A stretch of DNA of 45,792 bases from a virus. The stretch is from positions 1 to 45,792 of the IMG/VR virus record IMGVR_UViG_3300045988_123020; one strand, written 5' to 3'. The notes under the pieces were generated by a model that was given only the letters and a program-made list of their open reading frames with translations, was not told where the DNA came from and did no database searches. The position numbers and the translations under genes were made by a program. This document shows positions 1 through 45,792 of this stretch, one piece after another (position 1 is the stretch's first letter; the number at the start of each line of letters is the position of its first letter).

Positions 1-78
1 AGTCTTAAGACGTAATTGGTATTGATTCTGATTCTGTCGTTGCTTTAAGTCTTAAAACGTAATTGGTTATTGTTGTTG
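1..78. repeat. left-end copies of the 47-bp terminal tandem repeat (31-bp partial unit plus one degenerate unit)
   Basis: Bases 1-55 are identical to 45707-45761. The unit carries the perfect 10-bp palindrome GTCTTAAGAC (2-11). The second copy (32-78) has a substitution in the palindrome and decays into GTT-rich sequence. Confidence 0.85.
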
Positions 79-506
79 TTGTCGTTGCCTCGGCGTCGAG
101 TATATTAGCGGCTTGGTGGATCTGGGTCGGACCTCGGTCGGGGCTTGATCGTTGTTGGTTGGTGGTTGTTGTGGCTTGGGCGCGTGATTCTGCGAGGCGG
201 CGTCGGTTGCCGTCTGATTGGGCGTCTAGGCGGCGTGCGGTGTTGGCTCGTGATGGTGGTCGTTGCCAGTGGAAGGTTGATGCGTTGTCGGTGTGTGGTG
301 CCCCGGCTACGGATGTGGATCATATCGTTGCGGGTGATGATGATTCGTTTGGTAATTTGCGGGCGTTGTGTCGTGAGCATCATGCGGTGAAGTCGTCGCG
401 TGAGGGGCATGCGGCGTTGGCTCGTATGCGTCGTGAGGTTGCTGGTCGGTTTCGTCGTGTGGAGCCGCATCCTGGTTTGCGTGGGGGTGGTGTGAATGGC
501 TCGTAG
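63..506 (+). CDS. HNH endonuclease (true start probably internal, e.g. GTG 171)
   Basis: Motif RRRLPSDWASRRRAVLARDGGRCQW...DVDHIV...FGNLRALCREHHAVKS is a classic HNH/zinc-binding core. It sits immediately upstream of the terminase genes, as in cos-type HK97-like phages. The N-terminal 36 codons are Val-rich and look non-native. Confidence 0.85.
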   Translation: MVIVVVVVASASSILAAWWIWVGPRSGLDRCWLVVVVAWARDSARRRRLPSDWASRRRAVLARDGGRCQWKVDALSVCGAPATDVDHIVAGDDDSFGNLRALCREHHAVKSSREGHAALARMRREVAGRFRRVEPHPGLRGGGVNGS

Positions 507-1035
507 TGGTCCGGTGCCCGCCAGGCGGGATGAGTTGGTGGATCAGCGTCCGTCGAGGACGCAGCATGTGACTGGTGGCGTTCTGATGGGCGTGTCGCCG
601 CGTAAGGCGGATCGTAAGTGGCATCCGACTGCTAAGCGCATGTATGAGGCTATTGGGGCGTCTGGTCAGTCGTTTTGGTTTCAGCAGACGGACTGGGAGA
701 TGGCTTACTCGCTGTGCGAGGATTTGTCGGCGTATAAGCGTCAGCAGGATGAGGCTGTGCGTGCTCGTGCGTTGCGTGCTGGTTGGGATGCTGAGGCTGC
801 GTCGTTGAAGCCGTCTGAGCGTGAGGCTCGGGGGTTTACGCGTGATCGTCCGCCGTTGTTGCGTGATCCGTCGTCGCAGCGTTTGGCGACGATTTATATG
901 GAGTTGGGTAAGTTGGGGATGTCGGAGTCGGAGCGTCGTAGGGCTGGTATTGAGTTGCGGCCTGATGAGTCTGAGGTGGTTCCGGCGTCGGTGACTGTGA
1001 TGGATGGGTACCGTAAGCGGTTGCAGTCTGTGTAG
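496..1035 (+). CDS. terS: terminase small subunit
   Basis: ATG overlaps the HNH stop. The 179-aa product lies just upstream of the large terminase. It has a basic N-terminus (ARRDELVDQRPSR) and a helical WHPTAKRMYEAIGASGQSFWFQQTDWEMA region typical of actinophage small terminases. Confidence 0.65.
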   Translation: MARSGPVPARRDELVDQRPSRTQHVTGGVLMGVSPRKADRKWHPTAKRMYEAIGASGQSFWFQQTDWEMAYSLCEDLSAYKRQQDEAVRARALRAGWDAEAASLKPSEREARGFTRDRPPLLRDPSSQRLATIYMELGKLGMSESERRRAGIELRPDESEVVPASVTVMDGYRKRLQSV

Positions 1036-1059
1036 TTGTTGTTGTTGTGGGGGTTGTTA

Positions 1060-1305
1060 GTGGTTGTTGTTTATAGTAAGCCTGGTTGTGGTGCTTGTGT
1101 TGCGACTAAGCGGGTGTTGGATAAGGCGGGCGTCTCGTATGAGACGGTTGACGTGAGCGTTGATTCTGCGGCTCGTGAGATGTTGGTTGAGCGCGGGTTT
1201 AGCGCGATGCCGGTTGTGGCTCCTACGGGTGATGTGGGGTCGTGGTTTGGCGGCTTTAGGCTGCAGCGTTTGCGTGAGGTTATTGCTGCTGAGGCGGCCG
1301 CTTAG
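1060..1305 (+). CDS. nrdH: NrdH-like glutaredoxin/thioredoxin-fold redoxin
   Basis: VVVYSKPGCGACVATKRVLDKAGVSYETVDV...MPVV has a CxxC (CGAC) after the first beta strand, and its ~80-aa size matches NrdH. The ORF is open from 1036; GTG 1060 follows a GGGGG RBS. Confidence 0.8.
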   Translation: MVVVYSKPGCGACVATKRVLDKAGVSYETVDVSVDSAAREMLVERGFSAMPVVAPTGDVGSWFGGFRLQRLREVIAAEAAA

Positions 1306-1631
1306 AGGTTGTTCCCGGTAGCTGATTCGGCCTGGCCTGCACAATGGGGTGTGGGTTCGGGCCGGAGTTCCTTTAGCTCCTCGTCGTCCTCTGGGACTGG
1401 TGGGGCGTAGTATTGCCCCGTCACTTCCTGTCTCCTGGCGTTGGGGGCGGGTTCCGTGGCGGGACGTTTTTTGGTGGCCCCCGTACGCTGAAACGGCGAG
1501 TCGTGGCCCTGGGTCCGCGACGTGGCGCGCGAGCACGACGGCTATATGGCGGGGGCATTTTCTTGGTAGTGGTAGCGGGGTTCGCCTCGCGGCCGCCCCC
1601 CTGACGGTTTTCGTTGGGGGGTTCATCTTTG

Positions 1632-1715
1632 GCCCGTGTGGTGGAATTTGGTAGACACACCACACTCAAAATGTGGCGCCCTTGGGGCGTGCGGGTTCGA
1701 GTCCCGCCACGGGTA
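1632..1715 (+). tRNA. tRNA-Leu (anticodon CAA), type II with long variable arm
   Basis: Hand-folded cloverleaf. Acceptor GCCCGTG/CACGGGT (G1:U72). Anticodon stem CCACA/TGTGG with loop CTCAAAA (anticodon CAA). Variable arm CGCCCTTGGGGCGT. T-arm GCGGG-TTCGAGT-CCCGC. Discriminator A. No encoded CCA. Confidence 0.85.
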
Positions 1716-1833
1716 CTTGTGTGTTGATGGGGGTTGCGGATGCGTCTTACCCCACCAGGTGTGGGTGGAGCATCTGGGGCCGTGCTTGTTCGTTTGGTTG
1801 GCGGCACGGCCCCTGCCTTTTCGTTGTGTGTAG

Positions 1834-4548
1834 TTGTGTGTTGATGGGTTGGGGGGTGTCCTGGTTTTGGTCGATGTTGATAAGGCTGGGACACCCCCTG
1901 GTGGTCCCTATGATGGTTTGTCTGATGAGGAGATTCTTGAGCGTTTCGCGCCGGTGCATTATGGGCCGACGTGGGAGCGCGGCGATGATGGCCGATTCGT
2001 TTTGCCTGAGCATACGTTGGGCTGGGAGATTGCTCGGTGGTGTTCGGATTATTTGGAGCCGCTTGGTGCTGATCAGGAGGTGTTTGAGTTTACCTTGGAG
2101 CAGTTGCGTATCGTCCTGTGGTGGTATGCGGTTGATGATGAGGGTAAGTTCATTTACCGGCGTCGCGGGGTGCTGCAGCGGATTAAGGGTTGGGGTAAGG
2201 ATCCGTTGCTTGCGGTGTTGTGTTTGGTTGAGGCGTTTGGTCCGTCCCGGTTTGCTGGGTGGGGTTCTGATGGTGAGCCTGTTGGGCGTCGGTGTCCGCA
2301 GGCGTTGGTGCAGATTTTCGCGTTGAAGCAGGAGCAAACTAGCAACACGTTCGATATGTTCCATGTGCTTGTTGGTGACAAGATGCGTGCGAAGTATGGC
2401 GCGGATGTGAAGCTGCAGATTGTGCGTGGTTGTAACAACACGGCGCGCATCGAGGTCAAGACGTCGTCGTTCCGTTCGACGGAGGGTAACCGTTGTACTT
2501 TCGCACTGCTCAATGAGGCGTTGGATGTTGATACGGTGATTCCGACTCCCGCTGGCGCGCGACGTATGGGTGATCTGGTCGCGGGCGATGAGGTGTATGG
2601 GCCTGATGGCGTGCCGGTGCGCGTGGTTGAGGCTAAGCCTGTTCAGGTTGGCCGTGATTGTTACCGCGTGACTGTTGGTGGCGTTGATTCGGTTGTTGCG
2701 TCGGATGGGCATTTGTGGATGACACGGGTTGCCAGTAGTGCGGCTAAGCCGCGTATTCGTTCGACGCGTGAGATGGTTGAGGATGGGCGTCGGTTTATGG
2801 TGCCTCGTTCTGGCCCGCGCGTTCTGCCTGATGCTGATCTTCCTGTTGATCCTTATGTGCTTGGTTATTGGCTGGGCGATGGGTCTACTGGCGATTGCAA
2901 TATTGCTGTCGGCTTGGAGGACGTGGACTGGGTGATGGGCGAGTTTGAGCGTCGCGGTTATCCGTTGCATCGTGTCGGCAATTCCGGCACGCCTCGCCTG
3001 AGCTTTTCTGACCGTGCTGGGTTTGGTGCTGATATGGGGCCGGATCATGCGAGGGTTTTCCGTACTCTCCCGTGTTACTGGGATAAGCACATTCCTGATG
3101 TGTTCATGGAGTCGAGTGTTGAGCAGCGGTTGGACCTGTTGCGCGGTTTGATGGATTCTGATGGGTGTGCTCGCGCGGATGGTTACGCCGTGTTTGTTGG
3201 GTGTGATCGTTTGGCTGAGCAGGTGTTTGAGCTTGCGGCGTCGTTGGGGTTCTTGCCTCATAAACGTTACGTGGCGGATGAGCGTTCGCGCGATGGTGGC
3301 TATTGGCATGTGGGATTCATGATCGAGGGCCTTAACCCGTTCCTGATGCCTCGCAAGGCTGAGCGTTCGCCGTTACGTGAGCGCCGCGAGTGGGTGTCGA
3401 TTGACATTGAGCAGGTGGAGTCTCGCCCTGTTCGCTGTATTGCGGTGGATAATGAGTCGCACTTGTTCCAGGCGAGCCACTGCGTCGTTACCCATAACAC
3501 GCAGCACTGGTTGCCGCAGAACAATGGGCAGAAGCTAAAGAATACGGTCGAGGGTAATACGACGAAGATGAAGTCGCGTTACCTTGCTATTACGAACGCG
3601 TATAAGCCTGGTGAGGGCAGCGTGGCTGAGGACGACCGTGAGGCGTATATGAAGTCGTTGGAGGGCCTGACGACGGAGACTGACGTGTTCTATGACTCGT
3701 TGGAGGCCCCGGATGATACGCCGTTGGATGAGCGCGTGTTTAAGGTTTTGTATAACGCTGTGCGTGGGGATTCGGTGTGGTGTGATGCTGATGAGGCGTG
3801 GCGGTCGGTGTTGAATCCGTCGCGTCCGACGTCGGAGTCTCGCCGCATGTACTTGAATCAGGTGTGGCAACCGGAGGGGAACTTGTTCTCGTCGGCTGAG
3901 TGGAAGCGTATTGAGCGTAAGGCGACGTTGGAGCCTGGTGACCGGATCGTGCTCGGGTTCGATGGTGGTAAGTCTGACGACTCTACGGCGCTTATTGCTA
4001 TCCGCGTGTCGGATGGGCTGATGGTGCCGTTGCTGCTTGAGGAGAAGCCGTTGGACCTTGCGGGCGACTGGGAGGTTGATCGTGAGCGCGTGGACTCTAT
4101 GGTCCACAGGTGCTTCCGTGACTACGACGTTGTTGGGTTCTATGCGGACGTCGCGTTGTGGGAGTCGTACATTCATGAGTGGACTTTGGATTATGGTGAG
4201 CGGCTTGTGGCTCGCGCGTCGGACAGGGGTCCGATTGCGTGGGATATGCGTGGTTCTCGTAAGCGGACGGTGGGCCTGCATGAGGCGTTTATGGCGGCGA
4301 TTCTTGATGGCCGGGTGTCGCATGGTGGTTCGCGTGAGTTGGCGGCGTCGTTCCGTCGTCACGTGTTGAATGTGTTGCGTAAGGATACGCCGTATGGCGT
4401 GTCGTTTATGAAGGCTGGCCGCGAGTCGAAGAAGAAGATTGACATGTATGCGGCGGCAATGTTGGCGTTTGGTGCTTATCGGGATTATCAGACTGAGATG
4501 GCGTCGAGGCCGGTTGCGAAGGCTGGGGGGTCGTTCTTCCGGTTCTGA
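1834..4548 (+). CDS. terL: terminase large subunit, intein-containing precursor (exteins 1834-2517 and 3499-4548)
   Basis: The 904-aa ORF sits between terS and the portal gene. The N-extein ends in the Walker-B-like TFALLNE and the C-extein resumes TQHWLPQNNG. The C-terminal nuclease-type region includes GDRIVLGFDGGKSDDSTALIAI. The start could be slightly downstream (TTG 1867). Confidence 0.9.
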   Translation: MCVDGLGGVLVLVDVDKAGTPPGGPYDGLSDEEILERFAPVHYGPTWERGDDGRFVLPEHTLGWEIARWCSDYLEPLGADQEVFEFTLEQLRIVLWWYAVDDEGKFIYRRRGVLQRIKGWGKDPLLAVLCLVEAFGPSRFAGWGSDGEPVGRRCPQALVQIFALKQEQTSNTFDMFHVLVGDKMRAKYGADVKLQIVRGCNNTARIEVKTSSFRSTEGNRCTFALLNEALDVDTVIPTPAGARRMGDLVAGDEVYGPDGVPVRVVEAKPVQVGRDCYRVTVGGVDSVVASDGHLWMTRVASSAAKPRIRSTREMVEDGRRFMVPRSGPRVLPDADLPVDPYVLGYWLGDGSTGDCNIAVGLEDVDWVMGEFERRGYPLHRVGNSGTPRLSFSDRAGFGADMGPDHARVFRTLPCYWDKHIPDVFMESSVEQRLDLLRGLMDSDGCARADGYAVFVGCDRLAEQVFELAASLGFLPHKRYVADERSRDGGYWHVGFMIEGLNPFLMPRKAERSPLRERREWVSIDIEQVESRPVRCIAVDNESHLFQASHCVVTHNTQHWLPQNNGQKLKNTVEGNTTKMKSRYLAITNAYKPGEGSVAEDDREAYMKSLEGLTTETDVFYDSLEAPDDTPLDERVFKVLYNAVRGDSVWCDADEAWRSVLNPSRPTSESRRMYLNQVWQPEGNLFSSAEWKRIERKATLEPGDRIVLGFDGGKSDDSTALIAIRVSDGLMVPLLLEEKPLDLAGDWEVDRERVDSMVHRCFRDYDVVGFYADVALWESYIHEWTLDYGERLVARASDRGPIAWDMRGSRKRTVGLHEAFMAAILDGRVSHGGSRELAASFRRHVLNVLRKDTPYGVSFMKAGRESKKKIDMYAAAMLAFGAYRDYQTEMASRPVAKAGGSFFRF
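2518..3498 (+). mobile_element. class-3 intein (327 aa) with embedded LAGLIDADG homing endonuclease
   Basis: Starts ALDVDTVIPTPAG (Ala1, no N-terminal nucleophile). Block B is SDGHLW (Trp at B:12). Block F is RPVRCIAVD (Cys at F:4). Block G is VVTHN followed by +1 Thr, giving the WCT triplet. Two LAGLIDADG motifs are present: LGYWLGDGS and LLRGLMDSDG. Confidence 0.85.
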
Positions 4549-4561
4549 GGGGTGATGTGTT

Positions 4562-6049
4562 GTGGCGTTGATTGATGCTGGTGATTCGTTGGAGGCTCTT
4601 GTTGGTGAGGGCTTGCGGGTGTTGAGGCGTGATTGGGAGGATGGGCTTGAGGTTGCTGACGCGTATTTGCGTGGCGATTTTGACGACCCGTATTCTCCGA
4701 AGGGCATGTTGCCGGAGCATAAAGCGATGATGCGTCGTGCTCGCCAGAATTGGTGTGAGATTCCGGTTAATGCGGCGGTGCAGGCGTTGGCGGTTGACGG
4801 GTTCCGCTCGGGGGATCAGAGAGCAGGTGGCGAGCGTTCGTCTGAGACCCCCGAGTGGGACTTGTGGCAGCGCAGCAATTTGGATGCGAAGCAGGCGCAG
4901 GTCCACAGGTCGGCGGTGGCGTATGGTCAGGCGTTCACGGTGGTTGAGCGCGGGCAGGACGGTAGGGCCTATGTTCGCGTCCTGTCGGCGTTGCGGACTG
5001 TTTGCCTGTTCGAGGACGCCCTGTCGGACGATAACGCGATTCTTGCATTGTCGGTGATGCGTCGTCCTGGCGAGGGGCCGGATGGTCACCCCAAGCCTGG
5101 CCTGGCGGTCGCCTGGGATCGTTACAACCGTTACGACGTGGTTCTGCCTCATGGTGGTGGCGAGCCTCGTGTTGGTCCTGGCGTTGCGCATGGCGGGAAC
5201 GGTCATTGTCCGGTGACGCGGTTTGTGTCGCAGATGGACGACGAGGGGCGCGTGCAGGGCGCGGTCCTACCGTTGAAGCAGTGGCAGGACTCGTTTAATC
5301 AGATGCTTTTCAATCTGCTTTTGGAGCAGTCGCATGGCGCGCATCGCGTGTTGTGGGCGACGGGGTTGGAGCCTGCGGTCGCGGTGGACGCGGACGGCAT
5401 GCCGGTGGTTGGCCCTGATGGTGGGGTTGTTCGGCAGCCAATTGCGGCGGGGCCGGGCGACTTCCTGGTCAACTCGTCGCCGGATGGCAAGTTTGGGTCC
5501 CTGCCGGTTGGCGACCAGTCCGGCTATATTGCGGCGATGGATGCGCTGATTAAGGACTTCAGTGCTATCTCGCAGACGCCGCCTAACTTCCTCCTCGGCC
5601 AGATGGCGAACTTGTCTGCTGACGCGTTGAACGCTGCTGAGAAGTCGTTCCGCCGCAAGGTCGAGTTGTACCGCACTCAGTTTGGTGAGTCGTGGGAGCG
5701 GACGTTGCGTGTGGGTATGGTGCTAGAGGGTCGCGCGGAGCGCGACCAGTGGGAGCATAACGAGGTGTTGTGGCGTGACCTTGAGTCGGCTGCTTTGTCT
5801 CAGACGGCGGATGCGTTGTCGAAGTTGCGGGAGATTGGGGTGCCGTCTCGTGGTTTGTGGGAGATGGTGCCTGGCGTGTCGCCGGTTCAGTTGGATCGTT
5901 GGGATGAGTTGGCTGTGTCGGAGCGTTTGGGTTCTGATTTTGGTGCGGCTGTTCAGGGGTTTAGCGTGATGGGCACACAGGACGCTCTGGATGGGCCTGT
6001 GGCGGCCTCGGATGGCGAGCCCGCGTCTTTGGCTGGCGGTGACGCGTAG
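4562..6049 (+). CDS. portal protein
   Basis: The 495-aa ORF directly follows terL, with a GAGGGG RBS before GTG 4562. Size, synteny and an acidic C-terminus are typical of SPP1/HK97-type portals. Confidence 0.8.
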   Translation: MALIDAGDSLEALVGEGLRVLRRDWEDGLEVADAYLRGDFDDPYSPKGMLPEHKAMMRRARQNWCEIPVNAAVQALAVDGFRSGDQRAGGERSSETPEWDLWQRSNLDAKQAQVHRSAVAYGQAFTVVERGQDGRAYVRVLSALRTVCLFEDALSDDNAILALSVMRRPGEGPDGHPKPGLAVAWDRYNRYDVVLPHGGGEPRVGPGVAHGGNGHCPVTRFVSQMDDEGRVQGAVLPLKQWQDSFNQMLFNLLLEQSHGAHRVLWATGLEPAVAVDADGMPVVGPDGGVVRQPIAAGPGDFLVNSSPDGKFGSLPVGDQSGYIAAMDALIKDFSAISQTPPNFLLGQMANLSADALNAAEKSFRRKVELYRTQFGESWERTLRVGMVLEGRAERDQWEHNEVLWRDLESAALSQTADALSKLREIGVPSRGLWEMVPGVSPVQLDRWDELAVSERLGSDFGAAVQGFSVMGTQDALDGPVAASDGEPASLAGGDA

Positions 6050-6909
6050 TGCCCGCAGACGCGCGTGTGGAGGTCTTGTTGAGGGCGTTTGAGGCGTCGC
6101 TTGGCAGGTTGAGTTTGGGGACCGTGCGGGACGTGTCCCGCTGGTGGGAGCAGGTGGATAAGGGCGGCGATGTTGTGGCCCGGTTCGGTGAGGTGCTTGT
6201 GGAGCCGTGGGATCGTGGCGCGGTGTTGGGGGTGGCGTTCTACCGTTTGTTGAGGGCGTTGCAGACGGGCCGCACGGTCCCCTCCCCTATTCGGGGGCAT
6301 GCGCAGGGCGGTGAGGTGTCGTTGGGTGAGTTGGTGCGCGAGTTCAACGAGGCGGCTGGGATAAACGCTTTGACTGCGTCGTCTCTGGCTGGCGTGCGAG
6401 TGCAGGTGGACAAGCAGGCGACGCCGGACCTTGCAGCGTTGCGTGACACTGATGTGAAGGCGGCGCAGGCGTTGTTGCGTGCCCGGCTGGAGGCTGGCGA
6501 GGTGTCGTCTGGCGTGGTGGCTGGCGTGGGTCAGCAGGCGGCGGCTGGCGGTGTCCGGTCGGTGGTGCGTGACATGGGTGACCGTGACCCAGCTCGGCAG
6601 GCGTGGATCAGGGTGTCCGGGACGGGCACGCCGTGCGCGTTCTGCGCGATGCTACTGTCTCGTGGCGCGGTGTATTCGGGGAAGCATGAGGCGTTGCGGC
6701 ATGACGTGACGCACGCGAATGGCACTCACGGCTATCACCCGAATTGTCATTGTTACGCGTTGCCCCTGTTTGCGGGGTCAAGCATTGAGGGTTCTCGTTT
6801 CGCGGTGAATCGGGAGATGCAGAATCTTTGGTACAACGATTTCGGCGGTAAGGGCTTGAAGGGCAAGTCCGGCTGGCGGAGTTTCTACTACCGCAAGTTC
6901 AAGCGGTAG
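6049..6909 (+). CDS. MuF-like minor head / head morphogenesis protein
   Basis: GTG overlaps the portal stop (TAGTG). The C-terminal motif CAFCAMLLSRGAVYS...YHPNCHCYALP matches the HPNC(R/H)C signature of the Phage_Mu_F/SPP1 gp7 family. Confidence 0.75.
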   Translation: MPADARVEVLLRAFEASLGRLSLGTVRDVSRWWEQVDKGGDVVARFGEVLVEPWDRGAVLGVAFYRLLRALQTGRTVPSPIRGHAQGGEVSLGELVREFNEAAGINALTASSLAGVRVQVDKQATPDLAALRDTDVKAAQALLRARLEAGEVSSGVVAGVGQQAAAGGVRSVVRDMGDRDPARQAWIRVSGTGTPCAFCAMLLSRGAVYSGKHEALRHDVTHANGTHGYHPNCHCYALPLFAGSSIEGSRFAVNREMQNLWYNDFGGKGLKGKSGWRSFYYRKFKR

Positions 6910-6966
6910 GCGATTGGTGGAGGCCCTGGCGGTCTCATTGGTGTTCCCGCGTGTCGTCCTGGTGGC

Positions 6967-7575
6967 GTGCGTGGGCTTTGTTTTTGGGAGTGTGTTTTGG
7001 CGGACGAGAAGAATGTGGCTGATGAGGCTGAGGCGGTTGAGGGTGGCGCGCCGGGAGCGCGCGGCGATGATGCGCAGGTTGAAGCAGCGGAGCAGGTGCA
7101 GGTGGAAGGCGATGCGGGCGAGGGCCAGGACGGCTCTCCTCGCAAGGTTGATGAATTGCCTGAGTGGGCGCAGCGCGAACTGAAGGGGGCGCGTGACGAG
7201 GCGGCGAGGTATCGCACGCAGTTGCGTGAGGTTCAGGAGTCGGTGAAGGGCCTCAAGACGGTTGAGGAGTTTGAGGCCGCGATGTCGGCGGCTGATGAAA
7301 AGACGCGTCAGGTTGAGGCTGAGCTTGACCGTGTGCGCGTTCGTCAGCAGGTGCGTGATGAGTTCCCGAATCTGCCCGGTAAGGCGTTTGAGTTCGTCAA
7401 GGATGGCACGGTTGAGGAGATGCGTGCGGCGTGTGAGGAGTTGGCGTCCCTGGTGGGCGCTGGTGGCGGCGCGGCTGGTCTCCCCAGGAAGGGCGGGGGC
7501 CTTGCTCCCGCTGAGGAGACGGACGCTGAGTTTGATGCGCGCGAGTTTGTTCGCAGTCGCGTGCCTCGTATTTGA
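6967..7575 (+). CDS. capsid scaffolding protein (likely start TTG 6997)
   Basis: Very acidic, Ala/Glu-rich, predicted coiled-coil protein (ADEAEAVEGG...EELASLVGAGG) immediately upstream of the major capsid gene. Confidence 0.7.
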   Translation: MRGLCFWECVLADEKNVADEAEAVEGGAPGARGDDAQVEAAEQVQVEGDAGEGQDGSPRKVDELPEWAQRELKGARDEAARYRTQLREVQESVKGLKTVEEFEAAMSAADEKTRQVEAELDRVRVRQQVRDEFPNLPGKAFEFVKDGTVEEMRAACEELASLVGAGGGAAGLPRKGGGLAPAEETDAEFDAREFVRSRVPRI

Positions 7576-7622
7576 CGTTCTCTGTCTGTTTGGTTTCGTG
7601 AGTTTGTAGAGGAGATTTTGTT

Positions 7623-8666
7623 ATGGTGGCTGTTACCCATACCCCGGTGAAGCCGGAAAAGCTTGCTGCGACTGCGGTCGCACTGACTGAGCGTGAGCTT
7701 GTTGTTCCTACCCTTTTCACTAAGAAGGGCATTGAGGATTTTAAGGGCGCCAAGGATGACACTCTGAATGTGAAGGTGCCGGGTATTCTTCCTGCGCGCG
7801 ATTATGAGTGGCGTAATAACCGCGCTCAGGAACTGATTCTTGATCCGTACAAGGAGCGCAAGATCGCGGTTCGTTTCGGCGGTGACGCGTATTCTGCGAC
7901 GTCGCTGACGGATGAGGAGTGGGAGTTCGATTTCAATGGCTGGGGCACGTCGATCCTGCCCGCTCAGGCTCACGCGGTTGCTCGCAAGCTTGAGTATGGC
8001 GCTGTGAAGGCTCTCAAGACGGGCAAGTACACGGTTGAGATTGGCGCGAAGGAAAACAACATCCTCAAGGACATTATTGAGGCTCGTCGCGCTCTGAACC
8101 TGTTGGGCGCGTCGAAGGTCTCTAGGACCCTGGTTGTGGGTTCCGACTGGGATACCCTGTTGCAGTCTGCGGACTTTGTGAAGGCCGCGTCGGTTGGTGA
8201 CAAGCTGGCTGAGACGGCGTTTGCTGACGCAGTCCTGGGTAAGGTCAAGGGCTTCAATATCGTCGTGTCGGAGGATTTGCCGTCTGACGAGGCGTACGCT
8301 CTGGCCGGTGACGCGTTCATCTTCCTTAACGCTGCGCCGCATGTTCCTGAGTCTGTGAAGGGTGCGACGGGCATTAGCGATTCGGGTATCGCAATGCGCT
8401 GGATGCGCGACTATGACGCGATGCGTTTGCAGGAGCGTTCGATTGTGAATACCTGGTATGGCTTCCAGCAGGTTCTTGACCCGGTTGTGTACTGGGATGA
8501 GACGGCTGGTGTGGAGAAGATTTCCGACGACCAGTACTCGCTGCGTGCGGTCAAGCTCAAGCTGGGCGGCACGGACAAGTACTTCACTGAGGGCACTGAC
8601 AAGACTGTGGTTGGTAAGGCCCTCGGACTTGACAAGCGTTCCAAGCACACGGCTGCTGCTGGTTGA
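7623..8666 (+). CDS. major capsid protein (HK97-fold type)
   Basis: A 347-aa ORF with a strong RBS (GAGGAG) follows the scaffold gene. A 182-nt untranslated spacer follows it. Composition and size are typical of actinophage major capsid proteins. Confidence 0.85.
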   Translation: MVAVTHTPVKPEKLAATAVALTERELVVPTLFTKKGIEDFKGAKDDTLNVKVPGILPARDYEWRNNRAQELILDPYKERKIAVRFGGDAYSATSLTDEEWEFDFNGWGTSILPAQAHAVARKLEYGAVKALKTGKYTVEIGAKENNILKDIIEARRALNLLGASKVSRTLVVGSDWDTLLQSADFVKAASVGDKLAETAFADAVLGKVKGFNIVVSEDLPSDEAYALAGDAFIFLNAAPHVPESVKGATGISDSGIAMRWMRDYDAMRLQERSIVNTWYGFQQVLDPVVYWDETAGVEKISDDQYSLRAVKLKLGGTDKYFTEGTDKTVVGKALGLDKRSKHTAAAG

Positions 8667-8848
8667 AGGGATGAACCGGTAGTTCCGGCCTCGGGGGCGA
8701 GCGGTCCGCCGCCGCTGCGCCCTGAGGCGGAGCACTGGGATGAGCTGTAGTTGTGGGGCGGTGTTCTCCAGGGTTGGCTTGCATCCCGTTAATGTGCGCG
8801 AGGTGTCAACCCTGGGGCGCGCCCCCCTTGGCTTGAGGGGGTGTTCGC

Positions 8849-9373
8849 ATGAGCGAAACTGAGGAAGTTGCCCCGCCCGTGTCGGAAGCGGAAGCGGTTC
8901 GACGCCGGGAGATGTTGATTAGCGTTGCCGAGTTGGAGGCTCGCCTCAAGTACGCGTTGTCGCCTGACGAGAAGGACACGGCGGCGGCGGTGATTTGGGA
9001 CGCGTCAAACCTGGCTCGTCTGCATGGCAGGCCGTCGTGGATGGCGGACGCCGTTCCCCCGGTCGTTAAGACAATTGTCCGTAACGCGTGTGTCCGTTAC
9101 ATGGACCTGTCGGAGTCCGTTGTTCAGTCTCGTGCCGGTGATGAGACGGAGGCGTACACGGACTTGGCGTTGCGTACGGGCACGGTGTTCTATACGCCGG
9201 ATGAGGTGCGGACGCTGAGGCAGGCGGCGGGGTTGGATTCAACCCTGTCGGTTGTCCACACGTTCGTCCATTCTCCCGCTGCGCCGACGTCGAGGGATGT
9301 TGACCGTGGTTGGCGCAGGTGTGACTGGTGGTTGCCGGGTGCCCGCTTCAAGTGGAGCGAGGGGGGCCTGTAG
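8849..9373 (+). CDS. head-tail adaptor/connector protein
   Basis: First gene after the capsid gene, with RBS GAGGGGG. Size and position fit a gp6/gp15-like connector. Assignment is by synteny only. Confidence 0.55.
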   Translation: MSETEEVAPPVSEAEAVRRREMLISVAELEARLKYALSPDEKDTAAAVIWDASNLARLHGRPSWMADAVPPVVKTIVRNACVRYMDLSESVVQSRAGDETEAYTDLALRTGTVFYTPDEVRTLRQAAGLDSTLSVVHTFVHSPAAPTSRDVDRGWRRCDWWLPGARFKWSEGGL

Positions 9374-9780
9374 TGGCAGTTGGCAGACACAGGCGGATGA
9401 CGGGTGTTGTGTATGGGCGTAAGCGGGCGAGGGATGCGCGGGGGAACCTGGTGACTGTCCCGGACTTGGAGCGCCCGTACAAGTGCTACATGTCGATGAA
9501 GCAGATCAGGGCTAATCGTGGCGCGGCGAAGGGCCAGTTGACGAACGAGGTTGCGTTGATTCTGGTTGAGCCTCGCACGGTTGACGGGGAGCTGCTGACG
9601 GACGTCGGCGCGTGGACGTTGATCGAGTTCGACGGGAAGCAGTGGGATGCGGCGGCTCCTCCCGCGTTGAAGCGGGGGACGCGCAGGACGACTCATTGGG
9701 AGTTTGAGTGTAGGCCGCGTCCGCCGTCGAATCTGGCTGGGATTGGTGGTGGTGCTGGTGGCGACCATGCTGGTAACTGA
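9373..9780 (+). CDS. head closure / head-tail joining protein
   Basis: GTG overlaps the upstream stop (TAGTG). The ORF is open from 9328. Position is second in the connector block. Confidence 0.5.
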   Translation: MAVGRHRRMTGVVYGRKRARDARGNLVTVPDLERPYKCYMSMKQIRANRGAAKGQLTNEVALILVEPRTVDGELLTDVGAWTLIEFDGKQWDAAAPPALKRGTRRTTHWEFECRPRPPSNLAGIGGGAGGDHAGN

Positions 9781-10126
9781 GCAGCGGTTGAATAAGATCG
9801 TGTCTCATATGCCGCAGGTGCGGCGTGAGATTCGCGGCCAGACGAACAAGCGGGCGGCGGTCGCTAAGGCTAAGCTCGCCGCCCACCGCTACCAGGGGCA
9901 CGCGAAGATCGAGTCCTACGTGGCGTGGGTTGACGGCTATATCGTCCTGTCCGACGAGGACGGGTATGGTGCGGCGGCGGCTATCGAGTACGGGCGTAGC
10001 GGCGAGACGCGGTACAAGCCGATTCTTGATGACTCGGGGAAGATCGTCGGCAAGCGGGTTATCCACATTGGCCCCGCTAAGGGTGTGGGGGCGTTGGCGG
10101 CTGCTGCTGCTGGTGGCCGTGTTTGA
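9767..10126 (+). CDS. neck / tail-completion protein (HK97 gp10-like position)
   Basis: ATG 9767 overlaps the upstream stop region (ATGCTGGTAACTGA). The ORF is open from 9704. Assignment is by synteny. Confidence 0.5.
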   Translation: MLVTEQRLNKIVSHMPQVRREIRGQTNKRAAVAKAKLAAHRYQGHAKIESYVAWVDGYIVLSDEDGYGAAAAIEYGRSGETRYKPILDDSGKIVGKRVIHIGPAKGVGALAAAAAGGRV

Positions 10127-10598
10127 CGCGTCGAAGTTGAACCACGGTAGGCATGTGACGGTTGAGACGTTCCTGCCCGGCTGGTTGGAGGCGGACCTGC
10201 CTGACGGGGTGACGTGCAGGTCTCGTATCGAGGAGGGCAACTCGGTCCCGTACGTGATGGTTGTGGAGGTGCAGCCCACGACGGGAGGCCAGTTTATCCG
10301 GTCGGATGACGCGGTTGACGTGTTGGAGTTCGAGGTTCACACGTTCACGTCCGGGCTGGACGCTGAGGATGTGGCGTGGCGGATTAGCTGGTCGATTATC
10401 GAGTTGTTGCGCAAGTATGCGGCGCGGGGCAGGCGGGTTCCTGGCCGAGAGTCTTTCGTGAAGGCTTTCGAGTTGATGGAGCGGCCTCGCCGTCGTGAGG
10501 ACTGGGCGGATTCTACCGGCCCGGTTCAGTATCAGGATTTGCCGGTGGGCGTGGAGCGTTTCGTGTTCCAGGCCCGACTGGTGGTGTTGCACCGATGA
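10119..10598 (+). CDS. tail terminator protein
   Basis: GTG overlaps the upstream stop (GTGTTTGA). The ORF is open from 9825, but its upstream part is Arg/Ser-rich junk. It is the last gene before the major tail protein. Confidence 0.5.
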   Translation: MFDASKLNHGRHVTVETFLPGWLEADLPDGVTCRSRIEEGNSVPYVMVVEVQPTTGGQFIRSDDAVDVLEFEVHTFTSGLDAEDVAWRISWSIIELLRKYAARGRRVPGRESFVKAFELMERPRRREDWADSTGPVQYQDLPVGVERFVFQARLVVLHR

Positions 10599-10622
10599 TG
10601 GTGCAGGAATGGTGAGGTTGTT

Positions 10623-11183
10623 ATGGCGATGGATGATAACAAGACGTTGATTGTGGCGACTGCGCAGATTTACACTGCGCCGGTTGACACTAAGGCCCCT
10701 ACGCTCACGGCGTACAAGACGAACAAGACGACCGCCCTGACGGGTTGGACGAACATTGGTCACACGTCGGCGGAGAACCCTTTTAAGGCGTCTCGTAGTG
10801 GCGGCGACGTGACGACGAAGGGTTCGTTGCAGAAGAAGAAGCTGCGCACGTCGATTGGCGACGTGTCGTATTCGATTGAGATTGCGCTTGAGCAGTTCGA
10901 TGCGGCGTCGATTAAGCGTTACCTTGGTGCTAACGCTGCGACGGTGGACGGTATCACGTATGCGAAGTCCAAGCCGACTGCTGAGCATTGCGCTCTGCTG
11001 ATCATCGTAGAGGATGAGGGTAACGTGTGCTTTATCCATGCGGGTAAGGCGGACCTGGTTGCTAATGGCGACTTTGACGTGAACAGCGTTGAGGAGTTGG
11101 CGTCGTTGCCGATTAAGTTCGAGATTCTTGAGGACAGGAACGGCAACACGCTCGGTATCGGCGAGGTTATGTCGCTGGCCTGA
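10623..11183 (+). CDS. major tail protein
   Basis: A 186-aa ORF with RBS GGTGAGG. It lies directly upstream of the chaperone/frameshift pair and the tape measure. The N-terminus MAMDDNKTLIVATAQIYTAPVDTKAPTL is typical of siphoviral tail tube proteins. A terminator follows. Confidence 0.8.
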   Translation: MAMDDNKTLIVATAQIYTAPVDTKAPTLTAYKTNKTTALTGWTNIGHTSAENPFKASRSGGDVTTKGSLQKKKLRTSIGDVSYSIEIALEQFDAASIKRYLGANAATVDGITYAKSKPTAEHCALLIIVEDEGNVCFIHAGKADLVANGDFDVNSVEELASLPIKFEILEDRNGNTLGIGEVMSLA

Positions 11184-11194
11184 TTGAGGCTTGA

Positions 11195-11254
11195 GGGGGT
11201 GGCCCGTGTAGGGCGGGTGCCAGGGTGGCTACGCGGGCCGCTCCCTTTATTTTT
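11195..11254 (+). terminator. intrinsic terminator after the major tail gene
   Basis: An 11-bp stem GGGGGTGGCCC/GGGCCGCTCCC (2 G:U pairs) has a structured loop and is followed by TTTATTTTT. Confidence 0.5.
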
Positions 11255-11293
11255 CCTGGCATACCACTGTGGCACTATTTTTGGAGGTTTGTA

Positions 11294-11626
11294 ATGACTG
11301 CGATTGATTTTGAACACCTTGACCTGGATGCTCTGCGCGCCGAGGCGAACAACAAGTACAAGAACCTTGAGGTTCGCGGCGTGGTGTTTCGTGGCCTGAT
11401 GCGAGTGAGCAAGGCTGATCGTGAGCGCTTCAATGAGCTGACGGCTGCTCGCCAGGCGGGCGAGGCGCAGACGGATGTGACGGAGTTTTACCGTGACATG
11501 CTGATGCTGGTCGCGGAGGACAAGGCCGAGGCGGAAAAGCTGCTTGATGACATTGGTGAGGATGCGGCTGTGCTGGATACGCTGGTGTCGCTCTACTTTG
11601 AGCGTACGCAGGTGGGGGAAGCCTAG
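11294..11626 (+). CDS. tail assembly chaperone (G-like, zero-frame product)
   Basis: RBS GGAGG lies 6 nt before ATG 11294. The small acidic protein sits between the major tail and tape measure genes. Confidence 0.8.
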   Translation: MTAIDFEHLDLDALRAEANNKYKNLEVRGVVFRGLMRVSKADRERFNELTAARQAGEAQTDVTEFYRDMLMLVAEDKAEAEKLLDDIGEDAAVLDTLVSLYFERTQVGEA

Positions 11627-12009
11627 CCGTCGCAGGCTTGCTGGATAAGGCGGGGACGGGGATTTACGCGGATTTTCGACTCTACTATGGGATTGACCTG
11701 GTGGAGGCGGTAGAGAGTGGTTCCCCGTCCCCGCGTTTTTTGCTTGCTCTGGTGCGCGGGTTGCCGGATGGTTGTTGGACGCAGGCGTTGTTGGCGGAGA
11801 TGCCTGAGTTGCGTGGGTGGACGCGGGAGATGTCGTTGATGGCGGACGTGTTTGACAACATTTCGGTGAATACGGTGGCGACTGGTTTTGGGAAGTCGCG
11901 GCGTCCGATGTTGTGGCCGGGCCGTCCTGGGGTGAAGCAAACGTTTGCGGCGGAGAAGTGCACCGTGATGGGCGTGAGGCGGATGTTCGTGGACCTTGTT
12001 TCGGGGTGA
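11294..12009 (+). CDS. tail assembly chaperone, -1 frameshift fusion product (GT-like)
   Basis: The -1 frame is open from 11602 to 12009 and overlaps the last 8 codons of the zero-frame ORF. This is the canonical G/GT arrangement upstream of a tape measure gene. Confidence 0.7.
11611..11620 (+). promoter_or_regulatory. candidate -1 slippery site G_GGG_GAA
   Basis: GGTGGGGGAA is the only homopolymeric run inside the 23-nt window (11602-11624) where both frames are open. The zero frame reads GTG GGG GAA GCC TAG. Confidence 0.5.
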
Positions 12010-12068
12010 CCGGGCTGCTGTCTCGCCCTCCTCGCGGGGCCTGTTTTGTGTGAGGGGGGTTGATGTGA

Positions 12069-15000
12069 TTGGGCGCAGAGGCCGGTAATGTTGTTGCGCG
12101 TCTTGCCGTGAAGGTGACGCCGGATACTAAGGATTTCTGGGGTGACTTGTCGCGGCGTTTGGACGCTATTGAGCGTCGTTTGCAGCCGCTTGAGGTTGGC
12201 GTCGAGTTGGACGAAAACGCGTTGCGTGAGCGCGTGAGGGTGATGTCTGAGCGGGCGCAGGCGGCGGTGAAGGATGTCCAGATGGGCGTCCATTTTGATG
12301 AGCGAGAGTTCGCGAAGATCGGCACGATGGCTGATCGCTTGGATGACGCGGCGGAGCGGCACGCGGGCACACTGTCGAAGGTCTACGACGGTGACATGGA
12401 TACGATTCGTCGCCATTGGTCGTCGGCGCTAGATGCGATGAAGCGGGACGCGGCTAAGCGGTTGAAGTTTAAGGGTCCCCATCCTGACGAGGATTCGTAT
12501 TGGCGTGGGCATACCGAGTCGGCGTTCCGCATGTGGTATGGGCGTCGCGGTGAGGAGATGCGTAGGGCGTTCCGCGCGTTGGGTCCGGTTGAGTTTGAGT
12601 TGCGGCCTGACGACCAGTGGCAGGAGCGCGTACGCGGCGTGCTGGACGGGTTTTTCTCGAAGGAGTACACGGGCCGGGTCAAGTGGCGTGTTGACGAGGA
12701 CTTGAATGACGTCGGGGCGTTGCGCAGACTGCGGTCCCGCATGGAGCGCGAGTTCGCTCGCGGCTGGAAGTACGTAGTTGACCCCGACGTCGATGTGAAG
12801 TCTGGCCGCATTGATGCGGCGTTGGACAAGCTGCGTCATGAGATGCGTGAGCGGGCTTTCGGTAAGCATGATGCTTTCCATCTCGAAATTAAGCCGAACA
12901 TGAGTGACCATGAGCTGCGCGAGGTGGGGCGGAAGCTCAAGCACTTCAAGCGCAAGTGGGATGACACTGAGTTGGAGTTCAAGCTGAGCTTGGATCACTC
13001 GTCCCGGTATGTGGCTGCGGCCAGGTTGGCGATGTTGGCTCGTGACAGGTGGGTGAAGCTGCGCCCGGTGATCGACCACAAGGCGATGGTTATTGCGCGG
13101 GAGACGTTGGCCGCGATGTCGGGTTGGCGTTTGGCGTCGGACTTGACGCATAACGTGTGGGACCTGGTGAAGAATCTGGACAAGATGGTGCCGTTGATTG
13201 GCACGGTTGGTGCCGGGTTCGCGGTGGCCGGTTCTGGCGTGACGCAATTGTTGAAGCACACGTTTACGCTTGGCGGCGCGGTCGCTAACGTGCTGCAGGC
13301 GGCGGCGTTGTTGGGTCCGACTCTGGCGATTTCTGCCGGGTTTATCGGGTACACGGCGGTGCAGGCGGCGAAGGTTGCGACGGAAATTGTGCCCGGCCTT
13401 GAGGACGCGTTCCACAAGATGAATGACGCGGCTCAACATGGGTTCTGGGACGCGGTGTCGGACGATCAGATAGCGAAGATCACGGACTCGTTCTTCCCTG
13501 AGATGGAGGCCGGGTTCGCCCGGTTGTCGAAGGCGATGGGCGGGCATTTCGGTAAGCTGATTGACTCGTTCGACCGGGTGCTTAAGCCTCATATTGCTGA
13601 GATGTTTGACCATTCAGCCGCGGGCGTTGACAAGCTGGGCGAGCACACTGATTCGTTGATGACGATCCTTGGCGTGCTGGGCAAGCATGGGTCCAAGACG
13701 ATGGAGCGTTTCTTGGGGTGGCTCGGCGAGGCGACGGACAAGTACGCGGATTGGCTGGTGAAGGCTGAGCGGTCGGGCCGGTTGCAGGAGATTATCGACC
13801 GGGGCATTGACACGTTGAAGGATTTCGGTCGCGCTGTCGGTAGTGCGGGCGGCATCTTGCATGGGTTCTATAAGGCGGCTGAGGAGCAGGGCGGCGCGAC
13901 GATGAAGCGTTTCGCTGACGGGCTTGAGGCTGTGAACAAGGTCGTGAATGGGCACAAGTTCCAGACTGGCTTGAAGCGCGTGTTCTGGGGCATGGACCGG
14001 GCCTGGGATCGCTTCAAGGATGAGACGCGGGGCGTGTGGGGCGAATTCGCGTCCTCCTGGTCGCATCTGGCCGCTGAGGTTGGTCAGGCGATGGGCCGCG
14101 TGGGCGGTAAGTTCACGAAGGCCATACTGACGTCGTTCAGCGGTAAGGACTTCAACAAGGGGTTCAATAACCTGTTCGACGGGCTGGCGGATGGCCTGTC
14201 GCGCATTGCGGGCGCATGGCCCAAGGTGTCGAAGGGCCTCGGGTCCCTGATGTCGTTTATGGGGTCGCTGGGCAGGGGCCTGTCTCCCGTTGTTGGCGCG
14301 GCTTTGGAGGCGCTGGCTCACGCTGCTGAGCGTTTGGGTCCGGCGTTGTCGAGGGCTGTGGAGAAGGGTGGTCCGGCGTTGGGTCGGGCTATCGAGACGT
14401 GGGGCAAGATTGCGACGCCGGTCGCTGAGGCGTTGTCGAAGCTGCTGGACGCGCTGGTTCGTATTCCTGGCGCTGTTGAGGCGGTGGCGACGGGGTTCAT
14501 TGCTTTCCGTGGCTTGTCGTCTGCGGCGTCCCTGGTGAAGGCCCTGTCTGGCGCGTTGTCTGGGCTGCGGGCTGATTCGTTGGCGGCGAAGGACGCGTTG
14601 TTGAAGTTTGCGGCTGCTCGCACGGGCGCGGCGGCTGGCGAGGTGGCGGCTGTGGCTGCTGGCGGTGCTGCTGGTCAGGTTGGCCGGTTTGGTGGCGTGG
14701 CGTCGAAGGTGCAGGGCGCGATGGGTAAGGTGGCCAAGGGGGCGGCTGGCGTGGTGTCGTTCTTGACTGGCCCGTGGGGCCTGGCGATTGCGGGCGCTGG
14801 CTTGGCGCTGGGTGGGCTGATTTCGTGGTCTAACCAGGCGTCGGACGCGTTGAGTAACGATCTTGCTAACGCGTTTACGAAGGTCGCTGATGGTGCTGAT
14901 GGGGCATCGGCTAAGGTGTCGGCCCTGATGGGCCAGGTTGTGGCGAAGGCTGATCCGGGCGGGAAGCTCGCCAAGACGCCCTTTGGGGTTGACCTGGCGT

Positions 15001-16919
15001 TGAAGAATTACCGGGAATCCCCCCGGTGGGCTAACTGGTTTTCCGCTGGCCTTGGCGAGTTTGGTGCCGGTAACGTTCATGCGACAAGTGCTGCTGTGAA
15101 TATCTCGGACGCGTTTGATCGCATTGGCGAGATTGCTCGTTCGGGTAATGTTGCGGGCGCTGTCGAGGCGTTGCGTCAGATGCGCGAGGAGCTTGTTAAG
15201 GGCGGCGCGTCGAATCAGGAGTGGGACAAGACGCTGGATACGGCGCTTGATTCCGTGACTGGTTTGCGCTCAGGTCTTGAGGAGTATGCGAAGTCAATGG
15301 GGTATGCGACAGACAAGCAGTCGTTGCATAACTTGTTGATGGGGCAAACAAATTTGTTGTGGCAGAAGGCGCAGGCGGATCAGGCTCGGTTGGCGTGGAA
15401 TACGGCGGCTTTCGGTGCGGCGATGGATCAGAACTTTGCGAAGTGGGGTTTTGGCGCGAAGAAGGCTGAGGGTTTGCATGCGGCTATTGAGCGTGTCGGC
15501 CAGTCGATGATCGACGTCGCTGCGGCGGCTCGTGATTCTAATGGCGAGGCGGTGCAGTCGGTTGAGACTGTGTTGTCGAACTTGCAGGCGCAGGTTGATG
15601 CGCAGGCGGCGGTGGCTCAGAACATGCTGGACCTTGCGTCGGCTGGTTTCAGCACGCAGGTGTTGGAGCAGCTGGCTCAGTTGCCTCAGGGTGCTCAGTA
15701 TTTGCAGCAGTTGAAGGACGCGTTGGCGGATACGTCTGATGAGGGTAAGGCGCATTTGCAGGAGTTGATGGATCAGGTGAACGGGCTTGGTCCGGCGCTG
15801 CAGGGTGCGGCGTGGAATGCTACGCCCGCGTTGCAGGCGTTCCATGATGCGGTGACTGGTTCGTTTGACGGGATGAAGCAGGGCGTTGTTGCGGCGTTGG
15901 ATGAGTTGGGTGCGGACGCGGGTGTTCGGGCTGCGGCTGCTGGCGCTACGACGACGGATGAGTTGATTAAGGCTCTGTCTGGTGCGGGCGTGCAGATCAG
16001 TGAGACGGCTGATGGTTGGGCGTTGACGTTGGAGGGTAAGACGGCGAAGTTCTCGTCGGCGGGCACGAACAATGCCACCTCGTATGTGAATGCGATTTCG
16101 GCTGCTCAGATGTCGGCTCAGATCGCGGGCTCTTTGGTGGGCAATCAGGCTCATGCGGGCTTGTCTGCACCGAATTATGCTCAGCCTGGCTCTGCGGGTG
16201 GTTCCAGCTTTGCGTCGGCCTTGGGGTCGATGGCTGGCCGGGCGTATTCGGCGGCGTCGAGCTTGGTGTCGCAGGCTGTGGCTGGCGTGAGTACGGCTGC
16301 GAGCCAGTTGTGGAGCATGGGTGTGAACGCGGGCGCGTCGTTTGCGAGCGGCCTCATGAGCAGGGTGCAGGGTGCGATTGCGTCGGCGCAGTCGATGGCG
16401 AATTCTGTGGTGTCTGGCGTAAAGACGGCGTTGGATATTAACTCGCCATCGAAGGTGTTCCGTAAGATCGGTTATAGCGTGCCGGAGGGTTTCGCTCAGG
16501 GTATTGAGCGGGCTGCCGGGTGGGCGACCGATGCGGCTGTGGGGATGGCGTCTGAGACGGTTGGTGCGGCTCGCGGCGTGCTAGAGATTAACAGCCCGTC
16601 GAAGGTGTTCCGTCGTTTCGGCGAGTTCATTCCGCAGGGCTTGGCTGGTGGTATTCGTAGTGAGGCGGATGCTGCTGTGCGTGAGGCTGAGGCGATGGCT
16701 GGCCGCGTGGTTGAGGCTGGTTCTGGTGTGCGGATGCGCGTGTTTGATGGCGGACGTTTTGACGTGTCGCAGGATTCGCGCATGACGGTGCATGTTGATC
16801 CTGAGTCGTTGCGTGGCGCCCGGTTTGGTCTGCGTTTGTCGGATGAGACGGAGCTTGAGACGTTCATTAGTGACGTGGCTGATGGACGCGTTGTCGAGTA
16901 TGCGCGTATGGGCGCGTAG
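12069..16919 (+). CDS. tape measure protein
   Basis: A 1616-aa Ala/Gly-rich helical protein follows the chaperone pair. It has central hydrophobic segments and two C-terminal copies of the (D/E)INSPSKVFR motif common in tape measure proteins. TTG start after a GAGGGGGG RBS. Confidence 0.9.
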   Translation: MGAEAGNVVARLAVKVTPDTKDFWGDLSRRLDAIERRLQPLEVGVELDENALRERVRVMSERAQAAVKDVQMGVHFDEREFAKIGTMADRLDDAAERHAGTLSKVYDGDMDTIRRHWSSALDAMKRDAAKRLKFKGPHPDEDSYWRGHTESAFRMWYGRRGEEMRRAFRALGPVEFELRPDDQWQERVRGVLDGFFSKEYTGRVKWRVDEDLNDVGALRRLRSRMEREFARGWKYVVDPDVDVKSGRIDAALDKLRHEMRERAFGKHDAFHLEIKPNMSDHELREVGRKLKHFKRKWDDTELEFKLSLDHSSRYVAAARLAMLARDRWVKLRPVIDHKAMVIARETLAAMSGWRLASDLTHNVWDLVKNLDKMVPLIGTVGAGFAVAGSGVTQLLKHTFTLGGAVANVLQAAALLGPTLAISAGFIGYTAVQAAKVATEIVPGLEDAFHKMNDAAQHGFWDAVSDDQIAKITDSFFPEMEAGFARLSKAMGGHFGKLIDSFDRVLKPHIAEMFDHSAAGVDKLGEHTDSLMTILGVLGKHGSKTMERFLGWLGEATDKYADWLVKAERSGRLQEIIDRGIDTLKDFGRAVGSAGGILHGFYKAAEEQGGATMKRFADGLEAVNKVVNGHKFQTGLKRVFWGMDRAWDRFKDETRGVWGEFASSWSHLAAEVGQAMGRVGGKFTKAILTSFSGKDFNKGFNNLFDGLADGLSRIAGAWPKVSKGLGSLMSFMGSLGRGLSPVVGAALEALAHAAERLGPALSRAVEKGGPALGRAIETWGKIATPVAEALSKLLDALVRIPGAVEAVATGFIAFRGLSSAASLVKALSGALSGLRADSLAAKDALLKFAAARTGAAAGEVAAVAAGGAAGQVGRFGGVASKVQGAMGKVAKGAAGVVSFLTGPWGLAIAGAGLALGGLISWSNQASDALSNDLANAFTKVADGADGASAKVSALMGQVVAKADPGGKLAKTPFGVDLALKNYRESPRWANWFSAGLGEFGAGNVHATSAAVNISDAFDRIGEIARSGNVAGAVEALRQMREELVKGGASNQEWDKTLDTALDSVTGLRSGLEEYAKSMGYATDKQSLHNLLMGQTNLLWQKAQADQARLAWNTAAFGAAMDQNFAKWGFGAKKAEGLHAAIERVGQSMIDVAAAARDSNGEAVQSVETVLSNLQAQVDAQAAVAQNMLDLASAGFSTQVLEQLAQLPQGAQYLQQLKDALADTSDEGKAHLQELMDQVNGLGPALQGAAWNATPALQAFHDAVTGSFDGMKQGVVAALDELGADAGVRAAAAGATTTDELIKALSGAGVQISETADGWALTLEGKTAKFSSAGTNNATSYVNAISAAQMSAQIAGSLVGNQAHAGLSAPNYAQPGSAGGSSFASALGSMAGRAYSAASSLVSQAVAGVSTAASQLWSMGVNAGASFASGLMSRVQGAIASAQSMANSVVSGVKTALDINSPSKVFRKIGYSVPEGFAQGIERAAGWATDAAVGMASETVGAARGVLEINSPSKVFRRFGEFIPQGLAGGIRSEADAAVREAEAMAGRVVEAGSGVRMRVFDGGRFDVSQDSRMTVHVDPESLRGARFGLRLSDETELETFISDVADGRVVEYARMGA

Positions 16920-17015
16920 CGGCCCTCTGTGGGGCGGGCGGCTACTCTCCTACTGGCTTGGTCTGGTGGGGGCGCGGTCGCCCTCCTGGGGGCCTTTTTG
17001 GAGGTGTTTTTGGGC

Positions 17016-17771
17016 ATGGTTCAGGGGCCGATGTTTAAGGGGTTTATTCACCGCGTGACGGGGTTGCCGACGTTCGCGGTTAACGTGGGTGGCGTGTTGA
17101 AGGCGGACGGGAAGTTCGTGTGCAAGATTGAGCGCAGGTGGCAGGACCCGTGGTTTAGTCCGTGGGTGTTCTCTTACGTGATGGCCCCTGTGGGCGAGGC
17201 GGTCGGCTATACGCTTGAGGGGGCTGATGGTCGCACGTACGGGCCGGTGTGGTTGACGCGGACTGCTACCGGGTGCCCGGATGGTGGCGCGTCGGTTGCC
17301 CCTCAGGATGGTCGCGGCGTGTTCGTGGACTTGTATGAGGATACGGGTGATCTGCTGCGGTGGGAGAACCAGGTGAGCGAGTATGAGAACGGCGTGATCC
17401 GGTTCAAGCGGGGCAAGTTGTCGGGGTCGTCAAGGTTCGTGGTGGATACGCCCGAGAGGGTCCGTCAGGTGCGTGACGTGTTGGAGGCCCCTGGGTTGAC
17501 GTTGATCACGTTGGGCCAGCCCGCGAAGGGCGTGGACGGCGTCAGGAGCGTTCTGGTGAAGTCGGCGCGCTACGACCGACTGTCCCCCGAGGGTGATCGT
17601 CAGATCGATGTCGAGTGGACGATGCAGCCGTTCCCCGGCCCGAAGGGCGAGTGGGGTTTGGATGGCGCGGTAATCCCGTCTGCGACGTGGGGTGACGCTA
17701 TCGCTCAGGGCCGCAAGTGGGGGAACTGGACGGTACTGGACGTAATGAAGGGCGTGGGGTTTGTGGCGTGA
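17016..17771 (+). CDS. distal tail protein (Dit position)
   Basis: First gene after the tape measure gene. RBS GGAGG precedes ATG 17016 (ORF open from 16929). Confidence 0.6.
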   Translation: MVQGPMFKGFIHRVTGLPTFAVNVGGVLKADGKFVCKIERRWQDPWFSPWVFSYVMAPVGEAVGYTLEGADGRTYGPVWLTRTATGCPDGGASVAPQDGRGVFVDLYEDTGDLLRWENQVSEYENGVIRFKRGKLSGSSRFVVDTPERVRQVRDVLEAPGLTLITLGQPAKGVDGVRSVLVKSARYDRLSPEGDRQIDVEWTMQPFPGPKGEWGLDGAVIPSATWGDAIAQGRKWGNWTVLDVMKGVGFVA

Positions 17772-18832
17772 GAAGTCCCGAGGAGTTGAGCGTTGACGTC
17801 CTGACGTTGCCGTGCCGAGTGTGGGCGACCGTGAAGGTGACGCGCGGGAGTGTCGTGTTGGCGGATGATGTGCCGGTGGAGGCTGGACAGTTGGAGTTGT
17901 CGTCTGGGCAGACAACGCAGGAGCGCCTGTCGTTGACGTTGTCCCCGGATTGGACGCCCGTAAATGAGTGGAGTCCGTTCGCGCCGTACGGTCAGGTGGC
18001 GCGGCTGATGGTTCACGTGGAGCCTCAGGGGGCGTCCCCGTTCGTGGTGGACCGGGGGTCGTTCTTGTTGCATGAGGTGACGTGGGATGCTGGCACGACG
18101 GGGCCGGTGAAGGTCACGGCGTATTCGCTGCTGCAGCGTCTTGTGGATGATGATTTCCCGTTTCCGACATCCCCTGACGCGAAGGCGACGTTGAAGCGCG
18201 AGGTGGAGCGCTTGTGTTACCCGCATCTTGTTCCCGTGTTGGAGTGTGATGATCCTGTTCTTCCTGGCGGCTTGTCGTGGGGGAACAAACGCGTCGAGGC
18301 GTTGGGGAAGCTCGCGGAAATGTATGGGCTGCGGTTCTACGTGGGGCCGGATGACGCTCTGCATGTGGTTGATTCGACCCGGCGTGGCGTGGTGGCCTCG
18401 TATTCGGGTGAGGACTTGTTGCTGTCGGAAGCGCGGAAGGCGTCGCATGCGGTGCCGAATAGGTGGACGGCGGTGTCCAATTCGGCGCAGGGCGGTAAGT
18501 CTCACTCGGGTGGCTTGTCGCATACGGTTGAGGTGAATGCGGGGCCTCGCGCGGCCTCCCTGTATGGGGTTGTGCATAAGGTGTTGCAGGTTCAGGCGGG
18601 GTCGCAGGATGAGATTGTTGCGGCGGCTGACCGGGCGATGCGTGAGGCGACGTCTGGCGGTGACGTGAGGTCGTTCAAGATTGTGCAGGATTACCGGCTG
18701 GACCTGGGTGACTTGATTCAAGTGCGGACACCTGACGATGAAGTGGTTGCCGGTGTAGTGACTGGCTTGGTGATGGACTTTTCCGGTGGCGCGCAGACGA
18801 TGCGCGTTGACGTGCGAGAGAAGGTGGTGTGA
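17768..18832 (+). CDS. minor tail / baseplate hub protein (Tal position)
   Basis: GTGA start-stop overlap with the Dit gene. It is the second gene after the tape measure gene. The ORF is open from 17717. Confidence 0.55.
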   Translation: MRSPEELSVDVLTLPCRVWATVKVTRGSVVLADDVPVEAGQLELSSGQTTQERLSLTLSPDWTPVNEWSPFAPYGQVARLMVHVEPQGASPFVVDRGSFLLHEVTWDAGTTGPVKVTAYSLLQRLVDDDFPFPTSPDAKATLKREVERLCYPHLVPVLECDDPVLPGGLSWGNKRVEALGKLAEMYGLRFYVGPDDALHVVDSTRRGVVASYSGEDLLLSEARKASHAVPNRWTAVSNSAQGGKSHSGGLSHTVEVNAGPRAASLYGVVHKVLQVQAGSQDEIVAAADRAMREATSGGDVRSFKIVQDYRLDLGDLIQVRTPDDEVVAGVVTGLVMDFSGGAQTMRVDVREKVV

Positions 18833-20310
18833 TGGCTGGCAAAGCGTCTTTCTGGTTGGATGCCCCGAAGGCTGCGGATGCGGTGGTGTCGGGCGTGCCT
18901 GGCCGGGTTGTTGGTGCGGGCGAGAATGGGACGATCCGCGTGGAGGTTGGCGAGCCTGGGAATGTGGTGAATGTTCCGTCTGGTGGCGGCGTGTTCAAGC
19001 CGGGGTCGGATGTGCGCGTGCAGGTGGACGCGTCTGGCGCGCCGTCTGGCTTGCTGGATGCTGGTTCGTCGGTTGTGCAGGATGGGCTGGTGTATGCGGG
19101 CGCTGAGGGGCAGGAGGTGCGTAAGACTGGCGCGGCTGCGAAGGCTGCGTGGGAGAAGGCTGACGCGACTTACCGTGAACTGAGCGAGGCTCGTGAGCGG
19201 ACGGCGCAGGATTTGCAGTCACTACGTTCGACATTGCAGGGCGCGCAGGCTGATGTGAATAGGGCGCGTCTGATGTTTTCGTCGTCGGAGAAGGACCCGA
19301 GGTCGTATTTCCGCGAGCTGGGGGTGACGCCCCCGTTGGGCGCTGTGTATGAGCAGCGCGGAGTGGACGGGTTTGTTGAGTACAGGTTCCGGTGGGATGG
19401 CCGGAATTGGGTCCAGTTCGCTTTAACAACGTCGAGTATTCATGTCGAGTCGGATTTGTGGACTCGCGCGCTGCAGGTGGCTGGGGATGCGACGATCACG
19501 GGGAACTTGTTGGCTGGCGGGTCGATCACGGCGGACAAGCTGGTGGCGTCGAAGGAATTGTCTGCGAAGGTTGCGAAGTTTGAGGAGTCCGTGGTGTCGA
19601 AGTTGCGGGCTGAGAGGGCTGTGATTTCGGGCGACCTGATCGCGGATACTTTGGTGGGTAAGACTATCGAGGGCGGTCGCCTTATTGTCAAGACAGAGGG
19701 CGCGGATCGTAAGTATCTCTTACAGATTACGCCTACTCGGGAGACAGGGCATCCGGTTATTGCGTTTAATTCATTGGAGAATGGGGCGTACAAGCTTAAG
19801 ACCGTGATGGGCAGTGAGGGCATGCACGTATACTCGGGTGTGCCGAGTGAGCGCCCGTTGTTTATGTCGTGGCAGGATATGGGGGCCGCCCCCTATTACA
19901 GGTATTCTTCCGGAAAAACGTATTTGTCTATCCAGAAGGGTTCAACCTTGCGTGTCTCGTTGCGTGCAGATACGTCCTCGCGCGGCAAGGGTATTCGTCT
20001 TGTGGATAATACGTATTTGATTGCGCCTCGTGCGGGCCGTTACAAGTTGACGGGGTGGGCCGCCATTCACACGAACACATGGGATACCGTCGTGAAGGTG
20101 CAGTTGTTGCGTGGCGATGCGACTGAGGCGAATTGGGGCGACTTGTATGGCAACGCGATTTCGCCTTATGGGGAGTTGGCGACGCCGATGTTTAGTGGCC
20201 TTGTTGATGCGCAGGCTGGCGAGAAGTTTTCATTGGGCATTTTGTCGAATGGTAACGGGTCCATTGTGCGCGATTATCGCTTTGAGATGGAGTTTGTGTG
20301 CCCCTTGTGA
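18829..20310 (+). CDS. minor tail protein / tail fibre with coiled-coil segment (candidate receptor-binding protein)
   Basis: ATGA overlap with the upstream gene. The 493-aa product has a heptad-like region (KAAWEKADATYRELSEARERTAQDLQSLRSTLQGAQADVNRA) followed by a beta-rich C-terminus. Confidence 0.6.
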   Translation: MMAGKASFWLDAPKAADAVVSGVPGRVVGAGENGTIRVEVGEPGNVVNVPSGGGVFKPGSDVRVQVDASGAPSGLLDAGSSVVQDGLVYAGAEGQEVRKTGAAAKAAWEKADATYRELSEARERTAQDLQSLRSTLQGAQADVNRARLMFSSSEKDPRSYFRELGVTPPLGAVYEQRGVDGFVEYRFRWDGRNWVQFALTTSSIHVESDLWTRALQVAGDATITGNLLAGGSITADKLVASKELSAKVAKFEESVVSKLRAERAVISGDLIADTLVGKTIEGGRLIVKTEGADRKYLLQITPTRETGHPVIAFNSLENGAYKLKTVMGSEGMHVYSGVPSERPLFMSWQDMGAAPYYRYSSGKTYLSIQKGSTLRVSLRADTSSRGKGIRLVDNTYLIAPRAGRYKLTGWAAIHTNTWDTVVKVQLLRGDATEANWGDLYGNAISPYGELATPMFSGLVDAQAGEKFSLGILSNGNGSIVRDYRFEMEFVCPL

Positions 20311-20334
20311 TGGGGCGTCTTGTGGAGGTTGAGT

Positions 20335-20991
20335 GTGACTGAGAATAGTTTGAAGGGCGTTAAGTTGCCTGAGTACAATGAGCCTTTGTTGGCAGGTTTG
20401 GCGAAGGCTTTTAATAGTGCTGGCGTGATTCAGGTTGCGACGTCGGCCGCTAACGCTAAGGGCGCTATTGATGCGATGGCTGCTCATGGGGTTGCGCCGA
20501 CTGTTTCTAATCCGGCGTATTTGGATATTCTGGGTCAGTTGTATAAGGCTGACGGCTCGAAGGCTGGGGATGGGTCTTGGCTGTTGCGAGCGTTGAATGA
20601 GGTTGAGTTGGATTCGCAGACGTATAACGCGTCTGGCGCGTCGTATGATGTTGGGTCGGGACAGTTCTACAAGTATTATTCGGCTAATCTTCCGGTGCGC
20701 CCGTATCGTCGTATGGTGTTGTCGTTTGTGACTGGCTGGGCGAATACGACGGGCGATGTTGATTTGTATTTGTGGGTGAAGTCGTCGGGGACGGTTAGGT
20801 CGGCTTTCAATTCGGGTGGCGCGGATCAGCAGTCTAATGCGTTGTTCAATTTTGGGATCATTGACGCTAACGTTGCCCCGCAGGTTGAGTGGGGCATTTA
20901 TGGTCGCGGCCCTAAGGGTGGTTCTGCGACGTTTACGAAGGATGGTTCGTATAACCGTTTCATGACGGTTGCGTTCCCAATTAGCATGTGA
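20335..20991 (+). CDS. minor tail protein (function unknown)
   Basis: RBS GGAGG precedes GTG 20335. It lies within the tail fibre block and has a Gly/Ser/Asn-rich beta-type composition. Confidence 0.5.
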   Translation: MTENSLKGVKLPEYNEPLLAGLAKAFNSAGVIQVATSAANAKGAIDAMAAHGVAPTVSNPAYLDILGQLYKADGSKAGDGSWLLRALNEVELDSQTYNASGASYDVGSGQFYKYYSANLPVRPYRRMVLSFVTGWANTTGDVDLYLWVKSSGTVRSAFNSGGADQQSNALFNFGIIDANVAPQVEWGIYGRGPKGGSATFTKDGSYNRFMTVAFPISM

Positions 20992-21001
20992 GTGGGGGTG
21001 A

Positions 21002-21505
21002 GTGCGTGTGGCTATTTTGTCTGATGTGACGTTGCAGGGTTTGTCGGATGGCGAGCTGAATGGTTTGTATCAGGATGTGATGGTGGAGTTTGCTCGCCGT
21101 GACGCGTTGAAGGCGTCGCGTGAGGCGGCGGTGAAGGCGGCGCAGGATTTCGCTGAGGCGGTGAAGGATGAGCCTGCGAAGGATGTGTCGAAGTTGGATT
21201 TGTCTGCGACGGTTGGTCCTGGTGAGCGCGTTCTGGTTGATGGTGATGCGTGGAAGAATGTGTCGGGCCAGTGGTTGTCGCCGTTTGCGCAGGGGCCGAA
21301 GGATTTTTGGCGCGGCTGGATGAAGTGTGATTCTGACGGCAAGGTTTTTGTTGGCGAGCATAAGCCGTGGGCTGCTGGCATGCACATTGGTGAGGGGGAT
21401 CAGTGTCAGCATGTGGGGCGCGTGTGGCGTTGTTTGCAGGAGCATGATTCGACGGTGGAGCTTGCGCCGGATCAGGCCACGGCGTTGTGGCAGGTTATTG
21501 ACTGA
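21002..21505 (+). CDS. hypothetical protein with CBM5/12-like (chitin-binding-type) C-terminus
   Basis: The C-terminal PWAAGMHIGEGDQCQHVGRVWRCLQEHDSTVELAPDQATALWQVI fits the W..G..Y..GD.V...G..Y.C...H.S.....P.....LW pattern of carbohydrate-binding module 5/12. It sits between the fibre and lysis genes. Confidence 0.5.
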   Translation: MRVAILSDVTLQGLSDGELNGLYQDVMVEFARRDALKASREAAVKAAQDFAEAVKDEPAKDVSKLDLSATVGPGERVLVDGDAWKNVSGQWLSPFAQGPKDFWRGWMKCDSDGKVFVGEHKPWAAGMHIGEGDQCQHVGRVWRCLQEHDSTVELAPDQATALWQVID

Positions 21506-21522
21506 CTTTTTGGGGGGTTGTT

Positions 21523-22548
21523 GTGGATTACGTTAATTTGAGTGCGGATTACGATATTTGGTCGAGCAATTTCACGCAGGGGCGCGGTGGTTATGCGTTG
21601 AAGTATGTGGTGTTGCATCATAATGCGGGTGTGCGCATGAGTCACCAGGGCGTGTATGGCGCGTTTGTTTCTAATGGGACGTCGGCGCATTATAATGTGG
21701 ATGCGGATGGGTCTGTGTGTCAGTATGTGCATGATTCGGATACGGCTTATCATGCGGGTAATTGGGCTGCTAATTGCCAGGCTATCGGCATTGAGCATGC
21801 GAATATTGGTGGCCCGTCTACGGGTTGGGCTATTTCGGATGAGACGGTTGAGTCTGGCGCGCATTTGACGGCTGCTATTTGTGCGGCGTATGGGCTGGGG
21901 CGTCCGGCGTGGCGTGTGAACGTGTTCCCGCATAGCGATTTCTTTAGCACGGCTTGTCCTGCGGCTTTGCGCGATGAGCTGGCCGACGCGTACATGTCTC
22001 GCGCCCAGTATTGGTACGACCATTTGGGTGAGGCGGAAGGCCCTGGCTGGGTGAAGGAAGGTAATGGCTGGTGGTATCGCAAGGATGATGGCTCGTGGGA
22101 GACGGGCTGGTTCCAGGTCAATGGCCAGTGGTTCCTTGCGGATGAGAAGGGCTGGCTCAAGTCCGGTTGGGTGATCGAGGACGGTACCTGGTATTACTTG
22201 CATCCCACGCATGACACGAAGTTTGGTGTGATGGAGACTGGCTGGGTCAAGGATGGGGAGAACTGGTTCTATCTTGGCGATGACGGCAAGATGCGTACCG
22301 GCTGGCAGCAGGTGAAGGACAAGTGGTACTTCCTTGAGCCTAACGGCGTGATGCGTACTGGGTGGCTGTCTGATGGCGGTCGCCATTACTTTATGGACGA
22401 TCAGGGCGTGATGTGTACGGGTGTTGTTCGCACTCGCCTTGATGGTGCTTGTAGCGTGTTCGATGATCAGGGGCGTCTGGTTGTCGGGCGCGTTGTGTTG
22501 GAGCAGGACGCGCAGGGTGTCTTGCAGGTTGTGAAGGAGGTAGCGTGA
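21523..22548 (+). CDS. endolysin: N-acetylmuramoyl-L-alanine amidase (amidase_2/PGRP) with C-terminal CW_binding_1 repeats
   Basis: The N-terminus YVVLHHNAG...SAHYNVDADGSVCQYVHDSDTAYHAGNWAANCQAIGIEHAN...HSDFFSTACP carries the Zn ligands. The C-terminus has at least 6 tandem ~20-aa GW/YF repeats (GWVKEGNGWWYRKDDGSWETGWFQVNGQWFLADEKGWLKSGW...). Confidence 0.9.
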   Translation: MDYVNLSADYDIWSSNFTQGRGGYALKYVVLHHNAGVRMSHQGVYGAFVSNGTSAHYNVDADGSVCQYVHDSDTAYHAGNWAANCQAIGIEHANIGGPSTGWAISDETVESGAHLTAAICAAYGLGRPAWRVNVFPHSDFFSTACPAALRDELADAYMSRAQYWYDHLGEAEGPGWVKEGNGWWYRKDDGSWETGWFQVNGQWFLADEKGWLKSGWVIEDGTWYYLHPTHDTKFGVMETGWVKDGENWFYLGDDGKMRTGWQQVKDKWYFLEPNGVMRTGWLSDGGRHYFMDDQGVMCTGVVRTRLDGACSVFDDQGRLVVGRVVLEQDAQGVLQVVKEVA

Positions 22549-22820
22549 TGAATGGTTTGTCCTCGCAGACGGTGTTTCCGTGGCGTGCGGTTGCTCGCAC
22601 GGTGTTTCAGGTTGCGGTTGCGTTGGCGGCGTTGTTGCCGTTGGTGTTTGCGCAGGCTGGCGTGTCGGCGGCTGAGGCGTCTGGTTGGGCTGCAGTGGTG
22701 TTGGGCGTGTGCGCGACGGTGACTAGGGTGATGGCGATGCCTGAGGTTGAGGCGTTCCTGCGAGTGTGGTTGCCGTGGTTGGCGGCGCATGGCCCGGAGG
22801 TTGATGCTGGGGAGGGCTGA
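22545..22820 (+). CDS. holin
   Basis: ATGA overlap with the endolysin gene. The 91-aa product has two hydrophobic helices (VFQVAVALAALLPLVFAQAG; GWAAVVLGVCATVTRVMA). Confidence 0.75.
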   Translation: MMNGLSSQTVFPWRAVARTVFQVAVALAALLPLVFAQAGVSAAEASGWAAVVLGVCATVTRVMAMPEVEAFLRVWLPWLAAHGPEVDAGEG

Positions 22821-23152
22821 TGGTTATCGAGTTGTTGGCGCAGCCTGCGTTGTGGGCGGCGCTTGGTGGTCTTGGCGGCGTTCTGGTGACGTTGGTGACG
22901 AAGCGCGCGGATCACAATCTTGATGCCTTGAAGGTTCTCGTGGACAGGCTTGAGCATGAGGTTGACGGTCTGTCGCAGCGTGTCGCGTCGCTTGAGGTGG
23001 AGCGCGACACGTTGGGTCGCCGGTTGCGTGCGACGTTGGATTGGGCACACAAAGTGTGGCGTTGGGGTCACATGTTGGTGGAGCTACTTCCTGATGGGGT
23101 GGAGGCTCCTCCTGTGCCTGAGGTTCCGCACGCGTTGGAGGATGAGTTTTAG
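22820..23152 (+). CDS. lysis-associated membrane protein (N-terminal TM helix plus coiled coil)
   Basis: ATGA-type overlap with the holin gene. It has a TM segment ALWAALGGLGGVLVTLV followed by a heptad-rich helix (LKVLVDRLEHEVDGLSQRVASLEVERDTL). Confidence 0.6.
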   Translation: MVIELLAQPALWAALGGLGGVLVTLVTKRADHNLDALKVLVDRLEHEVDGLSQRVASLEVERDTLGRRLRATLDWAHKVWRWGHMLVELLPDGVEAPPVPEVPHALEDEF

Positions 23153-23162
23153 TTCTCCCGCT

Positions 23163-23222
23163 GGGGGCGTGGCTGGGGGTTTCCTGGTTGCGCCCCCGCT
23201 TGTGTGTGGTGTTTGTTTTTTG
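23163..23222 (+). terminator. intrinsic terminator ending the late operon
   Basis: Stem GGGGGCG (23163-69) pairs with CGCCCCC (23191-97) and is followed by a T-rich tail TTGTGTGTGGTGTTTGTTTTTT. Confidence 0.55.
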
Positions 23223-23236
23223 GAGTGTGATGTGTT

Positions 23237-23494
23237 GTGGCGGCAAGGTTGAGTGAGCTACACGGGGCTGCAGGGGGGTCTGTGCGGCCCGTGGAGCGGC
23301 GTTTGTGCAAGGTGGGCGCGTTTATTCGTTCGCTGGATTCTGAGGATGCTGAGTGGCTTTCTGGGGCGTTGGATGACCCTAGCGAGTCGTCGGCTGGTTT
23401 GCGTCGGACGTTGCGTGCGGCTGGTTTTGAGGTAGCTCGGTCGAGTTTGTCGGCGCATCGCAGGGGGGAGTGTTGTTGTTATGGGGTCGCTTAA
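23237..23494 (+). CDS. small HTH DNA-binding protein
   Basis: CKVGAFIRSLDSEDAEWLSGAL...SAGLRRTLRAAGFEVARSSLSAHRRGECCC matches the widespread actinophage small HTH protein pattern (C.v..fl..l......l..al.....s...i...L...G..vs...v.rHRrg.C.C). Confidence 0.65.
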   Translation: MAARLSELHGAAGGSVRPVERRLCKVGAFIRSLDSEDAEWLSGALDDPSESSAGLRRTLRAAGFEVARSSLSAHRRGECCCYGVA

Positions 23495-24302
23495 GAATGT
23501 GCATGAGCGCGTGAATGCGCCGGTTGCAGCGTCGGGCGCGAAGGTTGACGCGGGTAATGGTGCTCGCATTTTGACGTTGGATATTGAGTGCAGTCCGACG
23601 GTTGCTCACGTGTGGGGTTTGTGGGATCAGAACGTGGGGTTGCCTCAGATTGTTGAAGATGGTCGGATGATTTGTTTCGCCGCGAAGTGGTACGGCGAGT
23701 CGCAGACGATGTTCTGGTCCGACGAGAAGGACGGGCATGAGGCGATGGTTGAGGCGGCGTGGCGGCTGCTTGATGAGTGTGACGTCCTGGTGTCGTTCAA
23801 CGGCGTGAAGTATGACGTGAAGCATCTGCACCGTGAGTTTGTGCTGGCTGGGCTGGGTAAGCCTCGCCCGTACAGGAATGTTGACCTGTTGCCGGTGGTG
23901 CGCCGGGAGTTTAAGTTCCCGTCGAACAAGCTGGATTACGTGGCGTCTCGTCTTGGCTTGGGGCATAAGGTTGCGCACGAGGGGCATGCGCTATGGGTCG
24001 CTTGTATGGAAGGTGATCGTGATGCGTGGATGCGGATGGAGACGTATAACCGTGGCGACGTCGAGTTGACTGAGGCGTTGTTCGACAGGTTGCGTCCGTG
24101 GTTGTCGTCGGCTGTGCATTTGGGTGTGTGGACCCAGGGTGAGGGATTGTCGTGCCCGTCGTGTGGCGGCACTGAGTACGAGGAGTGCGGTGAGGCGGTT
24201 ACTGCTGTGAGCGTGTTTGAGTGTTTCCGTTGCTCCTCGTGTGGTGGCGTGTTCCGTGGGGCGCGTGCTGTGCGGCGTGTGTTGTCTCGCCGCGTGGCTT
24301 AA
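23481..24302 (+). CDS. DnaQ/PolB-type 3'-5' exonuclease (RNase H-like fold) with C-terminal zinc ribbon
   Basis: ILTLDIECSP (Exo I D-x-E), VSFNGVKYDVKHL (Exo II) and NKLDYVASRLGLG are present. The C-terminus has CPSCGG...CSSCGG. Confidence 0.75.
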   Translation: MGSLKNVHERVNAPVAASGAKVDAGNGARILTLDIECSPTVAHVWGLWDQNVGLPQIVEDGRMICFAAKWYGESQTMFWSDEKDGHEAMVEAAWRLLDECDVLVSFNGVKYDVKHLHREFVLAGLGKPRPYRNVDLLPVVRREFKFPSNKLDYVASRLGLGHKVAHEGHALWVACMEGDRDAWMRMETYNRGDVELTEALFDRLRPWLSSAVHLGVWTQGEGLSCPSCGGTEYEECGEAVTAVSVFECFRCSSCGGVFRGARAVRRVLSRRVA

Positions 24303-24315
24303 CGCGCGGTAGGTT

Positions 24316-24360
24316 GGCGGGGGCGTAGCCTGTTTGGGTTGCGCTCCCGCCGTTTTCTTT
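24316..24360 (+). terminator. intrinsic terminator
   Basis: Stem GGCGGGGGCG pairs with CGCTCCCGCC (one G:U) and is followed by GTTTTCTTT. Confidence 0.6.
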
Positions 24361-24404
24361 ATGTTCTGCTTATCGTGTGACAAGGGTCATGTGGGGGTGG
24401 GGTG

Positions 24405-24432
24405 TTGCGTTAGGCTTGCGATATGGTAATGT
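24405..24432 (+). promoter_or_regulatory. candidate promoter (-35 TTGCGT, 16-nt spacer, -10 TAATGT) for the 24481 gene
   Basis: Hexamers were read directly from the sequence. The site lies between a terminator and the next ORF. A second TTGCGA follows 11 nt after the first TTGCGT. Confidence 0.35.
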
Positions 24433-24480
24433 TTGGCATGCGACAGTTGTTACCAACAATTTTTCAGGGAGTAATGCAAG

Positions 24481-24984
24481 ATGTCGCGGCCAACCAAGAT
24501 CGTGGACGAGGATGAGGCTCGTCGCCTACTGCTTGACGAGGGGTGGACTTACCCTCAGATGGTGGACCTGTACCGGGAGAAGTATGGGGTGGAGACTTCC
24601 ATTACCATGTGGAGCCGGTTCGTTAAGCGTTCTGGGGGTCGTCGCGTGGGCGAGCGCTTTCCGCTTGCTACGCCGTGGGTGATGCGCGCGAAGGAACCGC
24701 GCAACTCGCATTACCGCGCAGGACTGCGCGCTTTGGCTGCTATTGAGCAGGGGGTGCCGGTGGCTGATGATGGGCGTCAGCGTGCGGCGCAGCTACGTCG
24801 CGCGCTTGGTACGGACCTGGTGGTTGATTACGACCAGGACACGGATGCGATGGTGCTTGTCCCTCGCCGTGAGGGCGTGGATAAGTGGTGGATTCGTGAC
24901 CCGTTCCTGGATGATGAGGGTAATCCTGTGGCGGATTTTTCTCGCGTGAGTGCGGCGGCTGTGGGCGCGTATTTCGGCTTGTAG
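24481..24984 (+). CDS. hypothetical DNA-binding protein (N-terminal HTH-like), terminator-insulated single-gene unit
   Basis: RBS AGGGAG. The N-terminus DEDEARRLLLDEGWTYPQMVDLYREKYGVETSITMWSRFVKR resembles a three-helix HTH. Terminators flank it at 24316 and 25007. Confidence 0.55.
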   Translation: MSRPTKIVDEDEARRLLLDEGWTYPQMVDLYREKYGVETSITMWSRFVKRSGGRRVGERFPLATPWVMRAKEPRNSHYRAGLRALAAIEQGVPVADDGRQRAAQLRRALGTDLVVDYDQDTDAMVLVPRREGVDKWWIRDPFLDDEGNPVADFSRVSAAAVGAYFGL

Positions 24985-25006
24985 ATGCTGGTTTGAGCTT
25001 CCATTG

Positions 25007-25042
25007 CGGGGGTCGTGACGTAAGTCATGGCCCCCGTTTTTT
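25007..25042 (+). terminator. strong intrinsic terminator
   Basis: A 13-bp stem CGGGGGTCGTGAC-GTAA-GTCATGGCCCCCG (two G:U pairs) is followed by TTTTTTG. Confidence 0.8.
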
Positions 25043-25145
25043 GTGTTTCGAGTTGCGCTAGGTGTCGGGCTTGCGTTACGCTTGCGTTTGTTCGACCAAC
25101 ACAGGCGAACACTCACACACTTTCCACAGAAGGGAGAAGGCTCGC

Positions 25146-26048
25146 ATGGACGAGAAGCGGACCATTCGCAGGCTGTCGTATTCCAGCGCAGCGCAGTACA
25201 GTGATTGTGCTGAGCGTTGGCGACTGTCCCGCGTGTACGGTCTGGATAAGGCAACGTACTGGGTGACGTTGATGGGTACGGCGGTGCATGAGGTGACTGA
25301 GGCGCGTGACCTTGATGAGGTTGGCCTCGCTACGGATAAGCATGCGCCGCTGCTGGACGAGGATGTGGCGAAGGCGTTCACGTTCGCGTTCGACCGGGAG
25401 AAGGCCCGCCGACTGGAAGCTGGCACGACGATCAACGCATCCGGTCGTGTTCTCAAGACTGGTCTTGGTAAGGGCGGTGGCCCGAACAAGAAGGACGAGG
25501 AGTGGGCCAGGCATTACGGGCCGATCATGGTTCAGAATTGGCTGGACTGGCGTAAGGCGAACAACTACAAGATCGCCTTGTTCGACGCGGCGGATGGGAA
25601 GATGGTCCCCGGCATTGAGCTGAAGGTGTCGCACCCTCTGGGCGGCTACCCGTATGTCGGATACATTGACCGGATTCTCGTTGATGGGAATGGCGAGCTG
25701 CTTGTGGTGGACCTCAAGACGGGCAACCCCCCGCAGTCTACGACCCAGTTGAAGGCTTATGCGGCGCAGTTGCGTGCTGCTGGCGTGCCGGTGGCGAAGG
25801 CCGCGTACTGGATGGGCATGGATGGCGACGTCCTGGAATGGGTCACGATGACAACGCGGAACGACGCTTACGTTGAGACGTGGCTGAATAACGTGGGGCG
25901 CGGTTTGGAGGCGGGGATTTTCCCTGCGTCGCCGGGCATGATGTGTAAGGCGTGCCCCGTCCGAGAGTACTGCTCTGCGGTTGGCGGGGAACGTAGCGGC
26001 GAGGTTCCGCCGATTACTGGCCCTGTCGAGTTTTTGGAGGTGGCGTGA
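25146..26048 (+). CDS. Cas4/RecB-family PD-(D/E)xK exonuclease with 4-Cys cluster
   Basis: GYIDRILVDGNGELLVVDLKTG (D...D-x-K) and QLKAYAAQL (QxxxY) are present. There is one N-terminal Cys (YSDCAERW) plus C-terminal CKACPVREYC. RBS GAAGGGAGAAGG precedes ATG 25146. Confidence 0.8.
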   Translation: MDEKRTIRRLSYSSAAQYSDCAERWRLSRVYGLDKATYWVTLMGTAVHEVTEARDLDEVGLATDKHAPLLDEDVAKAFTFAFDREKARRLEAGTTINASGRVLKTGLGKGGGPNKKDEEWARHYGPIMVQNWLDWRKANNYKIALFDAADGKMVPGIELKVSHPLGGYPYVGYIDRILVDGNGELLVVDLKTGNPPQSTTQLKAYAAQLRAAGVPVAKAAYWMGMDGDVLEWVTMTTRNDAYVETWLNNVGRGLEAGIFPASPGMMCKACPVREYCSAVGGERSGEVPPITGPVEFLEVA

Positions 26049-26599
26049 TGACTGTCCCGGAGATGTCCCCGTGGCGGGATGATGTGGGTCGTGCGACGGC
26101 CCTGGCCGTGGATACGCCTGCCGAGGTGACGGTGACGATGAAGGCTGGGGGCGGGTATGACGCTCCGTGGATGGTTTTCCGAGGGAGCGTGGCGTCGGTT
26201 GAGCGTGCCCTTGAGGACGCGTTTGGCTGGCAGAACTGGGATCACGAGAAGGTGCCCATGTCTGACGCGGTCCTGTCTCTGGCGAAGGCCCTGAATGGCA
26301 AGTGGAACGTGGTTGACCAGCTCGCGGCTCGCGTGATCGTGGACGACGTGCCCGTGGACCTGGGTCTGCATGAGGGGGACGCGGATCGTCCGAAGGCCCC
26401 CACAGCGGACCCGCTGGATGGCCTCTCGGATAACGAGAAGAACATTTACAACCTGGTTGCTGACGCGCAGGATGTGCCGACGTTGCAGGAGTTGTGGCGT
26501 CGCTACGGTACGGCGATGAATAACCAGCCGGTCCTGGTGGAGGCGTGGAAGGCCAAGGGGCGCGAGCTCGCGGCTGCGTCGAAGAAGAAGGGGGCGTGA
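26045..26599 (+). CDS. hypothetical protein (recombination module neighbour)
   Basis: ATGA overlap with the nuclease gene. Protein-like composition, with no motif I can name. Confidence 0.5.
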   Translation: MMTVPEMSPWRDDVGRATALAVDTPAEVTVTMKAGGGYDAPWMVFRGSVASVERALEDAFGWQNWDHEKVPMSDAVLSLAKALNGKWNVVDQLAARVIVDDVPVDLGLHEGDADRPKAPTADPLDGLSDNEKNIYNLVADAQDVPTLQELWRRYGTAMNNQPVLVEAWKAKGRELAAASKKKGA

Positions 26600-26778
26600 C
26601 GGCGGTGGCTTACGATGAGCTGACTGAGCACTGGGTTGCGCTTCCGGTGGAGTTTCCTCTGAGTGTGGAGGGATTGTATGACCTTGCTATGGCATTGCCG
26701 GATGGTAGTGAGGTGATGGTCGAGGCGGACGCGTGGCGGCGCGTCCAGCTGAAGGCTCGCATGAATCCTCGCGGCTAG
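26596..26778 (+). CDS. hypothetical small protein
   Basis: GTGA overlap with the upstream gene (ORF open from 26545). About 60 aa and acidic. Confidence 0.45.
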   Translation: MTAVAYDELTEHWVALPVEFPLSVEGLYDLAMALPDGSEVMVEADAWRRVQLKARMNPRG

Positions 26779-26914
26779 TCTGCGAGGCCGTTAGGCGCGT
26801 TTCTAACACGGTTAGTTGCGCTGATTTGCGCCCCTGTCTGGGGGTTGCACAGAACAAGAACAAGAAAACATGAGCACCCCGAAATGCGGGGTGAGAACAC
26901 TAGGAGAACACATT

Positions 26915-27385
26915 ATGCAGCGTGTCGTCAAGATGCCGAATACCTCGTCCTACTTCCGTACCAAGGATGTGGAGAATGCCCGCGCCATCCTCGTCGTCCC
27001 TCACAAGGTGAGTTTCGACGTCCCCACGAACTTTAATGGCATGGCGGGTACTCGCCACGAGGTTGAGATGGACGCGTGGGTGTTCCACACTCAGTCCGAC
27101 GTGGAGAATGGTACGCCCGAGGAAATGCTGGGCGTGATTTGGGGCGCGAACAAGGGCATTGCCCGCGCTCTCAACGGTCAGATTGGTAACCTGGTTGGCC
27201 CGTTCCGTATCGTGAAGGAATCGCAGAACGGTAAGTCGTTCTGGACGACCGTGGACCTGGGCGAGGGGGAACCCGCGTGGAAGCCGGTCAATGACTTTGC
27301 AGATGCCCTGTGCGCGAAGATGAGCGCCACTCCGGACGCGCCCTCGTTCAACGATGAGCCGCTGATGCCGGATTTCGGGGCCTGA
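26915..27385 (+). CDS. hypothetical protein with acidic C-terminal tip (possible ssDNA-binding role, speculative)
   Basis: RBS AGGAGAA precedes ATG 26915. It ends ...PSFNDEPLMPDFGA, reminiscent of SSB acidic tails. It lies upstream of the helicase-like ATPase. Confidence 0.45.
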   Translation: MQRVVKMPNTSSYFRTKDVENARAILVVPHKVSFDVPTNFNGMAGTRHEVEMDAWVFHTQSDVENGTPEEMLGVIWGANKGIARALNGQIGNLVGPFRIVKESQNGKSFWTTVDLGEGEPAWKPVNDFADALCAKMSATPDAPSFNDEPLMPDFGA

Positions 27386-27393
27386 CCTAGCCA

Positions 27394-28197
27394 GTGGGAC
27401 TGAATGTATTCCAGTCCCTCCGTAAGGGCGTTTCCGGCCAGCAGCCTCTCCCCCATGTCCCCGCTTTCAAGGAATTGTATGACGCGGGCGTGACCCCGAG
27501 GCGGGGGCAGGTGGTGATGGTTGCTGGCCGGTCAGGGTCGCAGAAGTCGGGGTTTGCCCTGTATTGGGTTGCCAGTATGGGGCTACCCACCCTGTATTTT
27601 TCGGCGGACATGGCCCCGTTTACGGCGGGCGTGAGACTGGCAAGTATCGCCACTGGCATGTCGTCTAAGGAAGTCGAAGCCATGATGGGCACAACGAACG
27701 GGCGAGCGCAGATCGAACAAGCAGCAGCGAGCCTGCCTATTGAACTGTCGTTTGGTTCCCCGATTACGTGGGAGCAGGTGGAGGATGAGCTTAACGCTTA
27801 CGTGATGCTCCACAACATGTTCCCCAAGGTCGTGGTGTTCGATAACCTGATGGACTTTGCCGGGTGCGAGTCGGACTATGAAGCGCAGATGGGAGTCATG
27901 CAGGACGTGATCGCGTTTGCGCGCACTACGGGGGCGACGGTGATCGTTTTGCACCATGCGTCGGATAAGACGCTGGATGCGAAGTCGAATCCCTGGAAGC
28001 CCCCATCGAGGGACCAGATCAAGAACGGCCTGTCAGAGAAGCCTGAGTTGACTCTGACGGTGGCCCTGGACCCTATTAACAAGGAGTTTTATGTCGCGTG
28101 CGTGAAGCAGCGTGATGGGTTTTGTGACCCGTCTGCTTCACGGTATGTCGGCTTGGCGTGTGACCCGTCGCGGACCTGGTTCGGGAAGCGCGGGTAG
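27394..28197 (+). CDS. DnaB-like / RecA-fold replicative helicase-type ATPase
   Basis: Walker A is VAGRSGSQKSGFALYW and Walker B is KVVVFDNLMDF. The sequence then continues GATVIVLHHASDK, typical of the DnaB C-terminal/KaiC-like fold. Confidence 0.75.
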   Translation: MGLNVFQSLRKGVSGQQPLPHVPAFKELYDAGVTPRRGQVVMVAGRSGSQKSGFALYWVASMGLPTLYFSADMAPFTAGVRLASIATGMSSKEVEAMMGTTNGRAQIEQAAASLPIELSFGSPITWEQVEDELNAYVMLHNMFPKVVVFDNLMDFAGCESDYEAQMGVMQDVIAFARTTGATVIVLHHASDKTLDAKSNPWKPPSRDQIKNGLSEKPELTLTVALDPINKEFYVACVKQRDGFCDPSASRYVGLACDPSRTWFGKRG

Positions 28198-28223
28198 CGC
28201 GATGGAAGGAGTGTGAGTCTGTG

Positions 28224-28394
28224 ATGCCTGTTTGGCTGGTAGTAATTCTGGCGATTCTCGCGAGTTTCGCGCTCATCGCTGGACTGCCCTTTCTGTTTGT
28301 TTTCTTTGAGGTGTTCGGGGCCTGGTATGACAGCCTGCTTGATCGCCTAGAGGCGGCTACGGAAAGATTCTGTCAGAAACGCGGCTGGTTTTAA
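28224..28394 (+). CDS. small membrane protein (56 aa, below ORF-track cutoff)
   Basis: Hand-translated as MPVWLVVILAILASFALIAGLPFLFVFFEVFGAWYDSLLDRLEAATERFCQKRGWF. RBS GGAAGGAG lies upstream. Confidence 0.45.
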   Translation: MPVWLVVILAILASFALIAGLPFLFVFFEVFGAWYDSLLDRLEAATERFCQKRGWF

Positions 28395-28403
28395 CTGGAA
28401 GGA

Positions 28404-28739
28404 ATGAAAATGAGTGTGACAACAATAAGCCTCATCGTAGCACTGGCGTGCAACGCCGCAACGGCGCTTGTTCTCCTGCAAGTACAGGCGCAACTGCGCG
28501 ACTTGCGTAAGGCGTGGATACGGATTGAGGCGTCCGACTTGGACCACGGGCTACGCCTGACCGTCGCAGAAAAGCAGATCAAGGATATGCGGACGGGGGC
28601 GCGCGAGCTGTCTCGCACGGTCGGCATGATCGACCGCGACGTGCAGGAGCTTACCAACGGCGCGTATGCGGGTAGCGGGGATGACCATGAGGCGAGGTGC
28701 CTCGGCTGCTCTGCGTGCATGAGGGGGGACTGTAACTGA
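28404..28739 (+). CDS. membrane-anchored coiled-coil protein (start 28404 or 28410)
   Basis: N-terminal TM helix ISLIVALACNAATALVLL, then a helical region, then a C-terminal CLGCSACMRGDC Cys cluster. RBS GGAAGGA. Confidence 0.55.
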   Translation: MKMSVTTISLIVALACNAATALVLLQVQAQLRDLRKAWIRIEASDLDHGLRLTVAEKQIKDMRTGARELSRTVGMIDRDVQELTNGAYAGSGDDHEARCLGCSACMRGDCN

Positions 28740-28846
28740 TGCCAGTGTCAATGATGATCCTCCTCGCAGAGTACGCGATTATCGGCCTGGTCGTCGGCTG
28801 GATGGGGCGCGGCCTGTGGGATGAGTGGAAGTGGGATAAGCGATGA
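28739..28846 (+). CDS. small membrane protein (35 aa)
   Basis: ATG overlaps the upstream TGA, and its own stop overlaps the next ATG (ATGA). Hydrophobic core ILLAEYAIIGLVVGWMG. Confidence 0.4.
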   Translation: MPVSMMILLAEYAIIGLVVGWMGRGLWDEWKWDKR

Positions 28847-29208
28847 CAAACCGAAACAAGGCCAAGGGTACGGCGTGGGAAACCGACGTCCGCAAGTTCC
28901 TGCGGGAACACCAGCTTGACGTCGAACCTCTGCGACAGTTAGGCACAGTGGACGAGGGTGACCTGGTCGTGCGTACGCCAAACACGGACGCCCGCATCGT
29001 GCTAGAAGCCAAGAACCGGGGGCAGGTGAGCCTCCCACAGTTCTTGCGTGAGGCGGCGGATGAGTCCGCACTGTACGCCCACAACCGGGGCATCCCACAA
29101 GCCGACACGTTCGGCGTGGCAATCGTGAAGGCCAGGCAGAAGCCCACCGGCCAGGCGTATGCGGTCCTCACGTTGGAGGATTTCGCGCGCCTCATGAAGC
29201 GCCTCTAA
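28843..29208 (+). CDS. PD-(D/E)xK endonuclease, Holliday junction resolvase-like (Hjc/RecU-type)
   Basis: KGTAWETDVRKFLREHQ...GTVDEGDLVV...IVLEAKNRG matches the G..E...(n)..D.GD...(n)..E.K resolvase motif. Confidence 0.65.
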   Translation: MTNRNKAKGTAWETDVRKFLREHQLDVEPLRQLGTVDEGDLVVRTPNTDARIVLEAKNRGQVSLPQFLREAADESALYAHNRGIPQADTFGVAIVKARQKPTGQAYAVLTLEDFARLMKRL

Positions 29209-29256
29209 GGGGCGCCACACAGAACCAGATCAACACACAATAACGGGGGTGTCCAC

Positions 29257-29649
29257 ATGGGTGAATGGAACACGCGGACAGGTGATGGCGGTCGCCTGAA
29301 GGCCACGCTGGACCACTTCAACGTGGACGCCCCCCACGGTTCAAGGAAGATCGTGTGCCCCTTTCATGGGGACGTCAACGCCTCTCTCAGCATCGACTGG
29401 GGCAAGGGCCTGTGGCACTGTTTCGGCTGCGGGCGAGGCGGGGACTGGCTTTCTTGGATCATGGAGGAAACAGGAGGGTCTTTCAAAGATGCCAAACGTT
29501 ATGCAGCCACTGTCGGACTTGACGGTGGCGGAACTGGCGGCGAGGGCCGCCCACTACCAGCAGCAGGCCGATGGGGCCAGAACATACCTGCAGGCGCGGG
29601 GTCTCAGCGTCGCAACATGCGAAGCCGCGCGACTCGGCTACGTTGGTGA
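29257..29649 (+). CDS. DNA primase, zinc-finger (zf-CHC2) part
   Basis: CPFHGDVNASLSIDWGKGLWHCFGCGRGGDWLSWIMEETGGSFKDAKRYAA is the DnaG CHC2 zinc-binding domain. After about residue 85 the frame becomes Gly/Arg-rich junk. Confidence 0.75.
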   Translation: MGEWNTRTGDGGRLKATLDHFNVDAPHGSRKIVCPFHGDVNASLSIDWGKGLWHCFGCGRGGDWLSWIMEETGGSFKDAKRYAATVGLDGGGTGGEGRPLPAAGRWGQNIPAGAGSQRRNMRSRATRLRW

Positions 29650-30118
29650 CCCGTATCCGGGCGATGAGCAGTACCAGGGGTGCCTGGTTATCCCCCACAT
29701 GAATATGGACGGGGTGACGACGGGCATCCGGTTCCGCCGCCTGGATGGCGGGGAACCGAAATACACAAGCCGTTCTGGTGAGCGGTTCAATATCTACAAC
29801 CTGAATGGCGTGAAGGGGGCGAGGGTTGCCCACATCGCTGAGGGCGAGCTGGACACGCTGAGCCTGGTCGAGTGCGGCCTGGCCGCGTGCGGCATGCCGG
29901 GAGCATCCTACTGGAAGCCCTGGATGGGACTCGCATTCGCCGGGTGTGAGCAAGTGTACGTGTGGGCTGACGGGGATGAGGCGGGCGACCGTCTGGCCGA
30001 GGCTGTGACGGATAGCCTGCAGCAGGCCGTCAGGGTGACAGTGCCCCGTGGTGAAGATGTGAACAGTCTCCTCGTGGAAGGGGGTGCGGCATGCGTGACT
30101 GGTTTGATCCCTCGCTGA
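29489..30118 (+). CDS. DNA primase, TOPRIM catalytic part (different frame; open from 29366)
   Basis: YLQARGLSVATCEAARLGY, then HIAEGELDTLSL (TOPRIM Glu) and VWADGDEAGD (DxD). AGGAGGG lies 11 nt before ATG 29489. Confidence 0.75.
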   Translation: MPNVMQPLSDLTVAELAARAAHYQQQADGARTYLQARGLSVATCEAARLGYVGDPYPGDEQYQGCLVIPHMNMDGVTTGIRFRRLDGGEPKYTSRSGERFNIYNLNGVKGARVAHIAEGELDTLSLVECGLAACGMPGASYWKPWMGLAFAGCEQVYVWADGDEAGDRLAEAVTDSLQQAVRVTVPRGEDVNSLLVEGGAACVTGLIPR

Positions 30119-30489
30119 ACGTCGAGGGGCCGATGACGGCTGACCGCGTGCGGGAACTGCTTGCGGTGGAGCCGCCCGAGCTGGACGCTATTTCGGATGA
30201 TGTGCCCGGCCAGGCTCCTATGCTGTGGCGGGCGTTCCGAAAGGGCATGGACTGGTTCTGCCGTCGTTCTCGGGTGCCTCGTGAGGAGGTTATGGGCTGG
30301 CTGTACTTGAAGGCGTTCGACCGTGCTCAGTACGTTGCGGACAAGTGGAACGTGGCAGGCGAGGCTGGCCTGGTGAACTGCCTGAGCGAGCTGCTGTTCC
30401 GGGACTACCCGGATTACAAGCACCACGAACACGAGGTGCCCTGGGACTTCAACGCGCTCCCCGATGAGTTCGAGAAGGGGGACGCGTGA
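30091..30489 (+). CDS. hypothetical protein (possible sigma region-2-like partner, speculative)
   Basis: It overlaps the primase 3' end and has an ATGA-type junction with the next gene. Protein-like and Trp/Asp-rich. Confidence 0.5.
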   Translation: MRDWFDPSLNVEGPMTADRVRELLAVEPPELDAISDDVPGQAPMLWRAFRKGMDWFCRRSRVPREEVMGWLYLKAFDRAQYVADKWNVAGEAGLVNCLSELLFRDYPDYKHHEHEVPWDFNALPDEFEKGDA

Positions 30490-30869
30490 GGTACGACCCC
30501 GGAATGATGGTGAAGCTCCTCCCCCTCGCGTTCGATAAGCAGCGCGGGTGGGGCGTGAGCCTGTCCGAGACGCACATTGAGGCTGGCATGCCAAGGGCTA
30601 AGCGCGACCCGTCCGAGGGCGGGGACTTGATGGCTATGTGCGCGGACGCTCAGCGCGCCTACTGGCACCTATCCCAGGATGAGCGAAACGTAATCGGCAA
30701 CCGGCTAATCCTCATGGCGACACAGGAGGAAGTGGCCTCCGCGCTTGGCGTGCCGTTGATGACGGTGCGTCGTAGGGAGTTTCGTGGTGTGAGGAAGATG
30801 TGCGAGTTCCTAAACGGACGCCCACTCAACGACGGGCTAGACGATGATCCTTTGGAGGTGACCCTATGA
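30486..30869 (+). CDS. sigma-70 region-4-like HTH transcription regulator
   Basis: LSQDERNVIGNRLILMATQEEVASALGVPLMTVRRREFRGVRKM fits the region-4 pattern (L...er.vi.l....g.t..EiA..lgv...tV..r..ra...l). Confidence 0.55.
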   Translation: MRYDPGMMVKLLPLAFDKQRGWGVSLSETHIEAGMPRAKRDPSEGGDLMAMCADAQRAYWHLSQDERNVIGNRLILMATQEEVASALGVPLMTVRRREFRGVRKMCEFLNGRPLNDGLDDDPLEVTL

Positions 30870-31132
30870 GCGACCCGGTGCATGATCGTCTCAATGTGAT
30901 TGAGCGCGGCCTGCGTGCCGAGCTTGAGGAGTGCAGGGAGGCGATTGCGGCGGCTGACCTACTGCTTGTCGTGTCGGCTCGCGTGTGCGGCCGCGACTCG
31001 CTTGACAACACGGTCGCATGCTTGCGTCGCCTGCGTGGCGAGCTGGGGGCCTGTAAATTGCAGGCGCTAACATCGCTTGGCCTCCTAGCACATTCTCGGG
31101 TTTACGCAACTCGAATGGAGTGCAAGGATTAG
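30866..31132 (+). CDS. hypothetical protein
   Basis: ATGA overlap with the upstream gene. Last gene of the rightward arm, with a helical composition. Confidence 0.5.
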   Translation: MSDPVHDRLNVIERGLRAELEECREAIAAADLLLVVSARVCGRDSLDNTVACLRRLRGELGACKLQALTSLGLLAHSRVYATRMECKD

Positions 31133-31177
31133 GCCCCGTTGCCTCCAATGGTGCCAGTTAATTCTGCGTTCACATGC

Positions 31178-31231
31178 TTCCCCCCGCTCCCAGCTGCCTT
31201 ACGGCGGTTGTGGGGCGGGGGGGATTTTTTG
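31178..31231 (+). terminator. intrinsic terminator ending the rightward arm
   Basis: Outer stem CCCCCCGC/GCGGGGGG, inner stem CAGCTGCC/GGCGGTTG, then ATTTTTTG. Confidence 0.7.
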
Positions 31232-31378
31232 TTGCCATCGTGCGGGAAGCAGGGGGTGAGCAGGGAGGGCAGGTAGCGCAAGGAAAACAGTGCGACTAGA
31301 ACGGGTAGTTTTGCGCTCCCACCTCTCATTTAGGTTGATATTGTGCGAATATTGGAAGCCTCGCCCTGCGCCTATTGC

Positions 31379-32542
31379 CTACTTATTGCCAGTTTTATCT
31401 TCAGTTGCGTGCGGCACGATATTGATGACTGTTTCGGGGATTGCGCCGTCGAGCTTCACGTAGTAGGCGATGGTGGTTTGCACGTTCGCGTGCGCAAGCC
31501 AGGCGGACGCGGCCCTTGCTCCGTAAGTGTCAAAGATGATGGAGCCTACGGTTTTCCGTAGCGTGTGAATTGACAGGTCCGCGTATCCGAGGCCGGTCAG
31601 GACTTTCCTACACTCAACGTACATGTGCGGCTTTGTGTGGGGGAATAGCCGGTCTCCCGAGACTTGTTCGCGTCTGCGTCGCAATCGGTCCACCTGCCAT
31701 TGGGGGAGCGGCTTGGGCGGGTAGGTGCGGCGCGTTTTCTTGGAGGCGATGCTGAGGAGCGTTCCTGTTTGCAGGTCGATGTCGTTCCATGTGAGGGCGA
31801 ATAGTTCTCCACCGCGCACGCCAATGTGGGATTCTAGGATGAGCGCGTCAATGCATGACTGGACGACGGGGCGTGGGGCTGGATGGGTTTCGAGTTGGTT
31901 GACCAGGGTTGCGAGGTCGTTTGGGGAGAGGATTCGGTCAGGGTCGAGGCGCGCTTTAACGGCGCTGATTGGCTCTGTGGTGGGAGGCTTGACGACCGTG
32001 AGTGGGGTGAGGCTGATCGAGTCGGCTGCGAGCTTAAAAGCGACCCCTAAGCCTGCCTTGAGCGCCGTTCTGGCACGAACTTCCCCGTGCTTGAGGGCGT
32101 ATACGTCGTACAGTTGCGTGAGGGCGCTAGTGGTGATGGCTTCACTGATGGGGAGTTTCCACCATTCGGGCGAGAGGGTTTTGCTGTGTGCTACGGCGCT
32201 TTCGTATGCGCGCTGGGAGCCGTCTGTGAGGCGTTGGTGGCGCTGGGAGTGAACGTATGCGTCCCAGACTTCCGTTGGGGTGCTTTGTGGGGTGATGACG
32301 CCTGACGCGTGTTTGGCGTCGTCAATGTACTGTTTGGCTTGTTGTTCGCATTGTCGGATGGCTTGGCGTTTGCTGGTTGCGATGGTGCGGATGCGTTTGG
32401 GGGTATTGCCGCGTCGGCCTACGAGGACGCTTGCCCTCCAGTGGGTACCGTCCGGGTTAACGACCCATGCTTTGCCTTGTTTGGATACTCGGGTGGTGGT
32501 GATGTTGCCTAGTTCGCCTGGTTGGAGTGCGCGGCGTGCCAT
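31379..32542 (-). CDS. int: tyrosine integrase
   Basis: ELFALTWNDIDLQTG, IHTLRKTVGS (HxxR) and LAHANVQTTIAYYVK (catalytic Tyr region). There is an N-terminal SAM-like arm domain. RBS AGGAAGG precedes ATG 32542 (ORF open to 32632). Confidence 0.9.
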   Translation of the reverse strand: MARRALQPGELGNITTTRVSKQGKAWVVNPDGTHWRASVLVGRRGNTPKRIRTIATSKRQAIRQCEQQAKQYIDDAKHASGVITPQSTPTEVWDAYVHSQRHQRLTDGSQRAYESAVAHSKTLSPEWWKLPISEAITTSALTQLYDVYALKHGEVRARTALKAGLGVAFKLAADSISLTPLTVVKPPTTEPISAVKARLDPDRILSPNDLATLVNQLETHPAPRPVVQSCIDALILESHIGVRGGELFALTWNDIDLQTGTLLSIASKKTRRTYPPKPLPQWQVDRLRRRREQVSGDRLFPHTKPHMYVECRKVLTGLGYADLSIHTLRKTVGSIIFDTYGARAASAWLAHANVQTTIAYYVKLDGAIPETVINIVPHATEDKTGNK

Positions 32543-32581
32543 GCTTGAGGGGCCTTCCTGCGTGAGGTGAGTGTTGGCCGC

Positions 32582-32587
32582 ATTGTA
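32582..32587 (-). promoter_or_regulatory. candidate int promoter, extended -10 (TGcTACAAT)
   Basis: The minus strand reads ATGCTACAATGCGG about 35 nt upstream of the int ATG. It lies directly after the upstream terminator. Confidence 0.35.
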
Positions 32588-32612
32588 GCATGTGTTGCCT
32601 GTTTTGTGGGTA

Positions 32613-32703
32613 GCAAAAAGCGGCCCCCTCACAGGAGAGAACCGTTACTCTCACCACCCCCGTGTGGGGCGGGTTGAGTGTTGGTCTCCCTTGTGAGGGG
32701 GCC
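32613..32703 (-). terminator. intrinsic terminator closing the leftward small-gene operon, upstream of int
   Basis: A 19-bp imperfect inverted repeat (32622-32640 / 32685-32703) has an internal CCCC-ACAC-GGGG(G) sub-hairpin. On the minus strand it is followed by GCTTTTTG. Confidence 0.6.
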
Positions 32704-32718
32704 GCATGTTGGCGTGGT

Positions 32719-33063
32719 CTAGTTGGCTGCAAAGTACTTGAGTGTTACACCCTGATCGACTGCGCGAGTGAGAGTCTCCCACAGGACTGTAGACGACGAC
32801 CAGGTGCCAATTCTACTAATCCAAGGGTTTCCCGGATTGCAAGTTCGGAAGAAGCGGGCGCTCGGCGTGACAATGACTGTGCCGGGCGCGCAGTCAATCA
32901 GCTCACGCGCCGCCTGCAGCTCCCAATACGTGCCGGGGTGGGTGATGGACTCAAGGCGCAGGACAGGCTTGGGCTTGAGCATGTCCTGTAGGGTTTCCAG
33001 CCGGGCCTTGACCTCGTCGCACTGCTTGATGGCCTCAGCGATGTGCATGCTGGTTTCTGTCAT
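32719..33063 (-). CDS. hypothetical protein, divergent member of the tandem IHVG paralog family
   Basis: RBS GGAGAGGAAAC precedes ATG 33063. It has an N-terminal helix and the core APGTVIV...FFR...W...LWETL. Confidence 0.6.
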   Translation of the reverse strand: MTETSMHIAEAIKQCDEVKARLETLQDMLKPKPVLRLESITHPGTYWELQAARELIDCAPGTVIVTPSARFFRTCNPGNPWISRIGTWSSSTVLWETLTRAVDQGVTLKYFAAN

Positions 33064-33076
33064 GTTTCCTCTCCGT

Positions 33077-33433
33077 TCAGTTGCCCACATGGATGATGTC
33101 GCACTCGCCCACATGTTCAAGCATGCGGCGGAACATCTCGCGGTGCGAGTGTTCGTGTCCGAGACAGTCGATCCAAGGGCTGCCCGAATAGCCTGTCCGC
33201 ATGTATTCAACGCCTCCCACGCTGATTATGGTCCCGAGGCTTAGTCGGTCAAGGCTGGTGGGGGTCGTGAACGTGCGAGGCGTCCTTCCAACTACGTGCG
33301 CCGTGATTGGCTCCTCGTTGTTGTCAAGGATGCGCCCGGTTTCCTTTTCGAGTTGTTCGACCAGGCTGTGTGCCTCGCATAGCGCGTCGAACGCATTGTT
33401 GTAGAGGTTGAGGGTTTCGACTAGGGTTTGCAT
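33077..33433 (-). CDS. hypothetical protein, IHVG paralog family
   Basis: RBS GGAGGA. Core LGTIISVGGVEYMR...PW...SHREMF...DIIHVGN. Confidence 0.65.
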   Translation of the reverse strand: MQTLVETLNLYNNAFDALCEAHSLVEQLEKETGRILDNNEEPITAHVVGRTPRTFTTPTSLDRLSLGTIISVGGVEYMRTGYSGSPWIDCLGHEHSHREMFRRMLEHVGECDIIHVGN

Positions 33434-33446
33434 GTTTTTCCTCCGT

Positions 33447-33698
33447 TTACTTGATTCCTACGTGCAGGATGTGGACGGGTAGTCCTTCCTCCTGCCAGTA
33501 GGTGAGGTAGTGCCAGAACTGGTCGGTTGTGAGGACCCGCCCGTCCACGTGCGCCCATCCTGTCTCAACGCGCATGTATTCCCACACGTTCATGAGGATG
33601 ACGGTGCCGATTGGCAGTGCGCCGAGTTCAAGCGGGTCGCAGATCGCCTCGTATGGGGGTTGTGGGTCTCGTTCCTGGTATGGTGTTATGCGGATCAT
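33447..33698 (-). CDS. hypothetical protein, IHVG paralog family
   Basis: RBS GGGAGA. Core LPIGTVILMNVWEYMRVETGWAHVDG...TTDQFW...VHILHVGIK. Confidence 0.65.
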   Translation of the reverse strand: MIRITPYQERDPQPPYEAICDPLELGALPIGTVILMNVWEYMRVETGWAHVDGRVLTTDQFWHYLTYWQEEGLPVHILHVGIK

Positions 33699-33712
33699 GT
33701 TGTCTCCCGTGT

Positions 33713-33982
33713 TTATGCTGCGCCGACGTGGATGAGGCTAATGGGCCACCCGCCCTGTTTGCGGGCGACGATCAGGTTCCACATTTCCTTGTGGGTTAAT
33801 CTCTTGCCATCGATGTGCACCCAACTGGGCCAGCAGCCCGCGAGACGCATGTATTCCCAGCCGTTCATGAGGATGATCGTGCCGGGCATGAGACTGGCAA
33901 GATGGTCAGGGCCTTTCAATTCCGTGATGCGGTGACTAGCTGTGCAGTCGTAGTGGGTGTCGAGCTGGATTGATTCGGTCAC
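33713..33982 (-). CDS. hypothetical protein, IHVG paralog family
   Basis: GTGA overlap with the upstream gene. Core MPGTIILMNGWEYMRLAGCWPSWVHIDG...THKEMW...SLIHVGAA. It is clearly alignable with 33447-33698. Confidence 0.65.
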   Translation of the reverse strand: MTESIQLDTHYDCTASHRITELKGPDHLASLMPGTIILMNGWEYMRLAGCWPSWVHIDGKRLTHKEMWNLIVARKQGGWPISLIHVGAA

Positions 33983-34284
33983 CTGTATGCGTCTCCGTTG
34001 TAGAGGAACACCGTATCTTCGGGCGCGGAAGCGCGGATGGATTGAGCGAGTTCTAGCTGAGAGAGGCTACCTCCGTCGCCAGCCGTCCACGTGTTGCTAT
34101 CTTCCTTAAACCAGGTCGTGCCGTCTAGGAGGATGATTGCGCCGTAGAACAGGAATGACAGGTCGAGTTTCACTTCCGCGCCGAGGGCAGTAAGCTCAAC
34201 CACGGTTTTCCCTGGCTCGCCCGCTTCAATGTTGTCGAACAGGTTTTCGATGTGTTCGATCAGGGTTTCTTTCGTGATCTCCAT
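33979..34284 (-). CDS. hypothetical protein, divergent IHVG-family member
   Basis: RBS GGAGG. Core YGAIILLDGTTWFK...W...SLSQLELA...VFLYNGD. Confidence 0.6.
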   Translation of the reverse strand: MEITKETLIEHIENLFDNIEAGEPGKTVVELTALGAEVKLDLSFLFYGAIILLDGTTWFKEDSNTWTAGDGGSLSQLELAQSIRASAPEDTVFLYNGDAYR

Positions 34285-34299
34285 TTGCGCGGGCCTCCG

Positions 34300-34641
34300 T
34301 TACGCGTCGGGCTGGTGGACGATGCGGAATTGTTCACCCTCCGCTGCATTCCCGCGCAGGAGGTCGTAGAACTGTTCGAGGCTGTAGCCGTCTGGTTCGC
34401 CGAGGCTGGTGTGGGCCGACGACCAGTAGATTCTTCCGCGTGGGGCGCGCAGATAGACGTGCTCCCCGTCCCCGGCGATGACGGTCCCGAACGGGAGAAG
34501 CAGGTCCGACTTGTTGTTCACTACAAGTTTGGCCCTTCCGGGCAGGTTTTGAATGGTGAGCGTCTTATCGCCTTCCTTGAGGGTTTCGACGCTGGCTTTG
34601 AGCGCGTCAATGCGCGTACGGTATGTTTCAATGCTTGCCAT
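34300..34641 (-). CDS. hypothetical protein, IHVG-family member
   Basis: RBS AAGGAAGGA precedes ATG 34641 (ORF open to 34818). Core PFGTVIAGDGEHVYLR...YW...SLEQFY...FRIVHQP. Confidence 0.6.
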   Translation of the reverse strand: MASIETYRTRIDALKASVETLKEGDKTLTIQNLPGRAKLVVNNKSDLLLPFGTVIAGDGEHVYLRAPRGRIYWSSAHTSLGEPDGYSLEQFYDLLRGNAAEGEQFRIVHQPDA

Positions 34642-34658
34642 GAGTACCCGTCCTTCCT

Positions 34659-35006
34659 TTAGAGGTCCGCGCACGAACAGTCGCCCGTGTGGGCGTAGTG
34701 CAGGTCGTCCGCGTTTTTGAGGGCGAGGAGATACAGCTCCTCGCTTGTTGCTTGCATCCCGCCCATAAAACACTGCCACCGCTGCGGCCTGATGGGGCGG
34801 ATGCTGAGGGCCATCCATTCGTTGCCGTCAATCACGACTACGGCCCCGGATGTGCAGCCGTCCAGCCCGCTCGGGCCTGTGATAACCAGGTCGTTAAGGC
34901 CGTTGATGCCCTCAAATGTGAGCTTGCCGTGGCCAGGGTCGTTGAGCAGTTCTGTGAGGAGGCGCTGAACGTCCCCAATCGCGCGCATGTAGTTGTCGTC
35001 AGCCAT
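34659..35006 (-). CDS. hypothetical protein, IHVG-family member
   Basis: RBS AGGAGAA precedes ATG 35006. Core SGAVVVIDGNEWMAL...RW...TSEELY...LHYAHTGD. Confidence 0.6.
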   Translation of the reverse strand: MADDNYMRAIGDVQRLLTELLNDPGHGKLTFEGINGLNDLVITGPSGLDGCTSGAVVVIDGNEWMALSIRPIRPQRWQCFMGGMQATSEELYLLALKNADDLHYAHTGDCSCADL

Positions 35007-35110
35007 TTCATTTTCTCCTAAACGATGATGAGTAAGGGGGCACGCCCAGGACAAGCCCGTTAAGGCCCCTAGGCGCGCCCCTAGCGCCCAAACAAGGGCT
35101 ATGCGTGTAA

Positions 35111-35431
35111 TCAGTCGGACTGGCCGCTGGTAGCGCCCGTACGGGCCTCTGCGAGGATTTCAGACAGGGCATCCGCCCCCACCTTGTAAACCCCAGCCTT
35201 CACGATGCCCACCGTGTGCTCGCGCAAGCGCTCAACGGGCTTGCCGTTGGCGATAGCCTCGTCCAGGAGGGCGAGGGTTTCCGGGTGCTTGCACTTGATT
35301 TCCCACGTGTCATTCATGACGTCGCGGACCATTGTGGTGCCCATCTGTTTGTTGTTGACGATGAATGTGTGCTCGCCTTCCATGATGGCTTCAAGCGCCG
35401 CCCCGAGGCTGGCGTTCTGCTGGATGCTCAC
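35111..35431 (-). CDS. hypothetical protein
   Basis: GTGA overlap with the upstream gene, with GGGAGGTGG upstream. Protein-like sequence (EGEHTFIVNNKQMGTTMVRDVMNDTWEIKCKHPETLALLDEAIANGKPV). Confidence 0.55.
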   Translation of the reverse strand: MSIQQNASLGAALEAIMEGEHTFIVNNKQMGTTMVRDVMNDTWEIKCKHPETLALLDEAIANGKPVERLREHTVGIVKAGVYKVGADALSEILAEARTGATSGQSD

Positions 35432-35643
35432 GCGACCACCTCCCATTCGTGGGTGCCCTCGCGGTGGACGATGACGCCACCCTGGTCCGTGTTCCCGATG
35501 AGGTCTCCAATGTTGACCGTGTTGTCGCGGCGTCCGAACACGATTCGGGGCACGACGCCTCCGGGGGTGACCTGGTTGACGACGTCCCCGCCGTGCTTGT
35601 TTGCCAGGAGGATGATGTTGTTTGCGGTGACGCGTTCGATCAC
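35428..35643 (-). CDS. hypothetical protein (alternative start ATG 35679)
   Basis: GTG 35643 forms a GTGA overlap with the upstream membrane-protein gene, the coupling pattern used throughout this genome. It ends ...GGVIVHREGTHEWEVVA. Confidence 0.5.
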   Translation of the reverse strand: MIERVTANNIILLANKHGGDVVNQVTPGGVVPRIVFGRRDNTVNIGDLIGNTDQGGVIVHREGTHEWEVVA

Positions 35644-35843
35644 AGTCCCACCCCCGTGATGTGGGTGAATGTGAGCCATGCGCCGGGGTACCCGATGAGC
35701 GCCAGGCAGACGATGTTGAACAGGTTACCGACCCAGAGCACGCCCTCAGTGTCGCGCCATTCAACGATTTCCTTGAGGATCAGGCCGGTCGTCAGTCCTG
35801 CGATGAAGATTGCGACGCCGATTCCGAGTAGCATCCATGCCAT
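35640..35843 (-). CDS. small integral membrane protein
   Basis: Two hydrophobic helices: LLGIGVAIFIAGLTTGLIL and NLFNIVCLALIGYPGAWL. RBS GGAAGGA. Confidence 0.6.
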   Translation of the reverse strand: MAWMLLGIGVAIFIAGLTTGLILKEIVEWRDTEGVLWVGNLFNIVCLALIGYPGAWLTFTHITGVGL

Positions 35844-35922
35844 GTGTTTGTTGTCCTTCCAGTTGAACTTTCTGTGAGTGTTTCGCGCGCTGGTTCCGCC
35901 AGAAACCGTGCGCGGTGGGGGG

Positions 35923-36249
35923 CTATTCGCCCATGTGGATGAGGTTGAAGTCCGTCTGTTGCAGGTCGGCGTCCCATCCGAGGTCTACCTGGGTTGTGAC
36001 GTTCGCGTCCGTGTACCGTGCGTTAGGTCCCCGTGTGGTTACCCAATGGTCGTACGTGACCTTGAAAAACTCGCCCGTCACATAACTGTCAATGAGTGTG
36101 CCGGGCGGGAGGGCGGACAGGTCCACATGCACAACGATGCCCGCGCAGTTGATACGAACCGCGTTCGGCGGTGTTGCGGGCGTGCCCCGTTGGGCGAATA
36201 GTCGGTTGATGAAGTCCACGGCCTCGTCGTGGGTGATTGGCTGTGTCAT
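35923..36249 (-). CDS. hypothetical protein, IHVG paralog family
   Basis: Core LPPGTLIDSYVTGEFFKVTYDHW...NLIHMGE. RBS GGAGGA upstream. Confidence 0.6.
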   Translation of the reverse strand: MTQPITHDEAVDFINRLFAQRGTPATPPNAVRINCAGIVVHVDLSALPPGTLIDSYVTGEFFKVTYDHWVTTRGPNARYTDANVTTQVDLGWDADLQQTDFNLIHMGE

Positions 36250-36261
36250 TGTGTCCTCCGG

Positions 36262-36618
36262 TCAGCCCTCGTGGACGATGCGGGGCCGTGCGCTGGGGTC
36301 GCGCATCTCCGCCGCGAACTCCTCGTGACTGTATGACTGTCCGCTGTACCTGACCCACGGGCCAATCGTGTCATCTGGGAGGCAGCGGAAGTACTCGAAT
36401 GCCCCGTCTGCCACCAGCGCGCCGACGCCCATGCCCTCGGCGTCCAGCTCCACCATATCGCCGTTAAGGTTGGTCGCCTTGAAGCGGGTGCCGGTCAGTT
36501 CCGGCTCGCTCGTCGTTTCCTCGTCCGTGACGTTAGCTCCGAGGGCTTCCATGATCTTGTTTGCGATCTGTTCGATGGCCTCGTTGAGCTGTTCGCGGGT
36601 GAGTGATGCAGTTCCCAT
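36262..36618 (-). CDS. hypothetical protein, IHVG paralog family (first gene of its unit)
   Basis: RBS AAAGGAAAAA precedes ATG 36618 (ORF open to 36744). Core GVGALVADGAFEYFR...PW...SHEEFA...RIVHEG. Confidence 0.6.
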   Translation of the reverse strand: MGTASLTREQLNEAIEQIANKIMEALGANVTDEETTSEPELTGTRFKATNLNGDMVELDAEGMGVGALVADGAFEYFRCLPDDTIGPWVRYSGQSYSHEEFAAEMRDPSARPRIVHEG

Positions 36619-36924
36619 GTTCGTGTTTTTCCTTTCATTTCTGGGACTGTTTGGGGCGCTCCGTCCTTGTTTCAACGTTTGAGGTATTGCGCATGAGCTG
36701 CGCAGAGTGCTACACTCAACCCTGTTACAACAAGGCACTGACACGCCCCCTGGTTTGTCTGTTTTCTCTGTTGAACGTTCTGTGTAGGGGAAGCCCGCAC
36801 TGGACAGGCTAATTGCAAGCGCATCTGACAGGGTCGCCCCGCCAGGCGGACTGTTGGACGGTCTCTCACACTCGCCGCAAAGCGCTTAGGCCAGTCCGGG
36901 GCGGGCTTCCCTGTTTCTTCCGAG

Positions 36925-37332
36925 CTAGGCGGTGGCGCGCCTGTTCGCGGCCATCCAGTCGGTGAGCGCGTCGTGCGGGTAGCGGACCACGCTCCCCACC
37001 TTCACAAACTCTGGCCCGTCGCCAGTGAATCGCCACTCCCCGAGCGTGCGGGAGGATACTCCAAGCATGGCTGCGACGTCTGCGGGCGTGTGCATGAGCT
37101 TGGGTTTTTCGGCGGCTTCCGCCCACGTGAGGAACATATCGGCGGCGTCGGCTAGTTGGTCGCCCTGCGTGGCCTTGACGTTGACGATGTGCCCGTTGGG
37201 GGCGGGGACTCTCCCGCCGATGTTGACTTGTGCGCCTGTGCGGCGGGCCTCGTCAATCACTGTGGCGAGGATCAGATTCGCGGCGGCAGGGTCGGTCGTA
37301 TGTGCGGTGACTGTGTAAGACTCCTGTGTCAT
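36925..37332 (-). CDS. DNA-binding protein with excisionase/MerR-type HTH (HTH_17) C-terminus; candidate Xis or lysogeny regulator
   Basis: The C-terminal TPADVAAMLGVSSRTLGEWRFTGDGPEFVKVGSVVRYPHDALTDWM is a typical excisionase-family HTH. It is a stand-alone unit between a terminator (37393-37428) and a 306-nt non-coding gap. Confidence 0.65.
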   Translation of the reverse strand: MTQESYTVTAHTTDPAAANLILATVIDEARRTGAQVNIGGRVPAPNGHIVNVKATQGDQLADAADMFLTWAEAAEKPKLMHTPADVAAMLGVSSRTLGEWRFTGDGPEFVKVGSVVRYPHDALTDWMAANRRATA

Positions 37333-37365
37333 GTTGATGCTGCTTTCATTGACGTTCGTGTGGCA

Positions 37366-37389
37366 TTGTCGGTAAGGGTTGTCCGACAA
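37366..37389. promoter_or_regulatory. 7-bp inverted repeat TTGTCGG-N10-CCGACAA upstream of the HTH gene (operator-like)
   Basis: A perfect inverted repeat read from the sequence, 34 nt upstream of ATG 37332. Confidence 0.3.
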
Positions 37390-37392
37390 CAT

Positions 37393-37428
37393 GAAAAATC
37401 TTAGTGGCAAAACGTGCTTTCTGCCACT
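37393..37428 (-). terminator. intrinsic terminator after the 37439 gene
   Basis: On the minus strand, AGTGGCA-GAAAGCACGTTT-TGCCACT is followed by AAGATTTTTC. Confidence 0.5.
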
Positions 37429-37438
37429 TGACCAGGCG

Positions 37439-37750
37439 TTAAGCCGCGCAGTCTCGCGGCTCCAAACGCGCCCAACCACGGTGAACCCCCTCGGGTGTCA
37501 CAGCCTCAACCGCGCCTGTCGGTTCAGACAGAATCCCCACCGGGAACCGCTTGGTAATTTTGTGACAATCGTCAGTCCTCCACCGCGTGCCCTCCACGAG
37601 AACCACGCGCCCCTGCTGCATCTCTGACAGGAAATATGCGGGCCTATCAGGCATAATGCCCCTGCCCACCCACAGTCCAGCAGCCAAGGCCACTAGCGTC
37701 ATGAGCCATGCGACCGCGCGCACGCTCAATTGTCCGTTGGAACCCGTCAT
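37439..37750 (-). CDS. membrane-anchored hypothetical protein
   Basis: RBS GGAAGGAAGGG. N-terminal TM helix VAWLMTLVALAAGLWV. Confidence 0.55.
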   Translation of the reverse strand: MTGSNGQLSVRAVAWLMTLVALAAGLWVGRGIMPDRPAYFLSEMQQGRVVLVEGTRWRTDDCHKITKRFPVGILSEPTGAVEAVTPEGVHRGWARLEPRDCAA

Positions 37751-37965
37751 CGGGATTGCCCTTCCTTCCGGTTACGACAAGGCCCCCACGCCCGCGTCAG
37801 GCAGGGCAGGGGCCTCAAGATTGAATGTTCTGTGCGCCGCGCGGCTTGGTGAGATGAGCGCACCCGCCAGGGCGGAAACCAGAGGGGGAGAGAGAGGTAG
37901 AGAACCCCCCTGGCCGTCACCCCGGCGAGAATGCTCACCCCACCAAACCAGCGCGGCGGGATGGG

Positions 37966-38469
37966 TCAGGCTGCAGGCACTAGCACAAACTCCGGTGTGC
38001 ATGCCTTGTTTTGCCAGAGAATGTCCAGCGTCAGCCCCCAGTCGCCGTCAGGGGCGCCGCGCAGGTGATCGCGCCAGTTCGGGCGCGTCATGTCCGGCAG
38101 TTCGTGCGACGTCGCAGGGTTGCGCCGGTTCAGCCACATGAGCGCCCCCAGTCGCGTCTCCACAGGCACGGGCCACTCACGCGACAACTCCCACTTGCCC
38201 GACACGCGCATCTCACGGGCCAACGCCAGGGGCTTGTCCGCATGCAGAAGTACGTACTCACCCGCCTGCCACGTGCTATGCGGCTCACTGCCCTCCGTGC
38301 GCACTAGGCGCATGGTGTGCCACCTGTGATGCTTGGCGGGGGCGTCGTAGACGACGCTCCACCCTGCAGCCTTAGCTGCGCTGCTCAGCATGTCGTTGTA
38401 GTGTCGCTCCCAGTCCTCCATGACGCGGACAGCTACCGCCGCGACGTCGCTTTCGTCGTACCAAACCAT
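37966..38469 (-). CDS. hypothetical protein
   Basis: A 167-aa ORF with Trp-rich, protein-like composition. No recognisable motif. Confidence 0.55.
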   Translation of the reverse strand: MVWYDESDVAAVAVRVMEDWERHYNDMLSSAAKAAGWSVVYDAPAKHHRWHTMRLVRTEGSEPHSTWQAGEYVLLHADKPLALAREMRVSGKWELSREWPVPVETRLGALMWLNRRNPATSHELPDMTRPNWRDHLRGAPDGDWGLTLDILWQNKACTPEFVLVPAA

Positions 38470-38500
38470 TGTTCACACCGTCTTTCAGTCTTGTACGTTG

Positions 38501-38707
38501 TCAGGCCGCTTGTTCGTCGAGCCTGTACGCGCACGCCGACACCACAGTCAGCATGCTCGCAATGTCATTGATTCGAGCGGCCAGGATGCGCGCATCAGGA
38601 TCGTCAACCGCCCCAACGCCCGACTCTCTGACCGACTTTGTGAGCCAGTCGCCCATGCGGGGCGCGGCCACTGCCATTTCCCCGCGGGGTGTCATCGTGT
38701 GCCCCAC
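38501..38707 (-). CDS. hypothetical small helical protein
   Basis: GGGAGGGG lies upstream of GTG 38707. The start is uncertain (ATG 38695 is possible). Confidence 0.45.
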   Translation of the reverse strand: MGHTMTPRGEMAVAAPRMGDWLTKSVRESGVGAVDDPDARILAARINDIASMLTVVSACAYRLDEQAA

Positions 38708-38717
38708 GCGCCCCTCC

Positions 38718-38966
38718 CTAGTCCTCGTCCGCCAGTGCTAGACGCCAGTGTTCATCCGCCGCAATGTCGGCGCAGATGAAAACGGAACTGAGGCTGCTAA
38801 TGGCCTCGTTCAGCTTGGCGACGAGTCGGGCCTCGCCCTCAACCGTCACCTCGCTTCCCTCCATGCGCTGCTCCACGCGGTTCCGCGCATCACTGAGGAC
38901 TGCGTGCATGACGCGGGACGTGTGGGCAAGGCTTGTGAGCCAGTTTTCGTATTCCATCCCGCTCAC
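38718..38966 (-). CDS. hypothetical small helical protein
   Basis: ATGA-type overlap with the upstream gene. Acidic helical composition. Confidence 0.5.
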   Translation of the reverse strand: MSGMEYENWLTSLAHTSRVMHAVLSDARNRVEQRMEGSEVTVEGEARLVAKLNEAISSLSSVFICADIAADEHWRLALADED

Positions 38967-39256
38967 TCCTCGTCCGTGCCGGGGTCGAGCTTGGTCGCCA
39001 GGTTTTCAAGCGAGGATGCGAGATGTTCCAGCGCCCCGAGGGCGGCGCGCGCATGCACGCGTACCATGCTCGCCTCGGGCGAGTCTCCCAGCCGGTCGCC
39101 GTCCGCGTCGTGCCGGTCGCGCACGCCCGCCCATTGCAGGTGATGGTCGCACCATTTTCTGCAAAGCCTGACAACCGAAATAGCGCCTCGCAGGTCTTTC
39201 ATCTGTCCATTGCTAAGCATGTTCACCCCATCTATCCTTGTTGATCGTTCTGTCAT
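38963..39256 (-). CDS. hypothetical protein
   Basis: ATG 39256 forms an ATGA overlap with the upstream stop (ORF open to 39304). Confidence 0.5.
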   Translation of the reverse strand: MTERSTRIDGVNMLSNGQMKDLRGAISVVRLCRKWCDHHLQWAGVRDRHDADGDRLGDSPEASMVRVHARAALGALEHLASSLENLATKLDPGTDEE

Positions 39257-39576
39257 GCACGCGAGGGCAATTCTGCGCTCAGCATGTCCCGCCGCCCCTG
39301 CCAATTGCGCACGACAGGGTCGTTCACCAGCTCAAGATGGTCGGTCAGGTCGTCCACCATGAGGGCGCAGTCAGTCAGCGCTATTTGCAGGTCGCCATAC
39401 GCCTCGCAAGCGCGGTCAGCGTCGGGCGAATCGCCTAAGCCCTTGCACATCTCAGGGAATCCACTCAAGCCCACAATGTCTGCGCGGGCTTGAATCATGT
39501 CGGAAAATTCCCAAAGAAACTCGCAAAAGTCGCGCAACGCTGTGATATGCTCAGCGCCGCCATCCAGCTTTGTCAT
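39253..39576 (-). CDS. hypothetical protein
   Basis: RBS GGAAGGAG precedes ATG 39576 (ORF open to 39633). Acidic, Cys-containing helical protein. Confidence 0.55.
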   Translation of the reverse strand: MTKLDGGAEHITALRDFCEFLWEFSDMIQARADIVGLSGFPEMCKGLGDSPDADRACEAYGDLQIALTDCALMVDDLTDHLELVNDPVVRNWQGRRDMLSAELPSRA

Positions 39577-39599
39577 TACGCTCCTTCCGTTTGTCTTGG

Positions 39600-39833
39600 T
39601 CACGCGGCGAGGCCCCACAGGCCGCCGTCGCACACCGCCAACGCCAACACGCGGCGGGCGGCTGTCTTGAAGCCCTCACGCGTCACCGGCACGCCCTCAA
39701 GCCGCGTCCAACGCCCCGGAGCATCCGGGTCAGGGCCAATCATCCAGTCCGCCGCGTCGGCCCACACGCCGTCACGCATGGGGATACAGGGCTGGTAGGG
39801 GGCGGGGGGAATCCAGTTGTCATGCGCGCGCAT
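39600..39833 (-). CDS. hypothetical protein
   Basis: ATG 39833 overlaps the 3' end of the upstream gene by 14 nt (ORF open to 39956). Confidence 0.45.
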   Translation of the reverse strand: MRAHDNWIPPAPYQPCIPMRDGVWADAADWMIGPDPDAPGRWTRLEGVPVTREGFKTAARRVLALAVCDGGLWGLAA

Positions 39834-40185
39834 CGTCAACCACCTCACACAGCTCACCTGCGGCAACCAGGTCGCACAGCCAACGCCAACACTTGTGCTT
39901 GTAGTCGCTGGCCTGCGCCCAAAGCGCCATGTGAGGAGAGATTCGCACCCCCGCAACCCGAATGGGCGGGTGCGTTGCGTCGAGCATTTCGTTAAACGCG
40001 TCGAATCCGTCAGTCACGTCGAACAGGTATCCGTCACGGTCAACCCATCGCGCCCAGAGGGGGGCGTCGCCCAGCTCCGAGCGCGTGAACTGCGTGCGCT
40101 CGTCCCACAGGCGCACCATTTCGGCGCGCGCATCTTCCTTGACCTGTCCGCCCGATTCGACGGTTGTCATGGGGAAAGTATTCAT
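39820..40185 (-). CDS. hypothetical protein, WA-YVDR paralog family
   Basis: RLWDERTQFTRSELGDAPLWARWVDRDGYLF ... AAGELCEVVDD. Preceded by tRNA-like element E1. Confidence 0.65.
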   Translation of the reverse strand: MNTFPMTTVESGGQVKEDARAEMVRLWDERTQFTRSELGDAPLWARWVDRDGYLFDVTDGFDAFNEMLDATHPPIRVAGVRISPHMALWAQASDYKHKCWRWLCDLVAAGELCEVVDDARA

Positions 40186-40236
40186 GTTGTTTCACTCTCG
40201 TTTCATGTCAGGACAAACCACTCTGATTGTCCTCGC

Positions 40237-40286
40237 TCCCAGGGCGGGACTCGAACCCGCCATTACCTCACCACTCAAGCCTGGGA
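40237..40286 (-). ncRNA. tRNA-like element E1 (acceptor + D-arm + T-arm, no anticodon arm)
   Basis: Minus sense: UCCCAGG-CUU GAGUGGU GAG-GUAAUG-GCGGG UUCGAGU CCCGC-CCUGGGA. The T-arm 17-mer is identical to that of the tRNA-Leu at 1691-1707. Confidence 0.7.
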
Positions 40287-40296
40287 AACCTGTCCA

Positions 40297-40653
40297 TCAG
40301 CGCCAATCGTCAGGAGAATCCACAACCGCGCGCAGCTCGCCCGCCTCAACACGCTTCACAATAGACGCCGTAATCGCGCGGGCCGTCAGTAGCGGGGAGA
40401 GGGCAAGCATTAGTTCCCCCGCCCCCAGCTTGTCGTCACCCTTGCCGCCCTGCAGCCATTCCTCCGCAAGGGCCTCAACCGAATACGCCGTACCCTCACG
40501 ATCAACGAACTGCGCCCACTCAGGCGCGTTCATCGCGTCGCGGACCACATACTCCTGCGCGTCCCACCCGTCTCGGAATGCCTGCTCCTGCTCGGGCGTC
40601 ATGTACTCGCTTGCTTTGGCCGTCTTGGCCCTTGTCGTATCACGCTGCATCAT
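40297..40653 (-). CDS. hypothetical protein, WA-YVDR paralog family (alternative start 40671)
   Basis: RDGWDAQEYVVRDAMNAPEWAQFVDREGTAY ... EAGELRAVVDS. Start chosen by analogy with the purine-rich RBS of sister cassettes. Confidence 0.6.
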   Translation of the reverse strand: MMQRDTTRAKTAKASEYMTPEQEQAFRDGWDAQEYVVRDAMNAPEWAQFVDREGTAYSVEALAEEWLQGGKGDDKLGAGELMLALSPLLTARAITASIVKRVEAGELRAVVDSPDDWR

Positions 40654-40713
40654 TCTTTTCTCACTTTCCATTGTCAGCGTTGACACCCCGCCCGGTTTGG
40701 CTGGGGCGCTCGC

Positions 40714-40765
40714 TCTCAGGGCCGGGATCGAACCGGCACGACGCTCACCATGCAAGCCCCTGAGA
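40714..40765 (-). ncRNA. tRNA-like element E2 (no anticodon arm)
   Basis: UCUCAGG-G-GCUU GCAUGGU GAGC-GUCGU-GCCGG UUCGAUC CCGGC-CCUGAGA. Confidence 0.7.
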
Positions 40766-40779
40766 AAACCATGCGCACG

Positions 40780-41457
40780 CTACTGTGCGCCGCCAATCAC
40801 CGTAATGTCACCCACAACCCTCACGCCCGGCGTGAGTATGTGAACAGCCGACGATGCCGGACCCTCAACACGCGTGTCATACTTTGCGTACACGGTCACA
40901 TGATCGTGCGCGTACACCTCACCGCCGTCACTGTAGACAACCACCTCATCATGGGCGGTCACATCCACATCACCCGAGATTTCAACAACCACCTGGTGAC
41001 GCGCAATTACGGACGCCTCATACCGTGCAACCACGTGGGCGCCACTTACTGCTGTCACCGTAGAATTGTCAAACGCGAACAGTGGGCACACCCCATGTGC
41101 TCTCACGGCCGCCCTGTCCCACACTTGGCCGACCGCGTAATATCCGCACTCTCCGCTAGAGTCGTCATGCCAGTCAACTTTCGCATAGTCCGTCGCGTAC
41201 ACGGTCGCCTCATCCTGCGCGTCAACAATGCTATGCCCGCGCGCAGTCAGGCGAGACGTCCCGTATACGATCACGCGGGACTCGCCGCACGCCTCAACGA
41301 TATGCCCACGTGAATCGCCTACGAAAATGTAGTTCGGCATGTATTTGCCGGGGTTTGAGTGAATCTCAATCACCGTGTTATTGTCCGGTTCCGCCGCCAG
41401 AGCCGCGTCCAACTCGCCCTGGTTTGTCACGCGAACAACCTTGGTTTCGTCAATCAT
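40780..41457 (-). CDS. hypothetical beta-solenoid-like repeat protein
   Basis: Quasi-repeats of alternating V-x-V/A-x(2-4)-D/G read by eye (VTAVSGAHVVARYEASVIARHQVVVEISGDVDVTAHDEVVVYSDGGEVYAHDHVTVYAKYDTRV). ATG 41457 (ORF open to 41589). Confidence 0.6.
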   Translation of the reverse strand: MIDETKVVRVTNQGELDAALAAEPDNNTVIEIHSNPGKYMPNYIFVGDSRGHIVEACGESRVIVYGTSRLTARGHSIVDAQDEATVYATDYAKVDWHDDSSGECGYYAVGQVWDRAAVRAHGVCPLFAFDNSTVTAVSGAHVVARYEASVIARHQVVVEISGDVDVTAHDEVVVYSDGGEVYAHDHVTVYAKYDTRVEGPASSAVHILTPGVRVVGDITVIGGAQ

Positions 41458-41512
41458 CGTTCTGCCTCTCTGATTCCATGCATCCGAGGCGACCGCCTTG
41501 GTCGCCTGTCGC

Positions 41513-41567
41513 TCCCTGTGCCCGGATCGAACGGGCCATCTTTCACCCCCACCATTGGGGACAGGGA
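41513..41567 (-). ncRNA. tRNA-like element E3 (no anticodon arm)
   Basis: UCCCUGU-CCCC AAUGGU GGGG-GUGAAAGAUG-GCCCG UUCGAUC CGGGC-ACAGGGA. Confidence 0.7.
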
Positions 41568-41591
41568 AACCCACGCGCGTCACGCGCAAAG

Positions 41592-41966
41592 TCAGTCGCC
41601 ACTCATTGCGGCTTCCATCTCATCCGCCTCCCTGAGGGCTTCCTCCCACACGGCCACCGCGTCAGCCACCGCCTTAGCCACCGCCTCGTCTGGGGTCCGC
41701 TCGGCCGGGCCGCGCACGCCCGCATAAATCTCCTCGGGCCACTCCGAGCGGGGGATGAATCGCTCAACCTCCGGCCAATCCTGGCTATTGTCCGTAGACG
41801 CGTACCGGCCCGTCACGCCGGACCCACGAACAGCGAGCGTCACTCGCACGCCATCCTGGTAGTCCACGTACACCTCGGCAGTCACGCCCTCGGCAACCTG
41901 CGCCGTAATCACGGGAACAACGTCGCCGTAGTATCCGCGCGGCGCTTCCCACTTGTAGTCACTCAT
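41592..41966 (-). CDS. hypothetical protein
   Basis: RBS AAGGGAGAGAG precedes ATG 41966 (ORF open to 41996). Acidic C-terminal helix. Confidence 0.6.
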   Translation of the reverse strand: MSDYKWEAPRGYYGDVVPVITAQVAEGVTAEVYVDYQDGVRVTLAVRGSGVTGRYASTDNSQDWPEVERFIPRSEWPEEIYAGVRGPAERTPDEAVAKAVADAVAVWEEALREADEMEAAMSGD

Positions 41967-42019
41967 TGTCGCTCTCTCCCTTGTTTTCTGTTTCACGCCC
42001 CCACTTTGGGGCGCATCGT

Positions 42020-42068
42020 TCGCGGGGCCGGAATCGAACCAGCCTGTTACTCACCCTTAAGCCCGCGA
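42020..42068 (-). ncRNA. tRNA-like element E4 (no anticodon arm)
   Basis: UCGCGGG-CUU AAGGGU GAG-UAACAG-GCUGG UUCGAUU CCGGC-CCCGCGA. The T-stem U:G pair is possible only in the minus-sense RNA. Confidence 0.7.
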
Positions 42069-42119
42069 AAACCACGCGTGTCACACATCACGCACTAGGA
42101 TACCAAGTACCCACCGCCG

Positions 42120-42452
42120 CTAGTCCGCGTAATACAACGGGAACAAGTCGCCACGACTCAGCCGCTCCTCAATCAGAGCGTCCACCCCCATCGCAAACAC
42201 GTCCGGTTGATACCAGCGCATCATCGACCCCACATCATCCGGGCCGCGCTCATTCTGCTCATACTCCCACTTAAGCTCGAAACCCCAGCGGTCCCACAAG
42301 CGGCCCGACGCATCAACCCACTCATAATTAGACCGCACGCCGCTAATGCCAACCTGGCAGTACAGGAAGTAACCCGGAAAGTCATCCGACGCAAGCGCCG
42401 CCTCAACAACCGCGCGCACTTCCTCAGCGGTCATCGTGTCAGAACACATCAC
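42120..42452 (-). CDS. hypothetical protein, FPGFFL paralog pair
   Basis: DDFPGYFLYCQVGISGVRSNYEWVDASGRLWDR aligns with the upstream neighbour. GTGA overlap. Confidence 0.6.
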   Translation of the reverse strand: MMCSDTMTAEEVRAVVEAALASDDFPGYFLYCQVGISGVRSNYEWVDASGRLWDRWGFELKWEYEQNERGPDDVGSMMRWYQPDVFAMGVDALIEERLSRGDLFPLYYAD

Positions 42453-42799
42453 GCCACACCCCCATACCTCACGGGAATCAGCACGCCCTGCGATTCAAGC
42501 CGGGCAATATAGATGCTCACGCCCGCGTCAAACCCATCCGGGTCAATCTTGCGCGACGCGCCACCCAACAGGTCACCACCGCCCAAACCGGCCGCCGCGC
42601 CCATGTAATCCAACTCAGCCTCATACTCAACCGCCAAGTCCACACGCGAACGGGGATACCCATCCGCATCAACCCAGCAATACGCCGGGTCAGACAGGCC
42701 CAACTCACAAGCCAGGAAGAAACCGGGAAACGACTCATCCTCACGCGCCTGTTCAACCAGGTCACGCAGTTCATCCGTGCCAATCTCGCACATGGTCAC
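42449..42799 (-). CDS. hypothetical protein, FPGFFL paralog pair
   Basis: ESFPGFFLACELGLSDPAYCWVDADGYPRSR. GTGA overlap with the upstream gene. Confidence 0.6.
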   Translation of the reverse strand: MTMCEIGTDELRDLVEQAREDESFPGFFLACELGLSDPAYCWVDADGYPRSRVDLAVEYEAELDYMGAAAGLGGGDLLGGASRKIDPDGFDAGVSIYIARLESQGVLIPVRYGGVA

Positions 42800-43143
42800 G
42801 CCTCACACTCATCAACAAGGCGAACCAGTTCGCCATCCCACACGCACCCGGCAACCCACGATTCAAACTCTGCAAAGCATCGGGCGGGGTCAGCAAACAG
42901 ACACGCCGAAACCATCGCTTCGCTGTGAAAGGCGGTCACAAGCGCCACGTACTCGCCAAACAGGCCCGCACGCGTCCACGCCCCGCCATTCCTGTCCACG
43001 TAGTCAGCCCACGCGGGCGCGTCCACGCTCTCACGCAACAGGCGACCGCATCGGCCCCACCAATCGCGCAATGCCTTGCCGTTCTCGTCAGTCAGCCAAT
43101 CAGATGCGGGCGCATAGTCCTCGCGTCGCGCAGCCGTAGTCAT
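42796..43143 (-). CDS. hypothetical protein, WA-YVDR paralog family
   Basis: RDWWGRCGRLLRESVDAPAWADYVDRNGGAW ... WDGELVRLVDE. Preceded by E5. Confidence 0.65.
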   Translation of the reverse strand: MTTAARREDYAPASDWLTDENGKALRDWWGRCGRLLRESVDAPAWADYVDRNGGAWTRAGLFGEYVALVTAFHSEAMVSACLFADPARCFAEFESWVAGCVWDGELVRLVDECEA

Positions 43144-43195
43144 AATAGAAACCTCATCTCACATTTCCAATAGGCCACCGCCTTGGTAGCCCCGC

Positions 43196-43255
43196 CCCTT
43201 GCCCAGGAATCGAACCCAGGACCCCCACACGGGGGCGCAACCAACTCGCCAAGGG
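43196..43255 (-). ncRNA. tRNA-like element E5 (with a 5-bp/4-nt mini-hairpin in place of the anticodon arm)
   Basis: CCCUUGG-CGAGUUGGUUGCG-CCCCC GUGU GGGGG-UC-CUGGG UUCGAUU CCUGG-GCAAGGG. The 7:66 pair is mismatched and the T-stem has two G:U pairs. Confidence 0.6.
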
Positions 43256-43266
43256 TGAGGCCCTAA

Positions 43267-43596
43267 TCAGTCCTCAATACGACGCAAGTCGCCGTCCTGA
43301 ACGCGCATGTCAATCCAATCCAACATTCCGCAGCGGAACGCGACGGGATCAACGTCGGCAAGCACCTCGCCCGCGTCATACTCATAACCGCACACGCTAA
43401 CCATTCCGTACAAGTCGCCCAGAAGGTCCCTGTACGCATCTTCCATGCCGTCCGAATAGAGCTCGCCATACTCATCCACATAATCAGCCCAATCGGGCAC
43501 GCCGCCCAACTCGCTACGCGTGAACGAATCGCGCTCATCCCACGCTGCTTGCATCGCTCCCAGTGCCTCGCCCGTGACCTTGGTAATGAACGTCAT
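43267..43596 (-). CDS. hypothetical protein, WA-YVDR paralog family
   Basis: AAWDERDSFTRSELGGVPDWADYVDEYGELY ... QDGDLRRIED. Preceded by E6. Confidence 0.65.
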   Translation of the reverse strand: MTFITKVTGEALGAMQAAWDERDSFTRSELGGVPDWADYVDEYGELYSDGMEDAYRDLLGDLYGMVSVCGYEYDAGEVLADVDPVAFRCGMLDWIDMRVQDGDLRRIED

Positions 43597-43657
43597 TGTC
43601 TTGCCTCTTTCTCAATTGATCTGCGATAGGACAAACGCACGCCACGTTTGCCCCCGC

Positions 43658-43707
43658 TCCCTGACTGGGAATCGAACCCAGCTCCATACTCGCCATTAAG
43701 TCAGGGA
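43658..43707 (-). ncRNA. tRNA-like element E6 (no anticodon arm)
   Basis: UCCCUGA-CUU AAUGGC GAG-UAUGGAG-CUGGG UUCGAUU CCCAG-UCAGGGA. Confidence 0.7.
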
Positions 43708-43717
43708 AACCACGCCG

Positions 43718-44230
43718 CTAGGCAACCGACGAAACAGCCGGGGGGATCAGGACATTCACGTACCAACGGCCCGACGCAACCTCAAGGCCCTCGGGGTCCA
43801 AAGCCAGCGCCCCCTCGGGATACCAGCCATCCATACAATCCGCCCCGCTCACAACCGTCCATCCAAGCTCACGCGCCGCCCGCTCAATCGCATCAGGAAA
43901 CGCGTTGAAAACCATCTCACCGACAGCATCCAAACGAGCATTGCCCTGCGCAGCGCGCCGCGAGTCAGGGTCCCAATCATCCCGGCCCCACACGGACGGA
44001 TCGTACTCAGGGCGTCCGCACTCATCCCATGCGGTGAAAACCCCGCGCCATGTGTGCGTGTCCCAATACGTCTGCAAAACGCACTCATCCCACTCAACAG
44101 TGCCCGGCATGGTCGCATCGTCATAGAACCAGCGAACCAGCTCGGCAAGCGTCCAATACCGCCGCGCCCGCTCAATCGCCGCGTCCGCACAACGCGCCGC
44201 CGCCGCCAAACCCTCAACATGCGTAGCCAT
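43718..44230 (-). CDS. hypothetical Trp/Asp-rich protein, first gene of the leftward operon
   Basis: RBS GAGAGG precedes ATG 44230 (ORF open to 44239). Protein-like sequence (WDECVLQTYWDTHTWRGVFTAWDECGRPEYDPSVWGRDDWDPD). Confidence 0.6.
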   Translation of the reverse strand: MATHVEGLAAAARCADAAIERARRYWTLAELVRWFYDDATMPGTVEWDECVLQTYWDTHTWRGVFTAWDECGRPEYDPSVWGRDDWDPDSRRAAQGNARLDAVGEMVFNAFPDAIERAARELGWTVVSGADCMDGWYPEGALALDPEGLEVASGRWYVNVLIPPAVSSVA

Positions 44231-44310
44231 AATAAACACCTCTCACAATTCCAGATAGGCCCCCACCCTGGGGGCCACGGTTAGCGCCGCCCATCGTCGG
44301 GCGCGCCCGT

Positions 44311-44384
44311 AGGCATCGCAGGAATCGAACCCACCCGCGCGCCCCCGCTGCTAACGAGGCCCGCACGACTCACCAGAGATGCCC
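44311..44384 (-). ncRNA. tRNA-like element E7 (74 nt, full tRNA length, non-canonical cloverleaf)
   Basis: Acceptor GGGCAUC/GAUGCCU (G1:U72). T-arm GUGGG UUCGAUU CCUGC. A 5+5-bp interrupted stem is capped by the 7-nt loop UUAGCAG (U33/A37-like). The D-arm is reduced to CUC-UGGU-GAG. Confidence 0.6.
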
Positions 44385-45005
44385 TAGTCCAATAACGACG
44401 CGCGCCTAATTAACTGACCGGGAAGCTCAAGGACAGTCCTAACGGCAGCGATATAAGCGATAGGCCGCGACCCGCGCCCCTAAGGCGGGGCCGTCGCCAA
44501 AACCTCGGAATCGCTGCGATAGGCAAGCGCGCGCCAAATAGGCGAAAAATAAACCACTGTGTAATTCACAAAAAACAACCAACGCACACCCAATCCAACG
44601 AATCAGCAAGGCCGGGGGGCCTCTCCGCTCGCTCTCTCAGGGGCGATGACATCAGTCTAGACCCGGCGCTAGCCTTACGCAAGCCCGGCGCCGCATCGTG
44701 AGACGTCAAACAACCACCCTCCGAGACAACCGCAGACTCACGCCCCAAACTGTCCGCCGGCATTGTCCGCCGGCCGCGAACTGTCAAACAGCAATTAGGG
44801 GCCATCGCGGGGGCAATCAATCAAATGAGACGCTAATCACATTACACGTGAATTAGCCCTGCCCAAACGCACACATACGCGCGGCTAGCACATGGCGAAG
44901 CTATTGTCAATTCGCTTTATGGAATAGTGACACAATAGACAAACGGAATCGCACATACCATACGCAAGCGAATCGCGCAAGCGCATTAATTGAATAGCGA
45001 CATAA

Positions 45006-45104
45006 CAATTAAATAGCAATTAGACCGCAATTACAAAAACAATTCTTTGCGATAAATAAAGCAGCTATCTAAGCAATTAACCAAGTCAATTAACCCAGCA
45101 ATTA
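45006..45104. repeat. cluster of six exact CAATTA motifs (plus variants) in the AT-rich control region
   Basis: CAATTA occurs at 45006, 45017, 45028, 45074, 45087 and 45099, and CAATTC at 45039. The surrounding sequence is non-coding. Confidence 0.7.
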
Positions 45105-45517
45105 AATACAAGGTGGGCGCGGCGACTAGACAGCCTGAGAATCGCGTCTGGAATTGTATCCGAATAGGGGGCCATAACCCCCAAGAATGCGCGCCTGAAT
45201 ACCGCCCAGTCATAGCAAAAAATATCCGCGACGGATCACAAGCTTTCCATGTCAACCAATTCGCCACGCCGCGCGCCGCTTGACGGCTCATGGTAACACG
45301 CCCCTCCCCGGACTCGCAACCCCGGTCGCAGTCCATGCCCCCGGCTCTTGGCAAGGGGGTTTCTAGCGAGTGGCTTGTTTCTGCGGATTTGGACGCGATG
45401 CCATGATCGCCCCCGCGTGACATGCGTCTCATTATTGGAAAAAGTGAACAGTGAGCGGGGTTTCAAAAACAGACTATATAGTGAGAGGGTAAAAGCCCTT
45501 GGGGGGTAGGGGGGCAA

Positions 45518-45538
45518 GTATATATATAAATATATATC
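45518..45538. repeat. TA-rich tract (GTATATATATAAATATATATC), candidate DNA-unwinding element
   Basis: Read directly from the sequence. It is the only pure A/T run of this length in an otherwise GC-rich genome. Confidence 0.6.
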
Positions 45539-45608
45539 TTAAGTCTTAAGCTAGTGTTTAAAGCTCTCTATCTCAAGTTTTCTAGTTCACGACTTATGGC
45601 TTATAGTT

Positions 45609-45692
45609 CATAGTTCCTATCTCATAGCTCATGGTTTCTATCTTATAGCTCATAGTTCCTATCTCATAGCTCATGGTTTCTATCTTATAGTT
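45609..45692. repeat. two tandem copies of a 42-bp repeat (plus a partial degenerate copy upstream)
   Basis: CATAGTTCCTATCTCATAGCTCATGGTTTCTATCTTATAGCT is repeated at 45609 and 45651 (last 2 nt differ). Confidence 0.85.
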
Positions 45693-45792
45693 CTGTCGTT
45701 GCTTTAAGTCTTAAGACGTAATTGGTATTGATTCTGATTCTGTCGTTGCTTTAAGTCTTAAGACGTAATTGGTATTGATTCTGATTCTGTCG
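45691..45792. repeat. right-end 47-bp tandem repeat (2 full units plus an 8-nt partial), continuous with the left-end copies
   Basis: TTCTGTCGTTGCTTTAAGTCTTAAGACGTAATTGGTATTGATTCTGA is present at 45691-45737 and 45738-45784, followed by TTCTGTCG. Each unit contains the palindrome GTCTTAAGAC. Confidence 0.9.

Follow-up and report, generated by a model that had tools for sequence, protein, structure and literature searches.

Results

The Leftward Operon and Its Spacers

The window, i.e., the whole stretch of 45,792 nucleotides analyzed here, represents a temperate phage of the human mouth whose host is probably Actinomyces, as assigned via a metagenomic bin alone; all contigs carrying the phage stem from DNA metagenomes. 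Nine minus-strand genes between 39820 and 44230 (gA–gI) carry the putative punctuation discussed below. None of the nine matched a Pfam family; gB, gC, gH, and gI form one set of paralogues within the operon, gD and gE another. Operon orthologues are 43–82% identical in the relatives compared, versus 96–97% for the terminase large subunit (TerL). The operon promoter is presumed to lie in the non-coding region upstream. In the direction of transcription, the features are:

44385–45792, minus strand: regulatory, non-coding stretch preceding the operon; contains TTAATTG repeats as well as tandem repeats rich in A and T
44310–44384, minus strand: E7, leader element; four-arm tRNA-like fold in which one arm of ~14 bp ends in an AGC triloop; discriminator A at 44310
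44258–44309, minus strand: two hairpins 3' of E7, the second (44258–44276) being GGCCCCC-AGGGU-GGGGGCC
43718–44230, minus strand: gA
43657–43707, minus strand: E6, 50-nt tRNA mimic without anticodon arm, plus discriminator G (covariance model, 60.4 bits; descriptor, 7/7 and 5/5)
43628–43654, minus strand: hairpin with 12-bp stem, 2 nt past the E6 discriminator
43267–43596, minus strand: gB
43195–43255, minus strand: E5, tRNA-like cloverleaf in which a 5-bp GC stub with GUGU tetraloop replaces the anticodon arm
43172–43192, minus strand: hairpin GGGCUACC-AAGGC-GGUGGCCU, 2 nt past the E5 discriminator
42796–43143, minus strand: gC
42449–42793, minus strand: gD
42120–42449, minus strand: gE
42019–42068, minus strand: E4, 49-nt mimic without anticodon arm, plus discriminator A (covariance model, 71.4 bits)
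41994–42015, minus strand: hairpin, 3 nt past the E4 discriminator
41592–41966, minus strand: gF
41512–41567, minus strand: E3, 55-nt mimic with 4-bp D-stem CCCC/GGGG and 11-nt linker
41487–41507, minus strand: hairpin AGGCGACC-AAGGC-GGUCGCCU, 4 nt past the E3 discriminator
40780–41457, minus strand: gG
40713–40765, minus strand: E2, 52-nt mimic with 2-nt junction and D-stem GCUU/GAGC
40683–40709, minus strand: imperfect hairpin (RNAfold), 3 nt past the E2 discriminator
40297–40653, minus strand: gH
40236–40286, minus strand: E1, 50-nt mimic (covariance model, 67.6 bits; descriptor scan)
40210–40233, minus strand: hairpin, 2 nt past the E1 discriminator
39820–40185, minus strand: gI

A descriptor scan found all seven elements where the initial annotation had placed them. 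Its assertion that every intergenic spacer of the operon holds one element applied to the leader and to the six intercistronic spacers of 111–153 nt among the first nine genes, but not to the eight junctions farther along this leftward arm, which measure at most 40 nt and carry no element. Overlapping gene pairs are devoid of elements, as described before, and so are tightly spaced genes. The distance from the upstream stop codon to the start of the element is 10–51 nt. Across relatives, element number tracks cassette number; in the related contigs L003 and L010, the homologues of gH and gI are joined by 7 nt without an element, indicating that the spacer is dispensable at this one junction.

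Detection of the Element Family

The T-loop motif GGTTCGANNCC was seen eight times in the window versus 0.51 expected (~16-fold), a number reached in none of 100 shuffles. Six sites belong to E1, E2, and E4–E7 and one to a genuine tRNA-Leu; the eighth (8896+) is coding. E3 carries the variant CGTTCGATCCG. ARAGORN and Rfam (gathering score) returned tRNA-Leu(CAA) at 1632–1716 as their sole call and missed the elements, bearing out the expectation that standard tRNA finders would overlook most of them. A covariance model trained on E1, E4, and E6, with E2 and E3 left out, recovered both, E2 at 42.5 bits (E 3e-10) and E3 at 34.2 bits (E 1e-7). Beyond these, neither strand of the 45.8-kb window yielded another copy, and plus-strand mirror images scored 8–11 bits, versus 34–71 bits on the minus strand. 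The search of relatives proposed in the initial annotation yielded at least 13 related phage contigs in which each genome carries 5–9 copies, in the same operon every time. The element family is not a chance pattern.

Folding of isolated elements gave stability z-scores of −0.8 to −2.5 relative to shuffled sequences. Single-sequence stability is thus only modestly above shuffled, and the weight of the case lies in the comparative data. When whole spacers were folded, E1 and E4 regained the complete tRNA-like fold and E2, E3, and E6 a part of it, whereas E5 and E7 did not regain it.

Architecture of the Elements

Every copy combines an acceptor stem of 7 bp and a contiguous T-stem of 5 bp (12-bp stack; E5 pairs 6/7) with a 7-nt UUCGAnn loop, GG in the D-loop, and a purine as discriminator. 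In the descriptor scan, the acceptor paired at 7/7 and the T-stem at 5/5 in E1–E4, E6, and E7, so that the earlier description of a 7-bp acceptor held for all elements except E5, whose acceptor reaches 6/7 at most, whichever the register. The D-stems reported before (CUU/GAG, GCUU/GAGC, CCCC/GGGG), with loops containing GG, were seen as well. E1–E4 and E6 correspond to tRNAs with positions 27–43 excised, in line with the claim that five copies lack the anticodon arm; E5 and E7, not covered by that claim, are likewise not tRNAs, as they carry stub arms with loops of 3–4 nt. With the anticodon arm either excised or reduced to such a stub, no element can decode. E1 and the phage tRNA-Leu have one and the same 17-nt T-arm. 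The E5 stub, 5–6 bp in the fold prediction, covaries together with the D-stem in L003, L009, L010, and L011. The arm of E7 ends in a triloop, leaving this element without an anticodon loop, and neither ARAGORN nor the Rfam tRNA model called E7 a tRNA; the fold persists in its L010, L018, and L103 homologues despite acceptor and T-stem changes.

In 42 of 51 copies, the linker measures 6–7 nt and thus equals N26 plus a 5-nt variable loop, i.e., a tRNA minus positions 27–43. The two nucleotides that usually separate acceptor and D-stem (positions 8–9) are absent in 41 of the 51, so that formation of an elbow is a prediction only. U1–A72 and a UCCC start are common to 84% of copies.

The initial annotation was incomplete, as it overlooked the GGUU leader, the RCK trailer, and a downstream hairpin. 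The order of the module is GGUU leader, element, R73-C74-(G/U), covarying 7–12-bp hairpin, and RBS. Position −1 is mostly U, inside the leader, and the trailer is never CCA. The phage tRNA-Leu is followed by A73-C74-U/A, also without CCA, in all relatives, which means that the host must process CCA-less precursors; the 3' context of the elements matches that of a genuine tRNA. The 32 nt on the 3' side of the element fold at −13.4 versus −7.3 kcal/mol for the operon background (p 1e-19), and the 32 nt on the 5' side show no structure beyond background (p 0.1). The hairpin begins 2–3 nt past the discriminator in 35 of 58 copies, with stem sequences varying from copy to copy. This hairpin is a genuine and well-positioned part of the module.

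Covariation and Conservation

Taking the window and its relatives together (51 distinct copies), standard pairs occupy 97.5% of pair cells, versus 76% after shuffling and 30–62% with partners slid. Two-sided changes occurred at 13 of 15 pairs. As an unbiased control, sequences were chosen by the primary pattern of D-loop and T-loop alone: here, 28 of 30 phage-family copies paired 7/7 in the acceptor, whereas 116 chance matches in unrelated genomes averaged 3.8/7. G·U/U·G cells exceeded A·C/C·A cells by 65 to 5, indicating that the element acts as an RNA in the sense of the operon, as had been argued from the G:U pairs of the minus-sense transcript. The architecture is kept in relatives with TerL identities of 62–97%, and the same layout recurs in L022, L023, L026, and L032, whose operon genes are non-homologous. 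These comparisons strongly support a minus-sense RNA with three covarying helices resembling a tRNA top half, and the structure is under selection.

Discussion

An RNA of ~50 nt resembling the top half of a tRNA precedes most genes of this operon, which makes processing by host tRNA enzymes into single-gene messages probable. On balance, we favor the notion that the elements act in cis, as signals by which host RNase P and RNase Z punctuate the transcript. This reading, already put forward in the initial annotation, was consistent with every sequence-level test made, cleavage being predicted; the phage would probably use tRNA-trimming enzymes of its host to cut a long transcript into single-gene messages, which is not known to have been described for phages. 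The acceptor and T-arm features are what minimal substrates of RNase P, RNase Z, and CCA-adding enzyme require, and the features kept by the elements are those that tRNA end-processing enzymes read. Their placement fits punctuation as well. In such a scheme, the leftward operon would be transcribed as a single RNA, and each element would mimic a tRNA top half by its acceptor stem, T-arm, and a small D-arm closing the elbow. Host RNase P would cleave at its 5' end and a 3' tRNA-processing activity past the discriminator, for which RNase Z is the likely candidate given the lack of an encoded CCA; the excised ~50-nt RNA may then be tailed by CCA-adding enzyme. The new 5' end of the downstream cistron would lie only 2–3 nt from a stable hairpin that may shield it from 5'-end-dependent RNase E/J. 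Every cassette would thus end up as a separate message having a stability and an RBS of its own. Against this reading, the 32 nt on the 5' side of the elements fold no better than background, so that the 3' end of the upstream message would be exposed after the RNase P cut; further points against it are the modest stability of isolated elements, the incomplete recovery of the fold in whole spacers, the element-free gH–gI junction of L003 and L010, and the frequent lack of positions 8–9. A Pfam scan covering 30 window proteins revealed no RNase P, RNase Z, or CCA-adding enzyme; the processing enzymes of the model would be those of the host.

Host RNase P also matures small stable phage RNAs such as P1/P7 C4 RNA, P4 CI RNA, phi80 M3 RNA, and T4 RNAs C and D. 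However, each of these is a single regulatory RNA or a member of a tRNA cluster, and we know of none among them that is a repeated intercistronic signal or has been described as an anticodon-less tRNA. The closest analogues are plant mitochondrial t-elements and mascRNA. The former, found by the motif GGTTCRANYCC and with ends mapping to RNase P/RNase Z sites (Forner et al. 2007, PMC1920247), likewise are non-canonical tRNA-like folds with this T-arm motif inside mRNA precursors; their borders are mRNA 5'/3' ends, and the excised RNA gains non-encoded C/CC/CCA (PMC1920247). They differ in being organellar, few, and scattered, without a uniform clean anticodon-arm deletion or a conserved partner hairpin, whereas the phage elements form a regular one-per-spacer array in a bacteriophage genome, with predicted cleavage. 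MascRNA/MEN-beta (Rfam RF01684) resembles them as a ~60-nt tRNA-like fold with reduced anticodon arm, released from a long transcript by RNase P and RNase Z and then CCA-tailed, but is eukaryotic and nuclear, present once per transcript, and defines a lncRNA 3' end; E5 matches the model only weakly, its 18.6 bits falling well short of the 42.5-bit gathering score, so that there is no homology. tRNA punctuation of animal mitochondrial transcripts was reportedly described by Ojala et al. in 1981. There, polycistronic RNA is likewise resolved into single messages by RNase P/RNase Z excision of tRNA-shaped units, which, however, are functional tRNAs (reviewed in PMC3790967). For the phage elements, lacking an anticodon loop, punctuation or another non-decoding role would be the sole job. 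In MHV68 tRNA-miRNA-encoded RNAs (TMERs), a tRNase Z cut past the tRNA-like unit frees a downstream hairpin RNA. TMERs are similar in joining a viral non-aminoacylated tRNA-like unit to directly following hairpins (PMC4838037, PMC3534370), but are Pol III units of a herpesvirus whose hairpins are pre-miRNAs and whose tRNA-like part is a full cloverleaf. tmRNA and bacterial or phage YrlA Y-RNAs (PMC4201824) also keep acceptor, T-arm, and D-loop contacts without a decoding anticodon arm; they differ as stand-alone genes with a long functional helix or mRNA-like domain in its place, and the G3·U70 needed by tmRNA is missing from the phage elements. Neither was found in the window by ARAGORN or Rfam.

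We consider it rather unlikely that the ~50-nt RNAs, once excised, are what the system serves to produce, CCA-tailed and acting in trans as decoys for host factors recognizing the acceptor/T-arm or a CCA end, which could include tRNA-targeting defence toxins, RNase P, CCA-adding enzyme, or EF-Tu. Seven copies per genome with differing acceptor stems, strict conservation of the elbow nucleotides, and fast-evolving paralogous small proteins typical of host-takeover/counter-defence loci would suit such decoys, and YrlA (PMC4201824) and MHV68 TMERs (PMC4838037) are precedents of tRNA mimics with trans functions. Yet a tandem array would suffice for this purpose, making one-per-spacer placement with hairpin and RBS unneeded, and the U1–A72 and UCCC start shared by 84% of copies offers no obvious mimicry of varied host tRNAs. 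Decoys would need the same processing as punctuation. An unlikely role, too, is that of structural insulators or end-protectors without tRNA-type cleavage, which could keep Rho from loading, or RNase E from scanning, on long untranslated spacers or, with a 3' cut only, provide the upstream message with a protective tRNA-like 3' end. The start of the elements just 10–51 nt past the stop codon, the lack of a separate 3' hairpin on the upstream message, and the strong overall structure of the spacers would be in line with this, but generic structure has no use for an invariant UUCGA T-loop, for GG in the D-loop, for a stack fixed at 7+5 bp, or for a purine at the discriminator position, and a structure so tRNA-like would very likely be an RNase P substrate anyway.

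It is highly improbable that the elements match tRNAs by chance or are pseudogenes decaying from what used to be a phage tRNA array. tRNA arrays are frequent in phages, and E1 shares its T-arm with the phage tRNA-Leu; however, motif enrichment unmatched by any shuffle, covariation, and the unbiased acceptor-pairing control contradict this explanation, as do the one copy per spacer and the precise architecture kept in 51 distinct copies at TerL identities down to 62%. Punctuation is also preferred over the view, offered in the initial annotation and in our judgment quite improbable, that the spacers are mainly DNA-level recombination joints for swap, loss, and gain of cassettes. Besides the parallel numbers of cassettes and elements, two joints show that cassettes have also been lost or gained through the spacers. 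The L025 element at 5669–5719 (minus strand) is a chimera with an E6-type 5' acceptor strand and an E4-type remainder, pairing 4/7 in the acceptor, with four intervening cassettes missing; the E5 spacer of the window is the same as one L010 spacer as far as GAAAUGUGAG and the same as another L010 spacer from there on, with one cassette missing. A DNA-level role leaves the compensatory substitutions, the 65:5 G·U excess, and the strand specificity unexplained, so that recombination would be a likelier consequence than selected function. Crossovers are scattered (D-arm, RBS leader) and not in the T-loop, so that the recombination is not site-specific, and the rarity of broken-stem chimeras (~1% of acceptor cells unpaired) points to selection against them.

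Results

Seven tRNA-like elements had been proposed in the initial annotation for the minus strand of the window, and all were confirmed in place (E1-E7, listed below). The T-stems pair at 5/5 positions; the 7-bp acceptor helix ascribed to every copy is complete (7/7) in six elements and reaches 6/7 in E5. Absence of the anticodon arm holds, as described, for E1-E4 and E6, where a 5-11-nt linker replaces it. The remaining two keep stub arms that are also non-decoding: E5 is a cloverleaf whose 'anticodon arm' consists of a 5-bp GC stub and a tetraloop, and E7 has an arm of ~14 bp capped by a triloop. There are, then, three structural classes among the seven elements, none able to decode.

Features of the window
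40237-40286, minus strand: element E1
40714-40765, minus strand: element E2
41513-41567, minus strand: element E3
42020-42068, minus strand: element E4
43196-43255, minus strand: element E5
43658-43707, minus strand: element E6
44311-44384, minus strand: element E7, the leader copy
39820-44230, minus strand: small-protein genes gA-gI of the leftward operon
1036-1305, plus strand: glutaredoxin gene, between the small terminase gene and the tRNA gene
1632-1716, plus strand: tRNA-Leu(CAA), just upstream of terL and at the same position in the related loci L002-L035
1834-4548, plus strand: large-terminase ORF, 904 aa
21523-22548, plus strand: endolysin gene, Amidase_2 domain and choline-binding cell-wall repeats
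30486-30869, plus strand: gene for a small protein with a sigma-70 region 4 domain

The elements share with tRNAs a 7-bp acceptor on a 5-bp T-stem, a T-loop of the UUCRANN type, the D-loop GG and an unpaired discriminator. The T-loop motif GGTTCGANNCC occurs eight times in the window against 0.5 expected; six occurrences belong to elements, and the remaining two to the genuine tRNA-Leu(CAA) and to a coding sequence. The T-loop of E3 carries the variant CGTTCGATCCG. As anticipated, standard tRNA finders miss the elements: neither ARAGORN nor Rfam, at gathering score or at E ≤ 10, calls any of them a tRNA, and no tRNA match fell in the element region even at E ≤ 10. The sole tRNA reported in the window by ARAGORN or at the Rfam gathering score is tRNA-Leu (1632-1716). 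E7 matched the tRNA-Sec model weakly (18.4 bits, 47 required), and E5, alone among the elements, gave 18.6 bits (E 4.5) against the mascRNA-menRNA family RF01684, whose gathering threshold is 42.5 bits. With a covariance model trained solely on E1, E4 and E6, E2 (E 3e-10) and E3 (E 1e-7) were detected, E5 weakly (E 0.03) and, of E7, only the T-arm; a filter-free covariance-model scan of both window strands yielded no further copies.

The expectation of one element per spacer was borne out for the leader and six intercistronic spacers of 111-153 nt, but not for the eight later junctions of the leftward arm, which measure ≤40 nt and lack the module in which the elements are embedded (GGUU leader, element, R73-C74-(G/U) trailer, hairpin and RBS leader). 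The overlapping gene pairs gC/gD and gD/gE are indeed free of elements. In two related loci, L003 and L010, the gH and gI homologues lie 7 nt apart with no module, at the junction where the window has E1; gain or loss thus concerns the spacer as a whole. Scans of the operon for promoter and terminator consensus sequences returned nothing above shuffled expectation.

Scanning IMG/VR by terminase led to 52 related loci with 50 model matches, all on the strand opposite to the terminase gene and 3.5-8.5 kb upstream of it, that is, in the same operon. The terminase large subunit (TerL) of matching contigs is 96-97%, ~80% or ~62% identical to that of the window, and each relative carries 5-9 elements; contigs with TerL identities of 65% or ≤44% had none in the 0.1-10 kb of upstream DNA examined per contig. 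The operon genes themselves have no Pfam family. Paralogy is evident among gB, gC, gH and gI (25-42% identity), which have the motif W..A.YVD..G in common, and between gD and gE (34%). Operon orthologues are only 43-82% identical where TerL is 96-97% identical, and the clades with TerL at 80% and 62% share almost no operon genes with the window, with the elements retained; gA-gI are a fast-evolving early or accessory gene array. Operon proteins diverge much faster than structural genes, and the C-terminus of gB matches PHROGs from early genes of T7-like phages of Proteobacteria.

That the helices covary between copies was substantiated with 51 distinct copies, in which 13/15 pairs show two-sided changes. 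Standard pairs fill 97.5% of the pair cells, versus 76% in column shuffles and 30-62% with slid partners, and 0/500 shuffles reach any of the covariation measures. Since this alignment had been fitted to the model, a control devoid of pairing information was made, for which copies were chosen solely by a D-loop/T-loop primary-sequence pattern. The acceptor pairs at 7/7 positions in 28 of the 30 distinct phage-family copies thus picked, as compared with a mean of 3.8/7 in 116 same-pattern matches from unrelated bacterial genomes. The idea of an RNA rather than a DNA structure, in minus sense, likewise stood: G·U/U·G occupies 65 cells versus 5 for A·C/C·A, and mirror matches on the plus strand score 8-11 bits, both of which argue that the structure belongs to RNA of the operon sense. 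Single-sequence stability is modestly better than that of shuffled sequences (z -0.8 to -2.5), and in whole-spacer folding the tRNA-like fold comes out complete for E1 and E4 and in part for E2, E3 and E6, and fails to appear for E5 and E7; the claim is therefore not carried by thermodynamics alone. With MAFFT plus RNAalifold, unaligned copies yielded the T-arm only, owing to misaligned 5' ends, for which reason we relied on the model-based alignment and the pattern-only control. The predicted fold is carried by comparative evidence.

Outside the terminase-linked loci, a DNA-pattern scan of species-representative genomes gave ~120 matches, in which a single contig (an Actinomyces metagenome-assembled genome) was true; the rest were chance, poorly paired matches that served as negative control. 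The loose viral pattern GGTGAG-N8-12-GGTTCGANNCC hit mostly unrelated contigs, with true elements only in L085, L103, L117 and L122. Near and distant DNA searches of a cultured-phage collection (50,697 records), queried with the whole region and with a single element, gave no match, and protein searches there with gB and gG returned remote hypothetical proteins only, in uninformative context. A terminase scan of the species-representative genomes found no prophage. One further viral contig of 46% GC, L082, has a single anticodon-less tRNA-like sequence (1634-1690, plus strand; 29 bits) followed by CGAC and a hairpin and adjoining an integrase fragment and tRNA-like DNA. It could represent a distant member of the element class or else a remnant of an unrelated att site, and was left out of the element count.

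Across the family the elements are 47-55 nt long. The 7-bp acceptor leads straight into a 3-4-bp D-stem, the two usual junction nucleotides being present in 10/51 copies only; the D-loop has 6-7 nt with GG in all copies, and the linker 6-7 nt in 42/51. Removal of positions 27-43 from a class I tRNA would leave just such a 6-nt linker, consisting of N26 and a 5-nt variable loop. In the elements the linker is followed by the 5-bp T-stem with the T-loop UUCGAnn and then, with no intervening base, by the 3' acceptor strand. The discriminator is G or A in all copies, and U1-A72 is found in 84%. Leader positions -4 to -1 read G-G-U-U/A, and the trailer is C74-(G/U)75 in 54/58 distinct copies, with CCA in none. 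A hairpin of 7-12 bp follows, beginning 2-3 nt past the discriminator in 35/58 copies, with a stem that varies between copies and a loop that is often A-N-G-G-Y. The 32 nt 3' of the element fold with a mean of -13.4 kcal/mol versus -7.3 for windows of the same operon (Mann-Whitney p 1e-19); a protective hairpin preceding the element was not apparent, the 32 nt upstream showing no difference from background (p 0.1). After the hairpin comes a purine-rich leader with the RBS, and the start codon lies 51-80 nt past the element. Hairpin tops such as those at 43172-43192, 41487-41507 and 44258-44276 (CCAAGGCGG, CCAUGGUGG, CCCAGGGUGGG) share A-N-G-G-Y-G, which resembles the D-loop motif of the elements themselves (AAUGGCG/AGUGGUG) and could be a protein-binding site, a second T-loop partner or a sign of common descent.

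Discussion

We lean slightly towards the view that the elements would punctuate the polycistronic early transcript, host RNase P and RNase Z cutting it into individually stabilised messages. We favor this for the processing-enzyme features that have been kept, the CCA-less tRNA-Leu and the hairpin geometry expected after the cut. On a tRNA, the features recognised by RNase P, RNase Z and the CCA-adding enzyme are the 12-bp acceptor/T stack, the elbow formed by T-loop and D-loop, the discriminator and the lack of CCA; the elements retain these end-processing features, and the decoding part is gone. Cleavage after N73 would endow the downstream message with a 5'-monophosphate and 2-3 unpaired nucleotides ahead of a stable hairpin. 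Such 5'-terminal stem-loop geometry shields RNA from 5'-end-dependent RNase E/J in E. coli and B. subtilis. The phage tRNA-Leu has no encoded CCA and shows an A73-C74-U/A context in every relative, so that precursors of this kind must be matured by the host, either by endonucleolytic cleavage or by trimming, before it adds CCA. A Pfam scan of 30 window proteins revealed no phage RNase P, RNase Z or CCA-adding enzyme. The contigs carrying the elements are DNA metagenome contigs, and the cleavages, CCA addition and stabilising effect are what we infer from these features. Against the punctuation reading stand the upstream message, which no 3' hairpin would protect, the lack of nucleotides 8-9 in most copies, and the mixed thermodynamic support.

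Other explanations have to be weighed against punctuation. The excised RNAs might act in trans, the phage making CCA-tailed, ~50-nt top-half tRNA mimics as decoys or sponges, with punctuation being only the visible half; a decoy role is compatible with everything seen, and we nevertheless hold it to be improbable. Readers of the acceptor end or elbow, e.g. tRNA-targeting anti-phage toxins that modify or cut the CCA end, RNase P or the CCA-adding enzyme, are long-shot candidates for its targets. Generic structural insulation by the elements would leave the invariant tRNA nucleotides unexplained, and pseudogene decay or chance is contradicted by the motif enrichment, the covariation and the pattern-only control. 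The suggestion that the elements are recombination modules proved partly right, as two joints are real. In a chimeric element of the related locus L025 (5669-5719, minus strand), the 5' acceptor strand is E6-type and the D-loop, T-arm and 3' strand are E4-type; only 4/7 acceptor positions pair (3 mismatches), and L025 lacks the four cassettes that would separate the parental sites. The chimera is a recombination scar inside an element. The E5 spacer of the window (43144-43195) is a hybrid of two L010 spacers (4285-4470 and 4760-4930 in an operon-sense copy of bases 1-9000), matching one up to GAAATGTGAG and then the other to the start codon. The joint lies in the RBS leader, and one cassette plus one element are missing there relative to L010. 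Yet the crossovers fall at differing places, none in the T-loop, and a DNA-level role accounts for neither the covariation nor the G·U bias. We thus regard recombination as secondary, with the conserved spacers serving additionally as joints at which cassettes are gained and lost in a fast-evolving array of early genes.

Known RNA and DNA classes did not accommodate the elements. Canonical tRNA (RF00005) would require a 5-bp anticodon stem with a 7-nt loop, where E5 has a loop of 4 nt and E7 one of 3 nt, and finders call none; the mascRNA-menRNA match stays below the gathering score. The hallmarks of tmRNA are a G3·U70 alanine identity pair and an mRNA-like tag frame between the halves; here, pair 3-70 is C-G or G-C in 47/51 copies and never G·U, and ARAGORN finds no tmRNA. 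YrlA and bacterial Y RNAs are marked by a Ro60-binding helix emanating from a tRNA-like domain and by a nearby rsr (Ro60) gene; the elements have no long helix and no Rfam match, and no Ro60-like protein occurs among the 30 window proteins scanned against Pfam. Integron attC sites are imperfect inverted repeats recombined at a fixed point by an adjacent IntI, with cassettes bounded by the sites. They were rejected since the sole integrase (31379-32632) is phage-type and 8 kb off, the two joints lie at non-equivalent points, and the G·U asymmetry indicates structure at the RNA level. Intrinsic terminators, in which a U tract follows a GC-rich hairpin, are disfavored as well: the scan calls no post-element hairpin, and the 3' flanks are purine-rich leaders rather than a U tract.

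Punctuation by tRNAs occurs in mitochondria, plant t-elements and a few eukaryotic lncRNAs. The closest functional analogue is the plant mitochondrial t-element, likewise a non-canonical tRNA-like fold, with the same T-arm motif GGTTCRANYCC in an mRNA precursor. The mapped ends of t-elements coincide with RNase P and RNase Z sites, and C, CC or CCA is added without a template (PMC1920247). Mitochondrial tRNA punctuation and mascRNA are further analogues, as are the MHV68 TMERs, in which tRNase Z frees the hairpins that follow a tRNA-like unit. Full-text literature searches revealed no account of comparable elements from phages, nor does Rfam 15 contain a family that matches; with the tRNA finders equally empty, standard annotation overlooks a whole RNA class. 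What is new is that putative tRNA-like processing signals, in the form of minimal mimics, are regularly arrayed along a bacteriophage operon. We know of no earlier bacteriophage operon organised by tRNA punctuation; confirmation of the cleavages would make this one the first, with dedicated, non-decoding minimal mimics as the means. It would then show which tRNA features are kept for end-processing alone (7+5-bp stack, T-loop, 3-bp D-hairpin and 6-nt linker), and would open the minimal in vivo substrate of bacterial RNase P and RNase Z to direct testing. In addition, it would supply a compact, portable part (~50 nt plus a ~25-nt hairpin) by which polycistronic RNAs of bacteria could be split into defined messages, the natural equivalent of the polycistronic tRNA-gRNA arrays that have been engineered.

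With ~45.8 kb, the window is apparently the complete genome of a temperate siphovirus. Its rightward arm encodes small and large terminase, portal, major head protein, tape measure, amidase endolysin, exonuclease, DnaB-like helicase and primase, and the genome also has a tyrosine integrase, near which no tRNA-derived attP was found. The convergent leftward arm runs from ~44.3 to ~37.9 kb, where the sign of the GC skew changes; the skew, which is very strong (up to +0.36), follows the transcribed strand and flips at ~37 kb (1-37000 versus 38000-45000), coding strands being markedly G-rich. The portal is only ~42% identical to Streptomyces phage portals. An identical operon protein is present on human oral metagenome contigs (ERR589731/PRJEB6997), and the one species-representative contig with true elements sits in the bin 'uncultured Actinomyces sp. 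MGYG-HGUT-01273', so that the host, as judged from binning only, is probably an oral Actinomyces.

The tRNA-Leu(CAA), kept in all close relatives, has a wobble pair G1·U72 and shares an identical 17-nt T-arm, GCGGGTTCGAGTCCCGC, with E1. The large-terminase match extends over 2712 nt in L001 versus ~1720-1730 nt in most relatives, with PHROG matches in two blocks (residues 222-448 and 558-892) and no Pfam match; the long ORF could stem from an insertion (intein or homing element) or from an over-extended start. Upstream of the operon, at the genome end (45600-45792 and 44986-45105), the sequence is AT-rich, with two tandem arrays (2.2 copies of a 42-nt unit, and 2.2 copies of a 47-nt unit with 100% matches, which reach the window end) and five TTAATTG repeats, three of them as an array of 13-nt period. 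Candidate functions are those of an origin, packaging site or operator region.

Follow-up and report, generated by a model that had tools for sequence, protein, structure and literature searches.

tRNA-like elements with conserved structured flanks between the genes of a siphophage operon: a candidate mRNA-processing design

Why would a phage operon carry a tRNA-like structure between one gene and the next, and why would the sequences on either side of it also be kept? The question arises from a window of 45,792 nucleotides (the whole stretch of DNA that was analyzed) from an uncultured, temperate, Actinomyces-type siphophage, where a leftward operon of about 8 kb contains seven tRNA-like elements, E1 to E7. 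All seven are in the minus sense, as is every feature given below, and they were found with their tags and downstream hairpins at or near the positions reported in a first-pass annotation. In the window, each non-overlapping gene junction from 44400 to 40186 has one element. Long spacers between small accessory genes each hold one sense-strand element, with a median of 15 nt from the upstream stop codon to element position +1 and a median of 52 nt from N73 to the next start codon, and all 222 covariance-model hits from 38 sources are on the gene strand.

For comparison, we used 166–171 non-identical spacers from 37 related metagenomic phage loci (the first lineage) and 88 spacers from a distant phage lineage with a GC content of 0.53 (the second lineage), whose proteins are 30–37% identical to those of the first or have no detectable counterpart there. 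The same design of element plus flanks recurs in this second, distant lineage.

The element fold

The elements are tRNA "top halves" of 49–56 nt, in which an acceptor stem of 7 bp is stacked on a T stem of 5 bp with the T loop UUCRANY and a D-like arm carries an invariant elbow GG in its loop; they have no anticodon arm. The upper half of tRNA is the part recognized by RNase P, RNase Z, and the CCA-adding enzyme. Covariation supports the three-part fold, since 10 of the 16 pairs tested change on both sides (117 cells), with a score of 0.587 versus 0.216 for shuffles. The D-like stem is 95.6% paired even though it was left out of the selection step, and RNAalifold, run with no prior structure input, finds the same element fold together with the downstream hairpin. 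G-U pairs are frequent, which points to RNA and not to duplex DNA.

The core of E6 spans 43657–43707 (51 nt including G73 at 43657, followed by CGG; covariance model 64.7 bits, E = 2e-16), that of E4 42019–42068 (50 nt; A73 at 42019, then CGA; 63.8 bits), and that of E1 40236–40286 (51 nt; G73 at 40236, then CGA; 60.6 bits). E2 at 40713–40765 (53 nt; G73 at 40713, then CGA) scores 43.5 bits, and E3 at 41512–41567 (56 nt; G73 at 41512, then CGA), which has a longer D-like arm, CCCC-AAUGGU-GGGG, scores 34.6 bits (E = 1e-7). E5 at 43195–43254 (G73 at 43195, then CGG; 5′ end register uncertain by 1 nt) is a subtype with an extra 5-bp mini-hairpin, which covaries, between the D-like arm and the T arm; it scores 15.5 bits with model R1, has a weak, mascRNA-like Rfam match (18.6 bits), and has orthologues in nearly all related loci. 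At the head of the operon, E7 (44310–44384, with A73 at 44310) is a 75-nt cloverleaf-like structure. Its acceptor stem is 7 bp and its D-like arm 3 bp long, and it also has a T arm and a long central arm, whose loop UUAGCAG is conserved. Its stems covary in an RNAalifold analysis of 13 orthologues, and its match to Rfam tRNA-Sec reaches 18.4 bits, below the gathering score of 47.

Within the acceptor stem, the pairs C2-G71 and C4-G69 never vary and U1-A72 is dominant. This is more sequence conservation than processing alone requires, and it hints at an additional, sequence-specific partner.

Leaders, tags, and hairpins around the elements

Leaders, tags, and hairpins are flanks under selection. 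Identity is 81% in the leader, 86% in the tag, and 80% in the hairpin versus 61% at third codon positions, and information content reaches 1.3 bits in the leader and 1.7 bits in the tag, with about 0 beyond −6 and at most 0.3 from +6. Conservation thus collapses just past the element borders.

The tags can be read directly as G-CGA after E1–E3, A-CGA after E4, and G-CGG after E5 and E6, with CCA in none, as first annotated, and E7 has A-CGG. They follow the formula R73-C74-(G/U)-(A/G), never CCA, with C74 conserved in 99% of the first lineage and 100% of the second. A C at position 75 occurs in 0–1% of contexts, from which we conclude that CCA is avoided. The near-invariant C74 is not known to be an RNase Z determinant, which speaks against the processing reading given below.

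The leader had been described as GUGGUUU directly before +1. A GGUU leader, with variants, is seen at five of the seven elements, as GUGGUU at E6 (43708–43713), GUGGUUU at E4 (42069–42075), GUGGGUU at E3 (41568–41574), AUGGUUU at E2 (40766–40772), and CAGGUU at E1 (40287–40292), but E5 and E7 are without it and the motif is lineage-specific. In the family profile, −4 is G in 88% and −2 is U in 78%; second-lineage leaders differ (CAACU, GGGUA, AGACA, and similar), common to both lineages are just a pyrimidine at −2 and a near absence of C at −1. The 5′ side of E7 adjoins a conserved block, CGCGCGUCGUUAUUGGACUA (44385–44404), which has no GGUU leader, is kept in 21 related sequences, and may be a promoter or a transcript 5′ end.

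Downstream hairpins were confirmed at all seven elements, at or within 1 nt of where they had been placed. Against dinucleotide shuffles, those of the window give z from −1.2 to −3.4, with p ≤ 0.023 for 5/7. In the larger sets the hairpins exceed chance: 83% of 166 first-lineage spacers have one downstream, versus 21% of shuffled and 19% of random genomic sequences, and in the second lineage the figure is 77% versus 14% and 22%, respectively. The enrichment over shuffles is 4–5-fold in both lineages, with compensatory changes. In about 95% of 254 contexts from the two lineages the hairpin starts 1–4 nt after N73, which is the geometry that a new 5′ end at C74 or beside it would require.

Covariation was found in two downstream-hairpin families. 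One is that of E6 (43628–43654; 12-bp stem with a GCG loop, beginning 2 nt past G73; z = −2.6), where 100% of cells are paired across 24 orthologues and 5/12 pairs change on both sides. The other, alignment A6, includes the hairpins of E5, GGGCUACC-AAGGC-GGUGGCCU (43172–43192; z = −2.45), and E3, AGGCGACC-AAGGC-GGUCGCCU (41487–41507; z = −2.5), with 99.3% of cells paired and 5/7 pairs changed on both sides; as noted in the first pass, these two have the loop AAGGC in common, and U-G replaces one G-C pair of the stem. The hairpin of E4, GCGCCCC-AAAGUG-GGGGCGU (41995–42014; z = −3.4), starts 4 nt after A73; that of E2 is at 40684–40708 (z = −2.6); and that of E1, AGGACAA-(10-nt loop)-UUGUCCU (40210–40233; z = −1.4), starts 2 nt after G73 and is kept in orthologues. 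E7 is followed by two hairpins, one at 44279–44308 directly 3′ of the A-CGG tag, which had been missed, and GGCCCCC-AGGGU-GGGGGCC at 44258–44276. The "AxxGU" loop once proposed for E4 and E7 is no motif, the loops of E4-type orthologues including AAAGUG, UAGGGU, AAAGC, AAUGCG, UAUGGU, UGG, and CGG.

On the upstream side, the annotation had placed the stop codon of the preceding gene within or next to a hairpin. This stands for E2, whose hairpin GCGCAC-AGUAGC-GUGCGC (40773–40790) holds the gene G stop UAG (40782–40780) in its loop, the only true upstream-gene stop inside a hairpin loop in the window, and is weaker for E3, where the true gene F stop UGA (41592–41594) is 4 nt before GCGCG-UGA-CGCGC (41575–41587). 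The loop UGA of E3 (41582–41580) is a second in-frame stop, and orthologues keep UGA or UAG enclosed in a hairpin, with the register shifting among them. It fails for E4, where the gene E stop UAG (42120–42122) is 26 nt upstream of the hairpin GCGUG-AUGUGUGA-CACGC (42076–42093; z = −1.0, not significant alone, kept in orthologues). The UGA codons of this hairpin together with UAG at 42097–42095 close all three frames; as the stop of the upstream gene, the loop UGA codons are ruled out because the gene ends at TAG 42122–42120.

Four of the seven window elements (E1, E5, E6, and E7) have no upstream hairpin, an absence that counts against the processing reading given below. Upstream of E6 and E1, the gene A stop UAG (43718–43720) and the gene H stop UGA (40297–40299) each lie 10 nt before +1. 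At UGAUUAG (43263–43269), the gene B stop (43269–43267) is combined with a second stop in another frame, and multi-frame stops are enriched across the family. Taken from the window alone, no single upstream hairpin reaches significance (z +0.95 to −1.04). Among the 166 related spacers, one ending within 10 nt of +1 is present in 72% versus 31% shuffled and 26% random genomic, and the second lineage gives 79.5% versus 19% and 33%. In both lineages the hairpin ends 0–9 nt before +1, is frequent but not universal, and often holds a stop codon, which in the second lineage is in the loop or stem of 44 of the 62 hairpins with an assignable upstream stop.

Each spacer ends, as had been claimed, in a purine-rich ribosome-binding site before the ATG; this Shine-Dalgarno tract is unstructured, 58–89% purine, and about 45–60 nt past the element. 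The tracts are GGAAUUGUGAGAGG (44239–44252) before gene A (start 44230–44228), GAGAAAGAGG (43604–43613) before gene B (43596–43594), GGAAAUGUGAGAUGAGG (43152–43168) before gene C (43143–43141), AAGGGAGAGAG (41972–41982) before gene F (41966–41964), GGAAUCAGAGAGGCAGAA (41460–41477) before gene G (41457–41455), GGAAAGUGAGAAAAGA (40654–40669) before gene H (40653–40651), and GAAACGAGAGUGAAACAAC (40186–40204) before gene I (40185–40183). Predicted accessibility of these sites is equal in precursor and processed RNA, so no translational benefit of cutting is evident.

A proposed route of mRNA processing

Our best reading, toward which the sequences incline us by a modest margin, is that enzymes of the host, RNase P together with RNase Z or RNase E, cut the elements out and so give the mRNAs structured ends. 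The elements would then be punctuation marks of the leftward operon, with RNase P cutting at −1/+1 and RNase Z at R73|C74. In an actinobacterial host, RNase E could make the second cut instead; it favors cuts 5′ of a C that follows purines, and the mycobacterial enzyme cuts RR|CNU (PMC10641625). Host enzymes are implied because a Pfam search of 49 window ORFs, which include most non-structural genes and the large 1834–4548 ORF, found no RNA-processing enzyme. The operon transcript would be converted to monocistronic or short mRNAs, the upstream one ending in a hairpin with a 3′ tail of 0–9 nt, too short for 3′ exonucleases, and the downstream one beginning with C-K-R and a hairpin. The excised RNA of about 50 nt might be a by-product or have a second role. 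Some upstream hairpins end 0–1 nt before +1, so binding of the RNase P protein to the leader could be hindered.

The end hairpins may protect the new ends, and the first-pass annotation called them classic stabilizers, which is not safe for this host group: in Mycobacterium smegmatis, the one actinobacterium tested, a 5′ stem-loop did not stabilize a reporter, and 5′-end structure and half-life were uncorrelated across the transcriptome (PMC11728522). This result makes a stabilizer role of the phage hairpins uncertain; they could instead insulate folding of the element or define the cleavage site. The idea of a dedicated mRNA-processing design is supported in part, with the tRNA-half fold, the sharp conservation borders, the conserved flanks, and the placement of the hairpins in agreement with it.

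In the literature searched, no built-in tRNA-like mRNA-cutting system of such design is described for phages. We liken the phage elements to tRNA punctuation and to the t-elements of plant mitochondria, which sit at the ends of mRNAs and are cleaved there by RNase P and RNase Z (PMC1920247).

A family of tRNA top-half mimics and the phage that carries it

We regard it as established that the elements form a family of sense-strand, intergenic mimics of the tRNA top half. The minus strand has seven T-loop motifs between 44330 and 40247, and GTTCGANYCC is exact in six of the seven elements, with one mismatch in E3. Each element has a 7-bp acceptor stem and a 4-bp D-like arm whose loop always contains GG, followed by a 5–9-nt linker, a 5-bp T stem, and a UUCRANY loop; the anticodon arm is absent, and the acceptor-to-T stem distance is only 18–24 nt. 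E1, E2, E3, E4, and E6 are 50–56 nt long. ARAGORN and an Rfam gathering scan of the window reported a tRNA-Leu at 1632–1716 and nothing else, and an Rfam scan of 39500–45792 gave no tRNA match for E1–E6 at E ≤ 10.

An alignment of eight paralogous elements (A1) was too divergent for scanning metagenomes and genomes, so we used an orthologue alignment (A2) instead. A covariance model built from a 40-sequence alignment of related loci found exactly E1–E4 and E6 in the window (34.6–64.7 bits), E5 weakly (15.5 bits), and nothing more, and it identified 222 copies in 38 sources, all of them on the gene strand. A loose DNA pattern, TGGTGAGN{8,12}GGTTCGA, gave about 120 chance matches, of which the covariance model confirmed none. 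In that 40-sequence alignment, 10 of 16 pairs have changed on both sides (117 cells), RNAalifold recovers the identical fold when no structure is supplied, and the D-like stem, which was left out of the selection criteria, is 95.6% paired. Because seed collection demanded pairing of the acceptor and T stems, their percentage of pairing holds by construction, but the diversity of their pair types does not. The top-half columns (7-bp acceptor, 5-bp T stem, UUCRANY, and D-loop GG) are invariant in an alignment of the elements (A4), where the stems covary, and the nucleotides that make tertiary contacts in tRNA are invariant across elements. Within the acceptor stem, C2–G71 and C4–G69 are invariant, U1–A72 is present in about 85–97%, and the discriminator is a purine in every core element, that is, in every ~50-nt top half. 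The consensus, UCCC...GGGA-R, may resemble the acceptor ends of bacterial tRNA-Asn.

Two elements depart from this core. E5 (43195–43254, minus strand) is a separate subtype in which an extra 5-bp mini-hairpin replaces the anticodon arm; the mini-hairpin covaries, almost every related locus has one copy of this type, and its acceptor-stem register is uncertain by 1 nt. E7 (44310–44384, minus strand) is a 75-nt cloverleaf-like RNA at the operon head that is unlike the other elements, and its long central arm has a covarying stem and a 7-nt loop that reads UUAGCAG in 11 of 13 orthologues and has UUAGCA as its core in every one. The 20 nt directly before E7 (44385–44404, minus strand; CGCGCGTCGTTATTGGACTA), which we searched for using the last 10 nt, GGACTAGGGC, as an anchor, are largely conserved in 21 related sequences and may represent either a promoter or the point at which the primary transcript begins. 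We treat a lacO-like string, GGAAUUGUGAG, in the ribosome-binding site (RBS) downstream of E7 as a coincidence, since it lacks a dyad and is not itself conserved.

The window is a nearly complete siphophage-like genome (45.8 kb, GC 0.60) with structural and replication genes on the plus strand and a leftward operon that runs from about 45432 to a canonical intrinsic terminator (37403–37428, minus strand), a 10-bp stem followed by AAGAUUUUUC, which faces a terminator-like site at 36897–36913 on the plus strand. G greatly exceeds C on the coding strand, with a GC skew of 0.2–0.35 at 1–34000 (plus strand) and of −0.2 to −0.28 over the leftward operon (40000–44000, minus strand), and we used the skew as an aid in assigning genes to strands. 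The portal protein is 42% identical to Streptomyces phage portals. The phage encodes a tyrosine integrase (31379–32632, minus strand; PF00589, E 1.4e-10), in an orientation that opposes the local strand trend, and is thus temperate. Megablast and blastn found no nucleotide match of the window region in 50,697 deposited phage records, and the sole relative in genome collections was a contig binned as uncultured Actinomyces sp. Many related contigs carry sample identifiers in the Human Microbiome Project style (7000000...), and from this style alone we read them as coming from human samples.

A genuine tRNA-Leu(CAA) that does not encode CCA (1632–1716, plus strand) is kept in eight related loci, and its trailer, A-CUUG, again has C74. 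It lies just upstream of a large ORF (1834–4548, plus strand) of 904 aa that occupies the place expected of the terminase; the ORF has no Pfam or NCBIfam match and may be two genes or a divergent terminase. In the operon, genes B, C, H, and I (43267–43596, 42796–43143, 40297–40653, and 39820–40185, all on the minus strand) are paralogues that encode small, acidic, tryptophan-rich proteins with the common motif PxWAxYVDxxG, and genes D and E are alike, with (S/D)FPG(F/Y)FL common to both. Profile matches of gene B are to PHROG families of unknown function only. Searches of Pfam and NCBIfam placed none of the cassette proteins in a named family and found no phage-encoded RNA-processing enzyme among the ORFs scanned, and PHROGs led in both cases to families of unknown function only.

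Conserved flanks at the element borders

The flanks of the elements are under selection and are anchored at the element borders. The first-pass annotation had described a recurring layout around each element, consisting of a stop-codon hairpin, a GUGGUUU leader, a short tag, a second hairpin, and a purine-rich RBS, and its sequences and coordinates are correct. As it claimed, the discriminator (position 73) and tag (positions 74–76) read G-CGA in E1–E3, A-CGA in E4, and G-CGG in E5 and E6, to which we add A-CGG for E7. The RBS tracts are purine-rich, at 58–89%. All seven downstream hairpins exist, although the one listed for E7 is the second of two there; those of E1–E6 begin 2–4 nt past the discriminator, and compared with dinucleotide shuffles the downstream hairpins have z values of −1.2 to −3.4. 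A leader ending in GGUU(U) does precede E1–E4 and E6, but it is not a general feature of the family, the GUGGUUU word being local to the window's lineage. The upstream hairpins also hold up in part: they are present at E2, E3, and E4, but each is individually non-significant (z about −1), and E1, E5, E6, and E7 have none. The stop codon was said to lie in or next to the hairpin, and this is so for E2, the only window element with a real stop in the hairpin loop, and for E3, where the stop is 4 nt before the stem and the UGA in the loop is a second in-frame stop, but at E4 the stop is 26 nt upstream.

To place these flanks in a larger sample, we used homologues of genes B and G to fetch 39 related loci; two are copies of a third contig, which leaves 37, and removal of identical contexts leaves 166–171 spacers for lineage 1, the window and its relatives. 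In the leader, G is at −4 in 88% and U at −2 in 78%, and information falls to about zero beyond −6. In the trailer, R73 is a purine in 100%, C74 is present in 99%, position 75 is G or U in 92% and C in 1%, and at position 76 A and G together account for 100%. The first 40 nt downstream have a mean minimum free energy (MFE) of −14.7 kcal/mol, compared with −9.3 for shuffles and −9.6 for random genomic windows. A downstream stem, defined by a score of at least 13 and a start no more than 7 nt from N73, is found in 83% of contexts as against 21% of shuffles and 19% of random windows, and the hairpin starts at an offset of 1–4 nt in 153 of 166 contexts. The concern that the flanks are no more alike than random spacers is thus answered at the family level by the enrichment of downstream hairpins over shuffled and random genomic windows. 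Two families of these hairpins could be aligned. In one (A5, 12 bp, 24 sequences), 100% of cells are paired and 5 pairs have changed on both sides; in the other (A6, 7 bp, 42 sequences, among them the window's own E3 and E5 hairpins), 99.3% are paired and 5 of 7 pairs have changed on both sides. The hairpin apex ACC-A-N-GG-Y-GGU is common to many downstream hairpins in both lineages (for example at 41495–41499 and 43180–43184, minus strand), with the loop variants AAGGC, AUGGU, ACGGC, and AGGGC, and the loop GG is kept while the stems vary.

On the upstream side, a stem ending no more than 10 nt from +1, the first nucleotide of the element, is found in 72% of contexts versus 31% of shuffles and 26% of random windows. 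The MFE of the whole upstream 40 nt has almost no signal (−11.9 versus −10.9 kcal/mol), and this crude measure would wrongly dismiss a hairpin whose enrichment the position-anchored stem test shows. Since orthologues hold the upstream hairpin in shifting registers, we dropped column-wise counting of covariation for it. In 43 contexts the hairpin loop contains the stop codon, in 34 the stop overlaps the stem, and in 70 it is outside the hairpin; 19 contexts have no hairpin. The median distance is 15 nt from stop to +1 and 52 nt from N73 to the start codon. The RBS region is 72% purine compared with 53% at other window genes, a contrast that is inflated because our start-codon rule demanded a Shine–Dalgarno-like word. 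Stop codons in several frames also crowd just upstream of elements (43263–43269, 42076–42097, and 41580–41594, minus strand, and loci L159–L230), in patterns such as UGAnUAG, UAGnUAG, and UAG..UGA..UGA. In 42% of lineage-1 and 89% of lineage-2 contexts the stops close two frames or more, compared with 20% and 46%, respectively, after shuffling. These packed stops may be a barrier that keeps ribosomes of any frame off the element.

With a stricter DNA pattern we located elements in about 60 additional viral contigs (lineage 2; roughly 50 kb, GC 0.53), in which the covariance model confirmed 97 matches. The proteins encoded beside them are 30–37% identical to those of the window, or the relationship is undetectable, and a lineage-2 locus likewise had no megablast or blastn match in the 50,697 phage records. 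Across 88 non-identical contexts, the discriminator and tag read R-C-K-R, with C74 in 100% and ACGA in 58 of 88. A downstream hairpin is present in 77% (14% of shuffles, 22% of random windows) and starts 3–4 nt after N73 in 55 of 59 cases, and an upstream hairpin is present in 79.5% (19% of shuffles, 33% of random windows) and ends 0, 1, or 4 nt before +1 in 59 of 65; among the 62 hairpins with an assignable upstream stop, 25 have the stop in the loop, and in 19 it overlaps the stem. The leaders are not GGUU but CAACU, GGGUA, AGACA, and similar sequences, and the only leader features common to both lineages are a pyrimidine at −2 (96–100%) and the near absence of C at −1. Because the hairpins and tag are the same while the leaders differ, the layout is conserved and GUGGUUU is local to the lineage of the window.

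Could the spacers simply be recent tandem duplicates of one cassette, with flanks that are not under selection? Genes B, C, H, and I are indeed paralogous, and the E3 and E5 hairpins are clearly homologous. However, neighboring spacer positions are at background divergence while the leader, tag, and stems persist, the stems contain compensatory substitutions, and the layout recurs in lineage 2 with different sequences. The flanks are also conserved above third codon positions: in blastn-aligned segments, identity is 84% for the element, 86% for the tag, 81% for the leader, 80% for the downstream hairpin, and 75.5% for the RBS region, compared with 78–79% at codon positions 1 and 2 and 61% at position 3. 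We therefore consider shared ancestry alone scarcely credible, and largely refuted.

That every element is flanked by hairpins could also mean that these are terminators, attenuators, or pause sites that grade expression, with the element incidental, and a terminator scan does pick up the E2 upstream hairpin followed by AUGGUUUUCU, although marginally. This reading is most improbable, because 9 terminator-like sites were found where 8.6 are expected from shuffles, the downstream hairpins are followed by UAUC, GACA, or similar sequences rather than by U tracts, the lineage-2 upstream hairpin is followed by CAACU, A, or CA, and the only canonical operon terminator is at 37428–37403. Candidate promoters between cassettes were likewise discarded, there being no excess over shuffles.

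Proposed excision of the elements and competing readings

On tRNAs, the surface that RNase P, RNase Z, and the CCA-adding enzyme read consists of the 12-bp acceptor/T coaxial helix and the D/T elbow. The elements are predicted to offer this same surface, so that RNase P would cut at −1/+1 and a second enzyme at R73|C74. Conservation and hairpin placement are both anchored at +1 and at N73/C74, which would suit such cuts indirectly. CCA is an anti-determinant for RNase Z, and C74 can pair partially with the L15 loop of RNase P RNA. Avoidance of C75, and hence of CCA, fits RNase Z as the second enzyme, and the near-invariant C74 fits such partial pairing. Following the purines A72–R73, this C74 also fits the RR|CNU preference of mycobacterial RNase E (PMC10641625). 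We saw no clear avoidance of pairing between −1 and N73, a constraint of the RNase P type; U(−1)/G73 is a frequent combination, and U(−1)/A73 accounts for 26% of lineage 2.

Excision would leave the upstream mRNA ending in a hairpin plus a tail of 0–9 nt, and the downstream mRNA would begin with 1–4 free nt and then a hairpin. A cut at N73|C74 would give the geometry of a 5′ stabilizer, with a hairpin within about 4 unpaired nt of the end. In Mycobacterium smegmatis, a 5′ double stem-loop gave a reporter no stabilization, and the transcriptome had no link between 5′ structure and half-life (PMC11728522). In light of this null result, the hairpins may insulate folding of the element rather than block exonucleases, and they may restrict the single-stranded stretch around the scissile bond. 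Unmasking of the RBS by cleavage was rejected as unsupported, the predicted accessibility being equal in precursor and processed RNA. Upstream hairpins that abut +1 could impede binding of the RNase P protein, and we speculate that a ribosome terminating at the loop stop, about 15 nt from +1, transiently opens the hairpin.

The acceptor-stem constraint exceeds what a pure processing role accounts for, and it bears on an alternative in which the small RNA is itself the product. The array would then make abundant ~50-nt acceptor/T-arm mimics, probably CCA-tailed after release, that titrate or inhibit a host factor that reads the acceptor end or elbow of tRNA (such as an anti-phage toxin that targets tRNA, or an enzyme of modification or maturation), and the flanks would serve only for clean release. 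This would suit an array that has 7–10 copies in each genome and sits towards the promoter end of an accessory-gene operon, as well as the conservation of the acceptor sequence (U1–A72, C2–G71, C4–G69, and R73) far beyond structural need, the invariant tertiary-contact nucleotides, and element scores of 55–67 bits in a lineage whose neighbor proteins are no more than 37% identical. We nevertheless judge it unlikely. The elements have no conserved single-stranded motif beyond the standard tRNA nucleotides, and their linker is variable; they are always intergenic and one per junction, never alone or in gene-free tandem arrays; and the mRNA-linked flanks (stop-codon hairpin, hairpin beside the would-be 5′ end, and RBS) are selected as strongly as the element. 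We also have no candidate target.

A second set of observations concerns the genes between the elements, whose content varies among relatives. In one relative (L001/L007, 4183–4290, compared with 42068–41457 of the window), gene F is absent, and an E4-type element joins an E3-type downstream hairpin and gene G directly. Element type tracks the module upstream in 66% and that downstream in 33%, compared with 6% as background, so exchange breakpoints cluster at the element or just after it. Thus, the elements might be linkers for homologous or integrase-mediated exchange that shuffle accessory genes, comparable to the boundary sequences of lambdoid phages or the attC sites of integrons, with the RNA features secondary; a tyrosine integrase is present, and such integrases commonly use tRNA-like sites. 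Several features make this very unlikely: compensatory changes and many G-U pairs keep an RNA fold on one strand only, the loops never vary at the nucleotides that tRNA tertiary structure needs, DNA exchange gives no role to the C74 tag or the flanking hairpins, and the integrase gene has no neighboring element. Mosaicism is expected as a side effect of any conserved repeat, and here it is probably that.

Operon cutting, half-tRNA decoys, and cassette exchange could also be joined in one array, a combination that we hold to be decidedly doubtful. The near-invariant acceptor end (U1–A72, C2–G71, C4–G69, and R73) would be that of the decoy, the 50-nt RNAs would be CCA-tailed, and the target would be, for example, an anti-phage toxin that modifies or cleaves tRNA 3′ ends; because element types travel with cassettes, the elements would also be exchange points for accessory genes. 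If true, this would be a phage-borne, tRNA-shaped cassette system.

Significance and comparison with known systems

The open-access literature that we searched has no description of such elements in phages or Actinomyces. If the cuts proposed under host-enzyme excision are real, this would be the first case that we could find of systematic tRNA-style punctuation of the operon of a bacterial virus. The phage would borrow RNase P together with RNase Z or RNase E, which the host cannot do without, to split one transcript, and would obtain separately stable messages through a minimal, anticodon-less tRNA mimic and purpose-built end structures. The more than 250 natural variants in two lineages can serve in tests of the substrate requirements of actinobacterial RNase P, RNase Z, and RNase E and of mRNA protection by terminal hairpins in Actinobacteria. 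For engineering, they would be compact natural parts of about 130 nt, each uniting an insulator with a cleavage site and an RBS, with which several genes could be expressed together in high-GC Gram-positive bacteria. For annotation, elements that ARAGORN and Rfam miss are present in at least about 100 uncultured phage contigs.

YrlA has no decoding anticodon arm, is a single gene beside rsr (Ro60), and has a Ro-binding helix. It carries its tRNA-like module within a non-coding RNA and also occurs in some actinophages (PMC4201824). That module, like the phage elements, has acceptor, D, and T arms, whereas the phage elements are intergenic copies inside an mRNA operon; they gave no Y-RNA-like Rfam match, and a Pfam scan of 49 window ORFs, which covered the structural genes in part, found no TROVE/Ro60 domain. 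Stem-loops at the 5′ end stabilize mRNAs such as E. coli ompA and B. subtilis ermC/aprE, and the synthetic RiboJ insulator combines a self-cleaving ribozyme, a hairpin, and an RBS. The phage flanks resemble these in having a hairpin no more than 4 nt from a (predicted) processed 5′ end and upstream of an open RBS, but here a tRNA mimic would guide a host tRNA-processing enzyme to make the cut.

The closest analogues are the MALAT1/mascRNA module, mitochondrial tRNA punctuation, and plant t-elements. In MALAT1 mascRNA and MEN-beta, RNase P reportedly makes the 3′ end of the upstream RNA and RNase Z frees the small RNA. There too, a small tRNA-like RNA without a proper anticodon follows a protective structure just upstream of the RNase P cut, but the system is eukaryotic, nuclear, and single-copy, and the protective structure is a triple helix. 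E5 gave a weak full-length alignment to the mascRNA-menRNA family RF01684 (18.6 bits, E 4.7), but with a gathering score of 42.5 this is far too low for membership; the other elements had no match to RF01684, and the elements belong to no Rfam family. Animal mitochondrial tRNA punctuation, as it is said to work, likewise puts a tRNA-shaped signal at nearly every ORF junction of a polycistronic RNA. Those signals are real decoding tRNAs without flanking hairpins, whereas the phage elements lack an anticodon arm and hence cannot decode.

Plant mitochondrial t-elements are likewise non-canonical tRNA-like folds with a GGUUCRANYCC T arm and an acceptor stem, and both they and the phage elements lie at mRNA borders within longer transcripts. 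The borders of plant t-elements coincide with mRNA termini, where RNase Z and RNase P generate the 5′ and 3′ ends (Forner et al. 2007, PMC1920247). The phage elements share their location, on the sense strand at ORF borders with no excess of promoters or terminators between genes. However, plant t-elements are scattered single organelle relics, whereas the phage elements are a uniform covarying family of 7–10 per operon that lack the anticodon arm altogether and have a conserved leader and tag, with a conserved hairpin on either side. Processing has been observed in plants and is predicted here, where the enzymes would be bacterial (RNA-based RNase P and RNase Z or RNase E). What appears new, judged from sequence, is tRNA-like punctuation, predicted to direct processing, in a phage operon with dedicated flanking hairpins.
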